Source of the DNA: an uncultured Rikenella sp.
GTDB lineage: Bacteria > Bacteroidota > Bacteroidia > Bacteroidales > VadinHA17
Direction: 5' to 3'
Assembly (NCBI GenBank): GCA_964455705.1
Contig: CAYVYM010000002.1
Span: 67,193-131,192 of the forward strand
DNA length: 64,000 nt
Shown: positions 1 through 64,000 of the stretch, in pieces
How positions within the stretch are numbered: the first letter of the stretch is position 1
How the letters are laid out: each line of letters opens with the position of its first letter
The notes under the pieces: generated by a model
The model's database searches: none
What the model saw: the letters and a program-made list of their open reading frames with translations, nothing else
What the model was told of the DNA's origin: nothing
Position numbers and translations under genes: made by a program

Positions 1-1
1 G

Positions 2-853
2 CTCAAGATAGTTCCCGCAACGGATGCAATCTGGAAACAGTGTCTCGACGAAGGCCTTATCGAAGTCTTCAAACAGGCTGGCGCCCTCGTCTCCAACGCA
101 GGATGCGCCGGTTGCGCAGCCGGACAGGTGGGACAGAACGGCAAAGGAGAGGTGACGGTGAGCACCGGCAACAGGAACTTCCCGGGAAAGCAGGGGCAGG
201 GCAGCGTATTCCTGGCTTCTCCGGCTATCGTAGCCTCCTCCTCTCTTGCCGGTTATATAACAACCCCTGATGCAATACCAACAGCACCCATGGAATACAC
301 CAGGAGCGAAGGCCAGCAGGCCTACCGGGCAGTCAAACAGCAGATGACAGCGACGGAAAAGCCAACGGTCATCAAAGGCAGGGTATGGCTTATTGACCGT
401 GACAACATCGATACTGACATGATCTTTCACAACAGGTATCTTGCCATAACTGATATAAACGAAATGGGGCAGTATGCCTTTGATAACCTTGAAGGATATA
501 AGGACTTTGCAAAGAGAGCACAGTCAGGAGACATAATTGTTGCCGGCAAGAACTTCGGTAGCGGAAGCTCACGCCAGCAGGCAGTCGATTGCTTTGTCTC
601 CCTGGGGATACAGGCAGTGATAGCCCGTTCCTTCGGGGCCATCTATGAACGTAACGCCATCAACGCCGCCTTTCCGGTCCTGACATACGGTTCATTCGAG
701 AAGATTGACCTGAAGGATGGTGATATCATTTCTCTCAATCTCCTCACCGGTGATGCCCTCAATGAGCGGAATGGATTAAAAACATCAATAAGCCCGTTCT
801 ATGATGCACAGTATGAGATTTATGTAAGGGGCGGCCTGCTGGGTAAAATTTAA
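2..853 (+). CDS. aconitase-family hydro-lyase with fused swivel domain (LeuC/LeuD-like), 5' end cut by window edge
   Basis: Frame 2 is open from nt 2. It reads ...SNAGCAGCAAGQVG...STGNRNFPGKQG (C-terminal cluster/active-site motifs of an aconitase-type large subunit) and runs straight into a LeuD-type swivel domain (DIIVAGKNFGSGSSRQQA). The ORF track shows only the part after an internal Met at 128. Confidence 0.8.
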   Translation, partial: LKIVPATDAIWKQCLDEGLIEVFKQAGALVSNAGCAGCAAGQVGQNGKGEVTVSTGNRNFPGKQGQGSVFLASPAIVASSSLAGYITTPDAIPTAPMEYTRSEGQQAYRAVKQQMTATEKPTVIKGRVWLIDRDNIDTDMIFHNRYLAITDINEMGQYAFDNLEGYKDFAKRAQSGDIIVAGKNFGSGSSRQQAVDCFVSLGIQAVIARSFGAIYERNAINAAFPVLTYGSFEKIDLKDGDIISLNLLTGDALNERNGLKTSISPFYDAQYEIYVRGGLLGKI

Positions 854-987
854 ATTTTCACTTCACAAAATATGAAACCCACATGATTGGCCACAATCCA
901 GGCACGAATAAATATAATCTACAAGCATGTGAGGTTCTCCCGCCTGGACGGGACAAGCTATCATACCGTTAAAATCAAAATTATATT

Positions 988-2766
988 ATGATGAAACCAA
1001 AGACATTTGTTGAGAAGGTGTTCGGGGCTCCTGAGGGAGCTGTTGTATTCAGGAAGCCTGATCTGATCCTTACACATGACAACACTGCGAGCATCTATCA
1101 GACCTTCCGGAAGATGGGAGGCGAGAAGGTCTCCGATCCCGGTCAGATGCTTGTTGTGCTTGATCATAATGCACCGCCGGCTGATGCCAAACTGGCGACA
1201 CAATACCAGGATATCCGGAATATTGTTGCTGATCAGGGTATCAGGAAGTTCTATGACTCGGGCCAGGGCATCTGCCACCAGATGATGTCAAACCATGCTC
1301 GTCCCGGGATGATAATAGTCGGCTCTGACAGTCACACATGCACCGCCGGTGCCTTCAATGCCCTTGCCGCAGGCATAGACCGCACGGAAGCTGCAGGTAT
1401 ATGGAAGCGGGGTGAGACATGGTTTCTTGTGCCGCCATCGATGCGCATTGATCTGACCGGAAAACTTCGGCCGGGTGTCAGCGCCAAGGATCTCTCCCTG
1501 TGGATTATCGGTATGCTTGGTTCTGACGGGGCCAACTACATGTCAATCGAGTTCCACGGTGAAGGAGTTGGCACTCTGAATGTGAGCGACAGGATGACTG
1601 TCGCCAACCTGGCATCCGAGATGGGAGCGAAGAATGCAGTCTTCCCCTCTGATGAGGTGCTGCAGAAGTATATTGGCTCCGCCACCGGAGGTGTCTGGGC
1701 GGATGAAGGAGCTGAATACCGGTGCCGCATATCTGTCGACCTGGCCACGATATTCCCTCTTGTTGCCGCCCCTCATAATGTAGACAACATCATGTCAGTA
1801 ACCTCTGTGGCGGGCACTGTCGTTCACGAAGGACTCATAGGCACATGCACCAACGGCAGGATTGAGGATCTCAGGACTGCTGCGTCAGTGCTGAGAGGGT
1901 CAAAGATAAAGCCGGGGTTCCAGCTTCACATCATACCCGCATCAAAGGATATCTATTTGCAGGCCATCAGGGAAGGTCTGATCACTGACATGATTGAGGC
2001 CGGCGCCAACATACTCAGTCCTTCTTGCGGACCCTGCCTCGGCACCGGACAGGGCATCCCGGCCAGCGGGCACATTGTAATATCAACCGCCAACCGCAAT
2101 TTCCTCGGTCGGATGGGAAACAAGGAGGCCTCAATCTATCTTGCTTCCCCGGCCACAGTTGCCGCATCAGCCATAGCCGGAGTCATCACTGACCCGAGGA
2201 TAACCCCCGGAGATGAGCTCTTCCCCTACAAGCCTCCGCAGAGCAAAACAAACATCATCAGCGAGGGAGAAAACAGGAAAGAAGGCAATGTATGGAACTA
2301 TGCGGATGTTGATAATCTGAACACTGACCAGATGTTTGCAGGCAAGCATACCTACAGTGTCATGAGTTCCGATGCTGCTGCAATTCTGCCTCTGCTCTTC
2401 AGCGACTTTGACTCTTCATTCAGCAAGAATGCTCAGGCAGGTGACATCATCATTGCTGGCGATAACTTCGGCTGCGGAAGCTCCCGCGAGCATCCCTCTG
2501 TCGGTCTGGCGCACCTTGGCATCAGGGCGGTCATAATCAAGTCAGTAAACCGCATCTTCTACCGGTCATCCATCAACCAGGGTCTGCCCCTCATAGTGCA
2601 CAGGGAGGCTGTTGAGGCGTACAATCCCGGCGACACCCTTGAGATAGACTTCGATAAGGGGTCTCTGCTGGTCGGCAACAGGCAGTTCTCCTTCGAGCCA
2701 CTGCCGCCGGAACTGAAGCAGATAATCGAAAAGAAGGGGCTGGTCAACTGGATGAAGACGGTCTGA
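988..2766 (+). CDS. aconitase-family hydro-lyase, fused large+small subunit (3-isopropylmalate/homoaconitate dehydratase-like), 592 aa
   Basis: GSDSHTCTAG, SPSCGPCLG and STANRNFLGRMG motifs (Fe-S cluster Cys ligands) are followed by a swivel domain (IIAGDNFGCGSSREHP). It is a paralogue of the preceding gene. Confidence 0.85.
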   Translation: MMKPKTFVEKVFGAPEGAVVFRKPDLILTHDNTASIYQTFRKMGGEKVSDPGQMLVVLDHNAPPADAKLATQYQDIRNIVADQGIRKFYDSGQGICHQMMSNHARPGMIIVGSDSHTCTAGAFNALAAGIDRTEAAGIWKRGETWFLVPPSMRIDLTGKLRPGVSAKDLSLWIIGMLGSDGANYMSIEFHGEGVGTLNVSDRMTVANLASEMGAKNAVFPSDEVLQKYIGSATGGVWADEGAEYRCRISVDLATIFPLVAAPHNVDNIMSVTSVAGTVVHEGLIGTCTNGRIEDLRTAASVLRGSKIKPGFQLHIIPASKDIYLQAIREGLITDMIEAGANILSPSCGPCLGTGQGIPASGHIVISTANRNFLGRMGNKEASIYLASPATVAASAIAGVITDPRITPGDELFPYKPPQSKTNIISEGENRKEGNVWNYADVDNLNTDQMFAGKHTYSVMSSDAAAILPLLFSDFDSSFSKNAQAGDIIIAGDNFGCGSSREHPSVGLAHLGIRAVIIKSVNRIFYRSSINQGLPLIVHREAVEAYNPGDTLEIDFDKGSLLVGNRQFSFEPLPPELKQIIEKKGLVNWMKTV

Positions 2767-2813
2767 CTCTGCCGTCCATCGCGACGGGCTGTTGACAAAA
2801 GAAAAAATGTGAT

Positions 2814-2821
2814 TATATTTG
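2814..2821 (+). promoter_or_regulatory. candidate Bacteroidota -7 promoter box (TATATTTG) for tRNA-Arg
   Basis: Perfect match to TAnnTTTG, 25 nt upstream of the tRNA 5' end. Confidence 0.4.
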
Positions 2822-2845
2822 CGGCGGTTTTTTCAACCGTGTAAT

Positions 2846-2919
2846 GGTTCCGTAGCTCAGTTGGATAGAGCAACAGCCTTCTAAGCTGTGGGTCGAGCGT
2901 TCGAGTCGCTCCGGAATCA
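2846..2919 (+). tRNA. tRNA-Arg (anticodon TCT)
   Basis: Hand-folded cloverleaf. Acceptor stem is GGTTCCG/CGGAATC (one G-T pair). D-arm is GCTCAGTTGGATAGAGC. Anticodon stem is ACAGC/GCTGT with loop CTTCTAA. T-arm is GAGCGTTCGAGTCGCTC. Discriminator is A, and CCA is not encoded. Confidence 0.9.
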
Positions 2920-2923
2920 CGAT

Positions 2924-2947
2924 GACCGGAGGTATTAGCCTCCGGTC
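2924..2947 (+). terminator. 9-bp hairpin directly after the tRNA (GACCGGAGG-TATTAG-CCTCCGGTC)
   Basis: Perfect 9-bp inverted repeat 5 nt after the tRNA and 17 nt before the trkH ATG. There is no clear T-run, so terminator function is uncertain. Confidence 0.35.
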
Positions 2948-2964
2948 TCATACCTGAAGGTGAC

Positions 2965-4410
2965 ATGAGCGCCATCAATTTTAAATCCGTACTTAAGATT
3001 ATCGGCCTGATACTGATAATCTCAGCTTCTTCTTTTCTTCTCTGCATACCTGTTGCGCTGGTCTACTCTGAACCGGTGACTCCTTTCCTGCTCGCATTCA
3101 TTACTGTCATGGTTCCAGGGATCATCCTTTATTTTCCGACCAGGAGAACACTCTACCATAAAATAACTACCAGGGAAGGCTACCTGAGCGTCACCCTTGG
3201 CTGGATTGCACTGGTTCTTTCAGGTACTCTGCCCTACATATTCAGTGAAGAGATGACCGGGTTTGTAAATATCCTGTTTGAGAGTGTATCAGGGTATACG
3301 ACTACCGGGGCATCCATACTTACGAATATAGAGGTCATGCCCAGATCGTTACTTTTCTGGCGCAGTCTGACCCACTGGATAGGAGGGATCGGTATCATCC
3401 TTCTTGTCATCATTATCCTGCCCTCTTTAAAGGTGGGTGGCTATAGCCTTTTCTCAATGGAGTCATCTCTAAAAGAGAAGATACTCCCCCGGACAAAATC
3501 CATTGCAGGGGCAATCCTGCTCATATACCTCAGCCTTACGATCGCTGAAATATTCCTGCTGACAGTTGGAGGGATGGAGCTGTTTGACAGCATCTGCCAC
3601 TCTTTCGGGACCATAGCAACGGGAGGGTTTTCTACTAAAAACAATAGCATAGCGGGTTATTCTGATTACATTCAGTATGTTATCTCATTGTTCATGTTCC
3701 TTGCAGCAACCAGTTACGTGGTCTTCTACTTCATTATAAGGAGGGCATATACAAAGGTCAGGGCTAACGAAGAATTCTGGTTTTATATCTTCTTTACGAC
3801 TGCAGCAGTGGCATCAGTGACACTAATCCTCTATATTGGCTCGGAGAGAACCTATGAGGAGGCATTTCGTCATTCACTCTTCCAGGTTCTTTCTACGATA
3901 AGCACCACAGGCTATGCCACCTCTGACTATACACTCTGGCCTGCTGCCGCGTATGTGTTTATCTTCCTTCTGATATTTGTAGGGGGATCAACCGGGTCTA
4001 CCACGGGGGGAATCAAGATGGCCAGACACCTGATATCACTGAAAAACCTGCGCAATGTGACCGTCAGGCTGCAGCATCCCAATGCGATAATGCCTGTCAA
4101 GCTGAATGGTCAGCTAATCCCCGACAACATCAACAGCCTGATGACAGTGTTCATTCAACTCTACATCGTCATCTTCATTATCGGAATGATGATTCTTCTG
4201 ATTACAGGCATACCGGCAGACGAAGCGGCAGGGGCATCCGCAGCATCTATCTCCTGTGTCGGGCCAGGCCTCGGAGCCTCGGGTAACCTGGGCAATTTCG
4301 CCCATTTCAACGGGACGGCAAAGGTCACCATGGTGCTTCTGATGATCATCGGCCGCCTTGAAATATTCACTATTATAACGCTTTTCACCAGGTCTTTCTG
4401 GCGGAAGTGA
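2965..4410 (+). CDS. trkH: TrkH/KtrB-family potassium uptake membrane protein
   Basis: 481-aa polytopic protein with four selectivity-filter-like repeats: SGYTTTGAS, IATGGFSTKN, STTGYATSD, STGSTTGGIKM. Confidence 0.85.
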   Translation: MSAINFKSVLKIIGLILIISASSFLLCIPVALVYSEPVTPFLLAFITVMVPGIILYFPTRRTLYHKITTREGYLSVTLGWIALVLSGTLPYIFSEEMTGFVNILFESVSGYTTTGASILTNIEVMPRSLLFWRSLTHWIGGIGIILLVIIILPSLKVGGYSLFSMESSLKEKILPRTKSIAGAILLIYLSLTIAEIFLLTVGGMELFDSICHSFGTIATGGFSTKNNSIAGYSDYIQYVISLFMFLAATSYVVFYFIIRRAYTKVRANEEFWFYIFFTTAAVASVTLILYIGSERTYEEAFRHSLFQVLSTISTTGYATSDYTLWPAAAYVFIFLLIFVGGSTGSTTGGIKMARHLISLKNLRNVTVRLQHPNAIMPVKLNGQLIPDNINSLMTVFIQLYIVIFIIGMMILLITGIPADEAAGASAASISCVGPGLGASGNLGNFAHFNGTAKVTMVLLMIIGRLEIFTIITLFTRSFWRK

Positions 4411-4483
4411 ATATTTTTTTTGTATTTCACCGCATAATTTTCCAAAATCTCCTAAAAAAACGATGATAATTCAAAAACTCCTT

Positions 4484-4491
4484 TACCTTTG
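4484..4491 (+). promoter_or_regulatory. candidate -7 promoter box (TACCTTTG) for the cold-shock gene
   Basis: Perfect TAnnTTTG match 24 nt upstream of the ATG at 4515. Confidence 0.45.
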
Positions 4492-4514
4492 CACCCAAAT
4501 TAATATCAAATTTT

Positions 4515-4706
4515 ATGAATAAAGGAATTGTTAAATTTTTCAATGTATCCAAAGGTTTTGGGTTCATTAAAGACGCCGACTCATCGAAAGAGTATTTTGT
4601 CCATTCAACCGGACTGATCGACAAGATCAAGGAGAATGACGAAGTTACATTTGACCTCCAGGAAGGTAAAAAAGGATTAAATGCCGTTAATGTAAGACTT
4701 GCATAG
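4515..4706 (+). CDS. cold-shock protein (CspA family)
   Basis: 63 aa. GIVKFFNVSKGFGFI (RNP1-like) and FVHSTGL (RNP2-like) motifs. Confidence 0.9.
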   Translation: MNKGIVKFFNVSKGFGFIKDADSSKEYFVHSTGLIDKIKENDEVTFDLQEGKKGLNAVNVRLA

Positions 4707-4737
4707 TTGACAATATAATGTACATTTAATGACCTTG

Positions 4738-4765
4738 GTCCCGCCCAACCGGCGGGACTTTTTTT
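4738..4765 (+). terminator. rho-independent terminator after the csp gene
   Basis: GTCCCGCC-CAACC-GGCGGGAC stem-loop followed by seven T. Confidence 0.8.
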
Positions 4766-4798
4766 GTTACTGCACGACAAACGTCCGCCGGTAAATAA

Positions 4799-4806
4799 TA
4801 TATTTG
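4799..4806 (+). promoter_or_regulatory. candidate -7 box (TATATTTG) immediately before the SDR gene
   Basis: Perfect TAnnTTTG ending 4 nt before the ATG at 4810. This would imply a leaderless or near-leaderless mRNA. Confidence 0.3.
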
Positions 4807-4809
4807 AAT

Positions 4810-5607
4810 ATGGAGCTGAAGATAAAGTACGGAGACACGGCGTTGATAGCCGGTGCATCCGAAGGTATAGGAGCTGCATTTGCTGCGGAGCTGGCCTCTT
4901 ACGGATTCAATCTGATATTGATAGCCCGCAGGATGGAGCTACTGCAGAGACTGGCCGGGGAAATCGAAGCCAGATATAAGGTTACGGCACGGTGTCTGCA
5001 ATGCGATCTGTCAGAAGAAAGTGCCGCAGATCAGGTAATGGCTTCTCTTGGGGGGACTGAGCCCGGCATCCTGATTTACAATGCAGCAATTTCTCATATC
5101 GGATCCTTCAATAAACATCCTTTAGAGAATCATTGCCAGGCTGCCCGGCTCAATATGATCACCCCATTGAAGCTGGTACACCAACTGGGAGGAAAGATGC
5201 TTGACAGAGGCAAAGGGGCTGTGATACTCATGTCATCATTGGCAGGACTTCAGGGTAGTGGTTACATTGCAACGTATGCTGCCACCAAAGCCTTCAACAG
5301 GGTGCTGGCTGAAAGCCTCTGGTATGAGTGGAAGGAGAGAGGGGTAGATATTATGGCCTGCTGCGCCGGGGCAACGGCCACTCCCGGCTACCTCAGCTCC
5401 GGACCGGCAAAAGCCAGTCTTTTTGCTCCCGCAGTGATGAAACCTGTAGAGGTTGTCAGGGAGTGCTTCAGGAGGCTGGGCAGAAAACCCTCATTTATCA
5501 GTGGCAGGGCTAACCGGACTGCTTCTTTTTTCATGCAAAGGCTGCTCCCGCGAAAGAGAGCCATAGAGATCATGGGAGACAATATCCGCAAGCTGTATCG
5601 GATATAA
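4810..5607 (+). CDS. short-chain dehydrogenase/reductase (SDR) family oxidoreductase
   Basis: GASEGIGAAF (TGxxxGxG-type) and YAATKAF (YxxxK) motifs. The track start at 4804 is a TTG; the first ATG is at 4810. Confidence 0.8.
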   Translation: MELKIKYGDTALIAGASEGIGAAFAAELASYGFNLILIARRMELLQRLAGEIEARYKVTARCLQCDLSEESAADQVMASLGGTEPGILIYNAAISHIGSFNKHPLENHCQAARLNMITPLKLVHQLGGKMLDRGKGAVILMSSLAGLQGSGYIATYAATKAFNRVLAESLWYEWKERGVDIMACCAGATATPGYLSSGPAKASLFAPAVMKPVEVVRECFRRLGRKPSFISGRANRTASFFMQRLLPRKRAIEIMGDNIRKLYRI

Positions 5608-5634
5608 TTCAACAGTTCTGGTCTGCTTAAAACA

Positions 5635-6714
5635 TCACCAGATATGAGGAATTATCCGCCACGGAACCCGTTTTCTGTATTCAGCCCATAGCTCTCCGTA
5701 TTTTGCAGAACAGCGCCTGTCATCATCATACTGCCTTGTAAAGAGGAGAAGGACATAATAAAGAGGGTAGAGCCATGGCCAGATGAGTCCGGGATAGCCG
5801 GTACAGAGAATGATCCCGGAGGCCATTAAGATCTCACCCAGGTAGTTTATATGCCTGCTTATACCCCAGAAGCCGTTCACCAACAGGCTTTTCTTATCGT
5901 CAGTAATGATCGCGGGAACGATCCCGATAAAAGATCTTTGCGGATCACGCTTGAAGAAAAACTTTTGCATGTTGGCACCCCTGGCCAGCATCCAACCGGA
6001 AAAGAAGATGACTGCATAAACCGCCAAAAGCCATGAAGGCGTATGCGGATCAGGCAGTGCCACAGTAGCCCATAAGCTTATAGTATAAAAGTAGGGGTAG
6101 AATACGATGCATCCCCACCCCAGCTTGAAGCCTATCCTCTCGGCAAAAATGTCGTATGTATAGAGGTGAACCTCCTCAAATATAAGATATTCAATAACAA
6201 ACCAGCTCAGCAGCGTCGCCGATAGCAATATTCCGGGTGAGGCAGCCTCACCGTAAGCCATAAGGTGATAAGCAGTGAAGCTTAGTATATTGAGCTCAAG
6301 CATTATGGCTCCGGCAAGATAAAGCCACATTTTGATGTCTACCCTGCCATTCAGGACCTGAAGGTTCTCAACCCTTCCCAGGAAAAGATCCGCAGCTGAC
6401 GACTTCCTGACAGGTTTGCGGGGCAGTACCAGAACTAATGTGAAGACCAGCCCCAGGGAGCATGCACCTGCCAGTCCGTGCCAGCGGTAATTGTACAGAT
6501 AATCAAATGGTACTATTCCGGTTATGCCCAGGATGAACCACAATGCTACCACTACAATGAATACAAAGATGCCGTTGATACGGTACTTCATCTTATCCAA
6601 TGATCCCGGTTTGGTGATGTAACCTGATACCCTCCTGGCAGGAAGGTATGCATTCAGAATGAAGACCACGGCCATGATAACAACCGGTGCGATGAATCCT
6701 GAAAAATTTTCCAT
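5635..6714 (-). CDS. ERG4/ERG24 (sterol C-14/C-24/7-DHC reductase) family membrane reductase homologue
   Basis: Polytopic 359-aa protein. The C-terminus GISRHINYLGEIL ... LLFTRQYDDDRRCSAKYGELWAEY matches the C-x2-K-Y-G-x2-W-x2-Y family signature. DLFLGRVEN resembles signature 1. Confidence 0.7.
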   Translation of the reverse strand: MENFSGFIAPVVIMAVVFILNAYLPARRVSGYITKPGSLDKMKYRINGIFVFIVVVALWFILGITGIVPFDYLYNYRWHGLAGACSLGLVFTLVLVLPRKPVRKSSAADLFLGRVENLQVLNGRVDIKMWLYLAGAIMLELNILSFTAYHLMAYGEAASPGILLSATLLSWFVIEYLIFEEVHLYTYDIFAERIGFKLGWGCIVFYPYFYTISLWATVALPDPHTPSWLLAVYAVIFFSGWMLARGANMQKFFFKRDPQRSFIGIVPAIITDDKKSLLVNGFWGISRHINYLGEILMASGIILCTGYPGLIWPWLYPLYYVLLLFTRQYDDDRRCSAKYGELWAEYRKRVPWRIIPHIW

Positions 6715-6844
6715 GACGATCAGTTATGGCATAAAAATAAAGGAAAATCATATTGGAGACCCCCGTTCAGGAAGAACAATTATGCTGCCAGGCTTGTTTA
6801 AATTTAAAATCAGGGATTTTTTTTAAAACTTAATACACAAAGCC

Positions 6845-7285
6845 ATGTCATCTGTCAGCATTTACTTAAACTTCGCAAGGGAGACCGAAGAGGCATTTAA
6901 CTTTTATAAGAGTGTCTTTGGCGGTGAGTTCCAGGGAGGAATAATGCGGTTCAGCGATGTACCTCCCTCAGAGAAAATGCCTCCGTTGCCGGAAGAAGAA
7001 TTGAACCTGGTAATGCATGTGTCACTGCCAATCCTTGGAGGTTTCTCGCTAATGGGCAGTGATGCCCCTCAATCGATGGGCTTCAGGGTCAACTCCGGCA
7101 ACAGCATATACATTAACCTGATGCCTGATACCAGGGAGGAGACGCGAAGGCTCTTTGCAGCCCTTTCTGAAGGCGGGATAATTGAGCAGGAACTTCAGGA
7201 TATGTTCTGGGGCGATTATTATGGCAGCTGTCGTGACAGGTTCGGGACACAGTGGATGGTCAACTGTTCGGAAAAAGCAGAGTAA
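6845..7285 (+). CDS. VOC/glyoxalase-fold protein (PhnB/YjdN-like)
   Basis: 146 aa. N-terminus IYLNFARETEEAFNFYKSVFGGEF and C-terminus FWGDYYGSCRDRFGTQWMVN are typical of the 3-demethylubiquinone methyltransferase-like VOC family. Confidence 0.65.
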   Translation: MSSVSIYLNFARETEEAFNFYKSVFGGEFQGGIMRFSDVPPSEKMPPLPEEELNLVMHVSLPILGGFSLMGSDAPQSMGFRVNSGNSIYINLMPDTREETRRLFAALSEGGIIEQELQDMFWGDYYGSCRDRFGTQWMVNCSEKAE

Positions 7286-7319
7286 CTCATGTAGAGTTGC
7301 CGCTGGTTCAAGGATGATT

Positions 7320-7946
7320 TTATGACAGCCCGAATCGTTCTTCGGCCACACGACAGATAAGATCCACCGTTGAATCTATGCCAAGGAGCGACGAGTTAAT
7401 GCAGAGATGATATGATTCGGCCGCACCCCAGGTCTTGGCGCTGAAATAGTTATAATAGGCTGACCGGCCCTTATCGGTTTTCCCGATGATCTCCATTGCT
7501 TTTTCTTCGGTGATTTTATGACTCCCCGCAATGCGCCTGATCCGGTCATCAGTGTTGGCGCTGATGAACAGATTAAGGCATTCGCGCCGCTCCTTCAAGA
7601 CATAATCGGCACATCTACCCACAAAGATGGATGAGTGCTCTTCAGCAAGTCTCCGCATAACGTCGCTTTGTATCTTAAAAAGAGTTTCATTGCTCAGGTA
7701 ATAGTTAGAAAAAAAATCGTCTGTCACAGAGCTCCTTATCCCTAACAGACCGGGAAACAGGCTGAAGTGTTTCTGCTCATCCACTCTCTCGAAGAACTCC
7801 TCTTTCAGTCCGCTTTCTTTCGAAGCTATCCGTATCAGTTCTTTGTCGTAGAAGGCTATGCCAAGACGCTCTGAGAGCTTTTGACCGATCTCACGCCCGC
7901 CACTTCCAAGTTGCCTGCCAATTGTAATTACAAATTTATTTGTCAT
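7320..7946 (-). CDS. cytidylate kinase-like family protein (P-loop)
   Basis: ITIGRQLGSGGREIGQKLSERLGIAFYDKEL N-terminus, characteristic of the Cytidylate_kin2-type family. Confidence 0.65.
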   Translation of the reverse strand: MTNKFVITIGRQLGSGGREIGQKLSERLGIAFYDKELIRIASKESGLKEEFFERVDEQKHFSLFPGLLGIRSSVTDDFFSNYYLSNETLFKIQSDVMRRLAEEHSSIFVGRCADYVLKERRECLNLFISANTDDRIRRIAGSHKITEEKAMEIIGKTDKGRSAYYNYFSAKTWGAAESYHLCINSSLLGIDSTVDLICRVAEERFGLS

Positions 7947-7969
7947 AAGCGGGACGATTAAACTTCAAT

Positions 7970-7977
7970 CAAATTTA
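7970..7977 (-). promoter_or_regulatory. candidate -7 box (TAAATTTG on minus strand)
   Basis: Perfect TAnnTTTG 24 nt upstream of the start at 7946. Confidence 0.4.
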
Positions 7978-8072
7978 CTGCTTTCTTCTGAATAGTTGTC
8001 ATTACAGTTTTACAGCCTATGTACGCATTTCAATGCCGGTAAAAAAATAATTATCTTGGCTAAGACTTCCAA

Positions 8073-9599
8073 ATGACGGAAGAAACCATTTTTAATCATA
8101 ACAATATGATTAACTACATACTTGCACTTGACCAGGGAACAACCAGTTCGAGGGCTATTGTTTTCAATCATATGGGGTTGCCAGTAGCATCAGCCCGGAA
8201 GGAGTTAACCCAGATCTTCCCCGAACCCGGATGGGTAGAGCATGATCCTGAAGATATCTGGTCAACGCAGGTGGGTGTTGCCGTTGAGGCGCTTACCAGG
8301 GTGGGCATTGACAGCTCACACATCACGGCAATTGGCATCACCAATCAGCGTGAGACAACAGTTGTCTGGAACAGGAAGACCGGAAAGCCTGTGCATAATG
8401 CCATCGTATGGCAGGACAGGCGTACATCAGGGTATTGTGATCAGCTAAAGAGGGATGGACTCGAAGATGTCATCCGGAAGAAGACCGGGCTCATTATTGA
8501 TGCCTACTTCTCCGCCACGAAAGTCAGGTGGATCCTTGACAATGTCTCCGGTGCCCGTTCAATGGCAGAGAGGGGCCAGCTGGCCTTCGGTACCGTTGAC
8601 TCCTGGCTCATCTGGAACCTTACCGGCGGCAGACTGCATGTAACAGACGTATCGAATGCCTCCAGAACCATGCTGTTCAATATAAACTCGCTGGAATGGG
8701 ACGACGAGCTGCTCCGGATCTTCAATATACCTGCAAACATGCTACCTGAGGTACGCTCCTCAAGTGAGGTCTGCGGACTAACTGCCGGTGTCTTCCCCTC
8801 GCAGGTGCCTGTTGCCGGAATTGCGGGCGACCAACAGGCAGCTCTGTTCGGACAGATGTGCATTGACCGGGGAATGGTCAAAAACACCTACGGCACAGGG
8901 TGCTTCATGATGATGAATACCGGTATAACTCCTGTGATGTCAGGAAGCAGGTTGCTGACTACTGTAGCCTGGAGGATAGGAGAAAGGACGGAGTATGCCC
9001 TGGAAGGAAGTATTTTCATTGCCGGTGCGGTGGTTCAGTGGCTCCGTGACAGCCTTGGCATCATAAAGGAATCATCGGATATTGAAAATCTGGCACGGGA
9101 GGTACTTTCGGCTGAGGGAGTATATTTTGTGCCGGCTTTTGCAGGACTTGGAGCACCATACTGGAACCAGCATGCAAGAGGTACCATTACAGGTCTCACG
9201 CGTGGCTCTACCGCCGCTCATATCGCCCGTGCAGCACTCGAGAGCATTGCCTTCCAGACACATGATGTGTTACTTGCGATGCAAAATGATTCAGGACTGA
9301 AGATTAATGAATTAAGAGTTGATGGAGGAGCAACTGTAAATGACCTCCTGATGCAGTTCCAGTCCGACATCCTTCAAGGTGATGTGGTGCGACCGGCGAT
9401 AACAGAAACCACAGCACTTGGGGCTGCTTACCTGGCCGGCCTCTCAACAGGCTACTGGAGCAGTATTGAGGATTTAAGGAGTCAATGGCAGGTTGACAGG
9501 AGATTCTCACCGGGTATGGGTTCAGGAGAGAGAGAAAAACTACTTCATGGCTGGAACCGTGCAGTCAATGCCACCCTTAATTGGAGTGACGACAGGTAA
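8073..9599 (+). CDS. glpK: glycerol kinase
   Basis: [30 protein letters not shown], the FGGY-kinase C-terminal region [18 protein letters not shown]. The start could alternatively be the Met at 8106. Confidence 0.9.
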
Positions 9600-9695
9600 G
9601 CAATAGAAATGATACCTTCCGGCCGGACTTTGCTATCGGTAAATCATTGAACTGGCAGTTGTTGATGCAGCAAAATCAAGAACTATCAGTCTTTA

Positions 9696-11093
9696 ATGCA
9701 AAGTACTAAGGCTATGAAAACAGGTTCCATTTTATCGTGCGTAATTCTCCTTCAGTTACATGTGGCCGGAGCTCTTTCCCAACCGAATGTAACCCGTGAT
9801 CAATCGTCATTCTGCCTTGGAACAGAGGTGGTTTTTGACACTTCAGCAATCGATGCTCTTTATTCACATCCTGATGAAATATTATGCAATGTTGACTCAT
9901 TCTGGACGGCCAATGGCGCATACCGGCTTGCCGGACAGTACAGCCGCAATAACCGTGTTGACCCGGGCCGCGAAGAGTGGACCAAAAGAGTCAGGGCCAT
10001 TGCAGCTCTCAATGATGAAGAGAGGGCATCCCAGCCAGCAGTTGTCACATCCCGGGAAATCATAGGTCTGAGCACAACACTCCGTGAAAAAGGATTTCCG
10101 CATATCAGCTCCTTCCTGCAGCCATCAGCCCCTCCCCTGAAGGTTACCGTTTTCCTCATCTCCGATATTAAGCCTGCAGCATTTGCATATCCGGGCGGGA
10201 TACTGATCAACGTGAACTCACCGCGCTTCAACAGCGATCCGTCGGTTATAATGAATATCCTCGTTCACGAAATCTATCACGGCGGATATGCCAATACCAT
10301 TGCCTTCCGAAGCGATTACGACCTTCAGAACGAGGCACTTGATTTTGTCATGGATTTCCTGTTAAACGAAGGTATGGCTACCTATGTCTCATACGCCGCC
10401 CGCCACATTTTCCCCAATGATTTTGTTCCTGATTACAAGATGATGGACAAAAAGGTGGAGGTGAAGGCGAACGTTGAGAAGGTTGATCTGCTTTTCAAAC
10501 AGGCAGAGACGCTGACGATTGACAGTCTCAGGCGGTTGGCATGGCAGACTGGAGTCATTGAAAGGGCCTTCTATATTGCCGGAGGCTACATGGCAGGGCT
10601 AATTGATGAAACCCTGGGAAGAGAGGAACTGGTAAAAGCCATGAGTGCCGGTCCATTTAGTTTTTTAACCCTGTATAACTCGGTTGCTGACGAAACGATG
10701 AGAATAAAGGTACCGGAATTGCCTGATGAAATCTCACCCTGCCAGAATCTAAGACTGGCGCTTGCAAGAGAAGATACCACTGAATACAGGAGGCTGGCCA
10801 ATGAGCTGATTCAGAAAGAAGAACCTGGCGGCGAGGCGGTTGAAAAAGCCATAAACAGATACGGGTATATGTTCATGCGCTGCCATGGAGGCATTGACGA
10901 AGCGCTGGAGCTTTTCAAACTTAATGCCAGGCTCTTCCCCGAATCATCCAGGGTCTGGGACAGCCTGGGGGAAGGCTTCATGAGTGCAGGAAACAACGAT
11001 CTGGCTATAACACATTATGAGAAATCCCTGACTCTCAATCCATCGAACGAGAATGCCAGGAGAATCCTTGAAAAGCTGAAGCAGCAGAATTAA
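9696..11093 (+). CDS. secreted putative zinc peptidase (HExxH) with C-terminal TPR repeats (DUF5700-like)
   Basis: N-terminal signal-like segment, VHEIYHGGY motif, C-terminal TPR-like AITHYEKSLTLNPSNENA. The family assignment is from memory only. Confidence 0.5.
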   Translation: MQSTKAMKTGSILSCVILLQLHVAGALSQPNVTRDQSSFCLGTEVVFDTSAIDALYSHPDEILCNVDSFWTANGAYRLAGQYSRNNRVDPGREEWTKRVRAIAALNDEERASQPAVVTSREIIGLSTTLREKGFPHISSFLQPSAPPLKVTVFLISDIKPAAFAYPGGILINVNSPRFNSDPSVIMNILVHEIYHGGYANTIAFRSDYDLQNEALDFVMDFLLNEGMATYVSYAARHIFPNDFVPDYKMMDKKVEVKANVEKVDLLFKQAETLTIDSLRRLAWQTGVIERAFYIAGGYMAGLIDETLGREELVKAMSAGPFSFLTLYNSVADETMRIKVPELPDEISPCQNLRLALAREDTTEYRRLANELIQKEEPGGEAVEKAINRYGYMFMRCHGGIDEALELFKLNARLFPESSRVWDSLGEGFMSAGNNDLAITHYEKSLTLNPSNENARRILEKLKQQN

Positions 11094-11318
11094 GAATTAA
11101 GGATTAAGAATCAGACTGTTAGATCAGGGTTGAGAGTTAAATCCAGACATTTTATGCCGGGATAGGAAGGAGCCAGATTGAAAAGAGGCAAGGGAAATTC
11201 AATACGTTGATACCTCCAGGCTTTCCGTCAGGTTTATGATTCTGACGACAAACCGGTCTCTGAAGACATCTTTTATTATTTCAAAATTTTGGTTAGGTTT
11301 ATGCCTCAATTCTGATGC

Positions 11319-12476
11319 ATGAAGAAGATCCTTTTCATTCTGGCAGTTCTCTTTCTCCTCCGTCCGGCTCCTGCCAGGGCAGAAATGGCTGACAGTGCCG
11401 ATGTTTATATCATCACCTGCGCGCCGGGCACCGCAAGCTATTCCATCTACGGCCACACGGCGCTGCGCGTGGCTGTTCGCGGAACCACCTTTGACATGGT
11501 TTATAACTGGGGCATTTTTGATTTCTCGACCCCAAACTTCGCCTATCGGTTTGCCAAGGGAAGACTCGATTATTTGCTTGGGGCATACAGCTATCAGGAT
11601 TTCCTCCGGGAGTACATTGCGGAGGGCCGCTCCGTGTGGTCTCAGAAGCTTAACCTGACCACAGCGGAGAGGGAGAAACTCTTTGAATTGATAAATGAAA
11701 ACCTTAAGCCCGAGAATGTAAAGTACAGATATGATTTTTTCTTTGATAACTGCGCTACACGCGTTCGTGATATAGTGGCCGCTGCCGCAACCGATACAGT
11801 CATATTCCCAGAGAGAGAGAGGAAGAAACAGAAGACGTTCCGAAAGCTTGTTGATCCCAACCAGAAGGTGCTGCCATGGCTCGATCTGGGGGCTGACATG
11901 CTGCTGGGACTGCAGGCAGATAAGAAAGCCTCACCATATGACGAGATGTTCCTGCCGGTCCATCTCATGACCAATATGTTGAACACTCTCATTATCCATG
12001 ACGGCACCGAGCAGCCGCTGACAGGGCCGGCGGAGGTTGTTGCCGGCTTTCCCCCGCCCGGCAAGCCGGGAGCAGGATCATGGGTGACGCAGGCGGTGTT
12101 TTATCTGATCCTGATACTTGTTCTCCTTGTTACGTTTGTCTTCGGAAAACCTAAACTGGAAAAGGCTGTCGATTTTGTTCTCTATTTCATCTATTCGGTG
12201 ATAGCCCTTCTGCTGGTTTTCACAAACCTCTTCTCGGAACATGACGCCCTGCACCTCAACCTGCTTTTCCTGGGAATAAATATCCTTATACCCGTCCTCT
12301 TCGGATATCTGTTTACGCGCAGGAATCCTGCCAGACTGAGCAGGATAGCCTTCTTCATCTCACTGTCATGGCTGCCGGTATCACTCATTGCGGGTCAGGG
12401 CATTAATCCCGCCCTGATACCCATGGTGCTGATAATAATGGTCAGACTCTTCAGACACTGTGAGTTTGGCAAATAG
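11319..12476 (+). CDS. DUF4105 (Lnb N-terminal domain) membrane protein
   Basis: Signal peptide, then YIITCAPGTASYSIYGHTALRV ... NWGIFDFSTPNFAYRFAKGRLDY. C-terminal half has several TM helices. Confidence 0.65.
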   Translation: MKKILFILAVLFLLRPAPARAEMADSADVYIITCAPGTASYSIYGHTALRVAVRGTTFDMVYNWGIFDFSTPNFAYRFAKGRLDYLLGAYSYQDFLREYIAEGRSVWSQKLNLTTAEREKLFELINENLKPENVKYRYDFFFDNCATRVRDIVAAAATDTVIFPERERKKQKTFRKLVDPNQKVLPWLDLGADMLLGLQADKKASPYDEMFLPVHLMTNMLNTLIIHDGTEQPLTGPAEVVAGFPPPGKPGAGSWVTQAVFYLILILVLLVTFVFGKPKLEKAVDFVLYFIYSVIALLLVFTNLFSEHDALHLNLLFLGINILIPVLFGYLFTRRNPARLSRIAFFISLSWLPVSLIAGQGINPALIPMVLIIMVRLFRHCEFGK

Positions 12477-12494
12477 CTTTAACACTTCTTTAAC

Positions 12495-12514
12495 AACCTT
12501 TAACAAGGTTTTTT
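12495..12514 (+). terminator. weak hairpin + T-run after the DUF4105 gene
   Basis: AACCTT-TAAC-AAGGTT followed by TTTT. It overlaps the third CTTTAACA repeat. Confidence 0.35.
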
Positions 12515-12526
12515 AATATCAAAAAT

Positions 12527-12534
12527 GATCTTTG
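12527..12534 (+). promoter_or_regulatory. near-consensus -7 box (GATCTTTG) ahead of the Bat operon
   Basis: One mismatch to TAnnTTTG, 39 nt before the ATG at 12573. It overlaps the ATG the ORF track uses (12525), which argues for the downstream start. Confidence 0.3.
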
Positions 12535-12572
12535 CGGATATTTTTCGCAGAGAAGAAACAATACTAACAGCT

Positions 12573-13568
12573 ATGGAACATTCTACCGATATCAGGCTCC
12601 TTAATGAGAAGATCGAAAAGGAGAGTGCATTTGTTGACCTTGTCAGGCAGGAGATAAACAAAGTGATCGTTGGTCAGCGTCATCTGACTGACTCGCTGCT
12701 GATAGGCCTGCTCTCCAACGGGCACATACTGCTTGAAGGGGTGCCTGGTCTTGCCAAGACGCTTGCAATCAAGACCCTGGCTTCGATCATCGATACGAAG
12801 TTCAGCAGGATACAGTTCACTCCCGACCTGCTTCCGGCGGACCTCATTGGCACCATGATCTACAGCCAGAGGAAAGAGGAATTTGTTGTCCGCAAGGGAC
12901 CCATCTTCGCCAACTTCATTCTGGCCGATGAGATCAACCGCTCCCCGGCCAAGGTACAGAGCGCTCTGCTCGAAGCCATGCAGGAGCGACAGGTGACAAT
13001 AGGGGAGACCACGTATCAGCTCGGGGAACCGTTCATGGTGTTAGCTACACAGAACCCCATTGAGCAGGAGGGGACCTATCCCCTGCCCGAAGCACAGGTA
13101 GACAGGTTCATGCTTAAAGTGGTGATAACCTATCCCGAGAAAGAGGAAGAACGGATGATCATCCGTGAGAACCTGGCAAGCGTCTTCCCGACGGCAAAGA
13201 CCATCCTTAAGCCAGAGGATATTCTCAGAGCCAGGGAGGTTGTAAGAGAGGTTTATCTTGATGAGAAGATCGAGAACTACATCCTCGATATAGTGTTTGC
13301 AACCCGCCAGCCGGATAAATACGGACTGTCGAAGTTCACTCCGCTGATTTCATATGGTGCCTCACCCAGGGCAGGCATCAACCTGGCCCTGGCGGCGAAA
13401 GCCTATGCCTTCATCAGGCGGAGAGGCTTTGTGGTTCCCGAGGACGTACGCTTCCTGTGCGCCGACGTGCTTCGGCACCGGATAGGGCTTACCTATGAGG
13501 CTGAAGCTGAGAATATCACCCAGGATCATATAATTACAGAGATACTTAACACGGTTGAAGTACCGTAG
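12573..13568 (+). CDS. MoxR-family AAA+ ATPase (first gene of the Bat operon)
   Basis: LLEGVPGLAKT (Walker A), ILADEINR (Walker B), VLATQNPIEQEGTYPLPEAQVDRF. Confidence 0.9.
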   Translation: MEHSTDIRLLNEKIEKESAFVDLVRQEINKVIVGQRHLTDSLLIGLLSNGHILLEGVPGLAKTLAIKTLASIIDTKFSRIQFTPDLLPADLIGTMIYSQRKEEFVVRKGPIFANFILADEINRSPAKVQSALLEAMQERQVTIGETTYQLGEPFMVLATQNPIEQEGTYPLPEAQVDRFMLKVVITYPEKEEERMIIRENLASVFPTAKTILKPEDILRAREVVREVYLDEKIENYILDIVFATRQPDKYGLSKFTPLISYGASPRAGINLALAAKAYAFIRRRGFVVPEDVRFLCADVLRHRIGLTYEAEAENITQDHIITEILNTVEVP

Positions 13569-13573
13569 CCGGC

Positions 13574-14017
13574 ATGAAGAGCATACCGTTCATCATCGTC
13601 CTGCTGACCCTGTTGGGCCCGCCATCTGAAGCCCAGGATTTTATCGGCCTTCCTGAAGAGAGAATAAGGGAGATCATGTCTGCTGACATGCCCGGGCTCT
13701 CGCTCGACAACAGGGTCAGAAACAACACCTACAGGTACCTGAAGTACAGTTCAGGTGATGATAACGAAACATGGGTGGTCTTCATTGATGAGAAGGGGAG
13801 ATGCAACGGTGTCAGGATCACCTTTGATAACAGTATTTATGACAGTAAGATAAAGGAACTTAACGAGTTATATATCCCGGGAGAGGTAAACCTGTGGAGT
13901 TACAGGGCCGGAGGAGAGGATATCTCGGTGCGACTGAAGAAAGAGTCATGGTTTTTTACCGTGACATATGAGAGGACAAAGCAGAGAGGTAGAAGTGGAA
14001 ACAACAGAACTGCTTAA
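13574..14017 (+). CDS. hypothetical secreted protein
   Basis: ORF with N-terminal signal-like MKSIPFIIVLLTLLGPPSEAQ, in operon context. No recognisable motif. Confidence 0.5.
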   Translation: MKSIPFIIVLLTLLGPPSEAQDFIGLPEERIREIMSADMPGLSLDNRVRNNTYRYLKYSSGDDNETWVVFIDEKGRCNGVRITFDNSIYDSKIKELNELYIPGEVNLWSYRAGGEDISVRLKKESWFFTVTYERTKQRGRSGNNRTA

Positions 14018-14858
14018 AAAAGTTAGGAAGATTGAGATAAGGTCAAGGGGCCTTACCCGGCAGATTTTTGCCGGTGAGTATCACAGTGCATTCCGCGGAA
14101 GGGGAATGGCATTCAGCGAGGTGCGTGAATACCAGTTCGGAGATGACATACGCAGTATAGACTGGAACGTCACGGCACGGTTCGGGCACCCCTACGTCAA
14201 GATATTCGAGGAGGAGCGCGAACTGACTGTGATGCTTCTTGTAGATGTCAGCCGGTCGGGCGACTTCGGCACCATTGGTTCGACCAAGAGAGAATTGATG
14301 ACCGAGATAGCAGCCGTTCTGGCCTATTCCGTTATAGCCAACAATGATAAGGTAGGCCTCATGCTCTTCTCAGGAAGGGTTGAGAAGTACATCCCGCCGA
14401 AAAAGGGACGGGGGCATATGCTCCGGATCATCCGTGAATTATTAAGCTATGAGTCTCAGGAGTCAGACACCTCTCTCTCTGAGCCTCTTCGATATCTGAC
14501 AAACGTGATAAGGAAACGGTGCACAGCCTTCATTCTGTCTGATTTCATGGCCCCGCCTTTTATCGAATCACTCCGCATTGCCTCTGGCAAGCATGATGTT
14601 GTTGCCCTCCGCATAACCGACAGACGCGAGAAAGAGATACCTGACGTTGGCTTCATGAAGGTTACAGATCCCGAATCGGGAAAGGAAAACTGGATTGACA
14701 CCTCTTCATCCAGAATCAGGCAGGAGTACGCCGCCCTCTGGAAGAGGCATAATGAAACAGTCAGCAACACATTCGTAAGCTGCGGGGTGGACGTGGCATC
14801 AATCAGCACCGGTGAGGATTACATCAAGCCTCTAATCTCGCTTTTCAAACACAGGTAG
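13968..14858 (+). CDS. DUF58 domain protein (MoxR partner)
   Basis: ELLKKVRKIEIRSRGL...FRGRGMAFSEVREYQFGDDIRSIDWNVTAR. The start is uncertain: ATG 13968 or in-frame GTG 13995. Either overlaps the previous ORF. Confidence 0.85.
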   Translation: MRGQSREVEVETTELLKKVRKIEIRSRGLTRQIFAGEYHSAFRGRGMAFSEVREYQFGDDIRSIDWNVTARFGHPYVKIFEEERELTVMLLVDVSRSGDFGTIGSTKRELMTEIAAVLAYSVIANNDKVGLMLFSGRVEKYIPPKKGRGHMLRIIRELLSYESQESDTSLSEPLRYLTNVIRKRCTAFILSDFMAPPFIESLRIASGKHDVVALRITDRREKEIPDVGFMKVTDPESGKENWIDTSSSRIRQEYAALWKRHNETVSNTFVSCGVDVASISTGEDYIKPLISLFKHR

Positions 14859-14862
14859 AACG

Positions 14863-15834
14863 ATGAGAAGAGCTGCCATATCCGTTGCTGTACTGTTATT
14901 CCTCTCTTGCGTTGCCATGCCGCAGGAGATAAAGGTCAACTCATCACCTGACACAACAAGCATACTCATTGGAGATCAGACTCGCTTTACCGTTACTGCA
15001 AAGATTCCCGCAGGTTTCACGGCTGAGCTTAACACCCTCACCGACACACTGGCAGGGAAAATCATAATACTCTCCCGGAGTCCGCAAGATACTGCTCTCT
15101 CACCTGACGGCAGCTTCACCATAACTGACAGGTACCTGATAACGGCATTTGATTCAGGAACATATACAATTTCTCCATTCTATGCGGAGATGATTTCAGG
15201 CGACAGTCTGCTGAGATACTTTTCCGATTATTCTTTCCTTAAAGTGCTGCGCCCTGATGTGACGCCTCCGGACACCACTGACGTAATATTTGACATTATC
15301 GGGCCACGGAATGCGCCGGTGACCTTTGCAGAGGTGCTGCCTTGGCTGGTGATTGCCCTTATTGCAGCGCTGGTACTTTATATTCTTGCCCGTTTCCTTC
15401 CAAGAAATCCGCTCAGGAGGTTCGTCAGGCCTCTTGTGCCTCCTGAACCAGCCCATGTCATAGCCCTGAGGGAGCTGAAGGCTCTCAGGGAGGAGGAGCT
15501 GTGGCAGAAGGGTGAGGTCAAGGAGTACTACTCAAGACTGTCAGACATAACAAGAAGGTATATTGACAACCGTTACGGCATAAGCTCCCCTGAGCTGACA
15601 ACAGACGAGACTGTACGCATGCTTCAGAAGGCTGCGGTCACCACTGCCGGACAGATGTCTCTGGTGAAAGAGTTGCTTTCACTCTCTGACATGGTCAAAT
15701 TCGCCAAATATGTACCGGAGAGCGAACTGCATGAGAAGTATTATGCTGACGCCGTCCGTTTTGTTGAGGAGACAAAAGTGGTCGTGATCATCACTGCCGG
15801 AGAGAAGAAAGAGAAAGGAGGGGCAGATGCATAA
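14863..15834 (+). CDS. DUF4381-like membrane protein of Bat operons
   Basis: Signal peptide, central TM (LPWLVIALIAALVLYIL), C-terminal YYSRLSDITRRYIDNRYGISSPELTTDE. Position between DUF58 and batA. Confidence 0.6.
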   Translation: MRRAAISVAVLLFLSCVAMPQEIKVNSSPDTTSILIGDQTRFTVTAKIPAGFTAELNTLTDTLAGKIIILSRSPQDTALSPDGSFTITDRYLITAFDSGTYTISPFYAEMISGDSLLRYFSDYSFLKVLRPDVTPPDTTDVIFDIIGPRNAPVTFAEVLPWLVIALIAALVLYILARFLPRNPLRRFVRPLVPPEPAHVIALRELKALREEELWQKGEVKEYYSRLSDITRRYIDNRYGISSPELTTDETVRMLQKAAVTTAGQMSLVKELLSLSDMVKFAKYVPESELHEKYYADAVRFVEETKVVVIITAGEKKEKGGADA

Positions 15835-16819
15835 CATTGTGTATGAGAACGGGTGGTTTCTCTGGTTTCTGCTGATCATACCACTGCTTGTGGTTTATTA
15901 TGTATACCGGCAGTCCAGGGCGCATGCCTCTGTGAAGCTCTCCACAGCAGGATTCCTAATGAACGGCCACAAGACCTTCCGCCATTACCTGAGACATATC
16001 CTCTTCGCCCTGAGGATTACGGTCATTGCCCTGGTGATCATTGTAATCGCCAGACCCCAGAGCGTTGACAAGTGGCAGAGCTCCACCACAGAGGGAATAG
16101 ATATAGTCCTGGCTCTTGATGTATCAGGCTCAATGCTGGCGCGCGACTTCAGTCCTGACAGACTGGAAGCTTCCAAGAACGTCGCCACGGAGTTTATCAG
16201 TGGCAGACCCTATGACCGGATGGGACTGACGGTCTTCAGCGGTGAGAGCTTTACCCAGTGTCCTCTGACAACTGACCATGCGGTACTGATAAACCTTATG
16301 AGGGAGGTAAAAAGCGGTGTAATCGAGGACGGCACGGCCATAGGTGTTGGCCTGGCCACAGCCATAAACAGGATCAAGGACTCGGACGCGATAAGCAAGG
16401 TGATCATTCTGCTTACTGACGGGGTTAACAACATGGGATCGATAGACCCGGTGACCGCCGCTGAGATAGCTAAAACATTCGGGGTCAGGGTATATACGAT
16501 AGGCGTTGGGAGCATGGGTTTTGCCGACTACCCGGTACAGACCCCGTTCGGTATGCGCTATCAGAAGATGCAGGTCGAGATTGATGAAGCGCTGCTGAAG
16601 CAGATTGCGGATCTCACCGGAGGCAGGTACTTCAGGGCTGTTGATAACACAAGCCTTCAGCAGGTTTACGGTGAAATTGACAAGCTTGAGAAATCAAAGA
16701 TAGAGACCCGGGAACACAGCAGGCGTGAGGAGGTCTTCATGCTTTGGGCCCTTGCCGCTGCGGTGATCCTTGCACTTGAGCTGTTGCTCAGGTATCTCTT
16801 TATGAAAAACATGTCGTAG
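15827..16819 (+). CDS. batA: VWA-domain protein BatA
   Basis: N-terminal TM pair, MIDAS-type DVSGSM, ILLTDGVNN, C-terminal TM anchor. Confidence 0.85.
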   Translation: MHNIVYENGWFLWFLLIIPLLVVYYVYRQSRAHASVKLSTAGFLMNGHKTFRHYLRHILFALRITVIALVIIVIARPQSVDKWQSSTTEGIDIVLALDVSGSMLARDFSPDRLEASKNVATEFISGRPYDRMGLTVFSGESFTQCPLTTDHAVLINLMREVKSGVIEDGTAIGVGLATAINRIKDSDAISKVIILLTDGVNNMGSIDPVTAAEIAKTFGVRVYTIGVGSMGFADYPVQTPFGMRYQKMQVEIDEALLKQIADLTGGRYFRAVDNTSLQQVYGEIDKLEKSKIETREHSRREEVFMLWALAAAVILALELLLRYLFMKNMS

Positions 16820-16826
16820 CAAAACC

Positions 16827-17882
16827 ATGGATACGTTCAGATTTGCACAGCCTGACATGCTTTACCTGCTCCTCCTGGTGCCGGTGCTGATAATCATTTG
16901 GATCATAGGCAACAGGAGAAGGAGGCTCGCCAGGGAGCGCTTCGGTGACGCTTCACTGCTCATGAGACTGTCGCCCGACTATTCACCGGCCCGGATGGCT
17001 GCAAAGTTCATTATCAGGCTTCTTGCCTTCGTTTTTGCGGTGCTGACGGTAGCGAGACCTCAGTTCGGGTCAAGGCTAGAGGAGGTCAAACGCGAAGGTG
17101 TGGAAGTGATCATAGCCCTCGATGTGAGCAACTCTATGCTGGCGACAGATATTGCCCCCTCGAGGCTTGAGAGGGCTAAACAGGCTATCTCACAGCTCGT
17201 TGATCAGCTCCGGGAGGACAGGATAGGGCTCATACTCTTTGCCGGTGATGCATATACGCAGATACCAATTACAAACGATTACCTGTCAGCGAAGATGTTC
17301 CTCTCAACCGCCGGGCCCGATGCAGTCTCAAAGCAGGGAACCTCAATCGGATCAGCGATAGACCTCGGTATGAGGTCATTCTCTCCCGCGAGCGATAAAA
17401 GCAGAGCGCTCATAATTATCACCGACGGCGAAAATCATGAGGATGATGCTCTTGCGAAGGCCAGGGAAGCAGCAGAAAAGGGAGTAGTTGTGCATACAAT
17501 CGGCATAGGGTCACCTGCCGGCTCGCCAATTCCTGTCAATGCCGGAGGCAGAACTGACTACCTGAAAGACAGGGATGGTAACACTGTCATCTCCAAACTC
17601 GATGAGAAGAGTTTGAGGGAGATAGCATCAGTGACCGGAGGCAGGTATGTCAGGGCCAGTAACACCAGCATTGGTCTGACTGAAATTTACAATGACATCG
17701 GCCGGATGAAGAAAAGTGAGATAAACACCGTGATGTATACCGAGTACAAAGAACAGTTCCTGATTCCTGCAGTCATAATGTTCATCCTGCTGGTGGCCGA
17801 CATTCTGACAGGAGACCGAAGGAGTCATCTGATCAGACGACTGGGAATCATTGGGATGGAACCAAAAAGGAAGAGGTCATGA
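16827..17882 (+). CDS. batB: VWA-domain protein BatB
   Basis: FAQPDMLYLLLLVP N-terminus, DVSNSM MIDAS motif, IIITDGENH. Confidence 0.85.
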   Translation: MDTFRFAQPDMLYLLLLVPVLIIIWIIGNRRRRLARERFGDASLLMRLSPDYSPARMAAKFIIRLLAFVFAVLTVARPQFGSRLEEVKREGVEVIIALDVSNSMLATDIAPSRLERAKQAISQLVDQLREDRIGLILFAGDAYTQIPITNDYLSAKMFLSTAGPDAVSKQGTSIGSAIDLGMRSFSPASDKSRALIIITDGENHEDDALAKAREAAEKGVVVHTIGIGSPAGSPIPVNAGGRTDYLKDRDGNTVISKLDEKSLREIASVTGGRYVRASNTSIGLTEIYNDIGRMKKSEINTVMYTEYKEQFLIPAVIMFILLVADILTGDRRSHLIRRLGIIGMEPKRKRS

Positions 17883-18598
17883 GTGCAGCACAATATTCAT
17901 ACAAGGTAATACTGACGACACTCTGCGTTTTGCTTGTCAGCAGTTCCCTCTGTGGACAGGAGGAGAGGGAATATATCAGGAAGGGTAATAAACTCTACAA
18001 AAAGAGTGAGTTTGCAGGCAGTGAGGGGATGTACCGCCGTGCACAGGCGCATGAAAAGCAGAGAGGCGACGCAGGATTCAACCTGGGTGACGCCCTCTAC
18101 AAACAGGGCAGGTTCGGTGAGGCAGCAGGGGAGTTCAGCAAGGTGGCCTCAACAACAGAAGGTGACTCCCTGAAGCAGGCAGAAGGATACTACAACCTGG
18201 GTAACTCTCTGGTGAAGGAGCAGAAGTTTGAAGAGAGCATCGGTGCGTACATCAACTCCCTGAAACTAAATCCGGATAATATCCAGGCCAAATATAACCT
18301 TGCCTGGGCGCAGGACCAGCTGAAGAAACAGGAGGAGCAGCAAAAGCAGCAGAATCAGAATAAGGATAAGGAACCGGAGCAGCAGCAGGATGAGAACAAA
18401 GAGGACCAAAAGAATCAGAACCAGGATGATCAGCAGTCACAGGACCAAGATCAGTCGCAGGATCAGCCGCCCTCAATAAGCAGGGAAGATGCGAAGCGCC
18501 TGCTTGATGCGATGGCTGCCAACGAGAAGGACACACAGGAAAAGGTTCAGCATGACAAGGCTGCAAAAGCTAAGGTAAGGGTCATCAAAAATTGGTAA
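17879..18598 (+). CDS. batC: TPR protein BatC with Gln/Asp/Glu-rich tail
   Basis: TPR-like repeats (YNLGNSLVKEQKFEESIGAYINSLKLNPDN) and a low-complexity QEEQQKQQNQNKD...DQSQDQ region. 4-nt overlap with batB. Confidence 0.75.
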   Translation: MSAAQYSYKVILTTLCVLLVSSSLCGQEEREYIRKGNKLYKKSEFAGSEGMYRRAQAHEKQRGDAGFNLGDALYKQGRFGEAAGEFSKVASTTEGDSLKQAEGYYNLGNSLVKEQKFEESIGAYINSLKLNPDNIQAKYNLAWAQDQLKKQEEQQKQQNQNKDKEPEQQQDENKEDQKNQNQDDQQSQDQDQSQDQPPSISREDAKRLLDAMAANEKDTQEKVQHDKAAKAKVRVIKNW

Positions 18599-18609
18599 TT
18601 TTGGCGAAG

Positions 18610-20433
18610 ATGAAAGGCTTTCTGGCGATAATGGTTTGTATTCTGGCATCACTAAATCTGGCTGCCCTGGAGGTCACCCTTACCGTTGACGCACCGGAGA
18701 GCGCAGTCGTGGGCCAGCGATTCAGGATTGTGTACACCGTGAACTCCACCGACGGCCAGTTCAGTCCGCCGAAATTCGAACCCTCATTCACCGTCTCCGG
18801 ACCACAGCAATCTACCAGTCGTAATGTACAGTGGATCAACGGACAGATGAGCTCAGTCTCTACCACCACCCTGATATATTACGTTATTGCCCAGACACCT
18901 GGTACCTACACCATTCCCCCGGCACAATTCGAGACCAAAAAGATCATCGTCAGCTCTGCAGAAAAGCAGATCGTTATTACAGCCGAAGGGTCAGTTCAGG
19001 GACAGAGCGCTGGTCAGAGTCAGGCGTCGTCCGGGCAGGGACAGGCTGCACTGGCAGCTGCAACCGGGTCCGGGGTTTCACTCAGGCTGTTACTCAGCAC
19101 TCGTGAGGTGTATGTCGGTCAACCGATTACAGGCACGCTTAAACTCTTCACACGCACCAGCCTCTCGGGCATCAATGATCTGCGATATCCTGACTTCAAG
19201 GGTTTCCTGCGCGAAGATGTAGAGACGCCTCCGCTGAGAAACCTTGAGAGTGAGGTCATCGACGGAGTTCAATACGGCACCGGTGTCCTCCAGAAGTTTA
19301 TCCTCTACCCTCAGATATCCGGTGACATACGGATAGACCCGGTGGAGATAACAGCCATGGTGCAGCAACGATCAAACGTACGTGACCCCTTCTTCGACGA
19401 TCCCTTTTTTGAAGGTTTCTTCTCGGGTGTTTCCACGGTTCCTCAGAAGGTGACGACGCAGCCGGTGACAATCAGGGTCAGGCCTCTTCCGGCTCCCAGG
19501 CCCGTCGACTTTCACGGTGCAGTGGGCTCATTTGGTCTATCCTCTTCACTCTCTGCCACGGAAGCCGAGGTCAATGACGCCATTACACTCACCGTTACCC
19601 TCAAAGGATCGGGTAATCTTAACCTTGCCGGCGAGCCGTTGATCAACTTCCCGCAGGGAATAGAAAAATATGATCCTAAAATCACAGTAAAGAGCTCAGG
19701 TTCAGCATCCGGAAGCAAGACATTTGAATACCTGCTCATTCCACGGAATAACGGCTCCTTCGATCTTCCTCCCGTATCATACACTGTGTTCGACCCTCAC
19801 CAGGAGAAGTACGTCACACTCCGTACCGGAGGCTACAGCGTCACGGTCACGGGCACGCCGGGCCAGGCAGAAACTACATCACCGATGTACATACCGGGAG
19901 AGGATGTCAGATACATTGGGCAGGACATACGGTTCATCCGTAACGGCAGCGGTGGTCTGGCAGTTTCTTCAGCTTCGCTTGTTGCAACAACATATTACTG
20001 GTTATGGTTCGCGCTTGCACTCTTCATTGCCGTAGTGGTGCTGCTGTTCAGGAGGGAGCGGATGAAGCGTAATGCCGATATAGCGGGAGTGCGCAACCGC
20101 AGGGCTGCCAGGAACGCCCGCCAACGCCTGGCAAAGGCTAATTTCCTGCTTAAATCCGGCAAGACCGAACTGGTTAACAGTGAGATCGCCAGGGCGCTGT
20201 GGGGTTACCTGAGCGACAAGCTGTCAATACCGATGTCAGAACTCACCAGGGAGAAATGCTACGCTGCCCTGGGAACGAGAAATGCAGGAGAAGAGCTGAT
20301 AACGGAGCTTGATCTCATCCTCTCCGCCACGGAGTATTCACAGTATGCCCCCAAATCTGAGGGAGAGAGTCCTGCAGGCCTTTACAGGAGAGCTGCTGTC
20401 CTGATTGGCAGGCTTGATAATGTGCTTGATTAA
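18610..20433 (+). CDS. batD: BatD-like (oxygen tolerance) protein
   Basis: Signal peptide MKGFLAIMVCILASLNLAA, large extracytoplasmic region, single C-proximal TM (YYWLWFALALFIAVVVLLF). Operon position fits. The track start at 18592 is a TTG. Confidence 0.7.
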   Translation: MKGFLAIMVCILASLNLAALEVTLTVDAPESAVVGQRFRIVYTVNSTDGQFSPPKFEPSFTVSGPQQSTSRNVQWINGQMSSVSTTTLIYYVIAQTPGTYTIPPAQFETKKIIVSSAEKQIVITAEGSVQGQSAGQSQASSGQGQAALAAATGSGVSLRLLLSTREVYVGQPITGTLKLFTRTSLSGINDLRYPDFKGFLREDVETPPLRNLESEVIDGVQYGTGVLQKFILYPQISGDIRIDPVEITAMVQQRSNVRDPFFDDPFFEGFFSGVSTVPQKVTTQPVTIRVRPLPAPRPVDFHGAVGSFGLSSSLSATEAEVNDAITLTVTLKGSGNLNLAGEPLINFPQGIEKYDPKITVKSSGSASGSKTFEYLLIPRNNGSFDLPPVSYTVFDPHQEKYVTLRTGGYSVTVTGTPGQAETTSPMYIPGEDVRYIGQDIRFIRNGSGGLAVSSASLVATTYYWLWFALALFIAVVVLLFRRERMKRNADIAGVRNRRAARNARQRLAKANFLLKSGKTELVNSEIARALWGYLSDKLSIPMSELTREKCYAALGTRNAGEELITELDLILSATEYSQYAPKSEGESPAGLYRRAAVLIGRLDNVLD

Positions 20434-20443
20434 AACGAAACAG

Positions 20444-21202
20444 ATGCGCAGAGCAATAGTCATCAATATAATCCTGATATTCTTCCTTACGAATATTGCC
20501 GGGCAGACTCCTGAAGAGAGATATGCGCAGGCAGGAGAGCTTTACAGTTCAGGCGACTATTCGGGGGCTGCAGGCATCTACAGGCAGCTTTATCATGACG
20601 GCTACAGAAGCGAGGACCTGCTGTACAACGCCGGAAACGCCTTCTTCAAGACGGGTGACAACGCCTACGCTATCCTCTTTTATGAGCGGGCGAAACTGAT
20701 TGCCCCCGCTGACGAGGATATCGACTACAACCTTCAGATCGCCAGGAGTAAGGTGACTGACAGGTTTGAGACCATTCCGGAGCTCTTTTTCGTACGGTGG
20801 ATTGACTTCCTGGCGCTGTTGACATCTACAAATGTATGGGCGGTGGCAGCATTGTCAATGTTTATTGTGGCACTGTTGTGTTCTATAATATTCCTGACTA
20901 TGGCGAGGGCAAAGGGAAGGCTGCTCTCCTTCTGGCTTTCACTTGCGGCAATCATCGTCTCGGCACTGATGGTCTCCCTGGCCTTACGGAATAATTCACT
21001 TGTAAATCACAACAATACGGCCGTGATCACATGCAGCATCGTCACCGGAAGCAGCGCCCCGGGCGAGACCGGCAGCGAGCTCTTCGTCATACACTCCGGC
21101 ACAAAAGTGACCGTGGAGCAGGAACTGGGTAACTTTCTTGAGGTGAAGCTCCCTGACGGCAATAAGGGATGGATGAGGGGCGACTGTCTGGAAAAGATTT
21201 AA
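20444..21202 (+). CDS. batE: BatE-like TPR + SH3b protein
   Basis: TPR repeats at the N-terminus, two TM helices, C-terminal SH3-like LEVKLPDGNKGWMRGDCL. The track start at 20405 is a TTG; I use the ATG at 20444. Confidence 0.7.
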   Translation: MRRAIVINIILIFFLTNIAGQTPEERYAQAGELYSSGDYSGAAGIYRQLYHDGYRSEDLLYNAGNAFFKTGDNAYAILFYERAKLIAPADEDIDYNLQIARSKVTDRFETIPELFFVRWIDFLALLTSTNVWAVAALSMFIVALLCSIIFLTMARAKGRLLSFWLSLAAIIVSALMVSLALRNNSLVNHNNTAVITCSIVTGSSAPGETGSELFVIHSGTKVTVEQELGNFLEVKLPDGNKGWMRGDCLEKI

Positions 21203-21254
21203 CCCTTTTATCACATTTTTCTTAACTTTCCGTCAGTAATCAAATTATACGGAG

Positions 21255-21674
21255 ATGAAAGGAAAACCAGCGCTGGTCTTATTGGTGGCGATTGTCATGC
21301 TGACAGCATGCAAGAAGAGATGTATCACACCTGAAGGCCCAACAGATGTCCGTATCTTTAACAACACCGGACTGACAATGGAGGAGGTGACAGTCACAAC
21401 TACTGATAATACTGATTATGCAATTAGGATCCATAACTTCGGCTCCGTGGCTGCCGATGCATATTCAGAATATTTCAGGTTTGATATTGCCTTCACGGAG
21501 GCTGACATCACGCTGAAAATCGGTGATCTTACATACTCCACGCCCCCGTCCCAATTTGACTATCTCACATATATCGGCCAGGATCGCATAACATACCGTC
21601 TGACGATAGCTGACGCCGTGAACCGGATCCTGGAGATAGAGACCATAATTGAAGAGCCTATCGATGACCTTTAG
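21255..21674 (+). CDS. hypothetical lipoprotein
   Basis: Lipobox LTAC after a hydrophobic leader. No other motif recognised. Confidence 0.55.
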   Translation: MKGKPALVLLVAIVMLTACKKRCITPEGPTDVRIFNNTGLTMEEVTVTTTDNTDYAIRIHNFGSVAADAYSEYFRFDIAFTEADITLKIGDLTYSTPPSQFDYLTYIGQDRITYRLTIADAVNRILEIETIIEEPIDDL

Positions 21675-21682
21675 GGGTTTTT

Positions 21683-23710
21683 ATGAAAGAGTTTATAACC
21701 GTCTGTCCGCGTAACTGTTACAGCACCTGTACATTCAGGGTATTTACCGAAGGGGGCAGGGTGGTACGCATACTCCCTTATGAGGGCAACCTTGCCGCAC
21801 CCGAAGGGCCGTGTATAAAAGGCCTGTCATATCTTGAGCGTGAGTATTCCGCCTCGCGAATAATATATCCTCTACAGAGGCAGGCAGACGGATCATTCGC
21901 CCGGATTGGAACAGAGGAGGCTCTGGATATAATCTCAGGAAAACTACTGACTGTCCGGGAGAAGCATGGTCCTCATTCAGTTCTTTTCTACAAGGGGAGT
22001 GGTAATTCAGGGCTGAGCAATGATATTGCAGGGAACTTCTGGAACCTTTTCGGCGGCGCCACAACAACATACGGTAACCTATGCTGGCCGGCAGGCCTCG
22101 AGGCTGTCAGGCTGACCCTGGGAGAGGTGAAGCATAATGTGCCGTGGGACCTGGCCAACGCAAGTCTCATAATACTTTGGGGCAAGAACCCGGCAGAGAC
22201 CAACGTGCAGGAGATGATCCACATCGACAGGGCACGCCGGAACGGTGCAAAGGTTGTGGTCATCGATCCGCGCCGCACCCCCACAGCCGACAAGGCCGAT
22301 ATTCTCTTACAGCCTCGTCCGGGTACGGATGCAGCCCTGGCTCTGGCAATGGCAAAGGTCATAATAGACAGGAACCTTACCAACAGGGAGTTCATTGAAA
22401 AGCATGTCTCAGGTTTTGATCAGTTTGCAGCGTCACTTAAGATAACGTCAGATAAAGCACAGGATATCACAGGCATACCTTCTAACGAAATTGTCAGGCT
22501 GGCGGTTATGGCAGCCGGAGCAGAGCGACTGACGGTGGTGGCCGGCTACGGTCTGCAGCGCTATACCAACGGCGGGCAAACGATCAGATCCATACTTTCA
22601 ATGCCGGTTATCACGGGCATGATCGGAAAGTCCGGCTGCGGATTCAACTTCGCCAACCTGCAGAGCTACATATTTGATGACATTAAGGAACCACTAAGCT
22701 ATTACCCGGACCCTGAGGCTGACAAACCCTTCAGGCGTGCAATTTCGTTAGCAACATTTGGCCCTGATTTCTTTGCACTGAAAGAGCCGGGCATAGAGGT
22801 GGCGTGGATAGAGAGGGGCAACCCCGTTATACAGCTCCCCGGCAGCGGTGAGGTGAGAAAGGCACTGGAGTCGGTGCCATTTACGGTGGTGGTGGAGCAG
22901 TTCATGACAGACACTGCCGCCATGGCAGACATAATTCTGCCGGCCAAAGGCATCTTTGAACAGGCTGACGTGGTAGGTTCTTACTGGAACCCTTATGTCC
23001 AATATAAGCCCGCCGTAGCCGATCCTCCGGGTGAGGTGATGCCTGAAAGCGAAATCTACAGGCGCCTGGCGGAAAAAATGGGGCTGGATATCAGCAACAA
23101 CAACGGCATACCAGACCCGGGTGGTTATGCCGGGTGGCTCAAGGAACGCATAATCCATACGCCGGGGTTCTCTTATGACGAATTGATGCAGAAACCCGTC
23201 ATCCCTGAACAGAATGAAGACCCGGCATATGCAGATGGAAAGTTCAATACCCTCTCTGGAAAAATTGAACTGTGGTCCGACACCGCAGTGAAGCTGTGGG
23301 GGGTGAATCCACTGCCCACCTATGAACCTCCTGACGACTTCGGAGAAGGGCATCTTCCCTTCAGGCTGATGACGCCGAACATTGCATCACGGATCCACTC
23401 CCAGTTCGGGAATCTGGAGGTGGTGAAGAGTGTCATTGAGGATCCGGCATGGGAGATCTCCGTCAGCGATGCCCGCAGGCTGGGTCTGAAGAGCGGTGAT
23501 ACAATCAGGGTCTTCAACTCACGAGGCGAGGTAAAGGGTCGGGTGATTGTTACAGCCCGGGTCCGGCAGGGAAGCATCGTCTTTCCAAACGGTATCTGGC
23601 TGGCTGAGGGCGGAGGAGTGAACAGTCTCATAGTGCCGGCTGAGACAGACATGGGACATGGAGCAGCCTTTCATAATACAAGGGTTGACATCGAAAAGTT
23701 GCCGGTATGA
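21683..23710 (+). CDS. molybdopterin (bis-MGD) oxidoreductase catalytic subunit, no Tat/signal peptide
   Basis: The N-terminal C-x2-C-x3-C...C cluster motif (CPRNCYSTC...PCIKG) begins at residue 8. DMSO-reductase-family blocks are present: ILWGKNPAETN, VVVIDPRRT, GTDAALALAM. There is a C-terminal beta-barrel domain (IRVFNSRGEV). Confidence 0.85.
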   Translation: MKEFITVCPRNCYSTCTFRVFTEGGRVVRILPYEGNLAAPEGPCIKGLSYLEREYSASRIIYPLQRQADGSFARIGTEEALDIISGKLLTVREKHGPHSVLFYKGSGNSGLSNDIAGNFWNLFGGATTTYGNLCWPAGLEAVRLTLGEVKHNVPWDLANASLIILWGKNPAETNVQEMIHIDRARRNGAKVVVIDPRRTPTADKADILLQPRPGTDAALALAMAKVIIDRNLTNREFIEKHVSGFDQFAASLKITSDKAQDITGIPSNEIVRLAVMAAGAERLTVVAGYGLQRYTNGGQTIRSILSMPVITGMIGKSGCGFNFANLQSYIFDDIKEPLSYYPDPEADKPFRRAISLATFGPDFFALKEPGIEVAWIERGNPVIQLPGSGEVRKALESVPFTVVVEQFMTDTAAMADIILPAKGIFEQADVVGSYWNPYVQYKPAVADPPGEVMPESEIYRRLAEKMGLDISNNNGIPDPGGYAGWLKERIIHTPGFSYDELMQKPVIPEQNEDPAYADGKFNTLSGKIELWSDTAVKLWGVNPLPTYEPPDDFGEGHLPFRLMTPNIASRIHSQFGNLEVVKSVIEDPAWEISVSDARRLGLKSGDTIRVFNSRGEVKGRVIVTARVRQGSIVFPNGIWLAEGGGVNSLIVPAETDMGHGAAFHNTRVDIEKLPV

Positions 23711-25077
23711 GAAGGGGATTTGTATTCGATGCCGCACTCTGTGTGAGCTGCAAGGCCTGCAACGCTGCATGCATTCTGGAAAACGGGCTTCAGCCGGGGA
23801 CACGGAGCATATATACATGGAACGACTCAGGCCTGCCACTGTTGTCCGTCATCAGCCTATCCCTGGCCTGCAACCACTGTGAAAAGCCAGCCTGCGCGGA
23901 AGGCTGTCCTGCAAAAGCGTACTCTATTGAAGGTACCGGGGTGGTGATACATCATGCCGACCGGTGCATGGGATGCGGCTACTGCACCTGGAGATGCCCC
24001 TACGATGCACCGAAGATCAACCATACTCTTGGATATATCGAAAAATGCCATTTTTGCGCCGACAGAGCCATTGAAGGTATAGAACCGGCATGTGTGACCG
24101 CCTGTCCGACTGGCGCCCTTAAAATGAGCGAGAGAGAGCATTTTGACGGGGTTATGCCTGCCTGGTTTCCTGAAACTGGCATAGGACCATCGCTGATTAT
24201 CAAAAACGCTGACCGTATTACCGGGCCGGAAATCATTCCCCGCGATAATGGTGATGAGGCAGCGGAGACGAACCCGGACCACGACGAGGACCCGGGTGAA
24301 GACCATATCCCGAATCCCGCCAGGATACGGAAGGAGTGGAGCCTGATGCTTTTCTCCCTGATGGTGATCACAGCCTCAGCATTAATGGTTTACTCGGAAT
24401 TGACAGACACTGTTGTGTCAGGCCTGCTGCCAGTCCTTCTGCTTGCAGGGGCAATGGCAGTATCGGTTGCACACCTCGGTGTGCCCGGCAAAGCATGGAG
24501 GGCACTCCTCAATATAGTCTCCTCTCCGTTGAGCCGTGAGATAGCGATTGTCGTAATACTGACAGGGATTGCGTTACTGAACTGGGTGGTACCGGGACTG
24601 ATCGCACCGGTTATTGTTATTATAGCATCCTTTCTGACGCTGATTTCAATTGACCTGGTCTTCTTTGCGGCCGACAGGTCATTTAGTCTCAAGCTGCACA
24701 GCGGGCAGGCATTCTTTTCGGGCATATATGCGGTATCATGGTTTATTCAGCCTGACTATATTTTTCTTGTCTTTTCAATGCTGGCGGCACTATCCGTCGT
24801 CATGCGATACGGATCAACCGGCAGATCTCCGCTCGTTCGCAACCTCTATTATTTCAGGGCAATGACGCTTCCGCTGGTCTTCCTGCTCATCTACCCGGGC
24901 ACTCCCTTAATGAACACAGCTGCACTGGTACTCTTCATGGCCGGAGTGGTTGCAGACCGGGTGCTTTTCTACTTCGATTTCAATCCTGTTAATATCAAAG
25001 AGACTATATCTGACCAATTCAACACCGAATATGAAAAAGAGAGAGATAAACAGCGTAAGGACTCCGGTCTATCGTGA
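23707..25077 (+). CDS. fused 4x[4Fe-4S] ferredoxin (DmsB/NrfC-like) + polytopic membrane anchor
   Basis: Four Cys clusters (CVSCKACNAAC, CNHCEKPACAEGCP, CMGCGYCTWRCP, CHFC...CVTACP), then an acidic linker, then about 230 aa of TM helices. ATGA overlap with the upstream gene. Confidence 0.8.
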   Translation: MRRGFVFDAALCVSCKACNAACILENGLQPGTRSIYTWNDSGLPLLSVISLSLACNHCEKPACAEGCPAKAYSIEGTGVVIHHADRCMGCGYCTWRCPYDAPKINHTLGYIEKCHFCADRAIEGIEPACVTACPTGALKMSEREHFDGVMPAWFPETGIGPSLIIKNADRITGPEIIPRDNGDEAAETNPDHDEDPGEDHIPNPARIRKEWSLMLFSLMVITASALMVYSELTDTVVSGLLPVLLLAGAMAVSVAHLGVPGKAWRALLNIVSSPLSREIAIVVILTGIALLNWVVPGLIAPVIVIIASFLTLISIDLVFFAADRSFSLKLHSGQAFFSGIYAVSWFIQPDYIFLVFSMLAALSVVMRYGSTGRSPLVRNLYYFRAMTLPLVFLLIYPGTPLMNTAALVLFMAGVVADRVLFYFDFNPVNIKETISDQFNTEYEKERDKQRKDSGLS

Positions 25078-26200
25078 TTCCGGGTTCGAGCTGCCGACAG
25101 CCGGAACTACCTCCGGCGCCTTTGCCGCGGAGACATCGCACGAGAGGGAACCTGACCAGTACATCTATTCACGCTACCGCAATCCTACTGTAGTTGCCGC
25201 GGAGGAGGCCATCATGGTACTTGAGGGCTCAGAGTGGGCCCTGCTGGCACAGTCGGGCATGGCCGCCATTGACATCGCTCTCTCAATCTTCCAGGAGGCC
25301 GGAAAAAAGAGTAACTGGCTCTTTTTCTCCGAGATATATGGTGGCACTCTCTCCTACATCAGCAGTGTGCTAGCAAAGCGCAGAGGCCTGGAAGTAAGTT
25401 TCTTCACTCCGTCAGCCGGAGGCTATGACTACAGCCGTCTGGAAAGCATGCTCGGGGAGGTTCGCCCTGACCTGGTCTATTTTGAAACAATCTCAAATCC
25501 TCTTCTCATGGTTGCCGAGGGTCGAAGGATAATCACCATGGCAAAGCAACAGGGTGCCAGGGTCATTGTTGACAACACCTTTGCCACGCCGTTACTATGG
25601 AAGCCCCTTGACGACGGCGCCGACATTGTCATCCACAGTGCCACGAAGTACCTGTCCGGTCATGGCAACCTGACTGCCGGGGTCATCTGCGGCAATGACA
25701 CAAAACTGATGCAGAGCGCAATAGAGTACCGCAAGATTGTCGGCCACATGTTGTCGCCCGATGAGGCATACCGGCTGCAGACGCAGATGGCATCGTTTGA
25801 GCTTCGGTTCAGCCGGCAGTGTGACAATGCCTCAGTTGTGGCGGCGCTGCTTAGCGCATCAAAACATGTGGAGAGGGTCTTATACCCCGGCCTTGAAACA
25901 CACGATACACATGCTGCAGCACGGGATCTTACCGGGGGCAGGGGCTACGGCGCCATGGTCACCTTCGATTTCAGAGGCAGCACCCCTGAGGCTAAGAGAA
26001 TGAGGCGCGACAGCTTCATCGCTGCAGTTTACCCGGAGATAAGGCTTATACCTTCCCTGGGTGACAATCACACCATCCTGATGCCCGTTGAGTCTGTCTG
26101 GGGAGCAAAATACCCTGAACCGGGAATGATAAGAATGTCTCTCGGCTACGAGGACCGCAATGTGATAGAATCAGTCATCAGGCGCGGACTTGAGGCGTGA
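25031..26200 (+). CDS. Cys/Met-metabolism PLP-dependent enzyme (cystathionine gamma-synthase / methionine gamma-lyase family)
   Basis: YSRYRNPT, VDNTFATP, HSATKYLSGHGN (PLP lysine). I place the start at ATG 25031 (MKKREINS...), which overlaps the previous gene by 47 nt. The track's 24950 start lies deep inside that gene. Confidence 0.8.
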   Translation: MKKREINSVRTPVYRDSGFELPTAGTTSGAFAAETSHEREPDQYIYSRYRNPTVVAAEEAIMVLEGSEWALLAQSGMAAIDIALSIFQEAGKKSNWLFFSEIYGGTLSYISSVLAKRRGLEVSFFTPSAGGYDYSRLESMLGEVRPDLVYFETISNPLLMVAEGRRIITMAKQQGARVIVDNTFATPLLWKPLDDGADIVIHSATKYLSGHGNLTAGVICGNDTKLMQSAIEYRKIVGHMLSPDEAYRLQTQMASFELRFSRQCDNASVVAALLSASKHVERVLYPGLETHDTHAAARDLTGGRGYGAMVTFDFRGSTPEAKRMRRDSFIAAVYPEIRLIPSLGDNHTILMPVESVWGAKYPEPGMIRMSLGYEDRNVIESVIRRGLEA

Positions 26201-26863
26201 TCACCACTCCACCGGCTCAAGGCCCCTTGCTGTGAGCCATTCGTTGCATTTGCTGAAATGCGAGCAGCCGAAAAAACCCCGCGAGGCAGAGAGGGGAGAG
26301 GGATGAACCGTCCTCAGAATGAGATTCCGGGTATTATCGATTGACGCACCCTTGTTCTGTGCATAATTACCCCACAGCATGAAGACCAGGTTTTCACGGT
26401 CACGGTTCAGGGTGCTGATGGCGGCATCAGTGAATTTTTCCCAACCCCTTTTCTCATGAGAGAGGGCCCGATGTGCCCTGACAGTCAGGATGGCGTTGAG
26501 GAGAAGCACACCCTGACTGGCCCAGCGCCCGAGGTTGCCCGACGACGGGACGGGGACGCCAAGATCCCTGTTAAGCTCCTTGAAGATATTGATAAGGCTG
26601 GGGGGGAGCTCTGTACCGTCGGTGACGGAGAAACAGAGCCCGTGGGCCTGGCCCGGGTTATGATAGGGATCCTGGCCGATTATGACAACCTTCACCCTGT
26701 CAAACGGGCAAAGGTTAAAGGCATTGAATATCAGGTTCCCCGGCGGAAAGACACGGGTGGACGTGTACTCCTTTCTCACAAAGTCGGTCAGGTTGACAAA
26801 ATACTCCTTCTCAAATTCATCCCTGAGCTTCTCCTTCCAGCTTGTTTCGATCTTGACTTCCAT
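26201..26863 (-). CDS. ung: uracil-DNA glycosylase (family 1)
   Basis: VVIIGQDPYH, GVLLLN and HPSPLS motifs. Confidence 0.9.
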   Translation of the reverse strand: MEVKIETSWKEKLRDEFEKEYFVNLTDFVRKEYTSTRVFPPGNLIFNAFNLCPFDRVKVVIIGQDPYHNPGQAHGLCFSVTDGTELPPSLINIFKELNRDLGVPVPSSGNLGRWASQGVLLLNAILTVRAHRALSHEKRGWEKFTDAAISTLNRDRENLVFMLWGNYAQNKGASIDNTRNLILRTVHPSPLSASRGFFGCSHFSKCNEWLTARGLEPVEW

Positions 26864-26911
26864 TCGGTTGACTTTTGCTGATGAGATTTACGGGATAAAT
26901 ATATCCAACTT

Positions 26912-27391
26912 TCAGAGAACCTTGCGGTAAACCAGTTTGGGATCGCCGGGCCCGTAGTACTCGCGGAGGGTTGCCTCCAGCTCGTAGCCGTTTTTCAGAT
27001 AGAAGTGCCGGGTAGGTTCGTAGAGCGGCCTGCCGGAGGTCTCGATCCATAGGATCCTGGCTCCAAGGGCCCTGACACGTTCTTCAACCTCATTCAGGAT
27101 AACTGATCCGTAATGCTTCTGTCTGTGCTCCTCCTGTATGGCGATCCAATAGAGGTCCCATGAATGTATGGAGGATGGATTCGGACCGAAATTAGCGAAT
27201 CCGACTACCTCTCCATCTTCAAGGAGTCTGACCCAGTAATAGCCGCTCTTCTCCTGCCCATTTGCGAAGGTCTCATCAGCAAGAGAGAGCGCCACTTCGA
27301 TCTCAAAATCATAGAAATACCCTGATGAGGTCAGGATTTTCTCAAGTGCCGGCCTGTCTGCCGGGGCGATTTCAAACGAGACTTCAGGCAT
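26912..27391 (-). CDS. GNAT-family N-acetyltransferase (159 aa)
   Basis: IAIQEEHRQKHYGSVIL (acetyl-CoA binding Q/R-x-x-G-x-G/A-like region) and FYLKNGYE tail. Last gene of the aminomutase operon. Confidence 0.75.
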   Translation of the reverse strand: MPEVSFEIAPADRPALEKILTSSGYFYDFEIEVALSLADETFANGQEKSGYYWVRLLEDGEVVGFANFGPNPSSIHSWDLYWIAIQEEHRQKHYGSVILNEVEERVRALGARILWIETSGRPLYEPTRHFYLKNGYELEATLREYYGPGDPKLVYRKVL

Positions 27392-27399
27392 TCTACCGG

Positions 27400-28365
27400 C
27401 TATTTGTTAAGATCGTTGATTATATGGCTGATTATCTCCTCATTGGTATATCCGGCATGAACCGCCGCCGAAATGAATCCGCTGTCAGGGGAGATGCAGG
27501 GGTTGGCATTCACCTCCAGGACATAGACATTCTCATCGGCATCAGAACGCAGGTCTACCCGTGCATATCCCTTCAGTCCGAATGTATGCCAGCAGGCCAA
27601 TACAGCCTCCGTGATATTATTCAACAGCCTGTCACTCAGGTCGCCGGGAAAATTCCGGAGGGTATGGTCAAACTGGAATGTATGTTCCACCCACTTTGCC
27701 TTATAGCTCACTATGCGGGGGATCTCATCAGGATAATCCTGGAAGATCATCTCGGCGGGTGGTAGCATCTCAGGCCCCGCAGGGCTTGCTATCACACTTA
27801 CGTTGAACTCCCTTCCCTCAATAAATTCCTCAATAAACCAGTGATTGTCGTTTTTATCCTTAAGAATCTCCGGAAGAGCCCCGTCCCAGGTAAATACGGA
27901 TTCTTCAGTGATGCCAAGTGATCCGTCTTCCCATACGGGTTTGAGGATATATCTCGCTCCACGGACCAGATCGCGGGCCTCAGACACCCTGTGCCCACCC
28001 GCCACCGGGATACCGTTGACTTTCATAAACCTTCGGGCCAGCACCTTGCTTGCGGTAACGAACGTCGCTTCCACGGGACAGCCCGTATAGGGGATATGGT
28101 GCATGTTCAGCAGGGCGGGAATGAAATAGAGAATCTCCGCCTTCTGTCCGACAGACTCCACAAGATTGAAAATGAAATCGTAGCCTTCATCGGCAAGGCA
28201 GGCTACCTGGTGCATGAAATCGTCCGTAATACCCAGGCGACCGACATCGTATCCAAGGGTCTGCAGTGTGGAGCCGATGAAATTCACCTGGGCCAGGACA
28301 TCCAGTTCGTCGGGCAGTGCGTCAGGGGCGGGCTCGTTGTAGATTATGAGACATCTTTTCTTCAT
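27400..28365 (-). CDS. ATP-grasp ligase (D-Ala-D-Ala-ligase-like family), copy 2
   Basis: Ddl-like layout: pre-ATP-grasp domain, KPVWEDGSLGI, FIEEFIEGREFNV, GYARVDLRSD...YVLEVNANPCI. Its ATG overlaps the upstream stop (TGATG). Confidence 0.75.
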   Translation of the reverse strand: MKKRCLIIYNEPAPDALPDELDVLAQVNFIGSTLQTLGYDVGRLGITDDFMHQVACLADEGYDFIFNLVESVGQKAEILYFIPALLNMHHIPYTGCPVEATFVTASKVLARRFMKVNGIPVAGGHRVSEARDLVRGARYILKPVWEDGSLGITEESVFTWDGALPEILKDKNDNHWFIEEFIEGREFNVSVIASPAGPEMLPPAEMIFQDYPDEIPRIVSYKAKWVEHTFQFDHTLRNFPGDLSDRLLNNITEAVLACWHTFGLKGYARVDLRSDADENVYVLEVNANPCISPDSGFISAAVHAGYTNEEIISHIINDLNK

Positions 28366-29336
28366 CACAGTCCGTAGCGCATTCGTGCTGAATCCATTAT
28401 TAAGCGCATCAGTGTGTCGAAGCTCATTCCGTTCATCCTGGAAAGCATAGGAAGGTCGGAATGGACCGGGTTCAATCCTGCCAGCGGATTTGCCTCGATG
28501 AAGCAGATCCTTCCGTTCCTGTCAGCCTTCATGTCGACGCGGCCGGCATCAACGGCGCCCAGTGCACGCCAGGCTCCCAGAGCCACCGCGTCACACTCCT
28601 GTCTCATATCTTCATCATACACCGTATATCTGACATAGTTCTCGTAGTTCTCCTTTACCTCCACGGAGTAGGGCAGGTTGTCCTTGCAGATAACCTCCAT
28701 ACCTCCTGTAACCTTCGCCTCCGCGCCACTGCCTGTGATACCGACGGTGAACTCCCTTCCGGGCAGGTACTCCTCAATCAGTACCGGCTGATTATATGTG
28801 GCAAGCAGCTCTGTTACCAGGGTCACCAGGGAGTCATGATCTCTCACGACACTCCTCGTGGTTATGCCCTTGCCTGTCCCTTCAGCCACAGGCTTGACGA
28901 ACAAAGGAAACGCCAGCGTCGAGGCCTGGTCAATATCATGTATAGAGGAGGCTGTGATGCCGGGACAGATCGGCACGCCGGCAGCCTCGACCACAAGCCG
29001 GGCCAGGTATTTGTTGAGAGAGACGCCCATCACCACAGGCCCGCTGAATACATACGGGATACGGTACTGGTCGAGCAGCGCCGGAACGACAGATTCACGT
29101 CCGTCGCCGTAAAGGCCTTCCGCGATATTGAACACCATGTCCCATCTTTTCCCGGCAGCAAGCTTCTCAACCAGCTCAAAAATATTGCCAACACGCTCTG
29201 TCTCATAGCCCAGACGGGCAATCATATCCTCAAGGGCAGCCACCGTCTCCTCCTTATCAAACTCAGCCGTCTCATCCATGGTATAACCCCGCTCGAGGTA
29301 CCACGAGCGGAGGTCATAGGTCAGTCCTATCCTCAT
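28365..29336 (-). CDS. ATP-grasp ligase (D-Ala-D-Ala-ligase-like family), copy 1
   Basis: FVKPVAEGTGKGI, LIEEYLPGREFTVG, GAVDAGRVDMKADRNGRICFIEANPLAGL. Confidence 0.75.
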   Translation of the reverse strand: MRIGLTYDLRSWYLERGYTMDETAEFDKEETVAALEDMIARLGYETERVGNIFELVEKLAAGKRWDMVFNIAEGLYGDGRESVVPALLDQYRIPYVFSGPVVMGVSLNKYLARLVVEAAGVPICPGITASSIHDIDQASTLAFPLFVKPVAEGTGKGITTRSVVRDHDSLVTLVTELLATYNQPVLIEEYLPGREFTVGITGSGAEAKVTGGMEVICKDNLPYSVEVKENYENYVRYTVYDEDMRQECDAVALGAWRALGAVDAGRVDMKADRNGRICFIEANPLAGLNPVHSDLPMLSRMNGMSFDTLMRLIMDSARMRYGL

Positions 29337-29344
29337 CCCTTCGG

Positions 29345-30589
29345 TTACTTTTTGTTGGGGTAAGTGTACTGATTCTTCTTATAGTTTCTGAGAACCCATT
29401 TTTCGGGTCCGCTTTCAACAACGTATGAGGGCAGGATTGGTATCTTGCCTCCTCCGCCGGGGGCATCGATAACGAACTGTGGCACGGCATAACCGCTTGT
29501 ATGGCCGCGGAGGTTCTCTATTATCTCTATCCCCTTTTCAATATTGGTCCTGAAGTGGTTTGAGCCGGGTATCAGGTCACACTGGTAGATATAATAGGGT
29601 CTCACGCGCACGGTGAGAAGCTTCTGCATGAGGCTTTTCATCGTTGCCGGGTCATCATTGACGCCCTTCAGCAGGACAGTCTGGCTTCCCAGGGGCATAC
29701 CTGCATCGGCTAGCATCTCGCATGCCCTGCGTGTCTCCGGTGTGAGCTCATCAGGGTGAGTAAAATGCAAGCTTACGAAGACCGGATGATATTTCTTCAT
29801 CATGGCCACCAGCTGCGGGGTGATTCTCTGCGGCAGGACCGCCGGAACCTTCGTTCCAATCCTGAGAATCTCAATATGTTTAATAGCCCTCAGGTTAGAG
29901 AGCAGGTATTCAAGCTTGCTGTCGTTCATCGTCAGAGGATCGCCTCCGCTGATAATGACATCCCGTATCTCTGAGTGTTGGGCGAGATATTTGAACGCCC
30001 TGTCCCATTCACCCTTGGTCAGATGACCGAGCTTGCCCACTGAGTGAGATCTTGTGCAGTACCTGCAATAGGAGGAGCAGAACTGGGTCACGGTGAAAAG
30101 AGCCCTGTCAGGGTAACGGTGAACGATTCCAGGCACGGGACTGTTTCCCATCTCATTCAGAGGGTCAGCCTTCTCGGCCTCGGTTATGATAAGCTCATCA
30201 CTAGTCGGGATCATCGTCCGGCGCAGGGGAGAGCCGGGTTCAGAGTCATATATTAGTGACAGATAGTAGGGAGTGATCCTTAGCGGCAGCCTGTTCTTCA
30301 GCCCGTTGAGAGTGTCTGTCTCGTCATCGGTAAGTGTCATGACACGAGACAACGACTCAGCAGTGGTAAAAGAATTGCGCAGCTGCCAGCGCCAGTCATT
30401 CCATGATTCAGTATTTGCAAGAGGGAAGTAGCGGCGTATGAATTCCGAACTCCGGTTGCTAACTAAACGATCGTGGGATCCGATCTGCGGGAAGATCGTG
30501 GTGCCCGCGCCAGGTTCTTCGTCAGAAGAACAACCCATGAGGCGGTCCTCAACATGAGTGACCGTTGCCTCTTTTCTGTTAGCGTTCAT
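29345..30589 (-). CDS. KamA-family radical-SAM amino-acid 2,3-aminomutase
   Basis: CSSYCRYCTR (C-x3-C-x2-C), ISGGDPL, and N-terminal WNDWRWQLRN, typical of lysine 2,3-aminomutase-like enzymes. Lysine versus glutamate specificity was not determined. Confidence 0.85.
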   Translation of the reverse strand: MNANRKEATVTHVEDRLMGCSSDEEPGAGTTIFPQIGSHDRLVSNRSSEFIRRYFPLANTESWNDWRWQLRNSFTTAESLSRVMTLTDDETDTLNGLKNRLPLRITPYYLSLIYDSEPGSPLRRTMIPTSDELIITEAEKADPLNEMGNSPVPGIVHRYPDRALFTVTQFCSSYCRYCTRSHSVGKLGHLTKGEWDRAFKYLAQHSEIRDVIISGGDPLTMNDSKLEYLLSNLRAIKHIEILRIGTKVPAVLPQRITPQLVAMMKKYHPVFVSLHFTHPDELTPETRRACEMLADAGMPLGSQTVLLKGVNDDPATMKSLMQKLLTVRVRPYYIYQCDLIPGSNHFRTNIEKGIEIIENLRGHTSGYAVPQFVIDAPGGGGKIPILPSYVVESGPEKWVLRNYKKNQYTYPNKK

Positions 30590-30843
30590 ACTTCGGTAAA
30601 ATGAATTACCTTTTTTTTCTGGTTGTTAATTATTCGTTTTAGTTATTAAAAAGTTTCATAAAATTGTCGCTAAGTTATTAAATGCACTGCCTGCGATAAA
30701 GCTGTAGGGCAAAAGATATTAACATGCAAAAGCCACCTGTTATTGTCTGTTTTTCAATTTTATACCCTTCTTCATTCTGAGTTATTCACAGCCCTGTTTC
30801 GGGTTAAAAAAATGATGCCCATAATTAAAGGCGCAAACTTAAA

Positions 30844-32055
30844 TCAAAATTTGATATAAGGGTATTTTTCTGACATTATTTTCAGGTTATTTTTAATCAT
30901 CTGATCGCGCTGGATTGCACACGTTTGAGAGCGTCCTGCATCCTCAGGTGTATTCATTACATAATCAATCAGTTTTTCCATAGTTGTTGTTGCCAAATGT
31001 ATCCTTGTATCTGAGCTTGCGTAATAAACAAAGACCATGCCATCATTGTTCGCAATCCAGCCGTTACTGAACACCACGTTTGAAACATCTCCGACTCTCT
31101 CATCATCAAGTGGTTCCAGGAAATGTCCCGAGGGTCTTTTAATCACTTTCCAGGGCTCTTCCAGAGAGGTAAGAAAGAGGTACAGGGTGTACCGCAATCC
31201 TGCAGCCGTTCTCCTGACACCATGTGCCAGGTGAATCCAACCGGATTCGGTCTTCAGCGGAGCAGGTCCCTGCCCGTTTTTTACCTCCTTTACTGTATGG
31301 TATTGCCGTGGATCCACGAGTATCTCATCGCCCAGAACGGCATGTTCCATGCTATCGCAAAAACCTGCCGAGATTCCGCTGTCGCCTGTCTCTATAAAAC
31401 CTGACTGCGGTCGGGTGTAGATCATGTATTTCCCGTTGACAAACTCAGGGTGCAGTACGCAGTTCCGCTGCTGTGCCGCCGATGACTTAAGATCGTCAAG
31501 CCTCTCCCAGGTATCGAGGTCCCTGGTCCTGGCAATCCCGCAGCTTGCCAGCGCCGCTGAGGAGTCATCGGGCTTGCTCTGATCCTTACGCTCTGCGCAG
31601 AACAGGCCGTAGATCCATCCATCCTCATGCCTGGTGAGCCGGATATCATAGACGTTCATCTCCGGGACAGTGGTGACAGGCATCACAACGGGATGATCGC
31701 GGAAGCGCCAGCGGTCAATGCCGTTGGGGCTCTCGGCAATTGCAAAGAACGACTTAACGTCGAAGCCTTCGGTACGGACTGCCAGGCAGTATTTCCCGTC
31801 ATGCTTTATTGCTCCCGCATTGAAGGTGGTGTTGATGCCCAGCCTTGTCATCAGGTGAGGGTTGGTCTTGTAGTTGAGATCATATCTCCAAAACACCGGG
31901 GTATGATCACGCGTCAGTACCGGATAGAGATACCTGTCAAATATTCCGTTCCCGCCATCCTTCTTCCTGTTTGGCCTGTTGATGAGCGCGGAATGGTCAT
32001 CAAACAGCCTCTTTACACCGGCATCAAATTCCTTTTCAGTCATAATCCCGAACAT
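30844..32055 (-). CDS. GH130 glycoside phosphorylase (mannosylglucose/mannoside phosphorylase-like)
   Basis: YPVLTRDHTPVFWRYDLNYKTNPHLMTRLGINTTFNAGAIKHDGKYCLAVRTEG...FFAIAESPNGID closely recalls the GH130 subfamily-1 enzymes of Bacteroides (from memory). Confidence 0.75.
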   Translation of the reverse strand: MFGIMTEKEFDAGVKRLFDDHSALINRPNRKKDGGNGIFDRYLYPVLTRDHTPVFWRYDLNYKTNPHLMTRLGINTTFNAGAIKHDGKYCLAVRTEGFDVKSFFAIAESPNGIDRWRFRDHPVVMPVTTVPEMNVYDIRLTRHEDGWIYGLFCAERKDQSKPDDSSAALASCGIARTRDLDTWERLDDLKSSAAQQRNCVLHPEFVNGKYMIYTRPQSGFIETGDSGISAGFCDSMEHAVLGDEILVDPRQYHTVKEVKNGQGPAPLKTESGWIHLAHGVRRTAAGLRYTLYLFLTSLEEPWKVIKRPSGHFLEPLDDERVGDVSNVVFSNGWIANNDGMVFVYYASSDTRIHLATTTMEKLIDYVMNTPEDAGRSQTCAIQRDQMIKNNLKIMSEKYPYIKF

Positions 32056-32065
32056 TTTATCGGAA

Positions 32066-32073
32066 CAAATATA
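32066..32073 (-). promoter_or_regulatory. candidate -7 box (TATATTTG on minus strand) for GH130
   Basis: Perfect TAnnTTTG 11 nt upstream of the start at 32055. Confidence 0.35.
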
Positions 32074-32169
32074 ACGGATAACGCAAACCCCCTGTGATCA
32101 TTGTATTATCACCTTGCCAATTGTTCAAACTTTTATAAATTGCCCCTGTAATCATATCATTATACCTAT

Positions 32170-33315
32170 ATGAATAAGCATCTGATTTATATGTTAAGCG
32201 TCCTTCTGCTTATCCCCGCATCATGCGGAAGCAACCGGTCAGATCATAATTTCATGGTTGTCGGATATGTTGCGGGGTTTCGAAGCTTTGACATTTCAAA
32301 GATCGACGCAACAAAGCTCACCCATATAAACTATGCCTTTGCGAATATCATCGACGGGGAGGTGATGTTTGGCAGCGAAAGAATTGACAACACGATCCGG
32401 AACAGCGACGACATAAAAAAACTCGTGGCTCTGAAGGAGATCAATCCCGAACTGAAGGTCCTGGTCTCCATCGGCGGCTGGGGATGGTCAGGTAACTTCT
32501 CTGATGCTGCCCTAACTGACTCTTCCCGAACCCGGTTTGCCGCCAGCGCTGCCGTGTTCATCAGGGAAAATGCCCTTGACGGCATTGACCTCGACTGGGA
32601 GTATCCAAACCAGGTGGGGGCAGGGAATACGTTCAGACCTGAAGATGTTCACAACTTCACCCTGTTGCTGGCATCTGTACGCAAACACATTGATTCTCTT
32701 GCATCTGATCTGGGCCGCAGTGAACCTTACCTCCTCACCATTGCCACCGGTGCCGATTCGGTCTATGTTGCCAACACTGAGCTGGGAGAGATTGAGAAGT
32801 ATTTAGATTTCATCAATATCATGACTTACGATTTCCATCACGGCGCGAGCTCACAAACCGGACATCACAGTAACCTCTATCTCTCAGGTTTTGATAACCG
32901 CGACGGAGATGCCACTGTAAAAAGCGTCAGGCTGCATCTTGAGGCGGGTGTCAGGCCGGAAAAACTAAATGTGGGTGTTCCCTTTTACGGCAGGAGATGG
33001 AAGGGTGCGGAGCCCGTCAATAACGGCCTCTACCGCGAGGCGGCTACAACCGGGGCAGGCATCCCGTACAGTGAGGTTTTGGCTGCGTTGGCTGATAGCT
33101 CCTTTGTTAGGATGTACGATTCCACGGCAGCGGCACCCTTTCTATGGAATGTCAGCGATTCGGTCTTCATCTCGTACGATGATGAGGTTTCGCTGGCAGC
33201 GAAGATGGAGTATGTGAAGTCTCAGGGCCTTGGCGGAGTGATGTTCTGGGAATACACTGAAGATGTTGACGGAATGCTGCTGAACGCCATAGTAAATGGT
33301 TTGAAGGGCAAATAG
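32170..33315 (+). CDS. GH18 glycosyl hydrolase lipoprotein (chitinase / endo-beta-N-acetylglucosaminidase-like)
   Basis: Lipobox PASC, catalytic LDGIDLDWEYP (DxxDxDxE), MTYDFHG-like INIMTYDFHHG. Confidence 0.85.
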   Translation: MNKHLIYMLSVLLLIPASCGSNRSDHNFMVVGYVAGFRSFDISKIDATKLTHINYAFANIIDGEVMFGSERIDNTIRNSDDIKKLVALKEINPELKVLVSIGGWGWSGNFSDAALTDSSRTRFAASAAVFIRENALDGIDLDWEYPNQVGAGNTFRPEDVHNFTLLLASVRKHIDSLASDLGRSEPYLLTIATGADSVYVANTELGEIEKYLDFINIMTYDFHHGASSQTGHHSNLYLSGFDNRDGDATVKSVRLHLEAGVRPEKLNVGVPFYGRRWKGAEPVNNGLYREAATTGAGIPYSEVLAALADSSFVRMYDSTAAAPFLWNVSDSVFISYDDEVSLAAKMEYVKSQGLGGVMFWEYTEDVDGMLLNAIVNGLKGK

Positions 33316-33361
33316 GCCCTGATCTCTAAGCTCCGGGGGTGCACATCGCCTGATCACCAGA

Positions 33362-34264
33362 TCAGATAAAGAAGAATGCCACACCTGCAACGCTCAGTAC
33401 CGCTCCGGCGATCTCCATAGCGGTGATCTTCTCCTTATAAATCCATGCTGAGGGTGCGAGGATAAGTATTGGCACGATAGCCATGATTGTTGAGGCTATG
33501 CCCGCCTGGGTAAATTTTACAGCCAACAGCGAGAAGGAGATTCCGAGGAAAGGGCCGAAGAAGGCGCCAAGCACAAGGGCCTTCATGACAGGAGGGTTCC
33601 TGATTGCTGCCCCGACGTTGCCCCACCGCCGCATAAGGGTTATAACAACGGCAAATCCCACTAAACCTGCAATTATCCTTATCTGGGTCGAGGCAAATGC
33701 ATCATACCCCTCCATACCGTACTTGCTGAGCACTATTCCCAGTCCTTGTCCAATTGCACCGATGAAGGCAAAGAGCAACCCTGCCGGTGCCAGTTTGATC
33801 GACAACCGCTCGCCCTTTACCGGCCTGTTGAAGATAGCCAGTGAGATTCCCAGGATGACTATAACCATACCGGCCATCTGCATGAGGTTAAGCGACTCAC
33901 CAAGGATGAAATAGCCAAAAATGGCTGCCATGGGAGGGGCAAGTGTCATGATCAGCATGGCAAACCTCGAACCGATGAGCGGATAGGAGCGAAAAAGGAA
34001 ATAATCGCCCAGAACCAGCCCGACAATACCTGAGAGGCCCAGCCACAACCAGTTGAATCCGGTTGCGTCCATGGGAAGGATTTGTCCGCGGGCTATCCAT
34101 GTATAGATGCTCAGGAAGACCATGGCCATACTGAGTCTCAATATGTTTACCGTGAGAGAGCCTACCTTGCGGCTGGCCGACTCAAACGCCAGCGCCGTAA
34201 TGGTCCAGAAAACAGCCACAGCCAGCGCGGCAAACTCACCTGTGTGAGCGTTAATGTACTCCAT
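33362..34264 (-). CDS. DMT-superfamily (EamA-like) transporter
   Basis: 300 aa, about ten TM helices in two repeated halves. Confidence 0.7.
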   Translation of the reverse strand: MEYINAHTGEFAALAVAVFWTITALAFESASRKVGSLTVNILRLSMAMVFLSIYTWIARGQILPMDATGFNWLWLGLSGIVGLVLGDYFLFRSYPLIGSRFAMLIMTLAPPMAAIFGYFILGESLNLMQMAGMVIVILGISLAIFNRPVKGERLSIKLAPAGLLFAFIGAIGQGLGIVLSKYGMEGYDAFASTQIRIIAGLVGFAVVITLMRRWGNVGAAIRNPPVMKALVLGAFFGPFLGISFSLLAVKFTQAGIASTIMAIVPILILAPSAWIYKEKITAMEIAGAVLSVAGVAFFFI

Positions 34265-34286
34265 GCCCGGTTAAAAGATCAGGGCA

Positions 34287-34294
34287 CAAAAATA
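34287..34294 (-). promoter_or_regulatory. candidate -7 box (TATTTTTG on minus strand) for the EamA gene
   Basis: Perfect TAnnTTTG 23 nt upstream of the start at 34264. Confidence 0.4.
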
Positions 34295-34457
34295 TACAAT
34301 CGCCTGAACCATGCACCCTTTTAGCCAATTCTCTGAAAAATTTTCTGTAATGACCACACCTGCGGCCACTTTACGGCGATACTTCCTGTAAATGGTTTTC
34401 AAAGTGAAATATGTTCCGTTGAAGCCCCGTTATAGGTTGGCCTGAGTGCTTTCTTTC

Positions 34458-34487
34458 AACAGACTTTTCAACGTTGAAAAGTCTGTT
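34458..34487. promoter_or_regulatory. perfect 30-bp palindrome (candidate operator)
   Basis: AACAGACTTTTCAACGTTGAAAAGTCTGTT. All 15 pairs were checked by hand. Its last base is the first base of the -7 box at 34487. Confidence 0.6.
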
Positions 34488-34494
34488 ATCTTTG
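34487..34494 (+). promoter_or_regulatory. candidate -7 box (TATCTTTG) for the VTC operon
   Basis: Perfect TAnnTTTG 16 nt upstream of the ATG at 34510. Confidence 0.45.
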
Positions 34495-34509
34495 TACGGG
34501 ATTGATATA

Positions 34510-35292
34510 ATGGAACTAACGGAAATAGCTGATATACTGCAAGGATTCGAACCGGTGGGACTTGAAAGCATGACTGAGGTCAGGTACATGGACCGTGTAG
34601 ATACCAAATATCTGTTTTCAGTCAGCAAGTTGCCGCTGCTCCTGCAGAATGTAAGCCCCCTCTACCAGGCCCTTGAGATAGAGAGGCAGCGCGAATTTCG
34701 CTACAAGACGGTCTATTTTGATACTCCCGAACATCTCTTTTACAACCAGCATGTGACCGGCAAGATGAACAGGTCAAAGGTCAGGATCAGGACTTACGAG
34801 ACGAACGGTCTCACCTTCCTCGAGGTAAAACAGAAGTCGAACAAAGGCCGTACTTCAAAATCGAGACTGGAGAAGGAGCCGGGCGACATGAACCATATTC
34901 AGGAATCGCGCGAATTTCTCACAGAGCTTGTGGCCGGGGATGCCAATTCACTCAAGGCTGTTATCAACACGGGTTTTTCACGGGTTACGCTTGTAAACCT
35001 GCACAAGGCAGAGAGGATCACCATCGATTACAACATCTCATGGAACAACCTTAAGGGCGATTGCGTGGAGATGCCTTACCTGGCAATAGCCGAGATAAAG
35101 AGTGAGAAGTCAACCTCACTCTCCCCCTTCTTTCAGCAGCTTAAGCATCTTGGCATACGGAGCACAGGCTTTAGCAAATATGCGACAGGCATGGCACTGG
35201 TAAACGGTGTGCCGAAACAGAATAGCTTAAAACCGAATTTTTTACTCTTAAACAAGATCAGGGATGAATATTACAGGAATGGTTCTGCCTGA
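34510..35292 (+). CDS. VTC-domain protein (polyphosphate-polymerase-like triphosphate tunnel fold)
   Basis: MDRVDTKYLF, FRYKTVYFDTP, KVRIRTYETNGLTFLEVKQK and AIAEIKSE strands, typical of bacterial VTC-domain proteins. The track start at 34474 is a TTG inside the palindrome. Confidence 0.7.
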   Translation: MELTEIADILQGFEPVGLESMTEVRYMDRVDTKYLFSVSKLPLLLQNVSPLYQALEIERQREFRYKTVYFDTPEHLFYNQHVTGKMNRSKVRIRTYETNGLTFLEVKQKSNKGRTSKSRLEKEPGDMNHIQESREFLTELVAGDANSLKAVINTGFSRVTLVNLHKAERITIDYNISWNNLKGDCVEMPYLAIAEIKSEKSTSLSPFFQQLKHLGIRSTGFSKYATGMALVNGVPKQNSLKPNFLLLNKIRDEYYRNGSA

Positions 35293-35968
35293 CGGCAGCA
35301 CCGCATCAACGGCATCGGAAATGTTCAGTTTCGATGGATTGCCGGAACTATTACTTCGATTTGGCATTAACCTGGTGGTCATTCTCCTACTGGTGCGATG
35401 GCTATATTATTCCTCCACCAGGCGAAAAGACTACCTCTTTACCTACATACTGATCTCCAGCGTCGTCTTCCTGCTGTGTTACCTGCTTGAGAGCGTCAGC
35501 CTTCAGATAGGGTTTGCGCTGGGACTATTTGCCATATTCGGGATAATCAGGTACCGTACCAACCCCATGCCAATCAAGGAGATGACCTATCTCTTCCTTG
35601 TCATAGGGATCTCCGTGATAAATGCTCTCGCAGTCGGCACAAGCCTGTTTGAAATACTCTTCGCTAATATTGCTATTGTACTCATCACATTCGGCCTCGA
35701 GAAGGTATGGCTGCTCAGGCACACATCATCAAAGGTCATCGTTTATGAAAAGATAAATCTCATTGTGCCGGAGAAATATGATGAGATGATAGCCGATCTG
35801 CAACAGCGTACCGGAATACATGAGATAAGCAAGGTTGAGATAGGTGCGATCAATTTCCTGAAGGATACATGCCGGATGATAATATACTATGAGGAGAAGG
35901 ACAGCACGGTCAATCTTGCCAACCAGAACGGATTCAATAAAACGGAAGACACTGATGATGATGACTAG
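35264..35968 (+). CDS. DUF4956 membrane protein
   Basis: LLLRFGINLVVILLLVRWLYY and three or four TM helices. It is the usual partner of bacterial VTC-domain genes (from memory). The start is uncertain: ATG at 35264, 35279 or 35321. Confidence 0.6.
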   Translation: MNITGMVLPDGSTASTASEMFSFDGLPELLLRFGINLVVILLLVRWLYYSSTRRKDYLFTYILISSVVFLLCYLLESVSLQIGFALGLFAIFGIIRYRTNPMPIKEMTYLFLVIGISVINALAVGTSLFEILFANIAIVLITFGLEKVWLLRHTSSKVIVYEKINLIVPEKYDEMIADLQQRTGIHEISKVEIGAINFLKDTCRMIIYYEEKDSTVNLANQNGFNKTEDTDDDD

Positions 35969-36632
35969 AAGAGCCGTATATATAATTCTAGGTCTTCTCA
36001 TGTCTGCTGCGCTTTACGGACAAAAGACTGATTTAGGTATCTGGTATGAGGTCAAGGCAGAAAAAAAGATCATAGACAACCTGCGTTTTGATCTGGAGGC
36101 CAGCATACGTACGGACCAGAATGCATCACATATTGACAAGTTCTACCTTGAGCCCGGCATGAGGTACAAATTCAACGATTACCTGGCTGCCGGTCTCTAT
36201 TACCGCCTTACAGAGCAGAAGGAGAAGGACGGAAATTATCATCCACGTCATCGCTGGTTTATACAGGTCAAAGGCACTGCCCCCTCGGTATATCGCTTCA
36301 CTTTTGCCACGAGGTACAGGATACAACAGCAGTTTAAAACCTATATTAAAGACCCTGATGATGAGGTGCCCGGATGGTATCAGAGGTTTAGGCTTGAACT
36401 GGATTACAATATAAAAGGGATCCCCCTCAAGCCCTATATAAATGTGGAAATGCACAGCCAGCTCTTCAATCACAATGAATACACAATTGACAAATGGCGG
36501 TCAAAGGTTGGCGCTGAATACACACTCAATAAGAGGCATACCATTGGTCTTGAGTACATCTATAATGAAAGCAGGGTCACAAAACCAGCCTACATGAACA
36601 TTCTGGGAGTAACCTACTCTATTAAGCTTTAA
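35955..36632 (+). CDS. DUF2490-like outer-membrane beta-barrel protein
   Basis: Signal peptide MMMTRRAVYIILGLLMSAALYGQ, alternating aromatic beta-strand pattern, C-terminal ...GVTYSIKL. The start overlaps the DUF4956 stop. Confidence 0.55.
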   Translation: MMMTRRAVYIILGLLMSAALYGQKTDLGIWYEVKAEKKIIDNLRFDLEASIRTDQNASHIDKFYLEPGMRYKFNDYLAAGLYYRLTEQKEKDGNYHPRHRWFIQVKGTAPSVYRFTFATRYRIQQQFKTYIKDPDDEVPGWYQRFRLELDYNIKGIPLKPYINVEMHSQLFNHNEYTIDKWRSKVGAEYTLNKRHTIGLEYIYNESRVTKPAYMNILGVTYSIKL

Positions 36633-36740
36633 GCATGGTAAGCCATTTCAAGGTGTTGATCATCTCGACTGATCCTTATCTTTTAAATATGCTGAACCTT
36701 AGTATTGCAGGTTGTTCTTTTCTAAATCTTATTGAAATTT

Positions 36741-37655
36741 ATGACTAAGTGGACCATTGAACAGACAGGAGACCTGAGCGGAAAAAGAATAATCGTCACC
36801 GGAGGGGCCAGTGGCATCGGCTATGCTGCGTCGGAGGTGATGGCATCACAGGGAGCAGAGCTTGTTCTTGCCGTGAGGAACTTCACTAGGGGAGAGAAGG
36901 CTGCAGCGAAGATCAGGACTATGTACCCCGGTGCAGAGGTGACAGTGATGCATCTTGATCTTGGCGATCTTGCCTCTGTCAGGCAGTTTGCATCTGAGTT
37001 CGCCGGTCGGTTTGACAGGCTCCACCTGCTCATCAACAATGCGGGCGTGTGGGTGCCGCCATATGCGAAGACCAGGGACGGCTTCGAGCTTCAGTTCGGT
37101 ACAAACCACCTCGGACACTTTGCTCTTACCTCTCATCTTCTGCCGGTGCTCATGGCTACACCCCTCTCCAGGGTTGTAACCGTTAGTAGTATTGCAGCCC
37201 GGAGGGCGAAGATCCATTTTACGAACCTCGATGGATCAAACGGGTACAATCCAATGACTTTCTATCGCCAGAGCAAGCTGGCCAACCTGCTATTCGCCGT
37301 TGAACTTCAGCACCGGCTCGGGAGGGCAGGGGCTTTCACGATCAGCGTAGCCTGCCACCCTGGCATTAGTGTCACCAACCTGCTGTCACGCGGTTCAGGT
37401 CGGGAGACAGGTGTGATCTTGAAGTGGATGATGGGCATAGTGGCCCAGCCGGCAGCCATGGGAGCGCTGCCCATACTCTATGCCGCCACACATCCCGATC
37501 TGCGGGGCGGTGAGTATATTGGTCCTGATGGTCCTGGCAACACCAAGGGCAATCCCGTCCTGACCGATGATGTTTCAAAGCTTTTCGATTCGGAGGTGTC
37601 GGCACGACTCTGGAATATCTCCGAGGAGCTTACCGGTGTGAAGTACACAATCTGA
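36741..37655 (+). CDS. SDR-family oxidoreductase (retinol-dehydrogenase/WWOX-like subgroup)
   Basis: VTGGASGIGYA, NNAG, YRQSKLAN. The track start at 36732 is a TTG. Confidence 0.8.
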   Translation: MTKWTIEQTGDLSGKRIIVTGGASGIGYAASEVMASQGAELVLAVRNFTRGEKAAAKIRTMYPGAEVTVMHLDLGDLASVRQFASEFAGRFDRLHLLINNAGVWVPPYAKTRDGFELQFGTNHLGHFALTSHLLPVLMATPLSRVVTVSSIAARRAKIHFTNLDGSNGYNPMTFYRQSKLANLLFAVELQHRLGRAGAFTISVACHPGISVTNLLSRGSGRETGVILKWMMGIVAQPAAMGALPILYAATHPDLRGGEYIGPDGPGNTKGNPVLTDDVSKLFDSEVSARLWNISEELTGVKYTI

Positions 37656-37732
37656 TCTTCAGTCCAGAGTCAGCAGTGTACAGTCGGCAGTGACTGAGGA
37701 CTGAAGACTGCTGATTGCCGACTGATTATTTT
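37656..37732 (+). other. structured element: three interleaved inverted repeats followed by a T-rich tract
   Basis: A 37656-37665 pairs with A' 37698-37707 (10 bp). B 37670-37677 pairs with B' 37707-37714 (8 bp). C 37681-37689 pairs with C' 37716-37724 (9 bp). ATTATTTT follows. It begins 1 nt after the SDR stop codon. Confidence 0.55.
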
Positions 37733-37815
37733 GTGTAACATCCATCGAACAATCCTCGCTATTTTGTTGTTCTTTCTTATGATGAACAAATGTTGAACAA
37801 AACAGAGATAATATC

Positions 37816-38349
37816 ATGGAAACTACAAAATGGATAATTGACCCTGCGCACAGCGAGATTCAGTTCAAGGTCAAACACATGATGATCACAACCGTGACCG
37901 GCAGTTTTAAGGAGTTCAGCTCGGAGGTAGAGACTCAGGGCGATGATTTTACACAGGCAAAGATCAAATTTCAGGCAGCCACGGCGTCTGTTTTCACCAA
38001 TGCCGATCAGAGAGATGCACATCTTAGGAGTGCTGATTTCTTTGATATTGAGAAATACCCCGATTTAAAGTTTGAATCGACCTCGCTTGAGAAGGTTGAT
38101 GATGAGAATTTTTCCCTAAATGGCAATCTTACAATCAAGGATATCACCAAACCGATAAAGCTTGGTGTTGAGCCCGGTGGAACAGGCAAGGATCCCTGGG
38201 GCAATCTCAAAGCCGGGTTCAGCCTGACAGGCAAGATCAACCGGAAGGAATGGGGCCTGAACTGGAATACGGTGCTGGAGAGCGGCGGTGTTCTCGTCAG
38301 TGAAGACGTACGCATCTTTTGCGAGGTGCAGTATGTCAGGCAGACCTGA
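37816..38349 (+). CDS. YceI-family periplasmic/lipid-binding protein
   Basis: WIIDPAHSEIQFKVKHMMITTVTGSF...DAHLRSADFFD...LTIKDITKPI. Confidence 0.85.
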   Translation: METTKWIIDPAHSEIQFKVKHMMITTVTGSFKEFSSEVETQGDDFTQAKIKFQAATASVFTNADQRDAHLRSADFFDIEKYPDLKFESTSLEKVDDENFSLNGNLTIKDITKPIKLGVEPGGTGKDPWGNLKAGFSLTGKINRKEWGLNWNTVLESGGVLVSEDVRIFCEVQYVRQT

Positions 38350-38401
38350 TCCTGAGCGCAATCTTAAAACCAACCAGAGTTCATGTAATGCTAAACAACT
38401 A

Positions 38402-41400
38402 TTAATACAAGATTAGTATTCTTTTAGTTATTCTTTTATTTCCGGATACGAAGCGCACAATGTAGACACCATCTTTTAATGCCGGGTTGAATTCGTAATG
38501 CCCTGATTTATGAATTTTATCCATAAAAACAGGCTGCCCAAGAATGTTGTAGAGAGTCATGATTCCGGTCTGTCCTTCCGGAAGATCAACATCAGTTATG
38601 AGTACGCCATGGGATGCATAAACGGTGAACCAACCATTATCTGCAGGTATCTCAGTTATTGCGGTTTCTTTATCAGTGAAATTCAGAAAGAATCTGGTTT
38701 TATATTCACTGGCACCCAGGTAGATTTTGTATTCATTGCCCGGCTTAAGGTCCTGGTTTATTCCTGTAACTACATCCGAAAGGTAGATTAGTTTTCCGGT
38801 GAAGCTTCCTTTGGATTCACTAACCCTGAAAATCACTTCGCCGTTTTTTTCAGTTTTAAGGCCCAGAGGTATTGAATTAAGACCATTCTCTGTGGCCGGC
38901 AGAGCATTTATTGACAGTAAGTAATCATTATCACTGATACTGTAAAAATTTGTTACACTGGCATCTGTATTATATAGTTTAAGTGCATCGAGCTGACCAT
39001 CAAAATCTGAAGTAGCTTTATCATCAAAATATAAAACAGTAGGATCAAAAGAATCCGGATTATCAGAATAGCCTGCGACTATCCTCAGTAACGAAACCAC
39101 AGCAGTCTCCCTTGACTTCGTGAAAGGATGTGTCAGATTGGTTACCCTAACGTCATTATCCATAGCCAATGTTCCGGTGACCGGATAAGAACCGTCAGAC
39201 ACATGTACAAAGAAACCCTGCATTGAAGGGATTATATTATCAACAACCCCATCGCTCGAGTTACCATTGATGAAAGTGCTGTAGGTACCTCCATACTGAT
39301 CAGTTGTATTTGCTTTAAAGAAATAGAGAGAATTGTCAATATTGTCTTTAGTCCAGCCTGATGCAGCATTCCAGTCTATGGGAGACGGGTAGGGGTTCCC
39401 CACAAGATTGAAGCCCTGTGTATATATCTGATTATGATTATACAGTGTCACAGACATACTGCCATTGTTTACGATCCCGGCAATGTCAATTGTGATTGGT
39501 GCGGAGTTTGAACCAAGATTTACTGCGTAACCTGATAATGGGTTGAGGATGTTGGTTGATGTGTTATAGTTAACCCATCCTGAAAGAGGAGTACTATTGA
39601 AATACCTGTTTTCATCATAAGAGTACAAGGGGATAAATGATGCTGACAGGTTTATGTCATCGGCCAACTCATTTACTGTGGCAGACTGAAACGGTGAGCT
39701 GAAATATTTATATCCAAACCCGGACGAGAGGTATCTCTGCATTATTAAGTTTCCCAGAACCTGTCCTGTCCCTGTTCCGTCAATAAGGGCTGTACGGGAT
39801 TCCGTTGAAAGAAGCGTTATGTTTCCGTCTGAGTGTAATGTCCCGTTACATAAGAGTATCCTGCTGACTGTCTGTCCTGAGGTAATGACAGTAGTGTTAC
39901 TTCCTGTCGCAACGGAAAGGTTATCAAAAGCCACAGGGACCGTTCCTCTTATTGTCTGCACTGTTCCATTAAATGTGATGGTACTCCCTGTTGCGGTGAA
40001 GGAGCCGTTATTTTCCAGAAAACCACCTATGGAATGATTAAAGGAACCGGTTGTGAAGGCGGCTGATGGGCCAACTGTAATATTACCTTCGAGAATAAGG
40101 TTCTGGTTTGCAGCTGCTGTAGCAGTGCCTGAAAGTGTAAAATCATAGACTACATTGAGCTGTGAGGATGGCATAGTCTTTTCGCCACTGCCGCTAAGGA
40201 TCAGGATATTATAACCAGGCACAACACCGTTTGGATTGATCACTGTCTGGGCCGTCCCGTTATACTCGACGGTGTTTTTTATTATCCCGGCTTCAAGGGT
40301 ACCGTTGTTAATTATTGCACCTGAAATCTTTATATATGAATCCAACGATAAAGTTAAAGTTGCTCCGCTTCCAACTGTAAGATTGTTAAAAGATGAAGTA
40401 CCCCACAGGAATGCAGCAGGGTTCGTAAAAATGACATTGCTATTGCTGTTGTTGAAAGAGGCACTATAATCATTTCTCCATGCATATGTGCTGCCGTTTA
40501 AGGTTAACTGTGAGCCTGTTCCTGCATTTAAGATCGCTTCGTTGTCCAACTGCAGGGACTTTATTTCCGTTGATGCCGGGAGGGAAGGGACAAAAGTTGT
40601 TGTTGAAGCATCCGGTATGACAACATCGCTTCCGGAAGAAGGAACGCCAGGGGGAGTCCAGTTCCCGGCTTCAGTCCATGATGTACTTATCGATCCGTTC
40701 CATAATGCAACAGACAATTCTGAATCTGCAAGTGTGAGTTCCAGTGTCCCATATCCTGTTCGCAGAAAAAAGACAGGTATATTAATATCTTCAATCCAGT
40801 TATCGGTTTCATCATTTGCTTCCTGTTCCAATTGAATTATTCCCGCTGGCGGACCGGGATTTCCATTTAAGAATATAACAAGTTTACTTTCAGTATTACC
40901 GTTTAGTTCAGAATCGAGATAATGGAGTCTGAAGGCCCCGGTACAACCGCTGGAATTGTCCTGGATATATTCATAAATCCTGTTGATTGCTGAGGGTTTC
41001 CATGAAGGAGAAGTGCCAATTACAATCTTAAGATTTAGTCCGTCCGGAAAATCGCCGTTTGCATCAAGCGTAACAGTTGTGAATTGATTTCCAAAGGTGT
41101 ATGGAATACCTGCAACAAAACTGTCGCGTCTGACAATGCCAGTTACATCACCAATACCCAGAGTAGTGGAAGAAGGTCCCATAGTGATCATTTTAAGGGC
41201 GGGTCCGTCATACATATCCAGGGCTCCCTTTGTTGCTGACGGGTTGGAGCTTTGCAGATGAAGTACCCCGATCACTGTTATATCGCTGCTGAATGTGACC
41301 CCACCTGACCTGTTAATTGTAATATTATTGAATGAAGGAGGCGCAGTAAATATGTCCCCGGGTATTGTTATTGCGGAAGTTCCTCCAAAATACAACGAAG

Positions 41401-44400
41401 ACAGGACACTCGCATCAATATATCCGGCACTGTTACTGACAGTTCCATTGATTCCCAGCGTGTTTCCTCCCAAACTCAGATCCCCGTTGGTAAGAGTCAG
41501 GTTATTATTTATATTGGTATTCACTGACAGGTAAACTCCAAGATAGTTATCAATAGTTAAATTATCGAAATCTGTGGTGGTCGTTCCGTTTATTGCCTGG
41601 GCTGATGTGCCATTCAAAGTAATAGTTGTTCCTGAGGAGGGAGAGAAAGTGCCATTATTAATAAAACTCCCACCAATTGAGTGATCGAAGCTTCCGGTAC
41701 CAAAGGTTGTATTATTGCCTAGAATTAAATTGCCCAATACAGTCATTGTGTCGGATGCAATAGTTGAGGCGGTCCCTGCCAGTATAAAGTCACCGGCAAT
41801 GTTCAATGGAGTGCCAGGCATGGTTTTAGCCCCGCTTCCACTGAGGATGAGATTGTAAAATCCGGATGTCAGGCCATTTGGATTTATTATTGTCTGGTCA
41901 GTTCCATTATATTCTATTGTAGTTGGCGTGTAGGCGGCCCTCAGTATCCCGTTATTGGTCAGGGTTCCTGCAATTCTGGTAACTGAACCGGTTGAAAGTG
42001 CGACTGCTGCACCACTGTTTAAGGTAAGGTCATAAAAGTCTGTTGTACCCGATATTGTCGCATTTGGATTAGTAAAAAATACTGTACTGTTCCCTGCATT
42101 GAATATTCCGCCCTCATTACTCCATACACCGCTTGAGCCATTGAGTGTAAGTTGAGAACCTGTTCCGGAATTCAGTATTGCTCCGCTTTTTAAAGTAATT
42201 GTTCCGCAAGCTGTAAAAGGAGGCAGAACAGGATCGTTGGGTGTTGTGGCAGCATCAGGAATAATCACAACAGTATTATCTGACGGAGACCCGTTCGGAG
42301 TCCAGTTTTCTGCCGTAATCCATGAAGTACTTACTGATCCATTCCAGGTGAGGGACGTCAACTCTGATTCATCGGGAGAAATTTCCACCATACCAAAAGT
42401 TGGTGGGAAAAAAGCAAAATTTACATTGGCCAGCGTGATCCAGTTTTCAGTTGGATTGAAATTTGAACGTCCATGTTCAGTAAGTATTGAGCCTGAAAAC
42501 CTGTATGACCAGTTAACTATACTGCCCTCGTCATTTCCGTTCAGTTCAGAATCAAGGTAATGTGCATTTATAATAGCCAGGGTACCACTGGCCCCGGTCT
42601 GGATAATATCATGGATTCTTTGGACTGCTCCTGTTTTCCAGACAGGAGCAGTGCCAATTTGTACTTTAAGGCTTATTGAGGATGGTAATGTTCCCACGGC
42701 AGGGAAAAATACTGAAGTGTACTGATTCCCAAATGTATAGGTTACGTCAGGCAAAATTGTGTTTCTGGTAATAACACCAGTTACATCTCCGATTCCGATA
42801 GTAGTGGCGTCTGCACTCATGGTAAGGGTTTTGTCTGCAGAGCCATCCCACATGTCAAGACTACCTTTGGTTGCTGAAGGATTAGCACTTTGCAGATTAA
42901 CCACTCCGTTCACTGTCAGATCGCAACTGAAGGTTACACCGCCTGATCTGTTGATAGTGAGATTATTGATTGAGGGATCTGTCGTAAATAAACTACCGGG
43001 TATAGTAATTGCTGAGGTTCCTCCAAAACTCAATGAAGAGAGTGAGGTTATATCGACATTCCCGGAAATCTGACTGACAGCTCCATTGATACCCAGTGTG
43101 ATTTCTCCCACCCTCAGAGTCCCGCTGGGAAGATTCAGTAAGGAGTTTATATTTGTATTAATATACAAATTGACACCTGCACTGTTGTTAATAGTTAAAT
43201 TGTAAAAGTTTGTCAGGGAGGTTCCGCTTATGGTCTGAACAGAGGTCCCATTCATAATAATGGTGCTTCCTGCACTGGAGGTGAAAGTGCCATTGTTGGT
43301 AAGGTTGCCCTTCCCGGAATGTATGTAATTGCCGGCATCAAAGGTAGCACCTGCACCAATTGTTACATTCCCTTCAATAGTATACCCAGCTGCAGCAGTT
43401 GCCGAAGTTGTACCTGCCATTGTGAAGTCCCCTTTTACATTTATTGGATTGCCAGGCAAGGTTTTAGTCCCGCTGCCGCTAAGGATGAGATTATAATATC
43501 CGGGAATTGATCCATCAGGACTAATGATAGTCTGGTTCGAACCATTATATTCAATTGTATTTGGATTCAAAGCGGCATGAAGGACTCCGTTTTGTATTAT
43601 TGTGCCTGTAATCCGCATGATACTTCCGGATTCCAGGGTCAATCCGGCACCAATGTTCAGGGTAATATCATTGAAATTTGTTGTTCCGCTTATGGTTGCA
43701 AGAGCATTGGTGAAAACCACAGTACCTGTGCCGGGATTAAATATCCCGTTGTTGGCCCATGCGCCACTTCCTCCGGCAAGCCTAAAAACAGTACCCGTTC
43801 CTCCATTCACCACGCCACCTGCCTGTATTGTCAGAGTATTTATTGTGGTGCTGGCAGGCAAAGTTGGTTCATGAGGAAGGGAGGCAGTACTTGGAATTAT
43901 TACATCATCAGCGGATAGTGGAACATATCCTTTTGTCCAGTTTAATGGAATATTCCAATCGGTGCTGACTGATCCATTCCATGTATTCAGGACAGTCTGT
44001 GAATTAGCCATGGTGAGAAAGTCGGTACCAAAAGCAGAGGATAAAAACTCTACAGAATAATTTGAATAAACAACCCAGTTTTGCGTGGTGTTGAAGCCAG
44101 ATACGCCGTGTTCTATCGCTAACGGGTAACCGGGTTGCCAGCTCCAGATAACAAGATTACCCTCAGTGTTCCCGTTAAGTTCGCTGTCGAGATAGCTCGT
44201 AGCGGTAGTTGCATATGCTCCATTTGCACCTGTCTGTATAATTTCGTATATTCTTTGTATGGCATCGGGTTTCCATGAAGGAGCTGTACCAATGGTTACC
44301 CTTATACTCATTTCAGTTGGAAGTGTTCCCGTATTCTGGAATACTAATGTATTATACTGATTACCAAACGTATAACTGACGCCGGCAACAATACTTGTCC

Positions 44401-47400
44401 GTTTAACAGTTCCGGTAACATCTCCTGCCCCTAATGTAGTGGCATTAGCCCCCAGGGTGAGGGTGAAAGCCCCCATTGCGAGACTGCCTTTTGTTGCAGA
44501 AGGGTTAGCACTCAGCAAATTCAGTATTCTGTTTACAGTGAAATCGCTGCTGGCAGAAATGCCGCCGGATCCATTAATGGTTAAATTATTCACGCTGCCT
44601 GTAAAGATTAAGGCAGGGAGGGTTATGGCAGAAGAGTTTGTAAAAGAGAGGGTAGCAGAGGCATTGCCTGCATCAATGCTCCCGTTAGCACGGGTAGGTG
44701 AGTTCCCGGATAAAGTCAAGGTGTTTGCAGCAATGGTTATGGTACCGTTTGTTAACACAAGAGTGCCACCGACGCTGACAGAACCGCCCAGGCCAATGCC
44801 ATTCGCCCGGTTCAGCGTCAGGTTGTTGAGCACAACTGCAGGCAGAGTGGTTGTGGCGCCACTGCCTCCAATAATGATATTTGAAGTACTTCCCCCTGTT
44901 AATGTGCCTGCCGCAGTAGTAATTGAACCATTAATCGTCAATGTATTTGCACCGATTGAAAAAGCTCCGTTTGTTAAAGTGAAGGATCTGGTTATTATTA
45001 AGTCTCCATTGATTATCAGGCCGTTTATATTATTCAAACCGATGGCATCAGTTGTATTACTGACCAACGCTCCCGAAGGAATATTTTGAGCGGATTCTCC
45101 TGCAAATACGATTTCTGATGATGTTGCGGTGGCGTCTATCTGTGCCCCGTTTGTAAAAATAAGGTTACCGGTGATTGTAAGTTGGTGGCCATTAATAATA
45201 AACTTATAAGTACTTTGATCGTTAGTGATATTTTTCAGACTCCTGTCCTGGTCCAGCAGGCAACTTCTGGCCGGGTTAACTGCAAACATAATGTCAGCCC
45301 CATTTGGAGGGACAGACCCATGAGTCCAGTTACCCGCAGTTCCAAAGTCTGTACTTATAGTTCCTGCCCATACAAAACTATTTACTTCTAATGCACCCAT
45401 ATTAGGAACAGCATTCCTTGTAAGACCGCTATGGTCTGTTGTAATTCCCGTACCTGATACCCCGTTCAATATTGCAGAAGAGTAATAATCCAAAGCTATT
45501 GTCCCCCCTGCATTGGCAAAGAGAGGGTCTGTATTCATACTATTGACATCCTGTCCGGTGGCGGCCTGAAACAATGCCAGCGTTGTCAGGTCTGCTCCCG
45601 CATATCCTAAGACTCCATTTGTATTTGGAGCATAATAATCGTTATAATCAATAGTCAGGTTTGTATTCCCGGCTAAACGTATAGCATAGTGTTTGCCGGT
45701 TGTCCCTCCCGAGCGGGCATTGAACAAAATATTATTCCGGTAATTTCTTGTTGAAGTATTGGCAGCATTCCATAAAGCGCCCGTTGACGATGTTGTTCCG
45801 GCAACAGTACCACCAATATAAACAGTGTTAAAATAAATGGAATTGTTATTTGTTGAACCACTGTTATCCCAAATACCATTGATAAGATAACCGGTAGCAA
45901 TACCAGGGCCAAGGATGATGATATTGTTGGCACAGGTTGTAAGTCCATTCATCAGTACCATTCCATCCATGTCAGATCCGGTATTTGAGGATGAAATAGA
46001 TAAACTATGAACTAAGTTTCGTGAAACGGTATTTACTCCTGTAGGTGGTCCTGCATAGTATATCCCATAAATGTCTACCCTGGCAGTCGGGTGTGTACTT
46101 GACACATTATAAACAGTATTGCCATTCACACTTTGTGCAGTACCTGCCGTAGTGGATTTTTGCACAATACCTATCACCGGAGCACTTGTGGTAGATCCGG
46201 TCTGCCCGCTGGCTGTTGAAATGTTATATACAGTATTGTTTTGAATAGTATTTGATCCGGCAGAAGTTTCAATACCTATAGTTTGTGATACTGATGTTCC
46301 TGTAACTTCATTGGTTAAATTAGCGACAATATTGCCTGATATGGTTATAGTCCCCGTACCATCACTACTTATACCATTTACAATCTGACCATTCCATAGA
46401 CTTGTTGAACTGGCATAAATACTGTTGGAAGTGGTAGTGCTCCCGATTATATTATTGCTAATTATTGTAGTTCCTGTTGCTGCGGTCCTGTTTATTGCGT
46501 ATATGTTGCTTGCTCTTCCGGTGTTTGTGTTAGCAGCCGTTATGGAACCAATCCTATTATGCTGGCAATCAACAATCCCGACACTTGCAATATTAATTCC
46601 ATATATAGTCTGGCCGGAAGTCCCACTGGTTACTGTAATAGACCCGGTACCGGTTGATTCCCCGATTGAGTTTCCGGTAACGGTCCCAATATCCACATTC
46701 CCGGCTATTATATTTATACTTGTCCATGCCGCGGTTCCTGAATTACGCCAGTCGAAATTCTTAATTGTATTGTTTTGAACACTGCTTGCCGTAGCAGTTC
46801 CCACGTTTAAAAAAATACCATTAAAAACATTGTTGTTATTATTTGTTTTGGTCCAGGCTGAACCCCCACACAGAGCAGTACTACCACCTATATTGTTATC
46901 TGAGATAATAAACCCCGTGCCGGAGGTATTATTTATCTGGAGGGCTCTATATGTTACACCACCTGAAGGCACAAATGAAGTTGTTTCATAAAAACTGTTT
47001 CCCGTAATTATCCACGCCGAGGTGTTAGAAGAGAGAAATACACCATTGGAATTTGTGCCGTTTCTCAGGAAATCATAAATATTATTGTTGCTGATTATGT
47101 TTCCGCTGTTTTCCCTTCCTAACGTTCCGGAAGAAAAGATGGCATTTACCGGACGGCTGGCATCAGCAGCACTGGTTATATTATTGTTATCAATTGAATT
47201 ATTATTATTTCCCGCAGTAGCGTTACTTGTTGAAAAAAAAATAACACCACTTGTGGCGACCGTTTCCGAACCCTTAATTGTGCAATATTTCACAGAATTG
47301 TTCGTAGCAGTGTTGATCAGCCTGATAGTTGATGTCCCGGCCGTGGATGCTGTACTGTTATTCGTAATGATCAGGTCAGGTGTTGTACCTGTTGCATCAA

Positions 47401-48436
47401 CCCTGCCATCAATGGTTACGTTATCGGCTCCGTTTAGGTTTATCAGAGGTGCCGATAAATTACCACTGATAGAAAGGCCTGTGTTGGTAGGATAAATATT
47501 TACCGATACATAGTCAGCGCTTCCGCTTCCACTGGCATTTAGGGCCGCAGAAGTGGTTTCGGTGGTGCTTCCATGAATCTGAATAGTAACATTACCACGA
47601 TGAGTGCCATCGTTGATTTTATCAAAAGCAGTTTTGAGGTTTGGATAGTATGAATGTAATATTCCGTTGGTAGAAGTTAATTCGACAGGGAGCATATATC
47701 TTATCCAGGTGTTGTTCGTCCCGCTTTTCACCTCCTGCCATTTGTTAAAAAAGCCGTTTACCCCGCTGTGAATACCCATATCCACTCCCGAAACAGAAAT
47801 ATTATCATTCCCGAGTTTAAGTACTATTTCGTTTGTGGTTTCATAGAAACTGACTTGTATGTCAGCATAAAGTCCGTCATTGTAGTCAATCTCAATATTA
47901 TGACTCTCGATTGTAAATATGCGGTTAGGTGCGGTTCCGGTCACCAGATATCTGCACCAGGAATCAGCAATTCTACCGAGGTTACAGTCGTACATTGAGG
48001 TGGCAACTATTTGTCCAAATCCGGTAGCGGTTGCTGTCAGATCATAGGCACTTGCGGCGGAGTAATTATTTCCGGCTGCAATGCCGTCAAGACGGATAAA
48101 ACCGTTTGAGGCTACACTTAAGCTGTTTGCAGCAGTATAGTTATTATCATAGAAGGTAAAATTAAATGGCCAATTGATGGAAACCTGAGTATCGTCACCT
48201 GTAACAATTGTGGTTCCCGATGAACAGTCAATCCAACTGTATGTAGTCCCTATTGTACCTGTTTTTGTGCCGTAGTTCCAGCTTGCCGATGCCTGGGACC
48301 TTACCTGTAAGGGTAGTCCACATAGAATCGAAAAAAATACGATAAGTATAGATATTCTAAGCTTCTTTTTGATTTCATTTTCTCCAGGAACCACCTTTAT
48401 TCTGGTGTCAGATCCGACAACATCCTTTATTCTCAT
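38402..48436 (-). CDS. giant secreted/surface protein (about 3,344 aa) with beta-helix-like N-terminal half, four mega-repeats and a T9SS-type C-terminal sorting domain
   Basis: Single uninterrupted ORF. ATG at 48436 (the track's 48469 start is a TTG). Signal-like KKKLRISILIVFFSILCGLPLQVRSQA. The C-terminal 78 aa (...LYNILGQPVF...GVYIVRFVSGNKRITKRILILY) resemble Por secretion tails. Confidence 0.85.
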   Translation of the reverse strand: MRIKDVVGSDTRIKVVPGENEIKKKLRISILIVFFSILCGLPLQVRSQASASWNYGTKTGTIGTTYSWIDCSSGTTIVTGDDTQVSINWPFNFTFYDNNYTAANSLSVASNGFIRLDGIAAGNNYSAASAYDLTATATGFGQIVATSMYDCNLGRIADSWCRYLVTGTAPNRIFTIESHNIEIDYNDGLYADIQVSFYETTNEIVLKLGNDNISVSGVDMGIHSGVNGFFNKWQEVKSGTNNTWIRYMLPVELTSTNGILHSYYPNLKTAFDKINDGTHRGNVTIQIHGSTTETTSAALNASGSGSADYVSVNIYPTNTGLSISGNLSAPLINLNGADNVTIDGRVDATGTTPDLIITNNSTASTAGTSTIRLINTATNNSVKYCTIKGSETVATSGVIFFSTSNATAGNNNNSIDNNNITSAADASRPVNAIFSSGTLGRENSGNIISNNNIYDFLRNGTNSNGVFLSSNTSAWIITGNSFYETTSFVPSGGVTYRALQINNTSGTGFIISDNNIGGSTALCGGSAWTKTNNNNNVFNGIFLNVGTATASSVQNNTIKNFDWRNSGTAAWTSINIIAGNVDIGTVTGNSIGESTGTGSITVTSGTSGQTIYGINIASVGIVDCQHNRIGSITAANTNTGRASNIYAINRTAATGTTIISNNIIGSTTTSNSIYASSTSLWNGQIVNGISSDGTGTITISGNIVANLTNEVTGTSVSQTIGIETSAGSNTIQNNTVYNISTASGQTGSTTSAPVIGIVQKSTTAGTAQSVNGNTVYNVSSTHPTARVDIYGIYYAGPPTGVNTVSRNLVHSLSISSSNTGSDMDGMVLMNGLTTCANNIIILGPGIATGYLINGIWDNSGSTNNNSIYFNTVYIGGTVAGTTSSTGALWNAANTSTRNYRNNILFNARSGGTTGKHYAIRLAGNTNLTIDYNDYYAPNTNGVLGYAGADLTTLALFQAATGQDVNSMNTDPLFANAGGTIALDYYSSAILNGVSGTGITTDHSGLTRNAVPNMGALEVNSFVWAGTISTDFGTAGNWTHGSVPPNGADIMFAVNPARSCLLDQDRSLKNITNDQSTYKFIINGHQLTITGNLIFTNGAQIDATATSSEIVFAGESAQNIPSGALVSNTTDAIGLNNINGLIINGDLIITRSFTLTNGAFSIGANTLTINGSITTAAGTLTGGSTSNIIIGGSGATTTLPAVVLNNLTLNRANGIGLGGSVSVGGTLVLTNGTITIAANTLTLSGNSPTRANGSIDAGNASATLSFTNSSAITLPALIFTGSVNNLTINGSGGISASSDFTVNRILNLLSANPSATKGSLAMGAFTLTLGANATTLGAGDVTGTVKRTSIVAGVSYTFGNQYNTLVFQNTGTLPTEMSIRVTIGTAPSWKPDAIQRIYEIIQTGANGAYATTATSYLDSELNGNTEGNLVIWSWQPGYPLAIEHGVSGFNTTQNWVVYSNYSVEFLSSAFGTDFLTMANSQTVLNTWNGSVSTDWNIPLNWTKGYVPLSADDVIIPSTASLPHEPTLPASTTINTLTIQAGGVVNGGTGTVFRLAGGSGAWANNGIFNPGTGTVVFTNALATISGTTNFNDITLNIGAGLTLESGSIMRITGTIIQNGVLHAALNPNTIEYNGSNQTIISPDGSIPGYYNLILSGSGTKTLPGNPINVKGDFTMAGTTSATAAAGYTIEGNVTIGAGATFDAGNYIHSGKGNLTNNGTFTSSAGSTIIMNGTSVQTISGTSLTNFYNLTINNSAGVNLYINTNINSLLNLPSGTLRVGEITLGINGAVSQISGNVDITSLSSLSFGGTSAITIPGSLFTTDPSINNLTINRSGGVTFSCDLTVNGVVNLQSANPSATKGSLDMWDGSADKTLTMSADATTIGIGDVTGVITRNTILPDVTYTFGNQYTSVFFPAVGTLPSSISLKVQIGTAPVWKTGAVQRIHDIIQTGASGTLAIINAHYLDSELNGNDEGSIVNWSYRFSGSILTEHGRSNFNPTENWITLANVNFAFFPPTFGMVEISPDESELTSLTWNGSVSTSWITAENWTPNGSPSDNTVVIIPDAATTPNDPVLPPFTACGTITLKSGAILNSGTGSQLTLNGSSGVWSNEGGIFNAGNSTVFFTNPNATISGTTDFYDLTLNSGAAVALSTGSVTRIAGTLTNNGILRAAYTPTTIEYNGTDQTIINPNGLTSGFYNLILSGSGAKTMPGTPLNIAGDFILAGTASTIASDTMTVLGNLILGNNTTFGTGSFDHSIGGSFINNGTFSPSSGTTITLNGTSAQAINGTTTTDFDNLTIDNYLGVYLSVNTNINNNLTLTNGDLSLGGNTLGINGTVSNSAGYIDASVLSSLYFGGTSAITIPGDIFTAPPSFNNITINRSGGVTFSSDITVIGVLHLQSSNPSATKGALDMYDGPALKMITMGPSSTTLGIGDVTGIVRRDSFVAGIPYTFGNQFTTVTLDANGDFPDGLNLKIVIGTSPSWKPSAINRIYEYIQDNSSGCTGAFRLHYLDSELNGNTESKLVIFLNGNPGPPAGIIQLEQEANDETDNWIEDINIPVFFLRTGYGTLELTLADSELSVALWNGSISTSWTEAGNWTPPGVPSSGSDVVIPDASTTTFVPSLPASTEIKSLQLDNEAILNAGTGSQLTLNGSTYAWRNDYSASFNNSNSNVIFTNPAAFLWGTSSFNNLTVGSGATLTLSLDSYIKISGAIINNGTLEAGIIKNTVEYNGTAQTVINPNGVVPGYNILILSGSGEKTMPSSQLNVVYDFTLSGTATAAANQNLILEGNITVGPSAAFTTGSFNHSIGGFLENNGSFTATGSTITFNGTVQTIRGTVPVAFDNLSVATGSNTTVITSGQTVSRILLCNGTLHSDGNITLLSTESRTALIDGTGTGQVLGNLIMQRYLSSGFGYKYFSSPFQSATVNELADDINLSASFIPLYSYDENRYFNSTPLSGWVNYNTSTNILNPLSGYAVNLGSNSAPITIDIAGIVNNGSMSVTLYNHNQIYTQGFNLVGNPYPSPIDWNAASGWTKDNIDNSLYFFKANTTDQYGGTYSTFINGNSSDGVVDNIIPSMQGFFVHVSDGSYPVTGTLAMDNDVRVTNLTHPFTKSRETAVVSLLRIVAGYSDNPDSFDPTVLYFDDKATSDFDGQLDALKLYNTDASVTNFYSISDNDYLLSINALPATENGLNSIPLGLKTEKNGEVIFRVSESKGSFTGKLIYLSDVVTGINQDLKPGNEYKIYLGASEYKTRFFLNFTDKETAITEIPADNGWFTVYASHGVLITDVDLPEGQTGIMTLYNILGQPVFMDKIHKSGHYEFNPALKDGVYIVRFVSGNKRITKRILILY
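39740..45370 (-). repeat. intragenic protein-level tandem mega-repeat, 3 full + 1 truncated unit
   Basis: Units open with W-[AN]-G-[ST]-[IV]-S-T-[DS]-[FW] at nt 45370, 43981, 42346 and 40702 (463, 545 and 548 codons apart). SANPSATKG and YLDSELNGN recur in units 1-3. The DNA copies are strongly diverged. Confidence 0.8.
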
Positions 48437-48769
48437 TAGACATAATATGAGAAATATGATTATAACCAATTATAACACAAAGGAGACTTTTCTGATGCTG
48501 ATAGTCATTACATAATAGTGTAATTAAGTTATATGATTCACACGTTAATTATAATTAATGATTTTATGCTCAATTAACATGCACATCCATGTTTCTTCTT
48601 CCTGAGATTCCTTAAGTCACAAGTGCAATTACCGCGACATTGTGAAAAAAATGCAATTGGCCCTATACATTGATCCACACAACAGTCGGTTGTTGAATAG
48701 CAACAATAAATAGCGTATTAACAACTATTTGTTTAGGTATTTGTAACGATTCCGAAGATTGATCCGGGT

Positions 48770-48777
48770 ATCTTTGC
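48770..48777 (+). promoter_or_regulatory. candidate -7 box (TATCTTTG) for the HTH-pentapeptide gene
   Basis: Perfect TAnnTTTG 28 nt upstream of the ATG at 48805. Confidence 0.45.
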
Positions 48778-48804
48778 CATATCAACAAACTAAAATATGG
48801 AGCT

Positions 48805-49755
48805 ATGTTAAGTACAATGATTATTGGGAATAAAATTGCCAAAGCACGAAAGAGGGTCAATATTTCACAGGCCCGGCTTGCTGAGAAACTATTCATCAGT
48901 CCGCAGGCAGTCGGGAAGTGGGAGCGGGGGGAATCAATGCCGGACATAATAACATTTAACCGTCTTGCGGAAATCCTGGGTGTTGACCTTAACTATTTTT
49001 CAGAAAGCTTCCAGCCGGTGGCTACTGAAACGGCAGCCGCTGAGCCTTTGGATAAGCAACCGGATGAATTGAATTCGTCTAATGAGATGCAGTTGACATC
49101 CGGAAAGCAGAAGAAAAAGCTTGGCTGGGATATGTCACGCGGTAATTGGGTGGATGCTGACTTTTCCGGATTGAAAAATCTGCATGCAAAATTCAGTTCC
49201 TCCAACATGCTGCGCTGCAAGTTTATAGGTTCCGATCTGACCGGACTTCTTCTGAAAGGTAATAATGTTGATAGCTGCGACTTCTCAGGTTCCGACTTCG
49301 GCAACAGCCACATTCAGGGGTCCAACCTGGTCAGCAACATGTTTAAGGACTGTTCACTGAAGGAAACCCAATTTTCAGATAGCTATATCTCTGGCTGCGA
49401 TTTCACCGGCGCTGATTTTACAGACGTGAAGTTTAAATCCGGTGGCTTTACCGGAGTGGTCACTAAATCTGGCGACCTGGAGAAAAATACAATTGCAAAT
49501 GCTGTGTGGAATCGCACCTCTTTTAATGCTATGTATATTGCCGATATAGTTATCATGGGAACAGTGGAGGATTGCTCGTTTGAAAACTGCGCATTTACCA
49601 GGGTGGCATTCAGGAACTCAACACTTATTAACACTTTCTTTAAAAACAAGAGTCTGAAACGTATCCGGTTCATTGACTGTCAGGCCGATCGGATGACTTA
49701 TGAATTCCTGAAAAACGGTAAGGCAGATTTAACCGGTATCACATTGTTAACCTAA
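48805..49755 (+). CDS. XRE-family HTH domain fused to a pentapeptide-repeat domain
   Basis: N-terminus IGNKIAKARKRVNISQARLAEKLFISPQAVGKWERGESMPD (HTH_3 type). C-terminal half is runs of A/C/S-[DN]-[LF]-x-x pentads (ADFSGLKNLHAKFSSSNMLRCKFIGSDLTG...CDFTGADFTDVKF). Confidence 0.75.
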   Translation: MLSTMIIGNKIAKARKRVNISQARLAEKLFISPQAVGKWERGESMPDIITFNRLAEILGVDLNYFSESFQPVATETAAAEPLDKQPDELNSSNEMQLTSGKQKKKLGWDMSRGNWVDADFSGLKNLHAKFSSSNMLRCKFIGSDLTGLLLKGNNVDSCDFSGSDFGNSHIQGSNLVSNMFKDCSLKETQFSDSYISGCDFTGADFTDVKFKSGGFTGVVTKSGDLEKNTIANAVWNRTSFNAMYIADIVIMGTVEDCSFENCAFTRVAFRNSTLINTFFKNKSLKRIRFIDCQADRMTYEFLKNGKADLTGITLLT

Positions 49756-49867
49756 GAAGGAGGAAATGAATAACGGGCAGGTTTATTTCCTGGTTGCATC
49801 TTAATTGAATATGAACCATAACCCGGATAGGGTTGTTTATTATTGTCTAACCTATTAATTCATCCAT

Positions 49868-50293
49868 ATGGAAACAGTTACTGTCAATTACTGGGCCGTT
49901 GCTACAGGTGCCGTCCTCTCCATGGTAATCGGGGCAATCTGGTACGGTCCGATCTTCGGGAAGAAATGGGCTGAGATAATCGGCGCTGACATGTCAGACC
50001 CGGTAGCTAAGAAGCAAATGCAGAAATCGGCTGGGCCGTTGTATTTTGTTCAGTTTATTATGACACTCTTCCAGGTATTGGTACTGGCACACCTCGTAGC
50101 CGACACGGAGCGCGCAGGGGGGCTTGAGAGATCACTATGGATCTGGGCGGCCTTCGTAATTCCGACTCTCGCAGGTGCTGTGATGTGGACCAATGAGATC
50201 GGGAAGCTGAAATGGTCACGCTTCCTTATACAGGGAGGGTATCAGTTGATCCTCTTCATAACATTCGGATTGCTTTTACAGTTCTGGAAGTAG
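49868..50293 (+). CDS. DUF1761 membrane protein
   Basis: YWAVATGAVLSMVIGAIWYGPIFGKKW N-terminus, four TM helices. Confidence 0.6.
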   Translation: METVTVNYWAVATGAVLSMVIGAIWYGPIFGKKWAEIIGADMSDPVAKKQMQKSAGPLYFVQFIMTLFQVLVLAHLVADTERAGGLERSLWIWAAFVIPTLAGAVMWTNEIGKLKWSRFLIQGGYQLILFITFGLLLQFWK

Positions 50294-50303
50294 AGGACAT
50301 ATT

Positions 50304-50732
50304 ATGAGCGAGATTAAGACCAAACCCGGTGATCTGGATATCGACAAATTTCTATCGACCGTAGAGCCGGAAAAGAAACGGGCCGACAGTATTGAACTTA
50401 AGAAACTGTTTGACAGAATGGTACAGGAAAAAGCATTGCTGTGGAACAACAATATGATCGGTTATGGATCGTATCATTACAAGTCCGAGCGCAGCAGCCA
50501 GGAGGGCGATTGGCCATTAACGGGATTCTCTCCACGAAAGCAATACATTGCTGTATATATCATGCCTGGAGTTAACAACTACAAAGACTTACTGGATAAG
50601 CTAGGTAAATTCAAAATAAGTTCAGGTTCATGTATTTATGTTAACAAACTTGAAGATATCAACCTTGATGTTCTGGGAGAAATAATTTCGGCATCAGTTT
50701 CCGATATGAAAAAATTATACAAGGTTGATTAA
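50304..50732 (+). CDS. DUF1801 (YdhG-like) domain protein
   Basis: MIGYGSYHYKSERSSQEGDWPLTGFSPRKQYIAVYIM block. Confidence 0.6.
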   Translation: MSEIKTKPGDLDIDKFLSTVEPEKKRADSIELKKLFDRMVQEKALLWNNNMIGYGSYHYKSERSSQEGDWPLTGFSPRKQYIAVYIMPGVNNYKDLLDKLGKFKISSGSCIYVNKLEDINLDVLGEIISASVSDMKKLYKVD

Positions 50733-50815
50733 TCAGATTCCTCCGGCCGGGGCTTGCCCGGTCCCGGGCAGGCTTCGAGTAAAAATCAACCTTTCATTCC
50801 CTTAGTAACAGCACT

Positions 50816-51388
50816 ATGGCGCACTCAATAACAGTAAAGGAGCTTTCACCAGGACAACGTGAAGAAATACTCAGAACATTGAAAACCCGTTTTGAGAAGA
50901 ATTCGAGTCGACATAAAGGTCTGGCATGGTTTGATGTACAGTCAAGGCTGGAGGCCAGTCCCGGGAAATTATGGTCACTCAATGAGATGGAAAGGACCGG
51001 CGGAGAACCTGATGTCATTGGGCATGATGAAATGAGCAGCGAGTACATTTTCGTTGATTGTTCCCATGAAAGTCCTGCCGGTCGCAGAAATGTCTGTTAC
51101 GACGCCGAAGCACTTGAGGCCAGGAAAACATTCAAACCTCCGGACAGTGCATCCGGTATGTCATCGGCCATGGGCATTGAGCTGTTAACGGAGAAACAAT
51201 ACCGTGAGCTGCAGAAGCTTGGCGATTTTGATACGAAAACGTCAAGCTGGATAAAGACACCTTCCGGTATCAGGAAACTGGGCGGTGCCCTCTTTGCTGA
51301 CCGCCGCTACGGCCAAGTCTTCGTCTATCACAACGGAGCCTCCTCGTACTATGCGGCCAGGGGTTTCCGCGGCTCGTTAAAGGTCTGA
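50816..51388 (+). CDS. DUF4256 domain protein
   Basis: LWSLNEMERTGGEPDVIG...KTSSWIKTPSGIRKLGGALF...YHNGASSYYAARGFRGSLKV, remembered as characteristic of this family. Confidence 0.6.
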   Translation: MAHSITVKELSPGQREEILRTLKTRFEKNSSRHKGLAWFDVQSRLEASPGKLWSLNEMERTGGEPDVIGHDEMSSEYIFVDCSHESPAGRRNVCYDAEALEARKTFKPPDSASGMSSAMGIELLTEKQYRELQKLGDFDTKTSSWIKTPSGIRKLGGALFADRRYGQVFVYHNGASSYYAARGFRGSLKV

Positions 51389-51459
51389 AACCGACATGCT
51401 GACCCCGGGCTATTAACCAGTAAAGTAAATTGCCAGCAGTATTGGCCACACTATCCTGG

Positions 51460-51990
51460 CTAAAAAATGAGTGTCAGTGCGAGGTACTTGACCATCAATC
51501 CCAGAACGGTACAGATTACCGTGTCACGAATACGGTGTCGCAGCATGCCAGCGGCAAGGGAGATGACGGGAGAGGAGAGGGGCAGGGCATTGAAAACAAG
51601 GATCGTCAGGTTGCCATACTTTTCTATTTTTGCTTCAGCCTTCTCATAACGCTTCCGGCCAATGAAATTATCTATGAACCTGTTGCTCATACTCAGGCCA
51701 AGGGAATAATCAATTGACTGTGAGAAGAGCGCCGTGCTTATCGCCACGGCATTCAGCGCCGAAACGCTGATATCGCCCTGGAGATAAAATATGAATGCCA
51801 CCTCCACTGGCATGAAAAGGAAGAAGAGATAACCGCAGGCATTCACAATTGCAAACGATAACAACCCCTCGTCGCGTGATCCGTAATATATGTCCCGTCC
51901 CACGGTCATCGATGCAATGGTTATGGCTGACATCACCAGCAGGATTGCAATGACGATACGCGTTATCTCAGCCTTGCTTTTTCTCACCAT
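51460..51990 (-). CDS. VTT/YqaA (DedA-related) membrane protein
   Basis: Five TM helices. KIEKYGNLTILVFNALPLSSPVISLAAGML. Its ATG overlaps the stop of the upstream CYTH gene (TGATG). The track start at 51993 is a GTG. Confidence 0.55.
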   Translation of the reverse strand: MVRKSKAEITRIVIAILLVMSAITIASMTVGRDIYYGSRDEGLLSFAIVNACGYLFFLFMPVEVAFIFYLQGDISVSALNAVAISTALFSQSIDYSLGLSMSNRFIDNFIGRKRYEKAEAKIEKYGNLTILVFNALPLSSPVISLAAGMLRHRIRDTVICTVLGLMVKYLALTLIF

Positions 51991-52457
51991 CACCAGCGGC
52001 TGAAGGGTTTGACCGAGAGAGCTGAGTTATAGTATCGCGGATCACCTGAGACTTCCTCGCCCAGCCATGGAGGCTTCTCAAACGCCTCATCAGCGGACCC
52101 GAGCTCGATCTCTGCCATAACAAGGCCGTTGTTCGCCCCATGAAACACATCAACCTCGACGGTATGTCCTCTGTAAGGCACGAGGTAACGGGTCTTCTCC
52201 ACGGCAAAGGGCTCGCAGAGCTTCAGCAGTTCCCTGGCATCATCAACAGAGATCTCCTTCTCCCACTCATACCTCTCAATACCTGACTTATCCGATCTCC
52301 CCTTGACCGTGATGTACCCCTTCTCACCACGAATACGCACCCTGACGGTGCTGCCCGGCGAAGATGAGAGGTACCCCTGCACTATCTCAGATGATTCTGT
52401 GGCTTCATTCCTGAACTCTCCACAGACAAGAAACTTTCTTTCAATCTCGGATGACAT
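51990..52457 (-). CDS. CYTH-domain protein (triphosphate tunnel metalloenzyme; CyaB/ThTPase-like)
   Basis: MSSEIERKFLV start (EXEXK motif), VRVRIRGEKGYITVKG, GLVMAEIEL. The upstream extension in the track (to 52577) is AT-rich promoter DNA. Confidence 0.8.
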   Translation of the reverse strand: MSSEIERKFLVCGEFRNEATESSEIVQGYLSSSPGSTVRVRIRGEKGYITVKGRSDKSGIERYEWEKEISVDDARELLKLCEPFAVEKTRYLVPYRGHTVEVDVFHGANNGLVMAEIELGSADEAFEKPPWLGEEVSGDPRYYNSALSVKPFSRW

Positions 52458-52560
52458 ATTAGAAAAATAAAGATACACCTTAAGCTGAATAAAGTATGAA
52501 TCATAAATTTTTTTTGCGTTTTTTCTTTTTTTCTGATTTTTGTGTACTTTAGCGTCCGAA

Positions 52561-52635
52561 ATGAAGAGAACATACACAGCATACGGCTTTTCTTTTTACT
52601 TTTTCTATTACTATCCGGAAAAAGGGACTGAATAG
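52561..52635 (+). CDS. candidate Phe/Tyr-rich leader peptide (24 codons) of the aromatic amino-acid operon
   Basis: ATG AAG AGA ACA TAC ACA GCA TAC GGC TTT TCT TTT TAC TTT TTC TAT TAC TAT CCG GAA AAA GGG ACT GAA TAG = MKRTYTAYGFSFYFFYYYPEKGTE. 10 of 24 codons are Phe or Tyr. A terminator lies 40 nt downstream. Confidence 0.6.
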   Translation: MKRTYTAYGFSFYFFYYYPEKGTE

Positions 52636-52674
52636 TTGTATATCTGTGAAAGGATTAAGAAATATGATGAAGGC

Positions 52675-52700
52675 AGTCCCGCAAGTGCGGGACTTTTTTT
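52675..52700 (+). terminator. intrinsic terminator (attenuator) 12 nt upstream of pheA
   Basis: (A)GTCCCGC-AAGT-GCGGGAC(T) followed by a 7-T run. The 5' arm (CAGTCCC, 52674-52680) is also complementary to GGGACTG at 52624-52630 inside the leader ORF. Confidence 0.7.
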
Positions 52701-52712
52701 ATAGGAATACGG

Positions 52713-53597
52713 ATGAAAACAGAAGAGGAAAAGATCAGTGTGGCGATCCAGGGCGTGCGTGGGTCATTTCATGATATAGCGGCAGTTGAATTTTTCGCGG
52801 GGGAAGAGATAACAACAGTACCATGCGATACCTTTGATGATCTGTTCCGCATTGTAAGAGGAGGGAAGGCCGGTTACGGCATCGTGGCATTTGAGAACTC
52901 TGTGGCGGGAAGCATCCTTCCCAACTACGAGTTACTTCGCAAGTCGCAGCTCATCGTGACCGGGGAGATCTACCTTCGCATTAAGCAGAACCTGATAGCT
53001 CTTCCCGGACAGCATCTGTCTGATATAACCGAAATACACTCTCACCCCATGGCCATACAACAGTGCAATGTCTTCCTTGATATGATGAGGAAGGAGGGGG
53101 TGAAGGTTGTTGAGACCATTGACACCGCCCTCAGTGCCATGCTTATCAGCGAGAAAAAGCAGCATGGCATAGGCGCTATAGCCAGCAGCAGCGCGGCAGC
53201 AATGTACAACCTGGCGATCATTAAAAAGGAGATCGAGGCTGACAGGCAGAACTTCACGCGGTTCCTGATCATCTCAGGCAGGAGTAACGGGGCTCCCGCC
53301 ATAAGTATGGAAAACAACGCTGACAAGGCGATGGTATGCTTCTCACTGCCCCATAAGGTAGGCTCATTGTCGCAGGTGCTGTCTGTCCTTGCCTTCTACC
53401 AGGTCAGCCTGACAAAAATCCAGTCTCTGCCTATTGTTGGCAAGCCCTGGGAATACCTGTTTCATATCGATTTGTTATTTAGCGACTTTCAGCGCTACCA
53501 CATGGCTCTCGATGCTATACGGCCGCTGACGGAGGGGCTGGAGATAGTTGGTGAATTCAGGCAGGGGGTAATGCCCCATGCTGCCGGACAAAACTGA
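52713..53597 (+). CDS. pheA: prephenate dehydratase (with ACT domain)
   Basis: ISVAIQGVRGSFHDIAA, ENSVAGSI, TRFLII, ACT region SLPHKVGSLSQVLSVLA. Confidence 0.85.
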   Translation: MKTEEEKISVAIQGVRGSFHDIAAVEFFAGEEITTVPCDTFDDLFRIVRGGKAGYGIVAFENSVAGSILPNYELLRKSQLIVTGEIYLRIKQNLIALPGQHLSDITEIHSHPMAIQQCNVFLDMMRKEGVKVVETIDTALSAMLISEKKQHGIGAIASSSAAAMYNLAIIKKEIEADRQNFTRFLIISGRSNGAPAISMENNADKAMVCFSLPHKVGSLSQVLSVLAFYQVSLTKIQSLPIVGKPWEYLFHIDLLFSDFQRYHMALDAIRPLTEGLEIVGEFRQGVMPHAAGQN

Positions 53598-53619
53598 AGA
53601 GAACCCAAACCGTTCAATT

Positions 53620-54813
53620 ATGGAGAAACCAATTATAAAAGCAGCCTCACGCACCGGACTTGTGAATGAGTACTACTTCTCGACCAAGCTGGCCGAGATA
53701 GCCCACATGAGACAACAGGGCATTAACGTCATAAGCCTGGGTATAGGCAGTCCGGACATGCCACCTGCCCCCGATGTAATTGAGGCGCTCGCGAAGAACG
53801 CATCTGACAGCAGCAATCACGGCTACCAGAGTTACAGGGGCATATCTCAGCTCAGGATTGCATTTTCATCATGGTACATGAATTATTTCAGGGTAACGCT
53901 CGAGCCGGATACGGAGATACTGCCACTGATTGGTTCCAAGGAGGGGATAATGCACATCAGCATGGCATTTCTCGATCAGGGTGATGAGGTGCTGGTACCT
54001 GACCCCGGTTATCCGGCTTATGGCGCTGCTGCGAAGCTGGCCGGAGGCCTTCCCAGGAGCTATGACCTTAAGGAGGAAAACGGTTGGATGCCTGATATTG
54101 AGGCTATTGAGGCCTCGGGAGTGAGGAGGGTAAAGATGATGTGGATCAACTATCCACATATGCCCACCGGCGCCAGGGCCACCCCGGCGATCTTTGAGCG
54201 GCTTGTCTCCTTTGCCCGCAGGCACAACATACTGTTATGCCATGACAATCCCTACAGTTTTATACTGAACAATGATCACCTGAGCATCTTCTCCGTTCCC
54301 GGATCCCGTGATGTCGCCCTTGAGCTGAACTCGCTCAGCAAATCGCATAACATGGCTGGTTGGAGGATTGGCATGGTTGCCGGTAGCAGTTCCTTTATAA
54401 ATGACATCCTGAAGATTAAGAGCAACATGGACTCAGGCATGTTCCAGCCGTTACAGGCCGCTGCCGTTAAGGCTCTTGCGGCACCGGACGACTGGTATGC
54501 ACAGCTCAATGAGATCTACAGCCGGCGCCGAAACAGAGCCGCGGAGATAATGAATGCCCTTTCATGTACCTTTGATCCGGGGCAGGCCGGGCTCTTCCTC
54601 TGGGGGAAAATCCCGCCGCAGTTCACTGATGCCGTTGAGATGACAGAGAAACTGTTGCATGAGAATCATATCTTTATCACACCCGGGTCAGTCTTCGGAG
54701 ACAACGGTATGAGACACATCAGGATATCGCTTTGCGCAACTGAGGAACTCCTCACTGCTGCACTGGAAAGAATTAATTCACACAAAAAGGCAACAACCGG
54801 TCAAACACCTTAA
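53620..54813 (+). CDS. class I/II pyridoxal-phosphate aminotransferase (probable aromatic/prephenate aminotransferase)
   Basis: LGIGSPDMPP, NYPHMPTG, SLSKSHNMAGWRIG (PLP lysine). Start placed at ATG 53620, after the pheA stop. Confidence 0.8.
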   Translation: MEKPIIKAASRTGLVNEYYFSTKLAEIAHMRQQGINVISLGIGSPDMPPAPDVIEALAKNASDSSNHGYQSYRGISQLRIAFSSWYMNYFRVTLEPDTEILPLIGSKEGIMHISMAFLDQGDEVLVPDPGYPAYGAAAKLAGGLPRSYDLKEENGWMPDIEAIEASGVRRVKMMWINYPHMPTGARATPAIFERLVSFARRHNILLCHDNPYSFILNNDHLSIFSVPGSRDVALELNSLSKSHNMAGWRIGMVAGSSSFINDILKIKSNMDSGMFQPLQAAAVKALAAPDDWYAQLNEIYSRRRNRAAEIMNALSCTFDPGQAGLFLWGKIPPQFTDAVEMTEKLLHENHIFITPGSVFGDNGMRHIRISLCATEELLTAALERINSHKKATTGQTP

Positions 54814-54818
54814 ATCAA

Positions 54819-55670
54819 ATGTCTGCAAATATATGTATAGTGGGCCTGGGTCTCATAGGAGGCTCCCTGGCCCGAAGCCTGAGGCTTAACGGCTTCTCCG
54901 GCAGGATCACGGGTGTGGAGAGCAATCCGCATCATTGTACCATAGCAATGTACCGGGGTCTGGCCGACGAGTTCCTTCCGCTGGAGGAGGCTGTTGAGCA
55001 ATCGGAGATCATCATCCTCTGCGCTCCTGTTGATGTCAACTGCCAGCTTCTGCCCCGCGTTCTCGACCTGATTCAGGGCACAACAAAAGTGGTTACTGAC
55101 ATGGGGTCAACCAAGGCTGATATCTCTGCGGCAGCCGCAACCCATCCTGCCCGGGGCAGATATGTGTCAGCTCATCCTATGGCAGGCACGGAGCACTCCG
55201 GGCCGGCGGCAGCTGTTGACAGGCTCTTCCATGACAAGGTGGCCATCATATGCGATCCCAGGCGTAGCGACGAGGATGCCCTGGAGCTGATAACAGCCCT
55301 GTTCCAGTCGTTTAACATGCATATCCGGTATATGAAGTCATCAGACCACGATGTGCACGTGGCGTACGTGTCGCACATATCACATATAACTTCCTTCGCT
55401 CTGGCGCTGTGCGTCCTTGAAAAAGAGAAGAACACCGAGAACATCATGTCTCTTGCCGCGGGAGGGTTTGAGAGTACGGTTCGCCTTTCGAAGAGCAGCG
55501 GAGAGACCTGGGCCCCGATCTTCATTGGGAACTCCGGTCCCATACTCGAGGTTATTGACACTTATATCGAAAAGATGCGCCTCTTCAAGCGATATATAAA
55601 GAATGGCGACCACGACTCACTGAGAGACCTGATGAGATCAGCCAACGAGATAGGCCATATACTTAAATGA
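54819..55670 (+). CDS. tyrA: prephenate dehydrogenase
   Basis: ICIVGLGLIGGSLARSL Rossmann motif, AHPMAGTEHSG. Confidence 0.8.
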   Translation: MSANICIVGLGLIGGSLARSLRLNGFSGRITGVESNPHHCTIAMYRGLADEFLPLEEAVEQSEIIILCAPVDVNCQLLPRVLDLIQGTTKVVTDMGSTKADISAAAATHPARGRYVSAHPMAGTEHSGPAAAVDRLFHDKVAIICDPRRSDEDALELITALFQSFNMHIRYMKSSDHDVHVAYVSHISHITSFALALCVLEKEKNTENIMSLAAGGFESTVRLSKSSGETWAPIFIGNSGPILEVIDTYIEKMRLFKRYIKNGDHDSLRDLMRSANEIGHILK

Positions 55671-55685
55671 ACCTCTGACTATATC

Positions 55686-56801
55686 ATGAAAAGAGAGACC
55701 ATTACACCAACGAATAAGAAACTTGATATCACTCCGATAGAGGAGTGGTCCATATATAAGCAACGGCCCCTGATGATAGCCGGGCCCTGCAGTGCCGAAA
55801 GTGAGGAGCAGGTGATGCTCACCGCCGCCGGGCTGGCAGCCACGGGCAAAATTGATCTCTTCCGTGCCGGCATCTGGAAGCCGAGAACCCGTCCTGACCA
55901 ATTTGAAGGAGTGGGCACCGTAGGGCTGAAATGGCTGCGGACGGTGAGAGAGGTATACGGTCTTCCCGTCTCCGTTGAGGTGGCTACGGAGAAGCATGTC
56001 TATGAAGCATTAAAGCATGGTGTTGATGCCGTCTGGATAGGAGCACGCACAAGTGTCAACCCGTTTGCCATGCAGGAAATAGCAACAGCACTTAAAGGCG
56101 CAGACGTTATGGTGTTCGTCAAGAATCCCATTAATCCTGATCTTGAACTCTGGATCGGCGCCATTGAAAGAATAAGCAAGGCGGGTATCACTCATCTTGC
56201 TGCCATCCATCGCGGATTCTCATCGTGGGAGAAGAGTGCCTTCCGCAACCAGCCGCGATGGCAGATACCAGTTGAACTGCGCCAGCGTATACCTCTCCTG
56301 CCGATGATATGTGATCCGAGTCACATGGGTGGCGACAGGTCGTTCATCGGCGACCTTTCACAGAAAGCGATGGACCTGAACTACGACGGCCTGATGATAG
56401 AGTCACACATCGATCCGGAAAGCGCGCTGAGCGACAGGAAGCAGCAGGTCACACCGGCAGAGCTGACTGGGATAATTGACAGCCTGGTGCTCAGGTCACC
56501 GACGACGGATGACCCCGAGTTCCTTGAGACGATTGAGGACCTGCGCAGCCAGATAGATGTATATGACAACCTGCTCCTTGATATCCTCGAGAGCCGCATG
56601 CAGGTGGCTGAGACAATTGGGAGATACAAGAAGGAACACAACATCACCATACTACAAAGCACCAGGTGGAAGGAGGTGAAGAACAACGCTGTGGACAAAG
56701 GGGTAAGAAAGGGGCTGACACCGGAGTTCATCCAGACCTTCCTGGAGGCGATACACCAGGAATCTATCACTCACCAGATGAAAGTGATGAAAGAAGATTA
56801 A
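55686..56801 (+). CDS. bifunctional 3-deoxy-7-phosphoheptulonate (DAHP) synthase / chorismate mutase type II
   Basis: KDO8P/DAHP-synthase-like TIM barrel (MIAGPCSAESEEQ, CDPSHMGG, LMIESHIDP), then a C-terminal chorismate-mutase helix region (LRSQIDVYDNLLLDILESRMQVAETIGRYK). Confidence 0.8.
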   Translation: MKRETITPTNKKLDITPIEEWSIYKQRPLMIAGPCSAESEEQVMLTAAGLAATGKIDLFRAGIWKPRTRPDQFEGVGTVGLKWLRTVREVYGLPVSVEVATEKHVYEALKHGVDAVWIGARTSVNPFAMQEIATALKGADVMVFVKNPINPDLELWIGAIERISKAGITHLAAIHRGFSSWEKSAFRNQPRWQIPVELRQRIPLLPMICDPSHMGGDRSFIGDLSQKAMDLNYDGLMIESHIDPESALSDRKQQVTPAELTGIIDSLVLRSPTTDDPEFLETIEDLRSQIDVYDNLLLDILESRMQVAETIGRYKKEHNITILQSTRWKEVKNNAVDKGVRKGLTPEFIQTFLEAIHQESITHQMKVMKED

Positions 56802-56849
56802 TTTAGTATACTTGTATACAGTTCACATTTCTGAATTATAAACCGTTCA

Positions 56850-58100
56850 ATGGAGATCACCGTTCATCCGTCATATCTTAAAGGAAAGATTGAGGCGCCG
56901 GCAAGCAAAAGTCTCACTCAAAGAGCTATAGCTGCAGGACTGCTGGCTAAAGGCACAACAGTGATCCGCAATCCTTCATTCTGCAATGACTCCCTGGCAG
57001 CCATAAACATGGCCGGTGCCCTTGGCGCCCGGATCACAAGGGAGCACGGTTCAATTACCGTACAGACAGGTCTGAGACCTGTCGCCCCCGTAACCCTCCA
57101 CTGCGGAGAATCAGGCCTGGCGTTGAGAATGTTTGCCCCTATCTCTGCCCTGCTCTCGGATCATGTGACTCTCACCGGTGAGGGCTCTCTGCTCCGGAGG
57201 CCCGTGAACATGATAGTTGAGGCCTTGAGCCAGCTGGGAGTACAGGCAGAGACCAGTGGCGGTTTTTTGTCGGTGACGCTAACGGGCAGACTGAGAGGAG
57301 GCATGGTGGCCATTGACGGCTCAACAGGCTCGCAACTGCTTACGGGACTGCTTATGGCGCTGCCGCTGGCAGCGGAGGAGAGTCTGATTGAGGTGGCTTA
57401 TCTGAGGAGCAGGCCATATATAAGCCTGACCCTTAAGTTACTGGAGGATTTTGGCATCAGAGTTGATAACACCGGCTTCAGCCGTTTCGTCATACCCGGG
57501 AACCAGGAGTACCATCCGCGTGAATACAGGGTTGAGGGCGACTGGAGCGGGGCAGCGTTCCTGCTTGTTGCCGGGGCACTGACAGGTGACGTCACCGTAG
57601 GTAACCTCAATGTTGCAAGCCTGCAGTCGGACAGGGCAATAATGCGGGCGCTGCATGATGCCGGTTGTCTATTAACAGAAACCGATGAAGGGGTGAAGGC
57701 TGAGAGGTCTGATCTCAGGGCATTTGACTTTGATGCCACTGATTCCCCTGATCTGTTTCCGCCCCTGGCAGCACTGGCAGCCGGGTGCAGGGGCACAAGC
57801 AGGATCAGAGGTGTAAGCCGCCTCGTGCATAAGGAGAGTGACAGGGCAGGCACTATCACAGGTGTGCTTGATGCTCTCGCGATAAGATCAGGCATTGAAG
57901 GTGATGAGATGCTCATTGAGGGCGGGACGGTCAGTGGTGGCGTTGTCTCGTCACATAATGATCATCGTATAGCCATGATGGCTGCCGTGATGGCTGCCGG
58001 CGCCTCGGGTGGGGTCACCATCAGGAACGCCGAAGCGGTGGCAAAATCATATCCCGGCTTCTTTGATGACATGAGCCTGATAGGGGCTGCGATATCCTGA
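56850..58100 (+). CDS. aroA: 3-phosphoshikimate 1-carboxyvinyltransferase (EPSP synthase)
   Basis: APASKSLTQRAI, LHCGESGLALR, HKESDRAG, NDHRIAMM. Confidence 0.9.
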   Translation: MEITVHPSYLKGKIEAPASKSLTQRAIAAGLLAKGTTVIRNPSFCNDSLAAINMAGALGARITREHGSITVQTGLRPVAPVTLHCGESGLALRMFAPISALLSDHVTLTGEGSLLRRPVNMIVEALSQLGVQAETSGGFLSVTLTGRLRGGMVAIDGSTGSQLLTGLLMALPLAAEESLIEVAYLRSRPYISLTLKLLEDFGIRVDNTGFSRFVIPGNQEYHPREYRVEGDWSGAAFLLVAGALTGDVTVGNLNVASLQSDRAIMRALHDAGCLLTETDEGVKAERSDLRAFDFDATDSPDLFPPLAALAAGCRGTSRIRGVSRLVHKESDRAGTITGVLDALAIRSGIEGDEMLIEGGTVSGGVVSSHNDHRIAMMAAVMAAGASGGVTIRNAEAVAKSYPGFFDDMSLIGAAIS

Positions 58101-58138
58101 AATCAGGAGACTGACTACCGTTTCTGCTGATAGTGACT

Positions 58139-58163
58139 GCACCTGCAAACTAGAAACAGGTGC
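58139..58163. terminator. hairpin between convergent aroA and the AKR gene
   Basis: GCACCTG-(11 nt)-CAGGTGC. There is no T-run on either side, so confidence is low. Confidence 0.3.
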
Positions 58164-58215
58164 GATATCTGACAAGCGCATCATGTACTGAACCGGCAGG
58201 AGAAGTTTTAAAGGC

Positions 58216-59442
58216 TCAACTCATCATTATATGCGCTTTGGCGAGTTTATCCGGGATACGCAGATGGAGAGGACAATTCTCAATGCATGTTCCGCAACTG
58301 GTGCAAGTATCTCCTTTTGTCGGAAGCCCGGCATAAAGTGAACTTGCCATTAACCAGTCGTGATCATCCATGGCATATCGCTCAAAGCGCAGAATATCGG
58401 TTATCGGAATATGCTGAGGGCAATACGACTGGCATTTACCGCACAGACGGCATGCCGTCATGTCTGCCCTGGCGATCATCATGTCCAGAACCTGCTTGTC
58501 CTGAGCTCTCAGCTCCTTGCCGGCACCTGAATATGTTTCAGTAAACTCATCAATGTTCCTCACACGGATGATTGCGGCATCAAGCTTCGTACGTGTTGTG
58601 AGCCAGCGCACAAGTGCATTATGAGGTGAGGTTCCTTCAGGCAGTTGTTCCATGAACGTCTGATCCTGCGTCATGCGACCTATTCCCCGTGCCGTTTTCA
58701 TGGCAATAGTACCAAAGTTGTTCTTCCGGGCAAGCTCCAGGAAATCATTCATCTCATCTCCTTCTCCATATGAATACATGAACTGGGCATGCTCATACAG
58801 GCCATCTTCGATCACGGCAGTGAGTATCCCGACAGTACCCTGTCCTCCCTTAACCCTTGGGCTGCCCTCATAACTATGCTGAGACAGGCAGAGGTGTTTC
58901 ACCAGTCCTTCCTTTTTCAGACGTTCAAAGGCACGGATAAAGCTTCTGTCATTTTTCAGCTCATCACTGTTATGATAGCCGTAATGCAGCTGCATGTCAT
59001 CAAAGTAACCCAGTCCGGTTTTCGTTACAGCCTCCCTGACAAACCTGTAGTGCTCATCCTCATTGAAATGCCCCTGGAAGTGATCGCCACCGACCCTGTC
59101 AACAGTCACCTGACAGTAATGCTCATCCCTGTTCTTCAGGATAATGTCCGGAGCCCCGCTGCTCCAGCGGTTAGCTTTATGCCAGTAGTTCATGCCGCAC
59201 CTGACGCCTGCCTCCACGAGCTCGGGTGACATGTCTCCTGCACCAATCATGATTGATACCTCCCTGTCACTGTATCCCAGTTTCCGGCGGGGGAATGTAC
59301 CCACTTTCTGAAAGACTTCTTCAATGACCGGCAGTATCGCGTTACTCCGTCCGTCGGCAAGTTTGCCGGTAATGCCGGCAAGAATTGCGGTTGACGACAA
59401 CTTCAGAAATCTTCTTCGCTTGATTGAGTTACTGTTTTTCAT
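58216..59442 (-). CDS. aldo/keto-reductase-fold protein with twin-arginine signal and C-terminal 2x[4Fe-4S]-type Cys motifs
   Basis: N-terminus SIKRRRFLKLSSTAILAG (Tat-like), AKR-like barrel region, C-terminal CRLCGKCQSYCP and CTSCGTCIENCP. Confidence 0.7.
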   Translation of the reverse strand: MKNSNSIKRRRFLKLSSTAILAGITGKLADGRSNAILPVIEEVFQKVGTFPRRKLGYSDREVSIMIGAGDMSPELVEAGVRCGMNYWHKANRWSSGAPDIILKNRDEHYCQVTVDRVGGDHFQGHFNEDEHYRFVREAVTKTGLGYFDDMQLHYGYHNSDELKNDRSFIRAFERLKKEGLVKHLCLSQHSYEGSPRVKGGQGTVGILTAVIEDGLYEHAQFMYSYGEGDEMNDFLELARKNNFGTIAMKTARGIGRMTQDQTFMEQLPEGTSPHNALVRWLTTRTKLDAAIIRVRNIDEFTETYSGAGKELRAQDKQVLDMMIARADMTACRLCGKCQSYCPQHIPITDILRFERYAMDDHDWLMASSLYAGLPTKGDTCTSCGTCIENCPLHLRIPDKLAKAHIMMS

Positions 59443-59481
59443 GTTTCAGTGTTTTACTTAGTTTCATAGGCCTCAATAATC

Positions 59482-59489
59482 CAAATCTA
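59482..59489 (-). promoter_or_regulatory. candidate -7 box (TAGATTTG on minus strand) for the AKR gene
   Basis: Perfect TAnnTTTG 40 nt upstream of the start at 59442. Confidence 0.35.
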
Positions 59490-59884
59490 AGATTTTTTTC
59501 AAATATGACATGATGATCAAGACGAAGCGATATTATTATCCAATGGCCTTCACTGGTTGGAGATAATACTCCGGAGCCCCGGCGGAGGTCACGCCCTGAC
59601 TGACACTGTATCAAGAATAGAGAAACAGGTATCAGGATCATGTATCCGCTATCCGGAATATGGAATCTCCGGGATGTGGGAATTATGTAATTAATTGCAA
59701 TAACCATGTAACAATTTTAATTGCCGGTTGTTATAATTTTACATGGGTAATCTTTGCCATCATTTATAATCATAGAGTCCGCTTCGGAGAGGTCCCTTAT
59801 ATTGTATTATCGAAATACAGACAGTTTAGGTTAGGGCGTTTTGGGCGGGATTATCCGGGGCGGACTTATTAAAAACTAAAAATC

Positions 59885-60160
59885 ATGAGCTCAGGAAAAG
59901 TAGTATTGGCATTAGTGGTCGGAGCAGCTGCCGGCGCAGTATTAGGGATTCTGTTTGCCCCGGCAAAAGGATCGGAAACACGCAAGGAACTTACCGGAAA
60001 AGGTGAGGAGCTTAAGGAATCGATTAAGGAGAAATTCAATGATTTTCTTGACGACATATCTCAAAAATATGACGATGTAAGTCAGAAGGTGAACGATAGG
60101 ACTGATTCGGGAAGTACCAGGGAAGAACCTGGTAAAAAGGCAAAAACCTCTGCGGTTTGA
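59885..60160 (+). CDS. YtxH-domain protein
   Basis: LALVVGAAAGAVLGILFAPAKGSETRKEL N-terminus, then a charged helical tail. Confidence 0.75.
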   Translation: MSSGKVVLALVVGAAAGAVLGILFAPAKGSETRKELTGKGEELKESIKEKFNDFLDDISQKYDDVSQKVNDRTDSGSTREEPGKKAKTSAV

Positions 60161-60196
60161 TGTCTTTATCCAATTCAGGATCATAACCTGGAATTT

Positions 60197-60550
60197 ATGA
60201 CCGCAACCATGGAAGATAACATCGGGATCATCGAGGAACTGCTGGAAAAAGCTGCAGAATACGGTAAGGAAGAATTGGAGCTGGCCAAGCTTAAAGCTAT
60301 TGACAAAACCTCAGATATTGTTTCAGCAAGTGTACCCAGTCTCATTGTCATTGTAGCAGTTAGTGTTTTCATGCTGTTCCTTAATCTGGGTGTTGCCCTG
60401 TGGGTGGGCGGACTTCTTGACAACCTCTTTCTCGGGTTTTTTGCGGTAGCGGCTTTCTATGGTATCATCGCCCTGATATTGCATCTATTCATGCGTAAAT
60501 GGCTTAAGAGAAAGGTCGGCGATTACATCATAGAGCGGGTTCTTAATTAA
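60197..60550 (+). CDS. small two-TM membrane protein (phage-holin-like family usually paired with YtxH)
   Basis: Amphipathic N-terminus and two TM helices. The family assignment is from memory. Confidence 0.45.
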   Translation: MTATMEDNIGIIEELLEKAAEYGKEELELAKLKAIDKTSDIVSASVPSLIVIVAVSVFMLFLNLGVALWVGGLLDNLFLGFFAVAAFYGIIALILHLFMRKWLKRKVGDYIIERVLN

Positions 60551-60556
60551 ATTCAG

Positions 60557-60961
60557 ATGCAAACAATAACTTCAACTGCCGACCTTAGAATAGCAATACA
60601 ATTGCTTGAAACTGAGCATGCTGCCAATGGGAAGCAGTTGAAAGCGCAATTCAATGCCACCTATGAATCCTTCAAGCCTGTCAACCTGATCCGTGGTGCC
60701 CTGCATGATATTACATCATCGCCACATTTGGTCGATAACATTCTGGGTACAACACTGGGACTGGCCGCCGGTTTGGTTTCAAACGTTGTTTTCAAAGGCC
60801 TGGCAGGTCCGGGGCTCAGAAGGGTTATAAACCCCGTATTGCAGTCAGGAGTCACAAGCTTTGTTGCAAAACACACCGGCTCATTAAGGTCAATGGGAGA
60901 GATTGCCCTTCTGCGTATTTTCCGGCCCAAAAGCCTGAAATCCGGAAGTCGTGACAAATGA
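60557..60961 (+). CDS. hypothetical protein
   Basis: ORF in the operon with the YtxH gene. No motif recognised. Confidence 0.45.
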   Translation: MQTITSTADLRIAIQLLETEHAANGKQLKAQFNATYESFKPVNLIRGALHDITSSPHLVDNILGTTLGLAAGLVSNVVFKGLAGPGLRRVINPVLQSGVTSFVAKHTGSLRSMGEIALLRIFRPKSLKSGSRDK

Positions 60962-62063
60962 AGGGTTTAAACTGCCGGTTTATCAGAAAGCAAGCATTCT
61001 ATTAACCGGCATTGCAATCCTTATTGCTATGCTCTATGTCGGGAAGAGCATTTTCATACCGGTAGTTTTCGCGGTCATATTGGCCATAGTACTCCATCCG
61101 GTAGTTAACTTTTTTGTAGACAGGAAAATAAACAGGGTTATAGCTATCATTATTACCCTTACAATCACTTTTCTGGTCATAGCAGCATTTGGTGCGCTAT
61201 TTCTTTCACAGGCAAACCGTCTGAGCGATTCATTGCCATTTCTGGCAGACAAGTTCACAGAGACTATAAACCAGTCTATAATATGGATATCAGATCGTTT
61301 CGACGTGAACGCCCGGAAGCTGGCTGACTGGGTTGCAAAAACGCGCAGTGAACTGGTTGATACCGGCACCGCCGCCATCGGGAACACGCTTATCTCCATC
61401 GGCAACCTGGTGGTGGTGCTCTTCCTGATCCCGGTTTACGTTTTTATGCTCCTTTTTTACCACCCGATCCTGATAGAGTTTATCCACAGGCTTTTCAGTT
61501 CGGGCCAGCAAAGCAAAGTGAGCCAACTGGTGAGCGAGACCAAGAAACTCATTCAGCAATATCTCATTGGTCTGATCATTGAGACCGGGATTATGGCCGT
61601 TCTGAATACTACCGCCCTCTTAATACTCGGCATCGAATATGCTTTGCTGCTCGGCATCCTTGGCGCATTACTGAACCTTATACGTTACATAGGAGGAATA
61701 GTGGCCGTGGCATTGCCGATGATTGTGGCACTTATAACCAAAGATTCTGCATGGTACCCCGTTTATGTCCTGATTATCTACTCTCTGATCCAATTGGTAG
61801 ACAACAATTACATCGTTCCCAAGGTAGTTGCTTCAAAAGTAAAGCTCAATGCACTGTTCTCACTCCTGGCAATAATTTTTGGGGCTGTCATATGGGGGAT
61901 TGCCGGGATGTTCCTTGCAATACCTCTTCTTGCCGTTGTAAAACTCATCTGTGATCATGTAGAACCATTGAAACCCTGGGGGTTCCTGCTGGGTGATACC
62001 ATGCCTCCGGTAATCAGTATTAAGGCAGTCTTCAAAAAGCCGGCGAAGGGAACAATATTATAA
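60951..62063 (+). CDS. AI-2E family (PerM/UPF0118) transporter
   Basis: About eight TM helices. Conserved YIVPKVVASKVKLNAL and the C-terminal region. It appears to start at GTG 60951, overlapping the previous stop. The first in-frame ATG would delete TM1. Confidence 0.7.
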   Translation: MTNEGFKLPVYQKASILLTGIAILIAMLYVGKSIFIPVVFAVILAIVLHPVVNFFVDRKINRVIAIIITLTITFLVIAAFGALFLSQANRLSDSLPFLADKFTETINQSIIWISDRFDVNARKLADWVAKTRSELVDTGTAAIGNTLISIGNLVVVLFLIPVYVFMLLFYHPILIEFIHRLFSSGQQSKVSQLVSETKKLIQQYLIGLIIETGIMAVLNTTALLILGIEYALLLGILGALLNLIRYIGGIVAVALPMIVALITKDSAWYPVYVLIIYSLIQLVDNNYIVPKVVASKVKLNALFSLLAIIFGAVIWGIAGMFLAIPLLAVVKLICDHVEPLKPWGFLLGDTMPPVISIKAVFKKPAKGTIL

Positions 62064-62205
62064 AGCGCGCCTGATAATCCTCAACAACTAAAATCCCAGA
62101 TATATGGGAACTATGTAACATGCTAACACAAATCTGTAACACTTCTTCATCTGAATTCCTGCACCTTTGCAGCAATTGTATACTCCCTGAGACAGCAGGG
62201 ACAAA

Positions 62206-62808
62206 ATGAAAACCAATCAGAAAGAGATGAAACAGAAAATGAGACTTTTACCAGTATTCCTTGCAGCGTTCCTGATTACGGGCGTTGCCAGTGCACAACA
62301 CAGTTCTTCGCCTGCCGGACATGTCGTTTTTGGGGTTAAGGGCGGAATAAATTTCTTTAATGTTCAGAACGACAACAGTACCAGTTATGATCAGAGAACC
62401 GGGTATCACTTTGGTATTCTTGGCCATATCCATCGCAACAACCAATGGGCAGTTCAGCCTGAACTGGTTTATTCCGCACAGGGTGCAAAAAACCTGAACC
62501 TGGATTATCTGAATGTCCCTGTCCTGATACAGTATATGTTTGACAACGGTTTCAGGCTTCAGGCCGGTCCACAGTTGGGATTGCTTGTCAGTTCAGACAA
62601 TAATGATGATTGGAACCCTATTGATATTGCACTTAGTGTCGGAGCAAGCTATGTAGTTCCGGCAACCGGGTTTGGTATTGACCTGAGATACAATCACGGA
62701 TTAAACGATATAAATAAAAGCAGTGTAAAAACGACCAACAGGGGCGTCCAGTTTGGACTGTTTTACCTCTTTGGCCATGACGCTGAAAGAGCTATCAGGA
62801 ACCTTTAG
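62206..62808 (+). CDS. outer-membrane beta-barrel (porin-family, OMP_b-brl_2-like) protein
   Basis: Signal peptide, FGVKGGINFFNV, alternating beta-strand pattern, C-terminal RGVQFGLFYLF. Confidence 0.65.
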   Translation: MKTNQKEMKQKMRLLPVFLAAFLITGVASAQHSSSPAGHVVFGVKGGINFFNVQNDNSTSYDQRTGYHFGILGHIHRNNQWAVQPELVYSAQGAKNLNLDYLNVPVLIQYMFDNGFRLQAGPQLGLLVSSDNNDDWNPIDIALSVGASYVVPATGFGIDLRYNHGLNDINKSSVKTTNRGVQFGLFYLFGHDAERAIRNL

Positions 62809-62812
62809 CAGC

Positions 62813-64000
62813 CTATTTTCCGATACAGAATTTTGAGAAGATCTGCCCGAGGATATCCTCGGGTGTGATCTTTCCCGTTATTAGCCCAAGGTAATAAATA
62901 GCCTGGCGCACGTCAGTGGCAACCAACACGGTGGGGATGCCATCACGGAAGCCGTCAAGGACCCTCTGCAAGCTCTCTGTAACCTTCTTCAATGCCTCGT
63001 AATGCCTGGCATTGGTGACAATATACTGTGGTGCATCAAGCCGGCCGGTCTCAACAGAAGCTATCAGCATCCTTTTAAGTTCATCTATTCCGGATGAGTT
63101 TGCCGCAGAGACGAAGACCGCAGGCGAGTCACACAGTCGCGGCAGTTCTCCCTTCAGCCCTGTAATCTGTCCGGGACTGGCCAGGTCAGACTTATTTATA
63201 ACAAGAATTATCTTCGCACCGCTGTCGCCTGTCAGCTCTGCCACCGAACGAGCAAAGGCCTCAACACTTTCAGCGACATCAGTTGCCTCGGCCACAGCCA
63301 GCACTATCCCGGCCGCCTCCAGCTTCAGCCTGGTCCGCTCCACACCCAGGACCTCAATCTCATCATCCGAATGCCTCAATCCCGCAGTGTCAATAAACCT
63401 GAATAGGAGCCCGTTCATATGCAGCACCTCCTCTATGGTGTCACGTGTTGTACCGGGTATGTCAGAGACGATGGCCCTCTCTTCCTGAAGCAGTACGTTG
63501 AGCAGGGAAGATTTGCCCACATTGGGCCTTCCGGTGATAACTACCGGTATACCTTTCTTAATGGCATTGCCCAGTCTGAATGAAGCTGCCAGCCTGTCGA
63601 CCAGGCTTTTAATCTTAATGACCGTCTCCGTCATGGCAAAACGGTCGGCGAACTGCACATCTTCCTCACTGAAATCGAGCTCCAGCTCAATCAGCGAGGC
63701 GAAGGAGAGGAGTTCCATCCTCAGTTTCTCAATCTCATTCGAGAACCCGCCGCGAAGCTGGGTGGAAGCCAGACGGTGCGCCGCCTCTGAATCGGAAGCT
63801 ATGATATCAGCCACCGCTTCAGCCTGAGAAAGATCCATCTTACCATTCATGAAAGCCCTCATGGTGAACTCCCCGGGAGTTGCTGTTTCAACTCCCTTCT
63901 CAATTAAAATTTCAATGATCCGCTGCTGAATAAAAGAAGAGGCATGGCAACTGATCTCTGCCATTTCCTCACCGGTGTAGGAATGAGGAGCCCGGAAGAG
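62813..64000 (-). CDS. mnmE: tRNA modification GTPase MnmE, N-terminus beyond window edge
   Basis: The frame stays open upstream of the track's Met to nt 64000 (LFRAPHSYTGEEMAEISCH). GRPNVGKSSLLN, DIPGTTRD, DTAGLR, and the C-terminal FCIGK signature are present. Confidence 0.9.
   Translation of the reverse strand, partial: LFRAPHSYTGEEMAEISCHASSFIQQRIIEILIEKGVETATPGEFTMRAFMNGKMDLSQAEAVADIIASDSEAAHRLASTQLRGGFSNEIEKLRMELLSFASLIELELDFSEEDVQFADRFAMTETVIKIKSLVDRLAASFRLGNAIKKGIPVVITGRPNVGKSSLLNVLLQEERAIVSDIPGTTRDTIEEVLHMNGLLFRFIDTAGLRHSDDEIEVLGVERTRLKLEAAGIVLAVAEATDVAESVEAFARSVAELTGDSGAKIILVINKSDLASPGQITGLKGELPRLCDSPAVFVSAANSSGIDELKRMLIASVETGRLDAPQYIVTNARHYEALKKVTESLQRVLDGFRDGIPTVLVATDVRQAIYYLGLITGKITPEDILGQIFSKFCIGK

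Follow-up and report, generated by a model that had tools for sequence, protein, structure and literature searches.

AblA/AblB (KamA/YodP) operons encode a lysine-type aminomutase followed by an acetyl-CoA-dependent GNAT. The four-gene cassette described here holds the same two elements in one operon, and an N-acetylated small molecule derived from beta-lysine would be expected from both systems. Unlike AblA/AblB, however, the cassette has two ATP-grasp ligases between them, its GNAT is a 159-aa protein of the 2R7H type without a match to the AblB model TIGR03827, and its aminomutase scores below the AblA cut-off, lacks a C-terminal region and carries an N-terminal extension. On the other hand, in PylB/PylC/PylD a radical-SAM enzyme isomerises lysine, and a Ddl/CPS-like ATP-grasp enzyme joins the product to the amine of a second lysine. 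The pyrrolysine pathway may be regarded as the best mechanistic precedent for a radical-SAM lysine mutase feeding an ATP-grasp ligase, a likeness drawn from gene logic. Nevertheless, PylB does not belong to the KamA family and makes 3-methyl-D-ornithine, and the pathway comprises one ligase and a dehydrogenase, with no GNAT, whereas the mutase of the cassette is a KamA-family enzyme predicted to make beta-lysine, accompanied by two ligases and a GNAT. No pylB- or pylD-like genes were seen among the cassette neighbours.

Two other systems share part of this gene content. The NAGGN pathway (Ngg and AsnO) yields an N-acetylated dipeptide that acts as a compatible solute, and, like the cassette, it combines a GNAT with an ATP-grasp ligase and uses neither ribosome nor NRPS. 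Ngg, however, unites GNAT and ATP-grasp ligase in one fused protein that acts on glutamine and has an amidotransferase as its partner, whereas the cassette encodes separate Ddl-type ligases and an aminomutase, has no amidotransferase nearby, and holds a GNAT without an Ngg-type match. In the beta-lysylation of EF-P by EpmB/EpmA, a KamA-family aminomutase also supplies beta-lysine to an ATP-dependent ligation. Contrary to that system, the ligases of the cassette are ATP-grasp enzymes, no efp or LysRS-like (EpmA) gene is found nearby or recurs among the neighbours, and the aminomutase was discarded as an EpmB candidate (252 bits versus a cut-off of 369).

The four genes lie on the minus strand of the window, that is, the whole 64-kb stretch of DNA that was analysed:

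29345..30589, minus strand: aminomutase gene (KamA), encoding a KamA-family radical-SAM/PLP enzyme of 414 aa with the motif CSSYCRYC
28365..29336, minus strand: ATP-grasp ligase gene AG1, 323 aa, with a predicted Ddl fold but not a Ddl
27400..28365, minus strand: ATP-grasp ligase gene AG2, 321 aa from the ATG (a mechanical ORF finder starts one codon earlier, at GTG, giving 322 aa)
26912..27391, minus strand: GNAT N-acetyltransferase gene of the 2R7H family, 159 aa

Read directly from the sequence, the TAA of KamA is separated from the ATG of AG1 by 8 nt (ccgaaggg), AG1 and AG2 overlap by 1 nt (TGATG), and the TAG of AG2 is followed by 8 nt (ccggtaga) and the ATG of the GNAT gene. The first-pass annotation had described four packed minus-strand genes with these junctions, encoding a KamA radical-SAM enzyme, two ATP-grasp ligases and a GNAT; all the ORFs and junctions are present, and the domain models bear out the four identities. 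Its further remark, that it knew of no characterised pathway with this gene set, agrees with a full-text literature search, in which no characterisation of the set was found (wording with '2,3' being unmatchable in that search).

The order KamA-AG1-AG2-GNAT is not a chance arrangement, since it recurs in 40 of 56 species-level representative genomes with enough flanking DNA on both sides. The linkage, proposed for a survey across Bacteroidota, is kept well beyond that phylum: the hosts are anaerobic bacteria from roughly ten lineages, distributed among Bacteroidota, Desulfobacterota, Spirochaetota, Planctomycetota, Fusobacteriota, and others. The cultured Desulfovibrio mangrovi carries the cassette too, as do loci whose encoded protein is 99% identical to the 2R7H query from the PDB. 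AG1 proteins from the Bacteroidales of the window and from non-Bacteroidota hosts are 48–54% identical, and the AG1 family comprises 497 clusters (50% identity) at E<=1e-30. AG2 is located immediately 3' of AG1 in 74/80 loci, and the GNAT gene comes next after AG2 in 50 of the 65 loci with room for it. Natural fusions also occur, both as many AG1-AG2 tandem proteins of 640–730 aa and as a KamA-AG fusion of 746 aa. The GNAT gene is missing beside the ligases in 11/56 loci and KamA in 5/56, and the pathway is therefore modular. Cassette neighbourhoods hold no consistently linked transporter, carrier protein, Mur ligase or VanH/VanX-type gene.

The aminomutase contains Radical_SAM and LAM_C domains and scores well above the threshold of TIGR00238, the model of the KamA subfamily (350 versus 199 bits), CSSYCRYC being its CxxxCxxC [4Fe-4S] motif. 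Aligned with the LAM structure 2A5H (438 bits), it keeps both D293 (in YQCD) and D330 (in DAPGGGGK), which we take to be the Asp residues of C. subterminale LAM that bind the epsilon-ammonium of lysine. The second of these segments, part of the conserved stretch FVIDAPGGGGK, aligns to residues 330–337 of 2A5H and includes the PLP-lysine motif GGGGK (K337 of LAM). Among full-length, cluster-linked homologues, YQCD is present in 62/62 and D[AS]PGGGGK in 60/62. The residues contacting the distal group, which had been singled out as the diagnostic to read, are thus the Asp/Asp pair of lysine-type enzymes and not the Lys/Asn pair of the glutamate type, and the beta-amino acid is therefore predicted to be beta-lysine. 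Glutamate 2,3-aminomutase was rejected on the same residues and on its model score (TIGR04368, 424 bits versus a cut-off of 650). The assignment as a lysine 2,3-aminomutase, predicted to make beta-lysine, is well supported. Equivalence to LAM in the strict sense and the product stereochemistry can be predicted only tentatively, however, as the score against lys_2_3_AblA (TIGR03820) is 476 bits, under the cut-off of 525. This match covers model positions 3–359 of 417, so that ~58 C-terminal AblA positions are missing; LAM_C is matched at positions 1–56 of 127 only, and the N-terminal extension amounts to ~55 aa.

AG1 and AG2 are distant paralogues (27% identity) that match Dala_Dala_lig_C with 84 and 71 bits, respectively, against a cut-off of 24. 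Like Ddl and Van ligases, AG1 has a predicted three-domain fold (AF2 model with pLDDT 93.7; TM 0.80 to DdlB 8EVZ at 26% identity), AG2 being Ddl-type by sequence, and both keep the ATP/Mg residues. In the numbering of E. coli DdlB, K97, K144, E187, K215, R255, D257, E270, and N272 are essentially invariant in 69 AG1 and 64 AG2 sequences, and the exceptions among ATP/Mg residues are both in AG2, with E270 changed to D in one sequence and E180 to Q in nine. Both ligases are thus predicted to be catalytically intact, presumably through the acyl-phosphate mechanism of Ddl.

Unlike Ddl and Van ligases, to which they are 20–26% identical, AG1 and AG2 have replaced the residues reading D-Ala1/D-Ala2, which we take to be E15/S150/Y216 and S281/L282 in E. 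coli DdlB. In the 69 AG1 sequences, Y216 is replaced by E, S150 by T, and L282 by an invariant Asp, while the 64 AG2 sequences hold an invariant W, G or A, and G at these positions. Opposite V18, every AG1 sequence and 63/64 AG2 sequences have an Asp, the remaining AG2 having Glu. These changes, in which small hydrophobic and hydroxyl residues of Ddl are lost, suggest cationic, diamino-type partners, the alignment to Ddl being ambiguous in its N-terminal part, including around E15. The best Ddl model gives 130 bits for AG1 and 110 bits for AG2, against Ddl/Van cut-offs of at least 243, and genome L032 encodes a genuine Ddl (512 bits against a cut-off of 457) at a distance of 4 kb from the cassette. 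These scores, the changed substrate residues and the co-existing true Ddl answer in the negative the earlier concern that the ligases might be housekeeping Ddl orthologues. RimK, LysX or TTL-type relatives of the ligases gave no match at E<=1e-3 among the matches listed (best 25 NCBIfam).

The GNAT matches Acetyltransf_1 with 51.6 bits (Pfam cut-off 20.7), and its closest solved relative is PDB 2R7H (E=3.5e-31, residues 7–156). That structure is a structural-genomics orphan, and the name given by its depositors, 'putative D-alanine N-acetyltransferase', is an annotation and not an assay. Among the NCBIfam matches listed, the GNAT shows only weak RimI and AAC(6') matches, and none to AblB (TIGR03827) or Ngg-type models at E<=1e-3. 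The GNAT is not AblB, so the cassette is not a simple ablA/ablB pair, in line with the initial proposal of something beyond it.

Some loci hold additional genes. An accessory gene combining a GNAT-like and an HDAC domain is found in 14/80 loci, either inserted in the operon or fused to its GNAT; the 64-kb window has none. Acetylpolyamine amidohydrolases (APAH; 9GKZ, 2e-74; 6PHR; 3Q9B) are the closest relatives of its deacetylase domain, which together with the GNAT resembles the reversible acetylation cycle of polyamines. This deacetylase differs from APAH in that a GNAT-like domain is added at its N-terminus and in that its gene lies inside the cassette or is fused to it. In L001, the stop codon of the GNAT gene is overlapped by a membrane gene of the DUF486/DMT_6 family, members of which are present in ~10 loci.

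On balance, we lean slightly towards the operon being a self-contained pathway for the biosynthesis of a small beta-lysine-containing amide, which would be N-acetylated and cytoplasmic. In this pathway, KamA would convert L-lysine into beta-lysine (3,6-diaminohexanoate) by radical-SAM/PLP chemistry, a step that is well supported. AG1 and AG2 would then make two amide bonds in succession, each enzyme coupling an amine to a carboxylate that it has activated as an acyl phosphate. Since KamA and AG1 are fused in a natural protein, AG1 is probably the first of the two to act, with beta-lysine itself as a substrate, and the candidate ligation partners include a further beta-lysine, lysine, ornithine, or a polyamine. 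Finally, the GNAT would acetylate a leftover free amine, neutralising its charge, to give an N-acetylated beta-lysyl di- or tri-amide kept in the cytoplasm. In some lineages, the APAH-like deacetylase would undo the acetylation, and the small DMT-family membrane protein would be appended to the system.

Our guess is that the product most likely serves as a compatible solute or as a polyamine-like cation, with acetylation setting its charge. The cassette of Desulfovibrionaceae has a gene for a sigma54 enhancer-binding response regulator upstream, which hints at a regulated function, possibly nitrogen- or stress-linked, rather than a housekeeping one. The sample names of the hosts point to freshwater, fen, and unspecified habitats, plus some saline or marine ones, and do not clearly speak for an osmolyte.

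The accessory genes could also be read as parts of a secreted or toxic beta-lysine natural product of the streptothricin kind, where the GNAT would confer self-protection or generate a pro-drug, the deacetylase (14/80 loci) would activate it, and the DMT protein would export it. The GNAT domain of a Desulfobacterales fusion does match the streptothricin N-acetyltransferase STAT weakly (E=3.8e-4). This reading is nevertheless improbable, as the composition of the cassette is near-invariant across phyla as distant as the AG1 identities indicate, unlike that of variable biosynthetic gene clusters, and an exporter or immunity gene is absent from most loci, the window included. Furthermore, a search of 72,556 plasmids gave no match over at least 80% of the query, and PADLOC returned no matches.

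Another proposal is that the ligases polymerise beta-lysine or attach it to a macromolecule, either building a cyanophycin-like polyamide, in which one bond type would form the backbone and another the branches, or acting as an ATP-grasp alternative to EpmA that tags a protein or an envelope polymer. The cassette does keep two different ligase activities side by side or in one protein, following the two-activity logic of cyanophycin synthetase, their putatively acidic pockets would suit poly-cationic chains, and a KamA relative feeds a protein modification in the EpmA/EpmB system. However, both ligases are Ddl-type by sequence, AG1 also by predicted fold, and to our knowledge the known Ddl-type members act on small molecules. 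The lack of RimK, LysX or TTL-type matches at the threshold given above, the sub-cut-off EpmB score and the absence of any linked conserved small ORF, carrier protein, efp or ribosomal gene also speak against this proposal, which we consider unlikely. The chances are equally slim that the cassette builds or attaches a beta-lysine polycation, and not a small solute, with its charge switched by the GNAT/deacetylase pair; if true, this would be a non-ribosomal polymer or modification of a novel type, occurring across hundreds of anaerobic species.

A role in the cell wall, with the Ddl paralogues making an alternative peptidoglycan dipeptide or depsipeptide (such as D-Ala-beta-Lys) and the GNAT modifying the precursor, is very unlikely. 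Although the best HMM, PDB and fold matches of the ligases are all to Ddl or Van enzymes, AG1 and AG2 are reported to score under half of each Ddl cut-off, neither the E15/S150/Y216 triad nor L282 is retained, and the neighbourhoods show no linked gene for a Mur ligase, racemase, VanH or VanX. The name of 2R7H would favour this role, but it comes from annotation, and a true Ddl accompanies the cassette in L032. Finally, it is scarcely credible that the operon is an ordinary N-epsilon-acetyl-beta-lysine osmolyte pathway analogous to AblA/AblB with both ligases as unrelated passengers, since, even if AblA is the closest model of the aminomutase and a GNAT belongs to the same operon, the ligase genes lie between these two, at junctions of 8 nt or with an overlap, and show the most constant linkage of all (AG2 with AG1 in 74/80 loci); many genomes also encode fusions of a ligase with KamA or of the two ligases, and the GNAT lacks an AblB match.

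Two features precede the operon:

30590..30725, minus strand: conserved upstream region, with a GTTAATAT box (30716–30723), a promoter-like segment and an A-rich 5' leader
30595..30610, minus strand: small hairpin, GGTAA-TTCATT-TTACC, whose end lies 5 nt ahead of the start codon

In the ~140 nt that immediately precede the KamA ATG, the window is identical or nearly identical to L001, L002, and L004, with L003 more diverged, whereas the KamA proteins of these four relatives are only 86–94% identical. The GTTAATAT box and a TAnnTTTG-like box are common to more distant Bacteroidales. The region matches no Rfam family, and its function can only be inferred. A hairpin of 5–8 bp is found at the same position in 20/20 Bacteroidales leaders, and the RNAalifold consensus of this short element shows compensatory changes in two of its five pairs. 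The case for an RNA element is weak, and the site could alternatively be a DNA palindrome for the binding of a regulator.

The four minus-strand genes KamA, AG1, AG2 and GNAT, at positions 26912-30589 of the window, represent what appears from sequence comparison to be a widespread, well-defined orphan pathway of the ATP-grasp/GNAT small-amide type. The sizes, identities and junctions of the four ORFs, as first described, were borne out by the ORF predictions, the sequence itself, Pfam and NCBIfam:

29345-30589, minus strand: KamA-family aminomutase, ORF of 414 aa with the motif CSSYCRYC
28365-29336, minus strand: AG1, the first ATP-grasp ligase, ORF of 323 aa
27400-28365, minus strand: AG2, the second ATP-grasp ligase, 321 aa from the ATG (322 aa in the ORF-finder output, via a GTG one codon upstream)
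26912-27391, minus strand: GNAT, ORF of 159 aa

Read from the sequence, the junctions are TAA-ccgaaggg-ATG between KamA and AG1 (8 nt), TGATG between AG1 and AG2 (1-nt overlap), and TAG-ccggtaga-ATG between AG2 and GNAT (8 nt), and a terminator scan of the window revealed no intrinsic terminator between these genes. The aminomutase holds Radical_SAM and LAM_C domains and exceeds the cut-off of the KamA subfamily model (350 bits vs. 199), both ligases hold a Dala_Dala_lig_C ATP-grasp domain, and the fourth gene encodes a GNAT domain. The genes on either side have no relation to the cassette: a GH130 phosphorylase upstream, separated by a 254-nt gap, a uracil-DNA glycosylase gene (ung) 48 nt downstream and, farther away, a GH18 enzyme, a Cys/Met PLP enzyme and a molybdopterin oxidoreductase. 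PADLOC gave no defence-system match, and a plasmid search returned two weak partial matches and nothing more. The closest relatives among the matches listed belong to Bacteroidales and Rikenellaceae MAGs, with protein identities of 89-94%; look-ups of the exact sequences of AG1 and of the protein P0001 returned no recorded contig.

The linkage of the four genes is conserved far outside Bacteroidota. A profile search across GTDB, with each species represented by one genome, yielded at least 600 candidate stretches, at least 592 of them confirmed by tblastn, and an exhaustive HMMER search gave 497 clusters (50% identity) at E<=1e-30. Gene order was counted in the best 80 loci of these confirmed stretches, where AG2 directly follows AG1 in 74. 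Among loci with enough flanking DNA on the relevant side, KamA precedes AG1 in 60 of 71 and GNAT comes next after the ligases in 50 of 65; with room on both sides, all four genes occur in order in 40 of 56, KamA-AG1-AG2 only in 11 and AG1-AG2-GNAT only in 5. The hosts comprise Bacteroidales, Cytophagales, Chitinophaga, Desulfobacterales, Syntrophales, Bacteriovoracaceae, Spirochaetota, Ignavibacteriales, Aminicenantes, Pirellulales, Cloacimonadota and Ilyobacter. The family includes numerous tandem ligase fusions of 640-730 aa and one KamA-ligase fusion of 746 aa, which constitutes Rosetta-stone evidence for enzymes of one pathway; the existence of the latter fusion suggests that AG1 takes the aminomutase product. 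Among the neighbours of related loci, no further gene family is consistently linked to the cassette, and where AG1 stands alone or without KamA, its neighbours are unrelated housekeeping genes. High-GC ORFs downstream of AG2 in Desulfobacterales loci, with no Pfam match, were dismissed as shadow ORFs. One homologous metagenomic protein (P0242, 980 aa) holds an AG1-family ligase domain fused to N-terminal leucine-rich repeats.

The aminomutase aligns over 355 residues (438 bits) with 2A5H, the lysine 2,3-aminomutase (LAM) of C. subterminale. In LAM, as known from the Frey laboratory, D293 and D330 hold the epsilon-ammonium group of lysine, and Lys and Asn occupy these positions in glutamate 2,3-aminomutase. 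Counted along the 2A5H alignment, D293 (YQCD), D330 (FVIDAPGGGGK) and the PLP lysine are all kept in the window enzyme, and YQCD is present in 62/62 and D[AS]PGGGGK in 60/62 full-length cluster-linked homologues. The residues binding the distal group, singled out for checking in the first-pass annotation, are thus of the lysine-type Asp/Asp pattern, and this argues strongly for beta-lysine as the product. The model scores rank AblA (476 bits) over Glu (424), Arg (378) and EpmB (252), all below the respective equivalog cut-offs, the AblA match ends at position 359/417, and the enzyme holds an N-terminal extension of ~55 aa; therefore, it belongs to a distinct lysine-type clade. The C-terminal ~58 model positions absent from this clade correspond to the multimerisation region of LAM; given their absence and the N-terminal extension, the clade may not share the tetrameric assembly of LAM.

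AG1 and AG2 share 27% identity, and their best matches anywhere are Ddl (D-alanine--D-alanine ligase) and Van ligases, at 20-26% identity, with Ddl/Van model scores of 110-130 bits vs. cut-offs of at least 243. An AF2 model of AG1 built on a shallow alignment (82-93% identical) was discarded (pLDDT 60), while a diverse alignment gave a confident one (pLDDT 93.7), which superimposes on DdlB with a TM of 0.80; all 50 PDB matches listed are Ddl, with nothing beyond the Ddl fold. For the comparison of residues, 69 AG1 and 64 AG2 sequences were aligned to E. coli DdlB, a reference whose sequence was confirmed by alignment from residue 61 onwards. The ATP, Mg and transition-state residues K97, K144, E187, K215, R255, D257, E270 and N272 show hardly any variation in either ligase (E270 is D in one AG2 sequence), and E180 is conserved in all AG1 sequences but replaced by Q in 9/64 AG2. 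At the D-Ala sites of DdlB, Y216 is replaced by E in AG1 and an invariant W in AG2, S150 by T in AG1 and G/A in AG2, and L282 by an invariant Asp in AG1 and Gly in AG2. The conservation of the former and the replacement of the latter residues predict that AG1 and AG2 are active ligases and that neither is a Ddl. At the position aligned with V18, AG1 has Asp throughout and AG2 has Asp (63/64) or Glu (1/64); these extra acidic residues hint at cationic substrates, a weak indication due to the ambiguous N-terminal alignment to DdlB. In one Bacteroidales genome, a true Ddl (512 bits against a cut-off of 457) is encoded at a distance of 4 kb from the cassette. This separate Ddl, the scores below cut-off and the replaced D-Ala-site residues speak against housekeeping Ddl orthologues, the identity that had been named as fatal to the conjugate reading. 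A cell-wall function of the cassette is an unlikely rival explanation, against which these same data speak.

GNAT has no AblB or Ngg-type match and at most a weak RimI similarity in NCBIfam; the lack of an AblB match speaks against a plain NeABL pathway, another unlikely rival explanation. The closest solved structure is 2R7H (E=3.5e-31), a structural-genomics entry for an Oleidesulfovibrio alaskensis G20 protein that bears the name 'putative D-alanine N-acetyltransferase'. Searching with a sequence reconstructed from the 2R7H alignment recovered a protein 99% identical to it, along with homologues from cultured Desulfovibrio species. In their loci, a gene for a sigma54 enhancer-binding response regulator is followed by KamA, two ATP-grasp genes and GNAT, in this order, which places the orphan structure 2R7H in the cassette.

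Some related loci hold accessory genes. In 14 of the best 80 loci there is a gene for a protein of ~580 aa, whose HDAC-family domain is preceded at the N-terminus by a weak GNAT-like one; it sits between the KamA and AG1 genes or forms a fusion with that of the cassette GNAT (~750 aa in Desulfobacterales). In D. mangrovi, a GNAT-like/HDAC gene comes after the cassette GNAT. Examples of this GNAT-like/HDAC gene, by locus, are:

L028, 5111-6862
L034, 3952-5724
L043, 9022-11271
L074, 5182-7449
L081, 8629-10386

For the deacetylase domain, acetylpolyamine amidohydrolases are the best match (2e-74), far better than stand-alone bacterial HDAC-like amidohydrolases and class II histone deacetylases except HDAC6. 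Such a partner would fit a product that bears an N-acetyl-aminoalkyl arm, as N-epsilon-acetyl-beta-lysine does in its side chain. A gene for a small DMT_6/DUF486 membrane protein follows GNAT in ~10 loci, including the closest relative among the matches listed, where it overlaps the GNAT stop codon:

L001, 9325-9693: DMT_6/DUF486 gene

Neither accessory gene is present in the 64-kb window, from which the DMT_6/DUF486 gene was lost or where it never was, with ung at 48 nt instead.

The proposed pathway would start with the conversion of lysine into beta-lysine by the aminomutase, the best supported step. Two successive acyl-phosphate-mediated amide ligations, by AG1 and then AG2, would follow, as suggested by the intact catalytic residues, the gene order and the fusions, and GNAT would finally N-acetylate a free amine. 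What results would be a small N-acetylated di- or tri-amide of beta-lysine, located in the cytoplasm and most likely, if speculatively, a compatible solute or a polyamine-like cation whose charge is set by acetylation. The closest mechanistic precedents include AblA/AblB, PylB/PylC, where a Ddl-like ATP-grasp enzyme is fed by a radical-SAM lysine mutase, and Ngg, where a GNAT plus an ATP-grasp enzyme make the N-acetyl-dipeptide osmolyte NAGGN. Further rival explanations, both less likely, are a streptothricin-like natural product and a polymer or tag. The first interpretation, an operon for a beta-amino-acid conjugate, is supported as far as computation reaches. Its author knew of no characterised pathway with such a gene set, and no paper on the set was found among 8 million full texts, a reach that excludes the comma form 'lysine 2,3-aminomutase' and the amidoligase survey of Iyer et al. 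2009, so the cassette is treated as uncharacterised. That survey is said to deal with ATP-grasp amidoligases and might mention the cassette neighbourhood.

The cassette would imply a fifth fate for beta-lysine, so far uncharacterised. The anaerobes that carry it number in the hundreds of species-level genomes and include sulfate reducers, syntrophs, spirochaetes, planctomycetes and the Bacteroidales of digesters and sediments. Once the product is identified, two large families that now bear the wrong annotation 'D-alanine--D-alanine ligase' would receive a function, and so would the orphan GNAT 2R7H. The compound could prove to be a so far undescribed compatible solute or a surrogate for polyamines, with a bearing on salt, ammonia or nitrogen stress in anaerobic communities, and the presence of the cassette in cultured Desulfovibrio species makes the question directly testable.

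The region upstream of the operon, which varies unusually little among Bacteroidales, may be a cis-regulatory element:

30590-30725, minus strand: conserved upstream region with a GTTAATAT box, a Bacteroidota-promoter-like box and a hairpin near the start codon
30595-30610, minus strand: leader hairpin just before the KamA start codon

Over the ~140 nt that precede the start codon, the related loci L001, L002 and L004 show almost no variation and L003 more divergence, and the KamA proteins of these relatives differ by 6-14%. In more distant Bacteroidales, the GTTAATAT box recurs, as do a TAnnTTTG-like box and, at 5-10 nt from the ATG, a hairpin of 5-8 bp. All 20 of 20 Bacteroidales leaders have this hairpin, with compensatory changes at 2/5 consensus pairs. 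Rfam gave no match at E<=1 to a riboswitch or known RNA upstream (window positions 20000-36000), and sigma-70 promoter and terminator scans gave counts near or modestly above shuffled expectation, uninformative for the host organism. The upstream conservation and the hairpin are thus a lead, short of a finding. In Desulfovibrionaceae, a gene for a sigma54 enhancer-binding response regulator precedes the cassette:

L081, 2857-4568
L082, 2874-4464

A TGGCATATCTGTTGCT -24/-12-like promoter and GGAACA-N4-TGTTCC palindromes lie upstream of kamA in D. mangrovi, the only locus with the sigma54 promoter; neither feature occurs in the window. A paper on the Desulfovibrio sigma54 regulome does not mention the cassette genes.

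Two other features of the window were observed. At 21683-25077 (plus strand), a molybdopterin oxidoreductase gene overlaps by 4 nt with the next gene, which encodes a 4Fe-4S dicluster/DmsC-like membrane anchor fusion; the pair is unrelated to the cassette. At 38402-48469 (minus strand), a single ORF of 3355 aa, rich in T/G/S/N and without a Pfam match at E<=1e-5, lies in a stretch of lower GC (0.42-0.44); with its signal-peptide-like start and a C-terminal tail like a T9SS sorting domain, it probably encodes a giant surface or secreted protein.

Follow-up and report, generated by a model that had tools for sequence, protein, structure and literature searches.

The 3,344-residue ORF on the minus strand of the window (the whole 64,000-nt stretch of DNA analysed) is a real gene, probably for a surface fibre, of a Bacteroidota bacterium, and the giant protein that it encodes belongs to a widespread unnamed family rather than to a new kind of system. 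The reading preferred here, with a probability of roughly 0.65, is that the product is a rod-like surface protein of a Bacteroidales-type bacterium, exported via Sec and the T9SS, and most likely an adhesin. The protein would be composed, in order, of a signal peptide, a 220-aa head, a shaft of ∼750 aa, 3.5 cassettes, a ∼420-aa module like that in the gliding adhesins RemA and RemZ, and a type A C-terminal sorting domain (CTD). The features assigned are listed below.

38402..48436, minus strand: complete ORF, 3,344 codons plus stop, counted from the first ATG at 48436
48293..48436, minus strand: N-terminal leader with predicted Sec signal peptide (aa 1-48), from sequence reading and a hydropathy scan
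47627..48292, minus strand: N-terminal head module (aa 49-270), family-specific
45389..47626, minus strand: region 'helix A' (aa 271-1016), presumed parallel beta-helix
44000..45388, minus strand: unit 1 (aa 1017-1479), short at 463 aa, with W-A-G-T-I-S-T-D-F...N-W at nt 45370
43991-44539, minus strand: beta-sandwich copy 1 (aa 1300-1482), at unit 1
42365..43999, minus strand: unit 2 (aa 1480-2024), full, with N-terminal motif at nt 43981 and predicted beta-solenoid; the unit modelled with AlphaFold2
42356-42916, minus strand: beta-sandwich copy 2 (aa 1841-2027), at unit 2
40721..42364, minus strand: unit 3 (aa 2025-2572), full, with N-terminal motif at nt 42346
40712-41278, minus strand: beta-sandwich copy 3 (aa 2387-2575), at unit 3
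39920..40720, minus strand: unit 4 (aa 2573-2839), with N-terminal motif at nt 40702; truncated solenoid without sandwich
38645..39919, minus strand: RemA/RemZ-like pre-CTD module (aa 2840-3264), assigned by homology to RemA and RemZ
38405..38644, minus strand: T9SS type A C-terminal sorting domain (aa 3265-3344), TIGR04183

Reading frame and integrity of the gene

The frame is free of stops over 3,355 codons when counted from a TTG (38402..48469, minus strand), and a GTG at 48391, in the same frame, could serve as start codon instead of the ATG. An earlier note, made from the sequence alone, had described an uninterrupted 10-kb minus-strand ORF, and the frame is indeed intact, with no interruption in the window sequence. 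An assembly artefact or a decaying pseudogene is extremely unlikely, although the orthologous region is split into four ORFs in the closest related locus, which shares 80% nucleotide identity and comes from a Bacteroidales MAG (L002). Against such an origin stand the 10 kb without a stop, the strong conservation of every part of the protein at the amino-acid level, and the existence of eight or more co-linear orthologues, intact and 3,000-5,000 aa long; moreover, the unit copies share only 42-60% nucleotide identity, too diverged for collapsed or mis-joined repeats.

The repeat units

The giant protein contains 3.5 copies of a 545-aa unit. Self-BLAST of tiles of the protein (the intact protein gave only its self-match) revealed periods of 463, 545 and 548 aa across aa 1017-2845, at 42-67% identity and with E-values down to 1e-41. 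The W-x-G...NW motif that opens each unit lies at aa 1023, 1486, 2031 and 2579, and the corresponding nucleotide positions (45370, 43981, 42346 and 40702) exactly reproduce the four unit starts given previously. Of the four copies counted in the earlier note, the last is truncated, as stated there, and unit 1 is short (463 aa). The reported strong divergence of the DNA copies was also confirmed, identity at third codon positions being 28-45%. The sandwich copies carry the invariant motifs GDV.G, Y.FGN and YLDSEL.G, and binding of Ca2+ by YLDSEL.G..E is a speculative possibility. A search of the window outside the gene found no second copy of any module.

Fold of the unit

The AlphaFold2 model of unit 2 (pLDDT 97.3, pTM 0.92) is almost entirely beta. 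Residues 50-370 of the model form three short strands per ∼21 residues, and the chain then continues into a sandwich with about 12 strands. The model, of very high confidence, divides the cassette into three parts: an N-terminal segment with a weak likeness to G8, a beta-solenoid with about 15 coils, and a beta-sandwich of 185 aa. This agrees with the proposal in the earlier note that each unit is a multi-domain cassette. The same note could not name the unit, and no Pfam, NCBIfam or PDB sequence model does so. Searches of Pfam and NCBIfam with the whole protein and eight segments recovered only the CTD, besides sub-threshold matches to G8, Amnionless and choice-of-anchor-Q; the beta-helix models (Beta_helix/PbH1) gave no match in the protein or its segments, and neither the unit profile nor the whole protein matched any PDB sequence. 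Of the possibility, raised in advance, that the unit might resolve into named adhesin domains with ordinary orthologues, only part applies: no named domains were found, but the fold class is ordinary and orthologues are common in Bacteroidota.

Foldseek searches with the unit model returned weak matches (best E 0.016 in PDB and 9.7e-4 in BFVD, TM-scores ≤0.29) to beta-helix tailspikes, pectate-lyase-like proteins and autotransporter passengers, which are resemblances of fold class only. The solenoid may be a right-handed parallel beta-helix: the AlphaFold2 model has solenoid-like strand periodicity, and these matches, though weak, are to beta-helix proteins. The top matches, pertactin, Ag43, IgA1 protease and the P22 and HK620 tailspikes, resemble the unit in using a long single-chain beta-solenoid as a stalk or binding surface. 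However, they share no sequence relationship with it, are exported by the T5SS or carried on a virion rather than exported by the T9SS, and lack a repeating sandwich spacer.

G8 (PF10162) was detected at the start of unit 4 below the cut-off (13.2 bits against a gathering threshold of 22.9, E 0.08) and gave no match at units 1-3, while 5 of the 55 homologous segments matched it at E ≤0.01 (best 1.5e-5). In TMEM2, G8 has been described as the start of a continuous right-handed parallel beta-helix. The likeness to G8 proteins such as TMEM2/CEMIP and fibrocystin consists of this marginal match and of the homologues that carry PF10162. These proteins are, however, eukaryotic, and they are not known to have a tandem cassette organization.

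The tail module shared with RemA and RemZ

By profile and BLASTP comparison, the last ∼480-540 residues are homologous to the C-terminal ∼470-540 residues of the Flavobacterium johnsoniae gliding adhesins RemA and RemZ. A profile of the tail matched RemA (residues 896-1435, E 5.8e-27) and RemZ (E 4.6e-20) among PDB sequences, and the tail itself is 27% identical to RemA over 515 columns (BLASTP, E 4e-21). The module before the CTD includes the motifs QRYL..GFGYKYFSSPF, GFNLVGNPYPSPIDW and IPSMQGFFVHV. It had been described as about 360 unique residues, a description that does not hold: the module is about 420 aa long, it is found in RemA, RemZ and stand-alone proteins, and no other part of the protein is shared as widely.

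The W...NW...P...D.VIP motif, a short solenoid, the pre-CTD module of ∼400 aa with its F-N-L-[IV]-G-N-P-Y-P-S motif and the type A CTD all have counterparts in RemA (Fjoh_0808) and RemZ (Fjoh_0803), which are likewise big beta-rich surface proteins with a Sec signal and a CTD. The N-terminal segment of unit 4 aligns with RemA residues 898-985 (32% identity, E 1e-6); the cassette profile gave no match to RemA or RemZ. RemA is ∼1,400 aa long and is described with a lectin domain, whereas no lectin family matched any segment of the window protein at E up to 10. The window protein, at 3,344 aa, differs further from both in its head, its 750-aa shaft and its 3.5 cassettes.

The tail module and CTD are also shared by about 1,000 stand-alone proteins of ∼585 aa. 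Representatives of ∼570-600 aa (P0150, P0179 and P0213) are 55-62% identical over their full length to aa 2840-3344 of the window protein and consist, as there, of a solenoid stub, the pre-CTD module and the CTD, but the head, shaft and cassettes are missing from them. Two genomic contexts of such proteins were inspected, and in both the gene is directly downstream of one with a precomputed match to PF26696 ('PTL_trimer'), whereas the window gene has no such neighbour. Because the window tail is closer to these proteins than to the tails of most other giants (24-28% identity), the pre-CTD module appears to be exchangeable between proteins.

The AlphaFold2 model of the tail is poor for aa 2902-3108 (pLDDT <50 at model residues 63-269), while aa 3109-3264 are mostly beta-strand at moderate to high confidence. 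Foldseek of this model found generic tandem Ig or GH2 sandwiches and the CTD-like DUF3244.

Sorting domain and genomic context

The best reading of the sequence is that the giant protein is a Sec-exported T9SS type A cargo. The Por-type C-terminal domain and T9SS export proposed earlier are upheld by TIGR04183, which exceeds its curated cut-off of 23 with both the whole protein (30.1 bits) and the last 85 aa (39.1 bits). Pfam PF18962 (Por_Secre_tail) fell just below its gathering threshold of 27 (14.7 and 22.7 bits), and the type C model NF033708 was below its cut-off (27 against 40). The CTD aligns with those of RemA and RemZ that have been solved in the SprA-PorV translocon; the conserved type A Lys (RemZ K1110) is aligned to an Arg, with a Lys one residue earlier.

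SprB, the major gliding adhesin of F. johnsoniae, is likewise giant and repetitive, a surface filament of Bacteroidota that is secreted by the T9SS. Its CTD is of type B, however, and it depends on an adjacent shuttle, SprF; the SprB repeats and type B CTD had no Pfam or NCBIfam match in the window protein, and no porP/sprF-like gene adjoins its gene. The gene neighbours encode YceI, an SDR, DUF2490 and an HTH-pentapeptide protein, and the surroundings within the 64-kb window are of the housekeeping type, with no T9SS or gliding genes among them.

Signal peptide, head and shaft

A Sec signal peptide is predicted at the N-terminus, with a KKK n-region, the hydrophobic core ISILIVFFSILCGLP (15 residues, mean hydropathy 2.5 in the hydropathy scan) and an A-x-A-like site, VRSQA|SAS. 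Alignments with homologues begin at this cleavage region.

The head (aa 49-270) is conserved at 55-87% identity among homologues and has no relative in Pfam, NCBIfam or PDB sequences, the search of its profile against PDB being empty. A NIDO-like N-terminus had been suggested, but PF06119 did not match aa 49-270 at E up to 10 or any of 26 head homologues at E up to 1, and this identity was dropped. In a protein held at its C-terminus, the head would be the distal end.

Helix A, the ∼750-aa shaft, is presumed from its sequence to be a parallel beta-helix. It is rich in Asn, Thr, Ser and Gly, and the N-N-x-I motifs previously noted do recur in aa 271-1016, but every 27-40 aa and not every 20-25. 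Mean column identity over 21 orthologues is 57%. The shaft profile gave no match to PDB sequences, and NCBIfam none in 22 shaft orthologues. The C-terminal end is a weak, below-threshold choice-of-anchor-Q-like stretch.

Distribution, copy number and age of the family

About 1,100 protein clusters contain the sandwich, and the number of copies in one protein ranges from 1 to 5. All 76 related loci identified in a genome scan, queried with the sandwich alignment, are from Bacteroidota, including cultured Flavobacterium. The full-length orthologues (L003, L017, L019, L020, L043, L049, L054 and L074) carry the parts in the same order. A comparison of the regions flanking the window gene and its closest orthologue detected no synteny.

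The unit copies are 78, 65 and 51% identical to their positional counterparts in L003, compared with 44-51% between paralogues. Since the copies are positionally orthologous between species, the triplication is old, and the claim of an old, maintained architecture stands. Copy divergence together with positional orthology argues strongly against an assembly artefact or a recent duplication.

Predicted function and alternatives

The adhesin function, proposed earlier for a surface adhesin or fibre, is probable from homology and architecture, including the relationship of the last ∼480 residues to RemA and RemZ. RemA has been described as an adhesin of the cell surface that carries a type A CTD, and RemZ as a type A substrate observed in the translocon. 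The CTD would dock in the SprA/PorV translocon, as has been shown for RemZ and RemA, and the protein would then be exported and retained on the outer surface via its C-terminal end. The solenoid-sandwich cassettes may form a stiff stalk that keeps the N-terminal head away from the cell, with a reach set by the number of cassettes. A length of ∼50-60 nm is a rough estimate from coil counts; like handedness and the helix-sandwich geometry, it was derived solely from secondary structure. Pfam searches of the whole protein and its segments revealed no known binding domain.

A secreted or surface enzyme that degrades or modifies polysaccharide, such as a pectate-lyase or tailspike-like depolymerase with active-site grooves on the beta-helices and sandwiches serving as carbohydrate-binding modules, is unlikely. 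Among the fold matches of the unit, all of them weak, the best are to capsule-degrading tailspikes and pectate-lyase-superfamily proteins, and GH18 and GH130 genes lie 5-8 kb from the giant gene. The choice-of-anchor-Q-like stretch of helix A also points this way; choice-of-anchor-Q is often found next to beta-helix regions. CAZymes, too, are numerous among T9SS cargos. However, the searches of Pfam, NCBIfam and PDB sequences gave no match to a lyase or hydrolase family, and all Foldseek E-values against PDB exceeded 0.001. Tandem repetition of a whole cassette in variable copy number is typical of structural stalks and not of catalytic domains, and the tail is shared with adhesins. A protein that is shed or self-assembles in a matrix or surface coat, as a biofilm scaffold or S-layer-like layer, instead of an anchored adhesin, is also rather improbable. 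RemA is partly released into the medium, its CTD allows both anchoring and release, and type A cargos may be soluble or anchored; self-associating autotransporters (Ag43) and the S-layer protein RsaA are among the weak fold matches. Those two matches are not significant, however, the family-specific, conserved head suggests a specific ligand-binding tip, and the gene is single-copy, with no assembly or partner genes in its housekeeping surroundings.

A narrower version of the preferred reading, in which the protein is a bona fide gliding adhesin moved along the cell surface by GldLM-driven machinery, like RemA, is very unlikely. The pre-CTD module and CTD are wholly homologous to those of RemA and RemZ, and one-copy relatives occur in gliding Flavobacterium species; one-cassette homologues are present in Flavobacterium pectinovorum, F. 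soli and F. circumlabens. However, the homology is limited to the tail, no gld or spr genes are present within the window, and the same tail occurs in the ∼585-aa proteins, themselves unlikely motility adhesins. The helical motion of RemA, moreover, was not reproduced with a different tag. A further, speculative reading for which the odds are low is that the pre-CTD module is a post-secretion docking module that sets the surface destination of type A cargo, which may be a specific outer-membrane partner or the gliding track, with the window protein as a length-tunable passenger. Such a role would explain why RemA shows a mobile population, whereas the RemA CTD fused to SprB gives static foci only.

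Significance

Few genes of Bacteroidota genomes are as poorly annotated as those for giant proteins with a CTD. This one can be divided into five parts, namely head, shaft, solenoid-plus-sandwich cassette, RemA/RemZ-like tail and type A CTD. The first four have no Pfam or NCBIfam match, and curated models for them would annotate the ∼1,100 sandwich clusters and about 1,000 tail proteins. The homology of the tail draws attention to a conserved module upstream of the CTD, which may bear on the retention of RemA and other type A adhesins on the gliding apparatus or on their coupling to it. The range of 1-5 cassettes among relatives provides a natural length series in which fibre length could be related to attachment.

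Organisation of the giant gene

A single stop-free frame occupies the minus strand at 38402-48469, with 3,355 codons counted from a TTG in the ORF listing, confirming the uninterrupted ORF of about 10 kb described in the earlier note. The plausible product starts with the ATG at 48436 (3,344 aa; residue numbering is from this Met), but translation could also start at an in-frame GTG (48391). Self-BLAST of the protein in 100-aa tiles revealed a family of diagonals at offsets of 463, 545-549 and 1,087-1,095 residues, and between aa 1017 and approximately 2845 the internal repeats are 42-67% identical (E down to 1e-41). Exactly four copies of the motif W-x-G-x-[IV]-S-T-x-[WF]...N-W are present, and the motif search reproduced to the nucleotide the unit starts that had been proposed.

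Cassette units of the giant gene
45370, minus: start motif of unit 1 (aa 1023)
43981, minus: start motif of unit 2 (aa 1486)
42346, minus: start motif of unit 3 (aa 2031)
40702, minus: start motif of unit 4 (aa 2579)

In a four-way alignment, unit 1 lacks about 85 solenoid residues and unit 4 ends after about 270 residues. DNA identity between copies is only 42-60% and third-position identity 28-45%, so third positions are near saturation, and a recent duplication or a collapsed-repeat artefact is ruled out. The G+C content of the gene is 41-44% against 47-54% in the flanks (window 38001-50000), a drop that may be largely attributable to the Asn/Thr/Ser/Ile-rich composition or, alternatively, to a foreign origin.

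Sequence and predicted structure of the cassette

No model in Pfam, NCBIfam or the PDB sequences names the 545-aa unit, and the sole signals are sub-threshold matches of its first 40 or so residues to G8 and to the Amnionless N-terminus. A word-indexed search, with unit 2 as query, found 154 relatives, mostly fragments labelled 'hypothetical'. A few bear the label 'beta strand repeat-containing' or the label 'G8 domain-containing', and precomputed PF10162 or PF18962 matches exist for some. In many, the C-terminal portion of a unit precedes the N-terminal portion of another, indicating that the tandem arrangement itself is conserved.

AlphaFold2, supplied with an alignment in which unit 2 was joined by the remaining three units and 51 homologous segments, gave a unit 2 model with mean pLDDT 97.3 and pTM 0.92. 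Residues 1-45 form an N-terminal segment bearing the W...NW...P...IP motif. Residues ∼50-370 consist of short strand triplets, one per ∼21 residues, the signature of a predicted beta-solenoid of roughly 15 coils, and residues ∼390-548 fold into a sandwich with some 12 strands, where the unit's best-conserved motifs lie (GDV.G, Y.FGN, P.WK and YLDSEL.G..E). Foldseek found nothing significant in the PDB (best E 0.016), and none of the top matches (capsule tailspikes, pertactin, Ag43 and IgA1 protease) has a TM-score above 0.25. Among predicted viral structures, pectate-lyase-like or parallel beta-helix proteins matched, but only marginally (best E 9.7e-4). The model thus appears to belong to the general beta-helix fold class, with no close structural relative. 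G8 reaches E ≤0.01 in 5 of the 55 aligned unit segments (best 1.5e-5), and its link to the unit start is marginal. In the crystal structure of TMEM2, the G8 'domain' makes up the opening turns of an uninterrupted right-handed beta-helix (PMC10206443), a geometry that would fit a G8-like start of every solenoid in the window protein.

The RemA/RemZ-like tail

The residues ahead of the C-terminal sorting domain (CTD), previously described as unique, are the best-connected part of the protein. A search with these 431 residues found 973 relatives, and the top 120 align along almost the whole query at 55-62% identity. These are stand-alone proteins of ∼570-600 aa comprising a signal peptide, a few solenoid coils, the tail module and a CTD. 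A profile of stand-alone tail proteins and the window tail, searched against PDB chains, matched two Flavobacterium johnsoniae proteins, the gliding adhesin RemA (residues 896-1435 of 1,436, E 5.8e-27) and its homologue RemZ (residues 570-1113 of 1,114, E 4.6e-20). Both alignments begin at T-D-W-N-T-A-S-N-W-T-P-N-G-V-P...V-I-P, run through F-N-L-I-G-N-P-Y-P-S and end in the last CTD strand. Direct BLASTP against the RemA segment, reconstructed from the profile-search alignment, gave 27% identity over 515 columns for window aa 2865-3342 (E 4e-21), and the start of unit 4 is 32% identical to the corresponding RemA segment over 88 residues (E 1e-6). RemA is a type A adhesin described with a lectin domain; its foci on the cell surface are either static or highly mobile, and part of the protein is released (Paillat et al. 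2025, PMC12618676).

AlphaFold2 modelled the tail with partial success, at a mean pLDDT of 61. Confidence is under pLDDT 50 for model residues 63-269 (window aa 2902-3108); residues 270-505 are mainly beta-strand at moderate to high confidence and can be read as two beta-sandwiches. Foldseek matches of the model were generic.

Tails were compared between the window, the related loci L003, L056 and L057, and other giants. The window tail (38405-39919) is 55-62% identical to the stand-alone proteins of ∼585 aa and to the L003 tail, but identity falls to 24-28% with the tails of most other giants that have a like head, shaft and cassettes, which suggests that tails are exchanged between family members by recombination. 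In three further loci (L078:7633-11782, L079:7411-15081 and L080), a stand-alone tail gene lies directly downstream of a gene with a precomputed PF26696 'PTL_trimer' match, their reading frames overlapping or nearly abutting. The pair in L079 and L080 is flanked by two DUF4402 genes, a weakly PapD-like/Fn3-like 295-aa gene and a gene for a protein of ∼910 aa with a faint SdrD_B match, and the neighbourhood looks like a small surface-structure operon.

Export signals

The earlier proposal of a type IX secretion (T9SS) CTD is borne out by TIGR04183, the NCBIfam type A sorting domain, whose curated cut-off of 23 bits is passed by the whole protein (30.1 bits) and by its last 85 residues searched separately (39.1 bits). 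Pfam PF18962 stays below its own threshold on the CTD (22.7 bits, 27 required), as does the type C sorting-domain model on the protein. The N-terminus combines a basic KKK stretch with a hydrophobic core of 15 residues and a VRSQA|SAS site. N-terminal fragments of homologues in other organisms begin to align at this site, and each has a hydrophobic leader of its own before it.

The CTD of RemZ has been observed in the SprA pore, touching PorV (Lauber et al. 2024, PMC10994853). RemZ K1110, the conserved type A CTD lysine, hydrogen-bonds PorV. In the C-terminus of the window protein (...ITKRILILY, 38405-38430) an Arg aligns with this lysine and a Lys lies one residue earlier; most close homologues have K-K at the equivalent position.

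Head and shaft

Only 26 relatives of the head (aa 49-270) were detected, and every one is an N-terminal fragment lacking Pfam domains. The head profile has no match in the PDB, and the suggested NIDO-like fold found no support, as no member of the head family matches NIDO. The shaft (aa 271-1016) is 52% Asn/Thr/Ser/Gly combined, and its N-N-x-[IVL] motifs are 27-40 residues apart rather than the 20-25 first reported. Mean column identity across 21 orthologues is 57%. The shaft has no PDB or NCBIfam relative; from its composition and periodicity it is presumed to be a parallel beta-helix.

Distribution and age

Searched with HMMER in 1.84 billion cluster representatives, a sandwich-only profile matched 1,123 proteins at E ≤0.001, 664 at 1e-10 and 318 at 1e-30; the best 150 carry 1-5 copies and reach 5,699 aa. 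A scan of one genome per GTDB species for [HSA]YLDSEL[ND]G gave 191 confirmed stretches, and all 76 retained loci are from Bacteroidota. They include many Bacteroidales MAGs, Prolixibacteraceae, Lentimicrobiaceae, Chitinophagales, one Kaistella, and the cultured Flavobacterium soli, F. arsenatis, F. noncentrifugens, F. circumlabens, F. pectinovorum, F. tegetincola, F. subsaxonicum and F. zepuense. ORFs in Flavobacterium are ∼2,300-2,500 aa with one sandwich, most in Bacteroidales are 3,000-3,700 aa with two or three, and a few, with four or five, are longer than 5,000 aa. The architecture is conserved while cassette number varies, and at least 8 loci have the same head-shaft-cassettes-tail order as the window protein.

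Window sandwiches 1-3 each match best the same-position copy in L003 (78, 65 and 51% identity), whereas the window's own copies are only 44-51% identical to one another, and copy 2 groups with second-position copies of six more loci. This positional orthology indicates that the triplication is older than the split of these lineages and agrees with the earlier view of an old, maintained architecture.

The closest relative, L002 (Bacteroidales MAG MFD00905.bin.1.96, 4249-14519), is co-linear, of the same length and 80% identical in nucleotides. It is split into four ORFs (676, 357, 1,194 and 1,113 aa), which may reflect assembly indel errors or decay. Its flanks have no similarity to those of the window, even by tblastx, so the surroundings of the gene differ between the two genomes. 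Strong homologues of the unit (E 1e-91 to 1e-110; proteins P0008, P0012, P0015, P0022 and others) are labelled Dehalococcoidales, Dehalococcoidia or Chloroflexota, and weaker ones Ignavibacteria, WOR-3, Blastocatellia, Verrucomicrobia and Proteobacteria. These labels could reflect binning contamination or spread of the cassette beyond T9SS-bearing phyla.

Gene neighbourhood

The neighbours of the giant gene are unrelated to secretion, and no porP/sprF-like gene, T9SS component or second copy of any module was found within the 64-kb window.

Genes around the giant gene
Downstream: EamA transporter, VTC, DUF4956, DUF2490, SDR, YceI
48805-49755, plus: HTH_3 and pentapeptide-repeat fusion, divergent neighbour
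Upstream, divergent, beyond the HTH-pentapeptide gene: DUF1761, DUF1801, DUF4256
52713-58100: aromatic amino-acid biosynthesis cluster
18592-20433: BatD-like gene
Also further out: molybdopterin oxidoreductase, GH18, GH130

An identical HTH_3-pentapeptide protein is present on one short contig of run SRR9906328, with the same DUF1761 gene after it. The aromatic amino-acid cluster is compact (prephenate dehydratase, aminotransferase, prephenate dehydrogenase, DAHP synthase-chorismate mutase fusion and EPSP synthase). The BatD-like gene is probably part of a Bat operon of same-strand ORFs (13968-21202). A Bat operon also lies near the small RemA-tail protein in L078, probably by coincidence.

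Predicted function

The window protein would be carried over the inner membrane by Sec, its CTD would be recognised by the SprA/PorV translocon, as with RemZ and RemA, and it would remain attached via its C-terminal end. Shaft and cassettes would form a stiff stalk, very roughly 50-60 nm long from coil counts at ∼0.48 nm per coil plus the sandwiches, holding the conserved N-terminal head out to a ligand. This reading as a whole is given a probability of about 0.65; that the protein is a T9SS cargo is, taken alone, considerably more secure.

A shed matrix or coat protein is an unlikely alternative, and a glycan-active enzyme is about equally unlikely. A true motility adhesin, a narrower form of the stalk-and-head reading, is improbable. 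An artefact or pseudogene is highly improbable, the DNA copies being too diverged for collapsed repeats.

A C-terminally attached, stalked protein would be of a kind already known, that of giant, repetitive surface proteins that are exported by T9SS and have a beta-helical stalk, and its family has many uncharacterised members in public data. No earlier descriptions of the cassette, the head, or the RemA/RemZ pre-CTD region as a module were found. That region is widespread and apparently exchangeable, occurs also as a stand-alone protein of ∼585 aa, and offers a modest entry point into gliding and T9SS biology.

Follow-up and report, generated by a model that had tools for sequence, protein, structure and literature searches.

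The locus described here raises the question of how an operon for aromatic amino acid synthesis is controlled in an uncultured Rikenella sp. (Bacteroidota), from which a contiguous stretch of 64,000 nt, in the following called the window, was analyzed. The first structural gene, on the forward strand, is pheA, encoding prephenate dehydratase (52713-53597; NCBIfam NF008865, E = 2.8e-55, with the names of homologues in agreement). It is followed by a gene for a PLP-dependent aminotransferase in the hisHb/aspC-like slot (53578-54813), tyrA for prephenate dehydrogenase (54819-55670; NF006307, 308.6 bits against a cut-off of 295), a DAHP synthase fused to a chorismate mutase (55686-56801) and, as last gene, aroA for EPSP synthase (56850-58100; TIGR01356, 338.9 bits, above the cut-off). 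According to the ORF map these five genes are tightly spaced, and the next gene past aroA is convergent. The original prediction, made from the letters of the DNA, had placed an attenuator in front of a pheA-tyrA-aroA operon; the three genes named are present, with the minor correction that the operon has five members and also includes the aminotransferase and the DAHP synthase/chorismate mutase. The upstream neighbor, a gene for a CYTH-domain protein (51990-52457, reverse strand, ATG at 52457; Pfam PF01928, E = 1.8e-14), is divergent, so that a terminator located before pheA cannot mark where some other transcription unit ends.

Between the two divergent genes lies a short ORF of 24 codons plus stop codon on the forward strand (52561-52635; ATG at 52561, TAG at 52633-52635), which encodes MKRTYTAYGFSFYFFYYYPEKGTE. 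Its residues F10 S11 F12 Y13 F14 F15 Y16 Y17 Y18 (52588-52614) form a run with four Phe and four Tyr codons, and together with the additional Tyr codons at positions 5 and 8, ten of the 24 codons specify Phe or Tyr (six Tyr, four Phe), eight of them within nine consecutive codons. This density is reached by no other of the 1411 small ATG-initiated ORFs found on both strands of the window, the runners-up having six Phe or Tyr per nine residues. In an alignment of 25 relatives, the first position of the core codons is an invariant T, the second varies between A and T only, which swaps Phe and Tyr, and the third varies between C and T only, which is synonymous. As judged from these sequences, the substitution pattern is one of selection for "Phe or Tyr" and not for a nucleotide motif, and the ORF is presumably translated. 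Two further ORFs were considered as leaders and rejected, namely the F-rich ORF MNHKFFLRFFFFSDFCVL (52496-52552), whose ATG and frame are lost in the closest relatives, and a small F/Y-rich ORF on the reverse strand (48301-48378), which is situated inside the span of a 3355-aa ORF.

Downstream of the leader ORF an intrinsic terminator with an 8-bp stem, an AAGU loop and a U7 tract is found (52675-52700, forward strand). Its hairpin, GTCCCGC-AAGT-GCGGGAC, occupies 52676-52693, or 52675-52694 once the closing A-U pair is counted; six of the eight pairs reported by the terminator scan are G-C. The calculated energy is -15.1 kcal/mol (-17.2 kcal/mol with the A/U extension). The run of seven T extends from 52694 to 52700 and leaves 12 nt to the pheA ATG at 52713. 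A strict scan (stem ≥7 bp, ≥5 G-C pairs and ≥6 T) yielded just two strong intrinsic terminators in the 64-kb window and none in ten shuffles, whereas a lax scan taken by itself was not significant (one found, 1.1 expected). The second strong terminator (4739-4757) marks the end of a cold-shock protein gene. Both the leader ORF, with its Phe/Tyr run at residues 10-18, and the terminator, with its T run, the 12-nt gap and the pairing of GGGACTG with CAGTCCC, had been predicted at these positions, and re-reading of every coordinate and of the leader sequence confirmed them.

The 157-nt leader RNA folds with -41.3 kcal/mol (z = -3.65), and none of 200 shuffled sequences was equally stable. Minimum-free-energy and consensus folds place a first region, which overlaps the Phe/Tyr codons and forms the 5′ half of a 1:2 hairpin, at 52575-52606. 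The second region (52617-52648) spans the leader stop codon, includes GGGACUG (52624-52630) and GUUGUAU (52635-52641), and can pair with either region 1 or region 3. Region 3 (52658-52682, from constrained folds) consists of AGA.AUAUGAU (52658-52668) and CAGUCCCGC (52674-52682) and pairs either with region 2, as antiterminator, or with region 4, as terminator. In the minimum-free-energy fold the 1:2 hairpin (52575-52648, -22.0 kcal/mol) precedes the terminator. When region 1 was masked and the transcript ended before the 3′ arm of the terminator, the best fold was a two-helix antiterminator with -18.5 kcal/mol. In its first helix GGGACUG pairs with its exact complement CAGUCCC (52674-52680), and in its second GUUGUAU.UCU (52635-52645) pairs with AGA.AUAUGAU (52658-52668). 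Antiterminator and terminator are mutually exclusive, as both use the 5′ arm of the terminator. In these models the layout is that of a canonical four-region attenuator. The alternative pairing proposed originally is thus part of the structure, while the 1:2 hairpin over the Phe/Tyr codons and the second antiterminator helix were missing from that proposal; the comparison of the two conformers that it had suggested recovered both of them, the 1:2 hairpin plus terminator on the one side and the antiterminator on the other.

The spacing of these elements fits the dimensions of a ribosome. Counted from GGGACUG, region 2 begins 9 nt before the stop codon, and the last of the regulatory codons is positioned 10-12 nt ahead of GGGACUG. 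With a footprint of the size generally known for ribosomes, the 3′ edge of a ribosome with its A site at codons 10-17 would stay short of 52624, whereas a ribosome with its A site at the stop codon would cover approximately 52618-52646 and thereby region 2. It appears highly probable, with a probability that we put at about 0.88, that a ribosome-mediated (leader-peptide) transcription attenuator controls pheA, the aminotransferase gene, tyrA, the DAHP synthase/chorismate mutase gene and aroA. Transcription would start just a few nucleotides upstream of the leader ORF, and a ribosome would translate the 24-codon leader while RNA polymerase proceeds. With an ample supply of Phe-tRNA and Tyr-tRNA, the ribosome would reach the UAG and mask region 2 (GGGACUG...GUUGUAU), so that regions 3 and 4 could pair and the terminator would halt transcription 12 nt before pheA. 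If charged tRNA-Phe or tRNA-Tyr became scarce, the ribosome would stall at codons 10-18 within region 1 and leave region 2 free to pair with region 3; the two-helix antiterminator (-18.5 kcal/mol) would then form before region 4 is synthesized, and polymerase would enter the operon. If the leader were not translated at all, regions 1 and 2 would pair (-22 kcal/mol) and the terminator would form. For a ribosome stalled at codons 17-18, the equilibrium fold slightly favors the terminator, which means that read-through from these two codons would rely on the kinetic order of folding. The logic put forward in the original prediction, according to which a ribosome at the stop codon masks GGGACTG and a stalled one frees it, agrees with this geometry as well as with the comparative evidence.

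A PheA profile retrieved 80 loci from species-representative genomes, mostly Bacteroidales MAGs, with PheA identities from 49% to 92%; enough upstream sequence was available for 77 of them. The closest locus (92% PheA identity) is labeled as uncultured Rikenella as well, and the labels of the others include Bacteroides, Bacteroidaceae, Paludibacteraceae, Lentimicrobiaceae, Saprospiraceae and a few Lentisphaeria MAGs. The order of an F/Y-rich ATG mini-ORF, a terminator and pheA was found in 66 of the 77 assessable loci, and the few Lentisphaeria-labeled MAGs share the layout of mini-ORF and terminator. Three further loci have imperfect hairpins with U tracts, which brings the mini-ORF total to 69 of 77, and the remaining eight assessable loci contain no leader before pheA. 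The automated picking of leaders took a wrong upstream ORF in two loci (L005, L050) and missed the imperfect terminators in three (L064, L076, L078); these cases were corrected by eye. In 64 of the 66 automated calls the distance from the leader stop codon to the terminator is 16-63 nt, the two exceptions being the mis-picked ORFs of L005 and L050.

The pairings are maintained along with the layout. For the close clade, the RNAalifold consensus of a 25-sequence alignment contains the 1:2 hairpin and the terminator, and the pairs between regions 1 and 2 are preserved in the relatives via G-U pairs or compensatory changes. Within the antiterminator, 92% of the cells in the alignment of the 25 relatives are paired, compared to 32-46% with the partner slid, and one pair shows a compensatory change from U-A to C-G in five sequences. 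As most paired columns are invariant in this clade, covariation is thin there and the shuffle control was only modestly exceeded (32-53 of 500). The distant clades provide the stronger evidence of covariation. In 53 of the 66 loci, the pairing of the terminator 5′ arm with a segment near the leader stop codon beats 95% of shuffles, and this partner segment is located at -26 to +18 nt from the stop codon, a distance of about one ribosome footprint, in 64 of the 66, the outliers again being the mis-picked ORFs of L005 and L050. The arms themselves vary by clade, with the pairs GGGACUG/CAGUCCC, UCCGGGA/UCCCGGA, GAGCGGGA/UCCCGCUC, GAGCAGGAU/AUCCUGCUC, GGACCGGGA/UCCCGGUCU and AGCGGGGUG/GCCCCGCGG. 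Where arms differ, the cognate partner is better than non-cognate ones, with 18 arms at 5% or below; this permutation of partners across loci is clear only in such cases and uninformative for the many clades with the common GGGAC/GUCCC. Both the alignment of upstream regions suggested earlier, in which the Phe/Tyr run is kept and the compensatory change is seen, and the possibility raised then that mini-ORF and pairing might be lost in relatives were thus addressed: both are kept, and the arms co-vary.

Several other explanations of these observations were weighed. A T-rich promoter region might happen to read as Phe and Tyr codons and lie in front of an ordinary terminator, since Phe codons come easily from T-rich DNA, as also illustrated by the non-conserved F-rich ORF just upstream (52496-52552), and since the lax terminator scan was not above the shuffles. 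This is contradicted by the divergent orientation of the upstream gene, which leaves nothing to terminate, by the singular position of the leader among the 1411 small ORFs of the window and by the repetition of the arrangement, with co-varying arms, in 66 of 77 loci, which given their PheA identities of 49% to 92% are not duplicates arising from assembly. On the strength of these sequence comparisons, a chance origin deserves next to no credence and may be regarded as effectively refuted. It would also be conceivable that the switch is set by a factor acting in trans, be it an RNA-binding protein, an uncharged tRNA recognized in the manner of a T-box, or a small molecule bound by a riboswitch, with the mini-ORF being incidental. 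T-box elements and TRAP control aromatic operons in other phyla, and the leader ORF is known here from its sequence, its translation being deduced. Nevertheless, no Rfam family was found at threshold in the window leader and 11 diverse loci; outside the helices only the in-frame Phe/Tyr run with its ATG and stop codon is conserved; substitutions in this run obey the genetic code and not a binding motif; and region 2 keeps its place relative to the stop codon even among clades of unrelated sequence. Control in trans therefore seems very improbable.

A more serious alternative concerns the nature of the signal and accepts the attenuator as such. The leader might sense Phe only, with the Tyr codons being neutral, or tolerated because UAU and UAC maintain the 1:2 pairing. 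The codons in question do sit in region 1 and are hence also under structural constraint. In addition, the AroR leader of Corynebacterium glutamicum (Phe-Tyr-Phe), the one mixed leader encountered that has been put to an experimental test, reportedly responds to limitation of Phe and not of Tyr, in the account of Neshat 2014 given in PMC11802643, which means that sensing of Tyr cannot be assumed from the mere presence of Tyr codons. To approach this question, the loci were classed by the genes that follow pheA. In the 12 stand-alone loci, which belong to at least two clades and in which pheA is followed by ilvD, a PhoU-like gene or a CYTH gene, the leaders carry Phe-only runs such as FFFFFF, with a core Tyr fraction of 0.08. 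In the 50 loci with tyrA or genes of the shared pathway (aminotransferase, tyrA, DAHP synthase/chorismate mutase, aroB or aroA after pheA), the leaders are mixed, sometimes with additional Trp, and the Tyr fraction is 0.42. The difference is significant without correction for phylogeny (Mann-Whitney p = 2e-7), and L050 is the one exception. The ilvD genes adjacent to stand-alone pheA have an Ile/Leu-rich mini-ORF and terminator of their own. A structural tolerance of Tyr codons would by itself not predict that Tyr is nearly absent from one class of operons and makes up approximately 42% of the core in the other, and the second codon position toggling between T and A only, as well as the six Tyr against four Phe codons of the window leader, likewise speak against Phe as the sole input. 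This split, as far as sequences can tell, argues for dual sensing. Hence, sensing of Phe alone is considered unlikely, while Tyr appears rather likely to be a true second input to the attenuator; the window element would accordingly be predicted to respond to both amino acids.

A putative Bacteroidota -7 box, TACTTTAG, with one mismatch to TAnnTTTG, is located at 52545-52552 on the forward strand, i.e., at -16 from the leader ATG, and two related loci (L004 and L008) have an exact TAnnTTTG at the same position. A scan of the 90 nt upstream of each leader ATG in 61 loci gave 39 exact boxes, of which 15 lie at -16 to -12, 19 at -30 to -26, three at -39 to -36 and two elsewhere. The box and the nearby start that the original prediction had proposed are supported by this clustering of positions. 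Applying the distance of 6 nt between box and start that was mapped for pheA of Flavobacterium psychrophilum, transcription probably starts at about 52557-52559 in the window, leaving a 5′ UTR of approximately 2-4 nt; because the promoter box is so close to the leader ATG, the mRNA would be nearly leaderless. In Bacteroides thetaiotaomicron, 5′ UTRs shorter than 10 nt are rare (~3.7%; PMC7366714), and the transcriptome supplements of that study contained no match for prephenate dehydratase or BT_3936.

The observation is real, and its interpretation as an attenuator, a mechanism of an ordinary kind that had been predicted correctly in outline, is strongly supported. The idea of attenuation is itself already known and has been predicted for Bacteroidota; new are the four-region model, the covariation across the phylum, the association of the codon mix with the content of the operon and the likely leaderless start. 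Current understanding is not overturned. A broader reading, which we put forward tentatively and at slightly less than even odds, is that the elements constitute one uncatalogued Bacteroidota family of multivalent attenuators, the codon mix of which is tuned to the content of the transcript (Phe only for lone pheA; Phe and Tyr, sometimes with Trp, for operons with tyrA or common-pathway genes), and of which about one third of the lineages, including the present one, have their leader ORF on an essentially leaderless mRNA. If this were true, tight coupling of transcription and translation would be launched by recognition of a 5′-terminal AUG in a phylum without Shine-Dalgarno-led initiation. 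Already the single attenuator implies a coupling in Bacteroidota that is tight enough for attenuation, and it offers a clean and well-conserved case of leader-peptide attenuation in a group in which post-transcriptional control is poorly charted. For gut Bacteroidales it would predict that aromatic amino acid synthesis follows tRNA charging and not a repressor, and the coexistence of Phe-only and mixed leaders provides a natural experiment on the tuning of multivalent attenuators. On the practical side, adding the element to Rfam or to annotation pipelines would keep automated gene prediction from placing the pheA start too far upstream or overlooking the mini-ORF.

Among known systems, the pheL-pheA region of Escherichia coli has the same architecture, with a leader ORF of Phe codons, the hairpins 1:2, 2:3 and 3:4 and a terminator directly before pheA, and it is controlled by ribosome stalling, as the window element probably is. 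It differs in that the E. coli leader controls pheA alone, whereas the window leader precedes five genes including tyrA and genes of the common pathway and has Tyr codons mixed with Phe codons. The window element moreover has a Bacteroidota-type promoter and probably a near-leaderless mRNA, in contrast to a UTR led by a Shine-Dalgarno sequence. The Rfam model of this attenuator (RF01859, Phe_leader) aligns end to end with 52573-52702, but the score of 31.5 bits (E = 0.0026) is below the gathering score of 55, such that by the standard of Rfam the window element is not a member of the family, and no evidence of homology to E. coli pheL was found. A search of the window leader against Rfam at a permissive E-value returned only this sub-threshold hit and weaker chance matches, and a scan of 11 related loci at the gathering level returned no match. 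Attenuators with several inputs are familiar from the same bacterium, as the ilvGMEDA leader contains codons for Ile, Leu and Val and the thr leader codons for Thr and Ile. In these multivalent leaders there are codons for every amino acid that depends on the operon. The analogy to the window leader is one of logic only, as amino acids, sequences and phylum differ.

Within the Bacteroidota, candidate attenuators were reportedly described by Vitreschak and co-workers in FEMS Microbiol Lett in 2004, at that time for Bacteroidetes/Chlorobi. An attenuator predicted by Merino before pheA, hisHb, aroA-aroQ and tyrA of B. thetaiotaomicron is listed by Song et al. (2005; PMC1173090, Table 7), and according to Gurvich et al. 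(2011; PMC3082878) a pheL gene is potentially in use in Bacteroides. These predictions share with the window a pheL-type leader or a terminator/antiterminator before the pheA operon, and corresponding leaders are present in the Bacteroides locus L068 and the Bacteroidaceae locus L073; in the passages concerned they are one-line mentions without reference to Tyr codons, covariation or dependence on operon content. The novelty implied by the original prediction is lower in light of these reports and of the Flavobacterium leader described below (PMC9723704), all of which came before. Its caveat regarding experimental proof of a Phe and Tyr leader in Bacteroidota still stands, as no genetic or biochemical test of such an attenuator in this phylum was found in the literature searched. 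Outside the phylum, the AroR leader of C. glutamicum before aroF is also a mixed Phe/Tyr leader that attenuates the aromatic pathway (Neshat et al., 2014, as described in PMC11802643), although by that account it has three aromatic codons only and is located in front of a DAHP synthase operon instead of pheA.

A close counterpart is the leader-peptide attenuation element before pheA-aspC3 of F. psychrophilum (Guerin et al., 2021; PMC9723704, Table S7), for which the authors likewise report no match in Rfam. It has a mapped start site, condition-dependent read-through and its highest expression in minimal medium (PMC9723704, SI D9), so that start and expression data are available there, whereas the window element is known from sequence. 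These transcriptomes are the one source of indirect support for the predicted rise of read-through under shortage of the cognate amino acid. The F. psychrophilum leader contains a Trp codon, its region 2 is further from the stop codon than that of the window and its 5′ UTR is 20 nt long, compared to the approximately 2-4 nt deduced here. Both elements occur in the same phylum in front of pheA followed by an aminotransferase gene, and the F. psychrophilum leader, MNTNNTFYSNNSFYFYWNIGRDCYMVI, is rich in aromatic residues as well; near the end of its ORF, GGGAUUGU complements the 5′ arm of the terminator, ACAAUCCC, which is followed by a U9 tract. The segment 52545-52715 of the window matches the published 170-nt element feature by feature, with regard to the box, the mini-ORF, the GGGA-type segment, the U tract and the order of pheA and aminotransferase gene. 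The continuity of this pattern across the intervening loci suggests that the two elements are homologous.

Several leaders, those preceding pheA at the related loci L029, L033, L037, L043, L067, L071, and L079, carry one or two Trp codons within the Phe/Tyr run (for example FYYFWFY and FYWFYFWFY), a codon composition which hints that all three aromatic amino acids might be sensed where the operon includes a DAHP synthase. In the leaders upstream of stand-alone pheA at L031, L048, L049, and L053, Cys codons are interspersed among the Phe codons (YFFCFCFFF, YFFRFCFCF). These Cys codons may have a structural role, as UGU/UGC within region 1 (the 5′ half of the leader 1:2 hairpin), or some other meaning.

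Leaders rich in Phe/Tyr codons and followed by terminators were also present ahead of the pheA-tyrA operons on contigs labelled Lentisphaeria (the metagenome-assembled genomes L057 and L062), which could reflect either a binning error or a broader spread of the leader design. No such leader with a terminator was present at L059, labelled Victivallales, or at L060, labelled Kiritimatiellae.

Within the window, the T-rich promoter region holds a second small F-rich ORF, MNHKFFLRFFFFSDFCVL (52496-52552, forward strand), whose 3′ end falls inside the putative −7 box. This ORF looks accidental, since neither its ATG nor its frame is conserved among the closest relatives. Only one other strong intrinsic terminator, at 4739-4757 with a T run behind it, occurs in the 64-kb window; it is located 3′ of a cold-shock protein gene (MNKGIVKFFNVSKGFGFIKD...; gene and terminator at 4516-4765, forward strand), and canonical terminators seem to be rare in this genome. 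Just upstream of the studied region, a single ORF of about 10 kb on the reverse strand (38402-48469) encodes 3355 amino acids, and its product is probably a very large surface or adhesin-like protein. In an unusual pairing of domains, the forward-strand gene at 48805-49755 fuses an N-terminal HTH_3 (XRE-type) DNA-binding domain to pentapeptide repeats (Pfam).

Where pheA stands alone at these loci, the gene after it, ilvD, is preceded by an Ile/Leu-rich mini-ORF of its own (for example MKLELTTILITILLDFTGGSENVV), located between the two genes at L027 (3144-3218), L030 (about 1310-1389), L034 (6940-6999), and L045 (about 6070-6145). A strong terminator, CCCUCUCACUUC...GUGAGAGGGCUUUUU, has a 5′ arm to which a segment 3′ of this mini-ORF, GAAGUGAGA, is complementary. 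Mini-ORF and terminator are probably an attenuator for branched-chain amino acids, built like those ahead of pheA.
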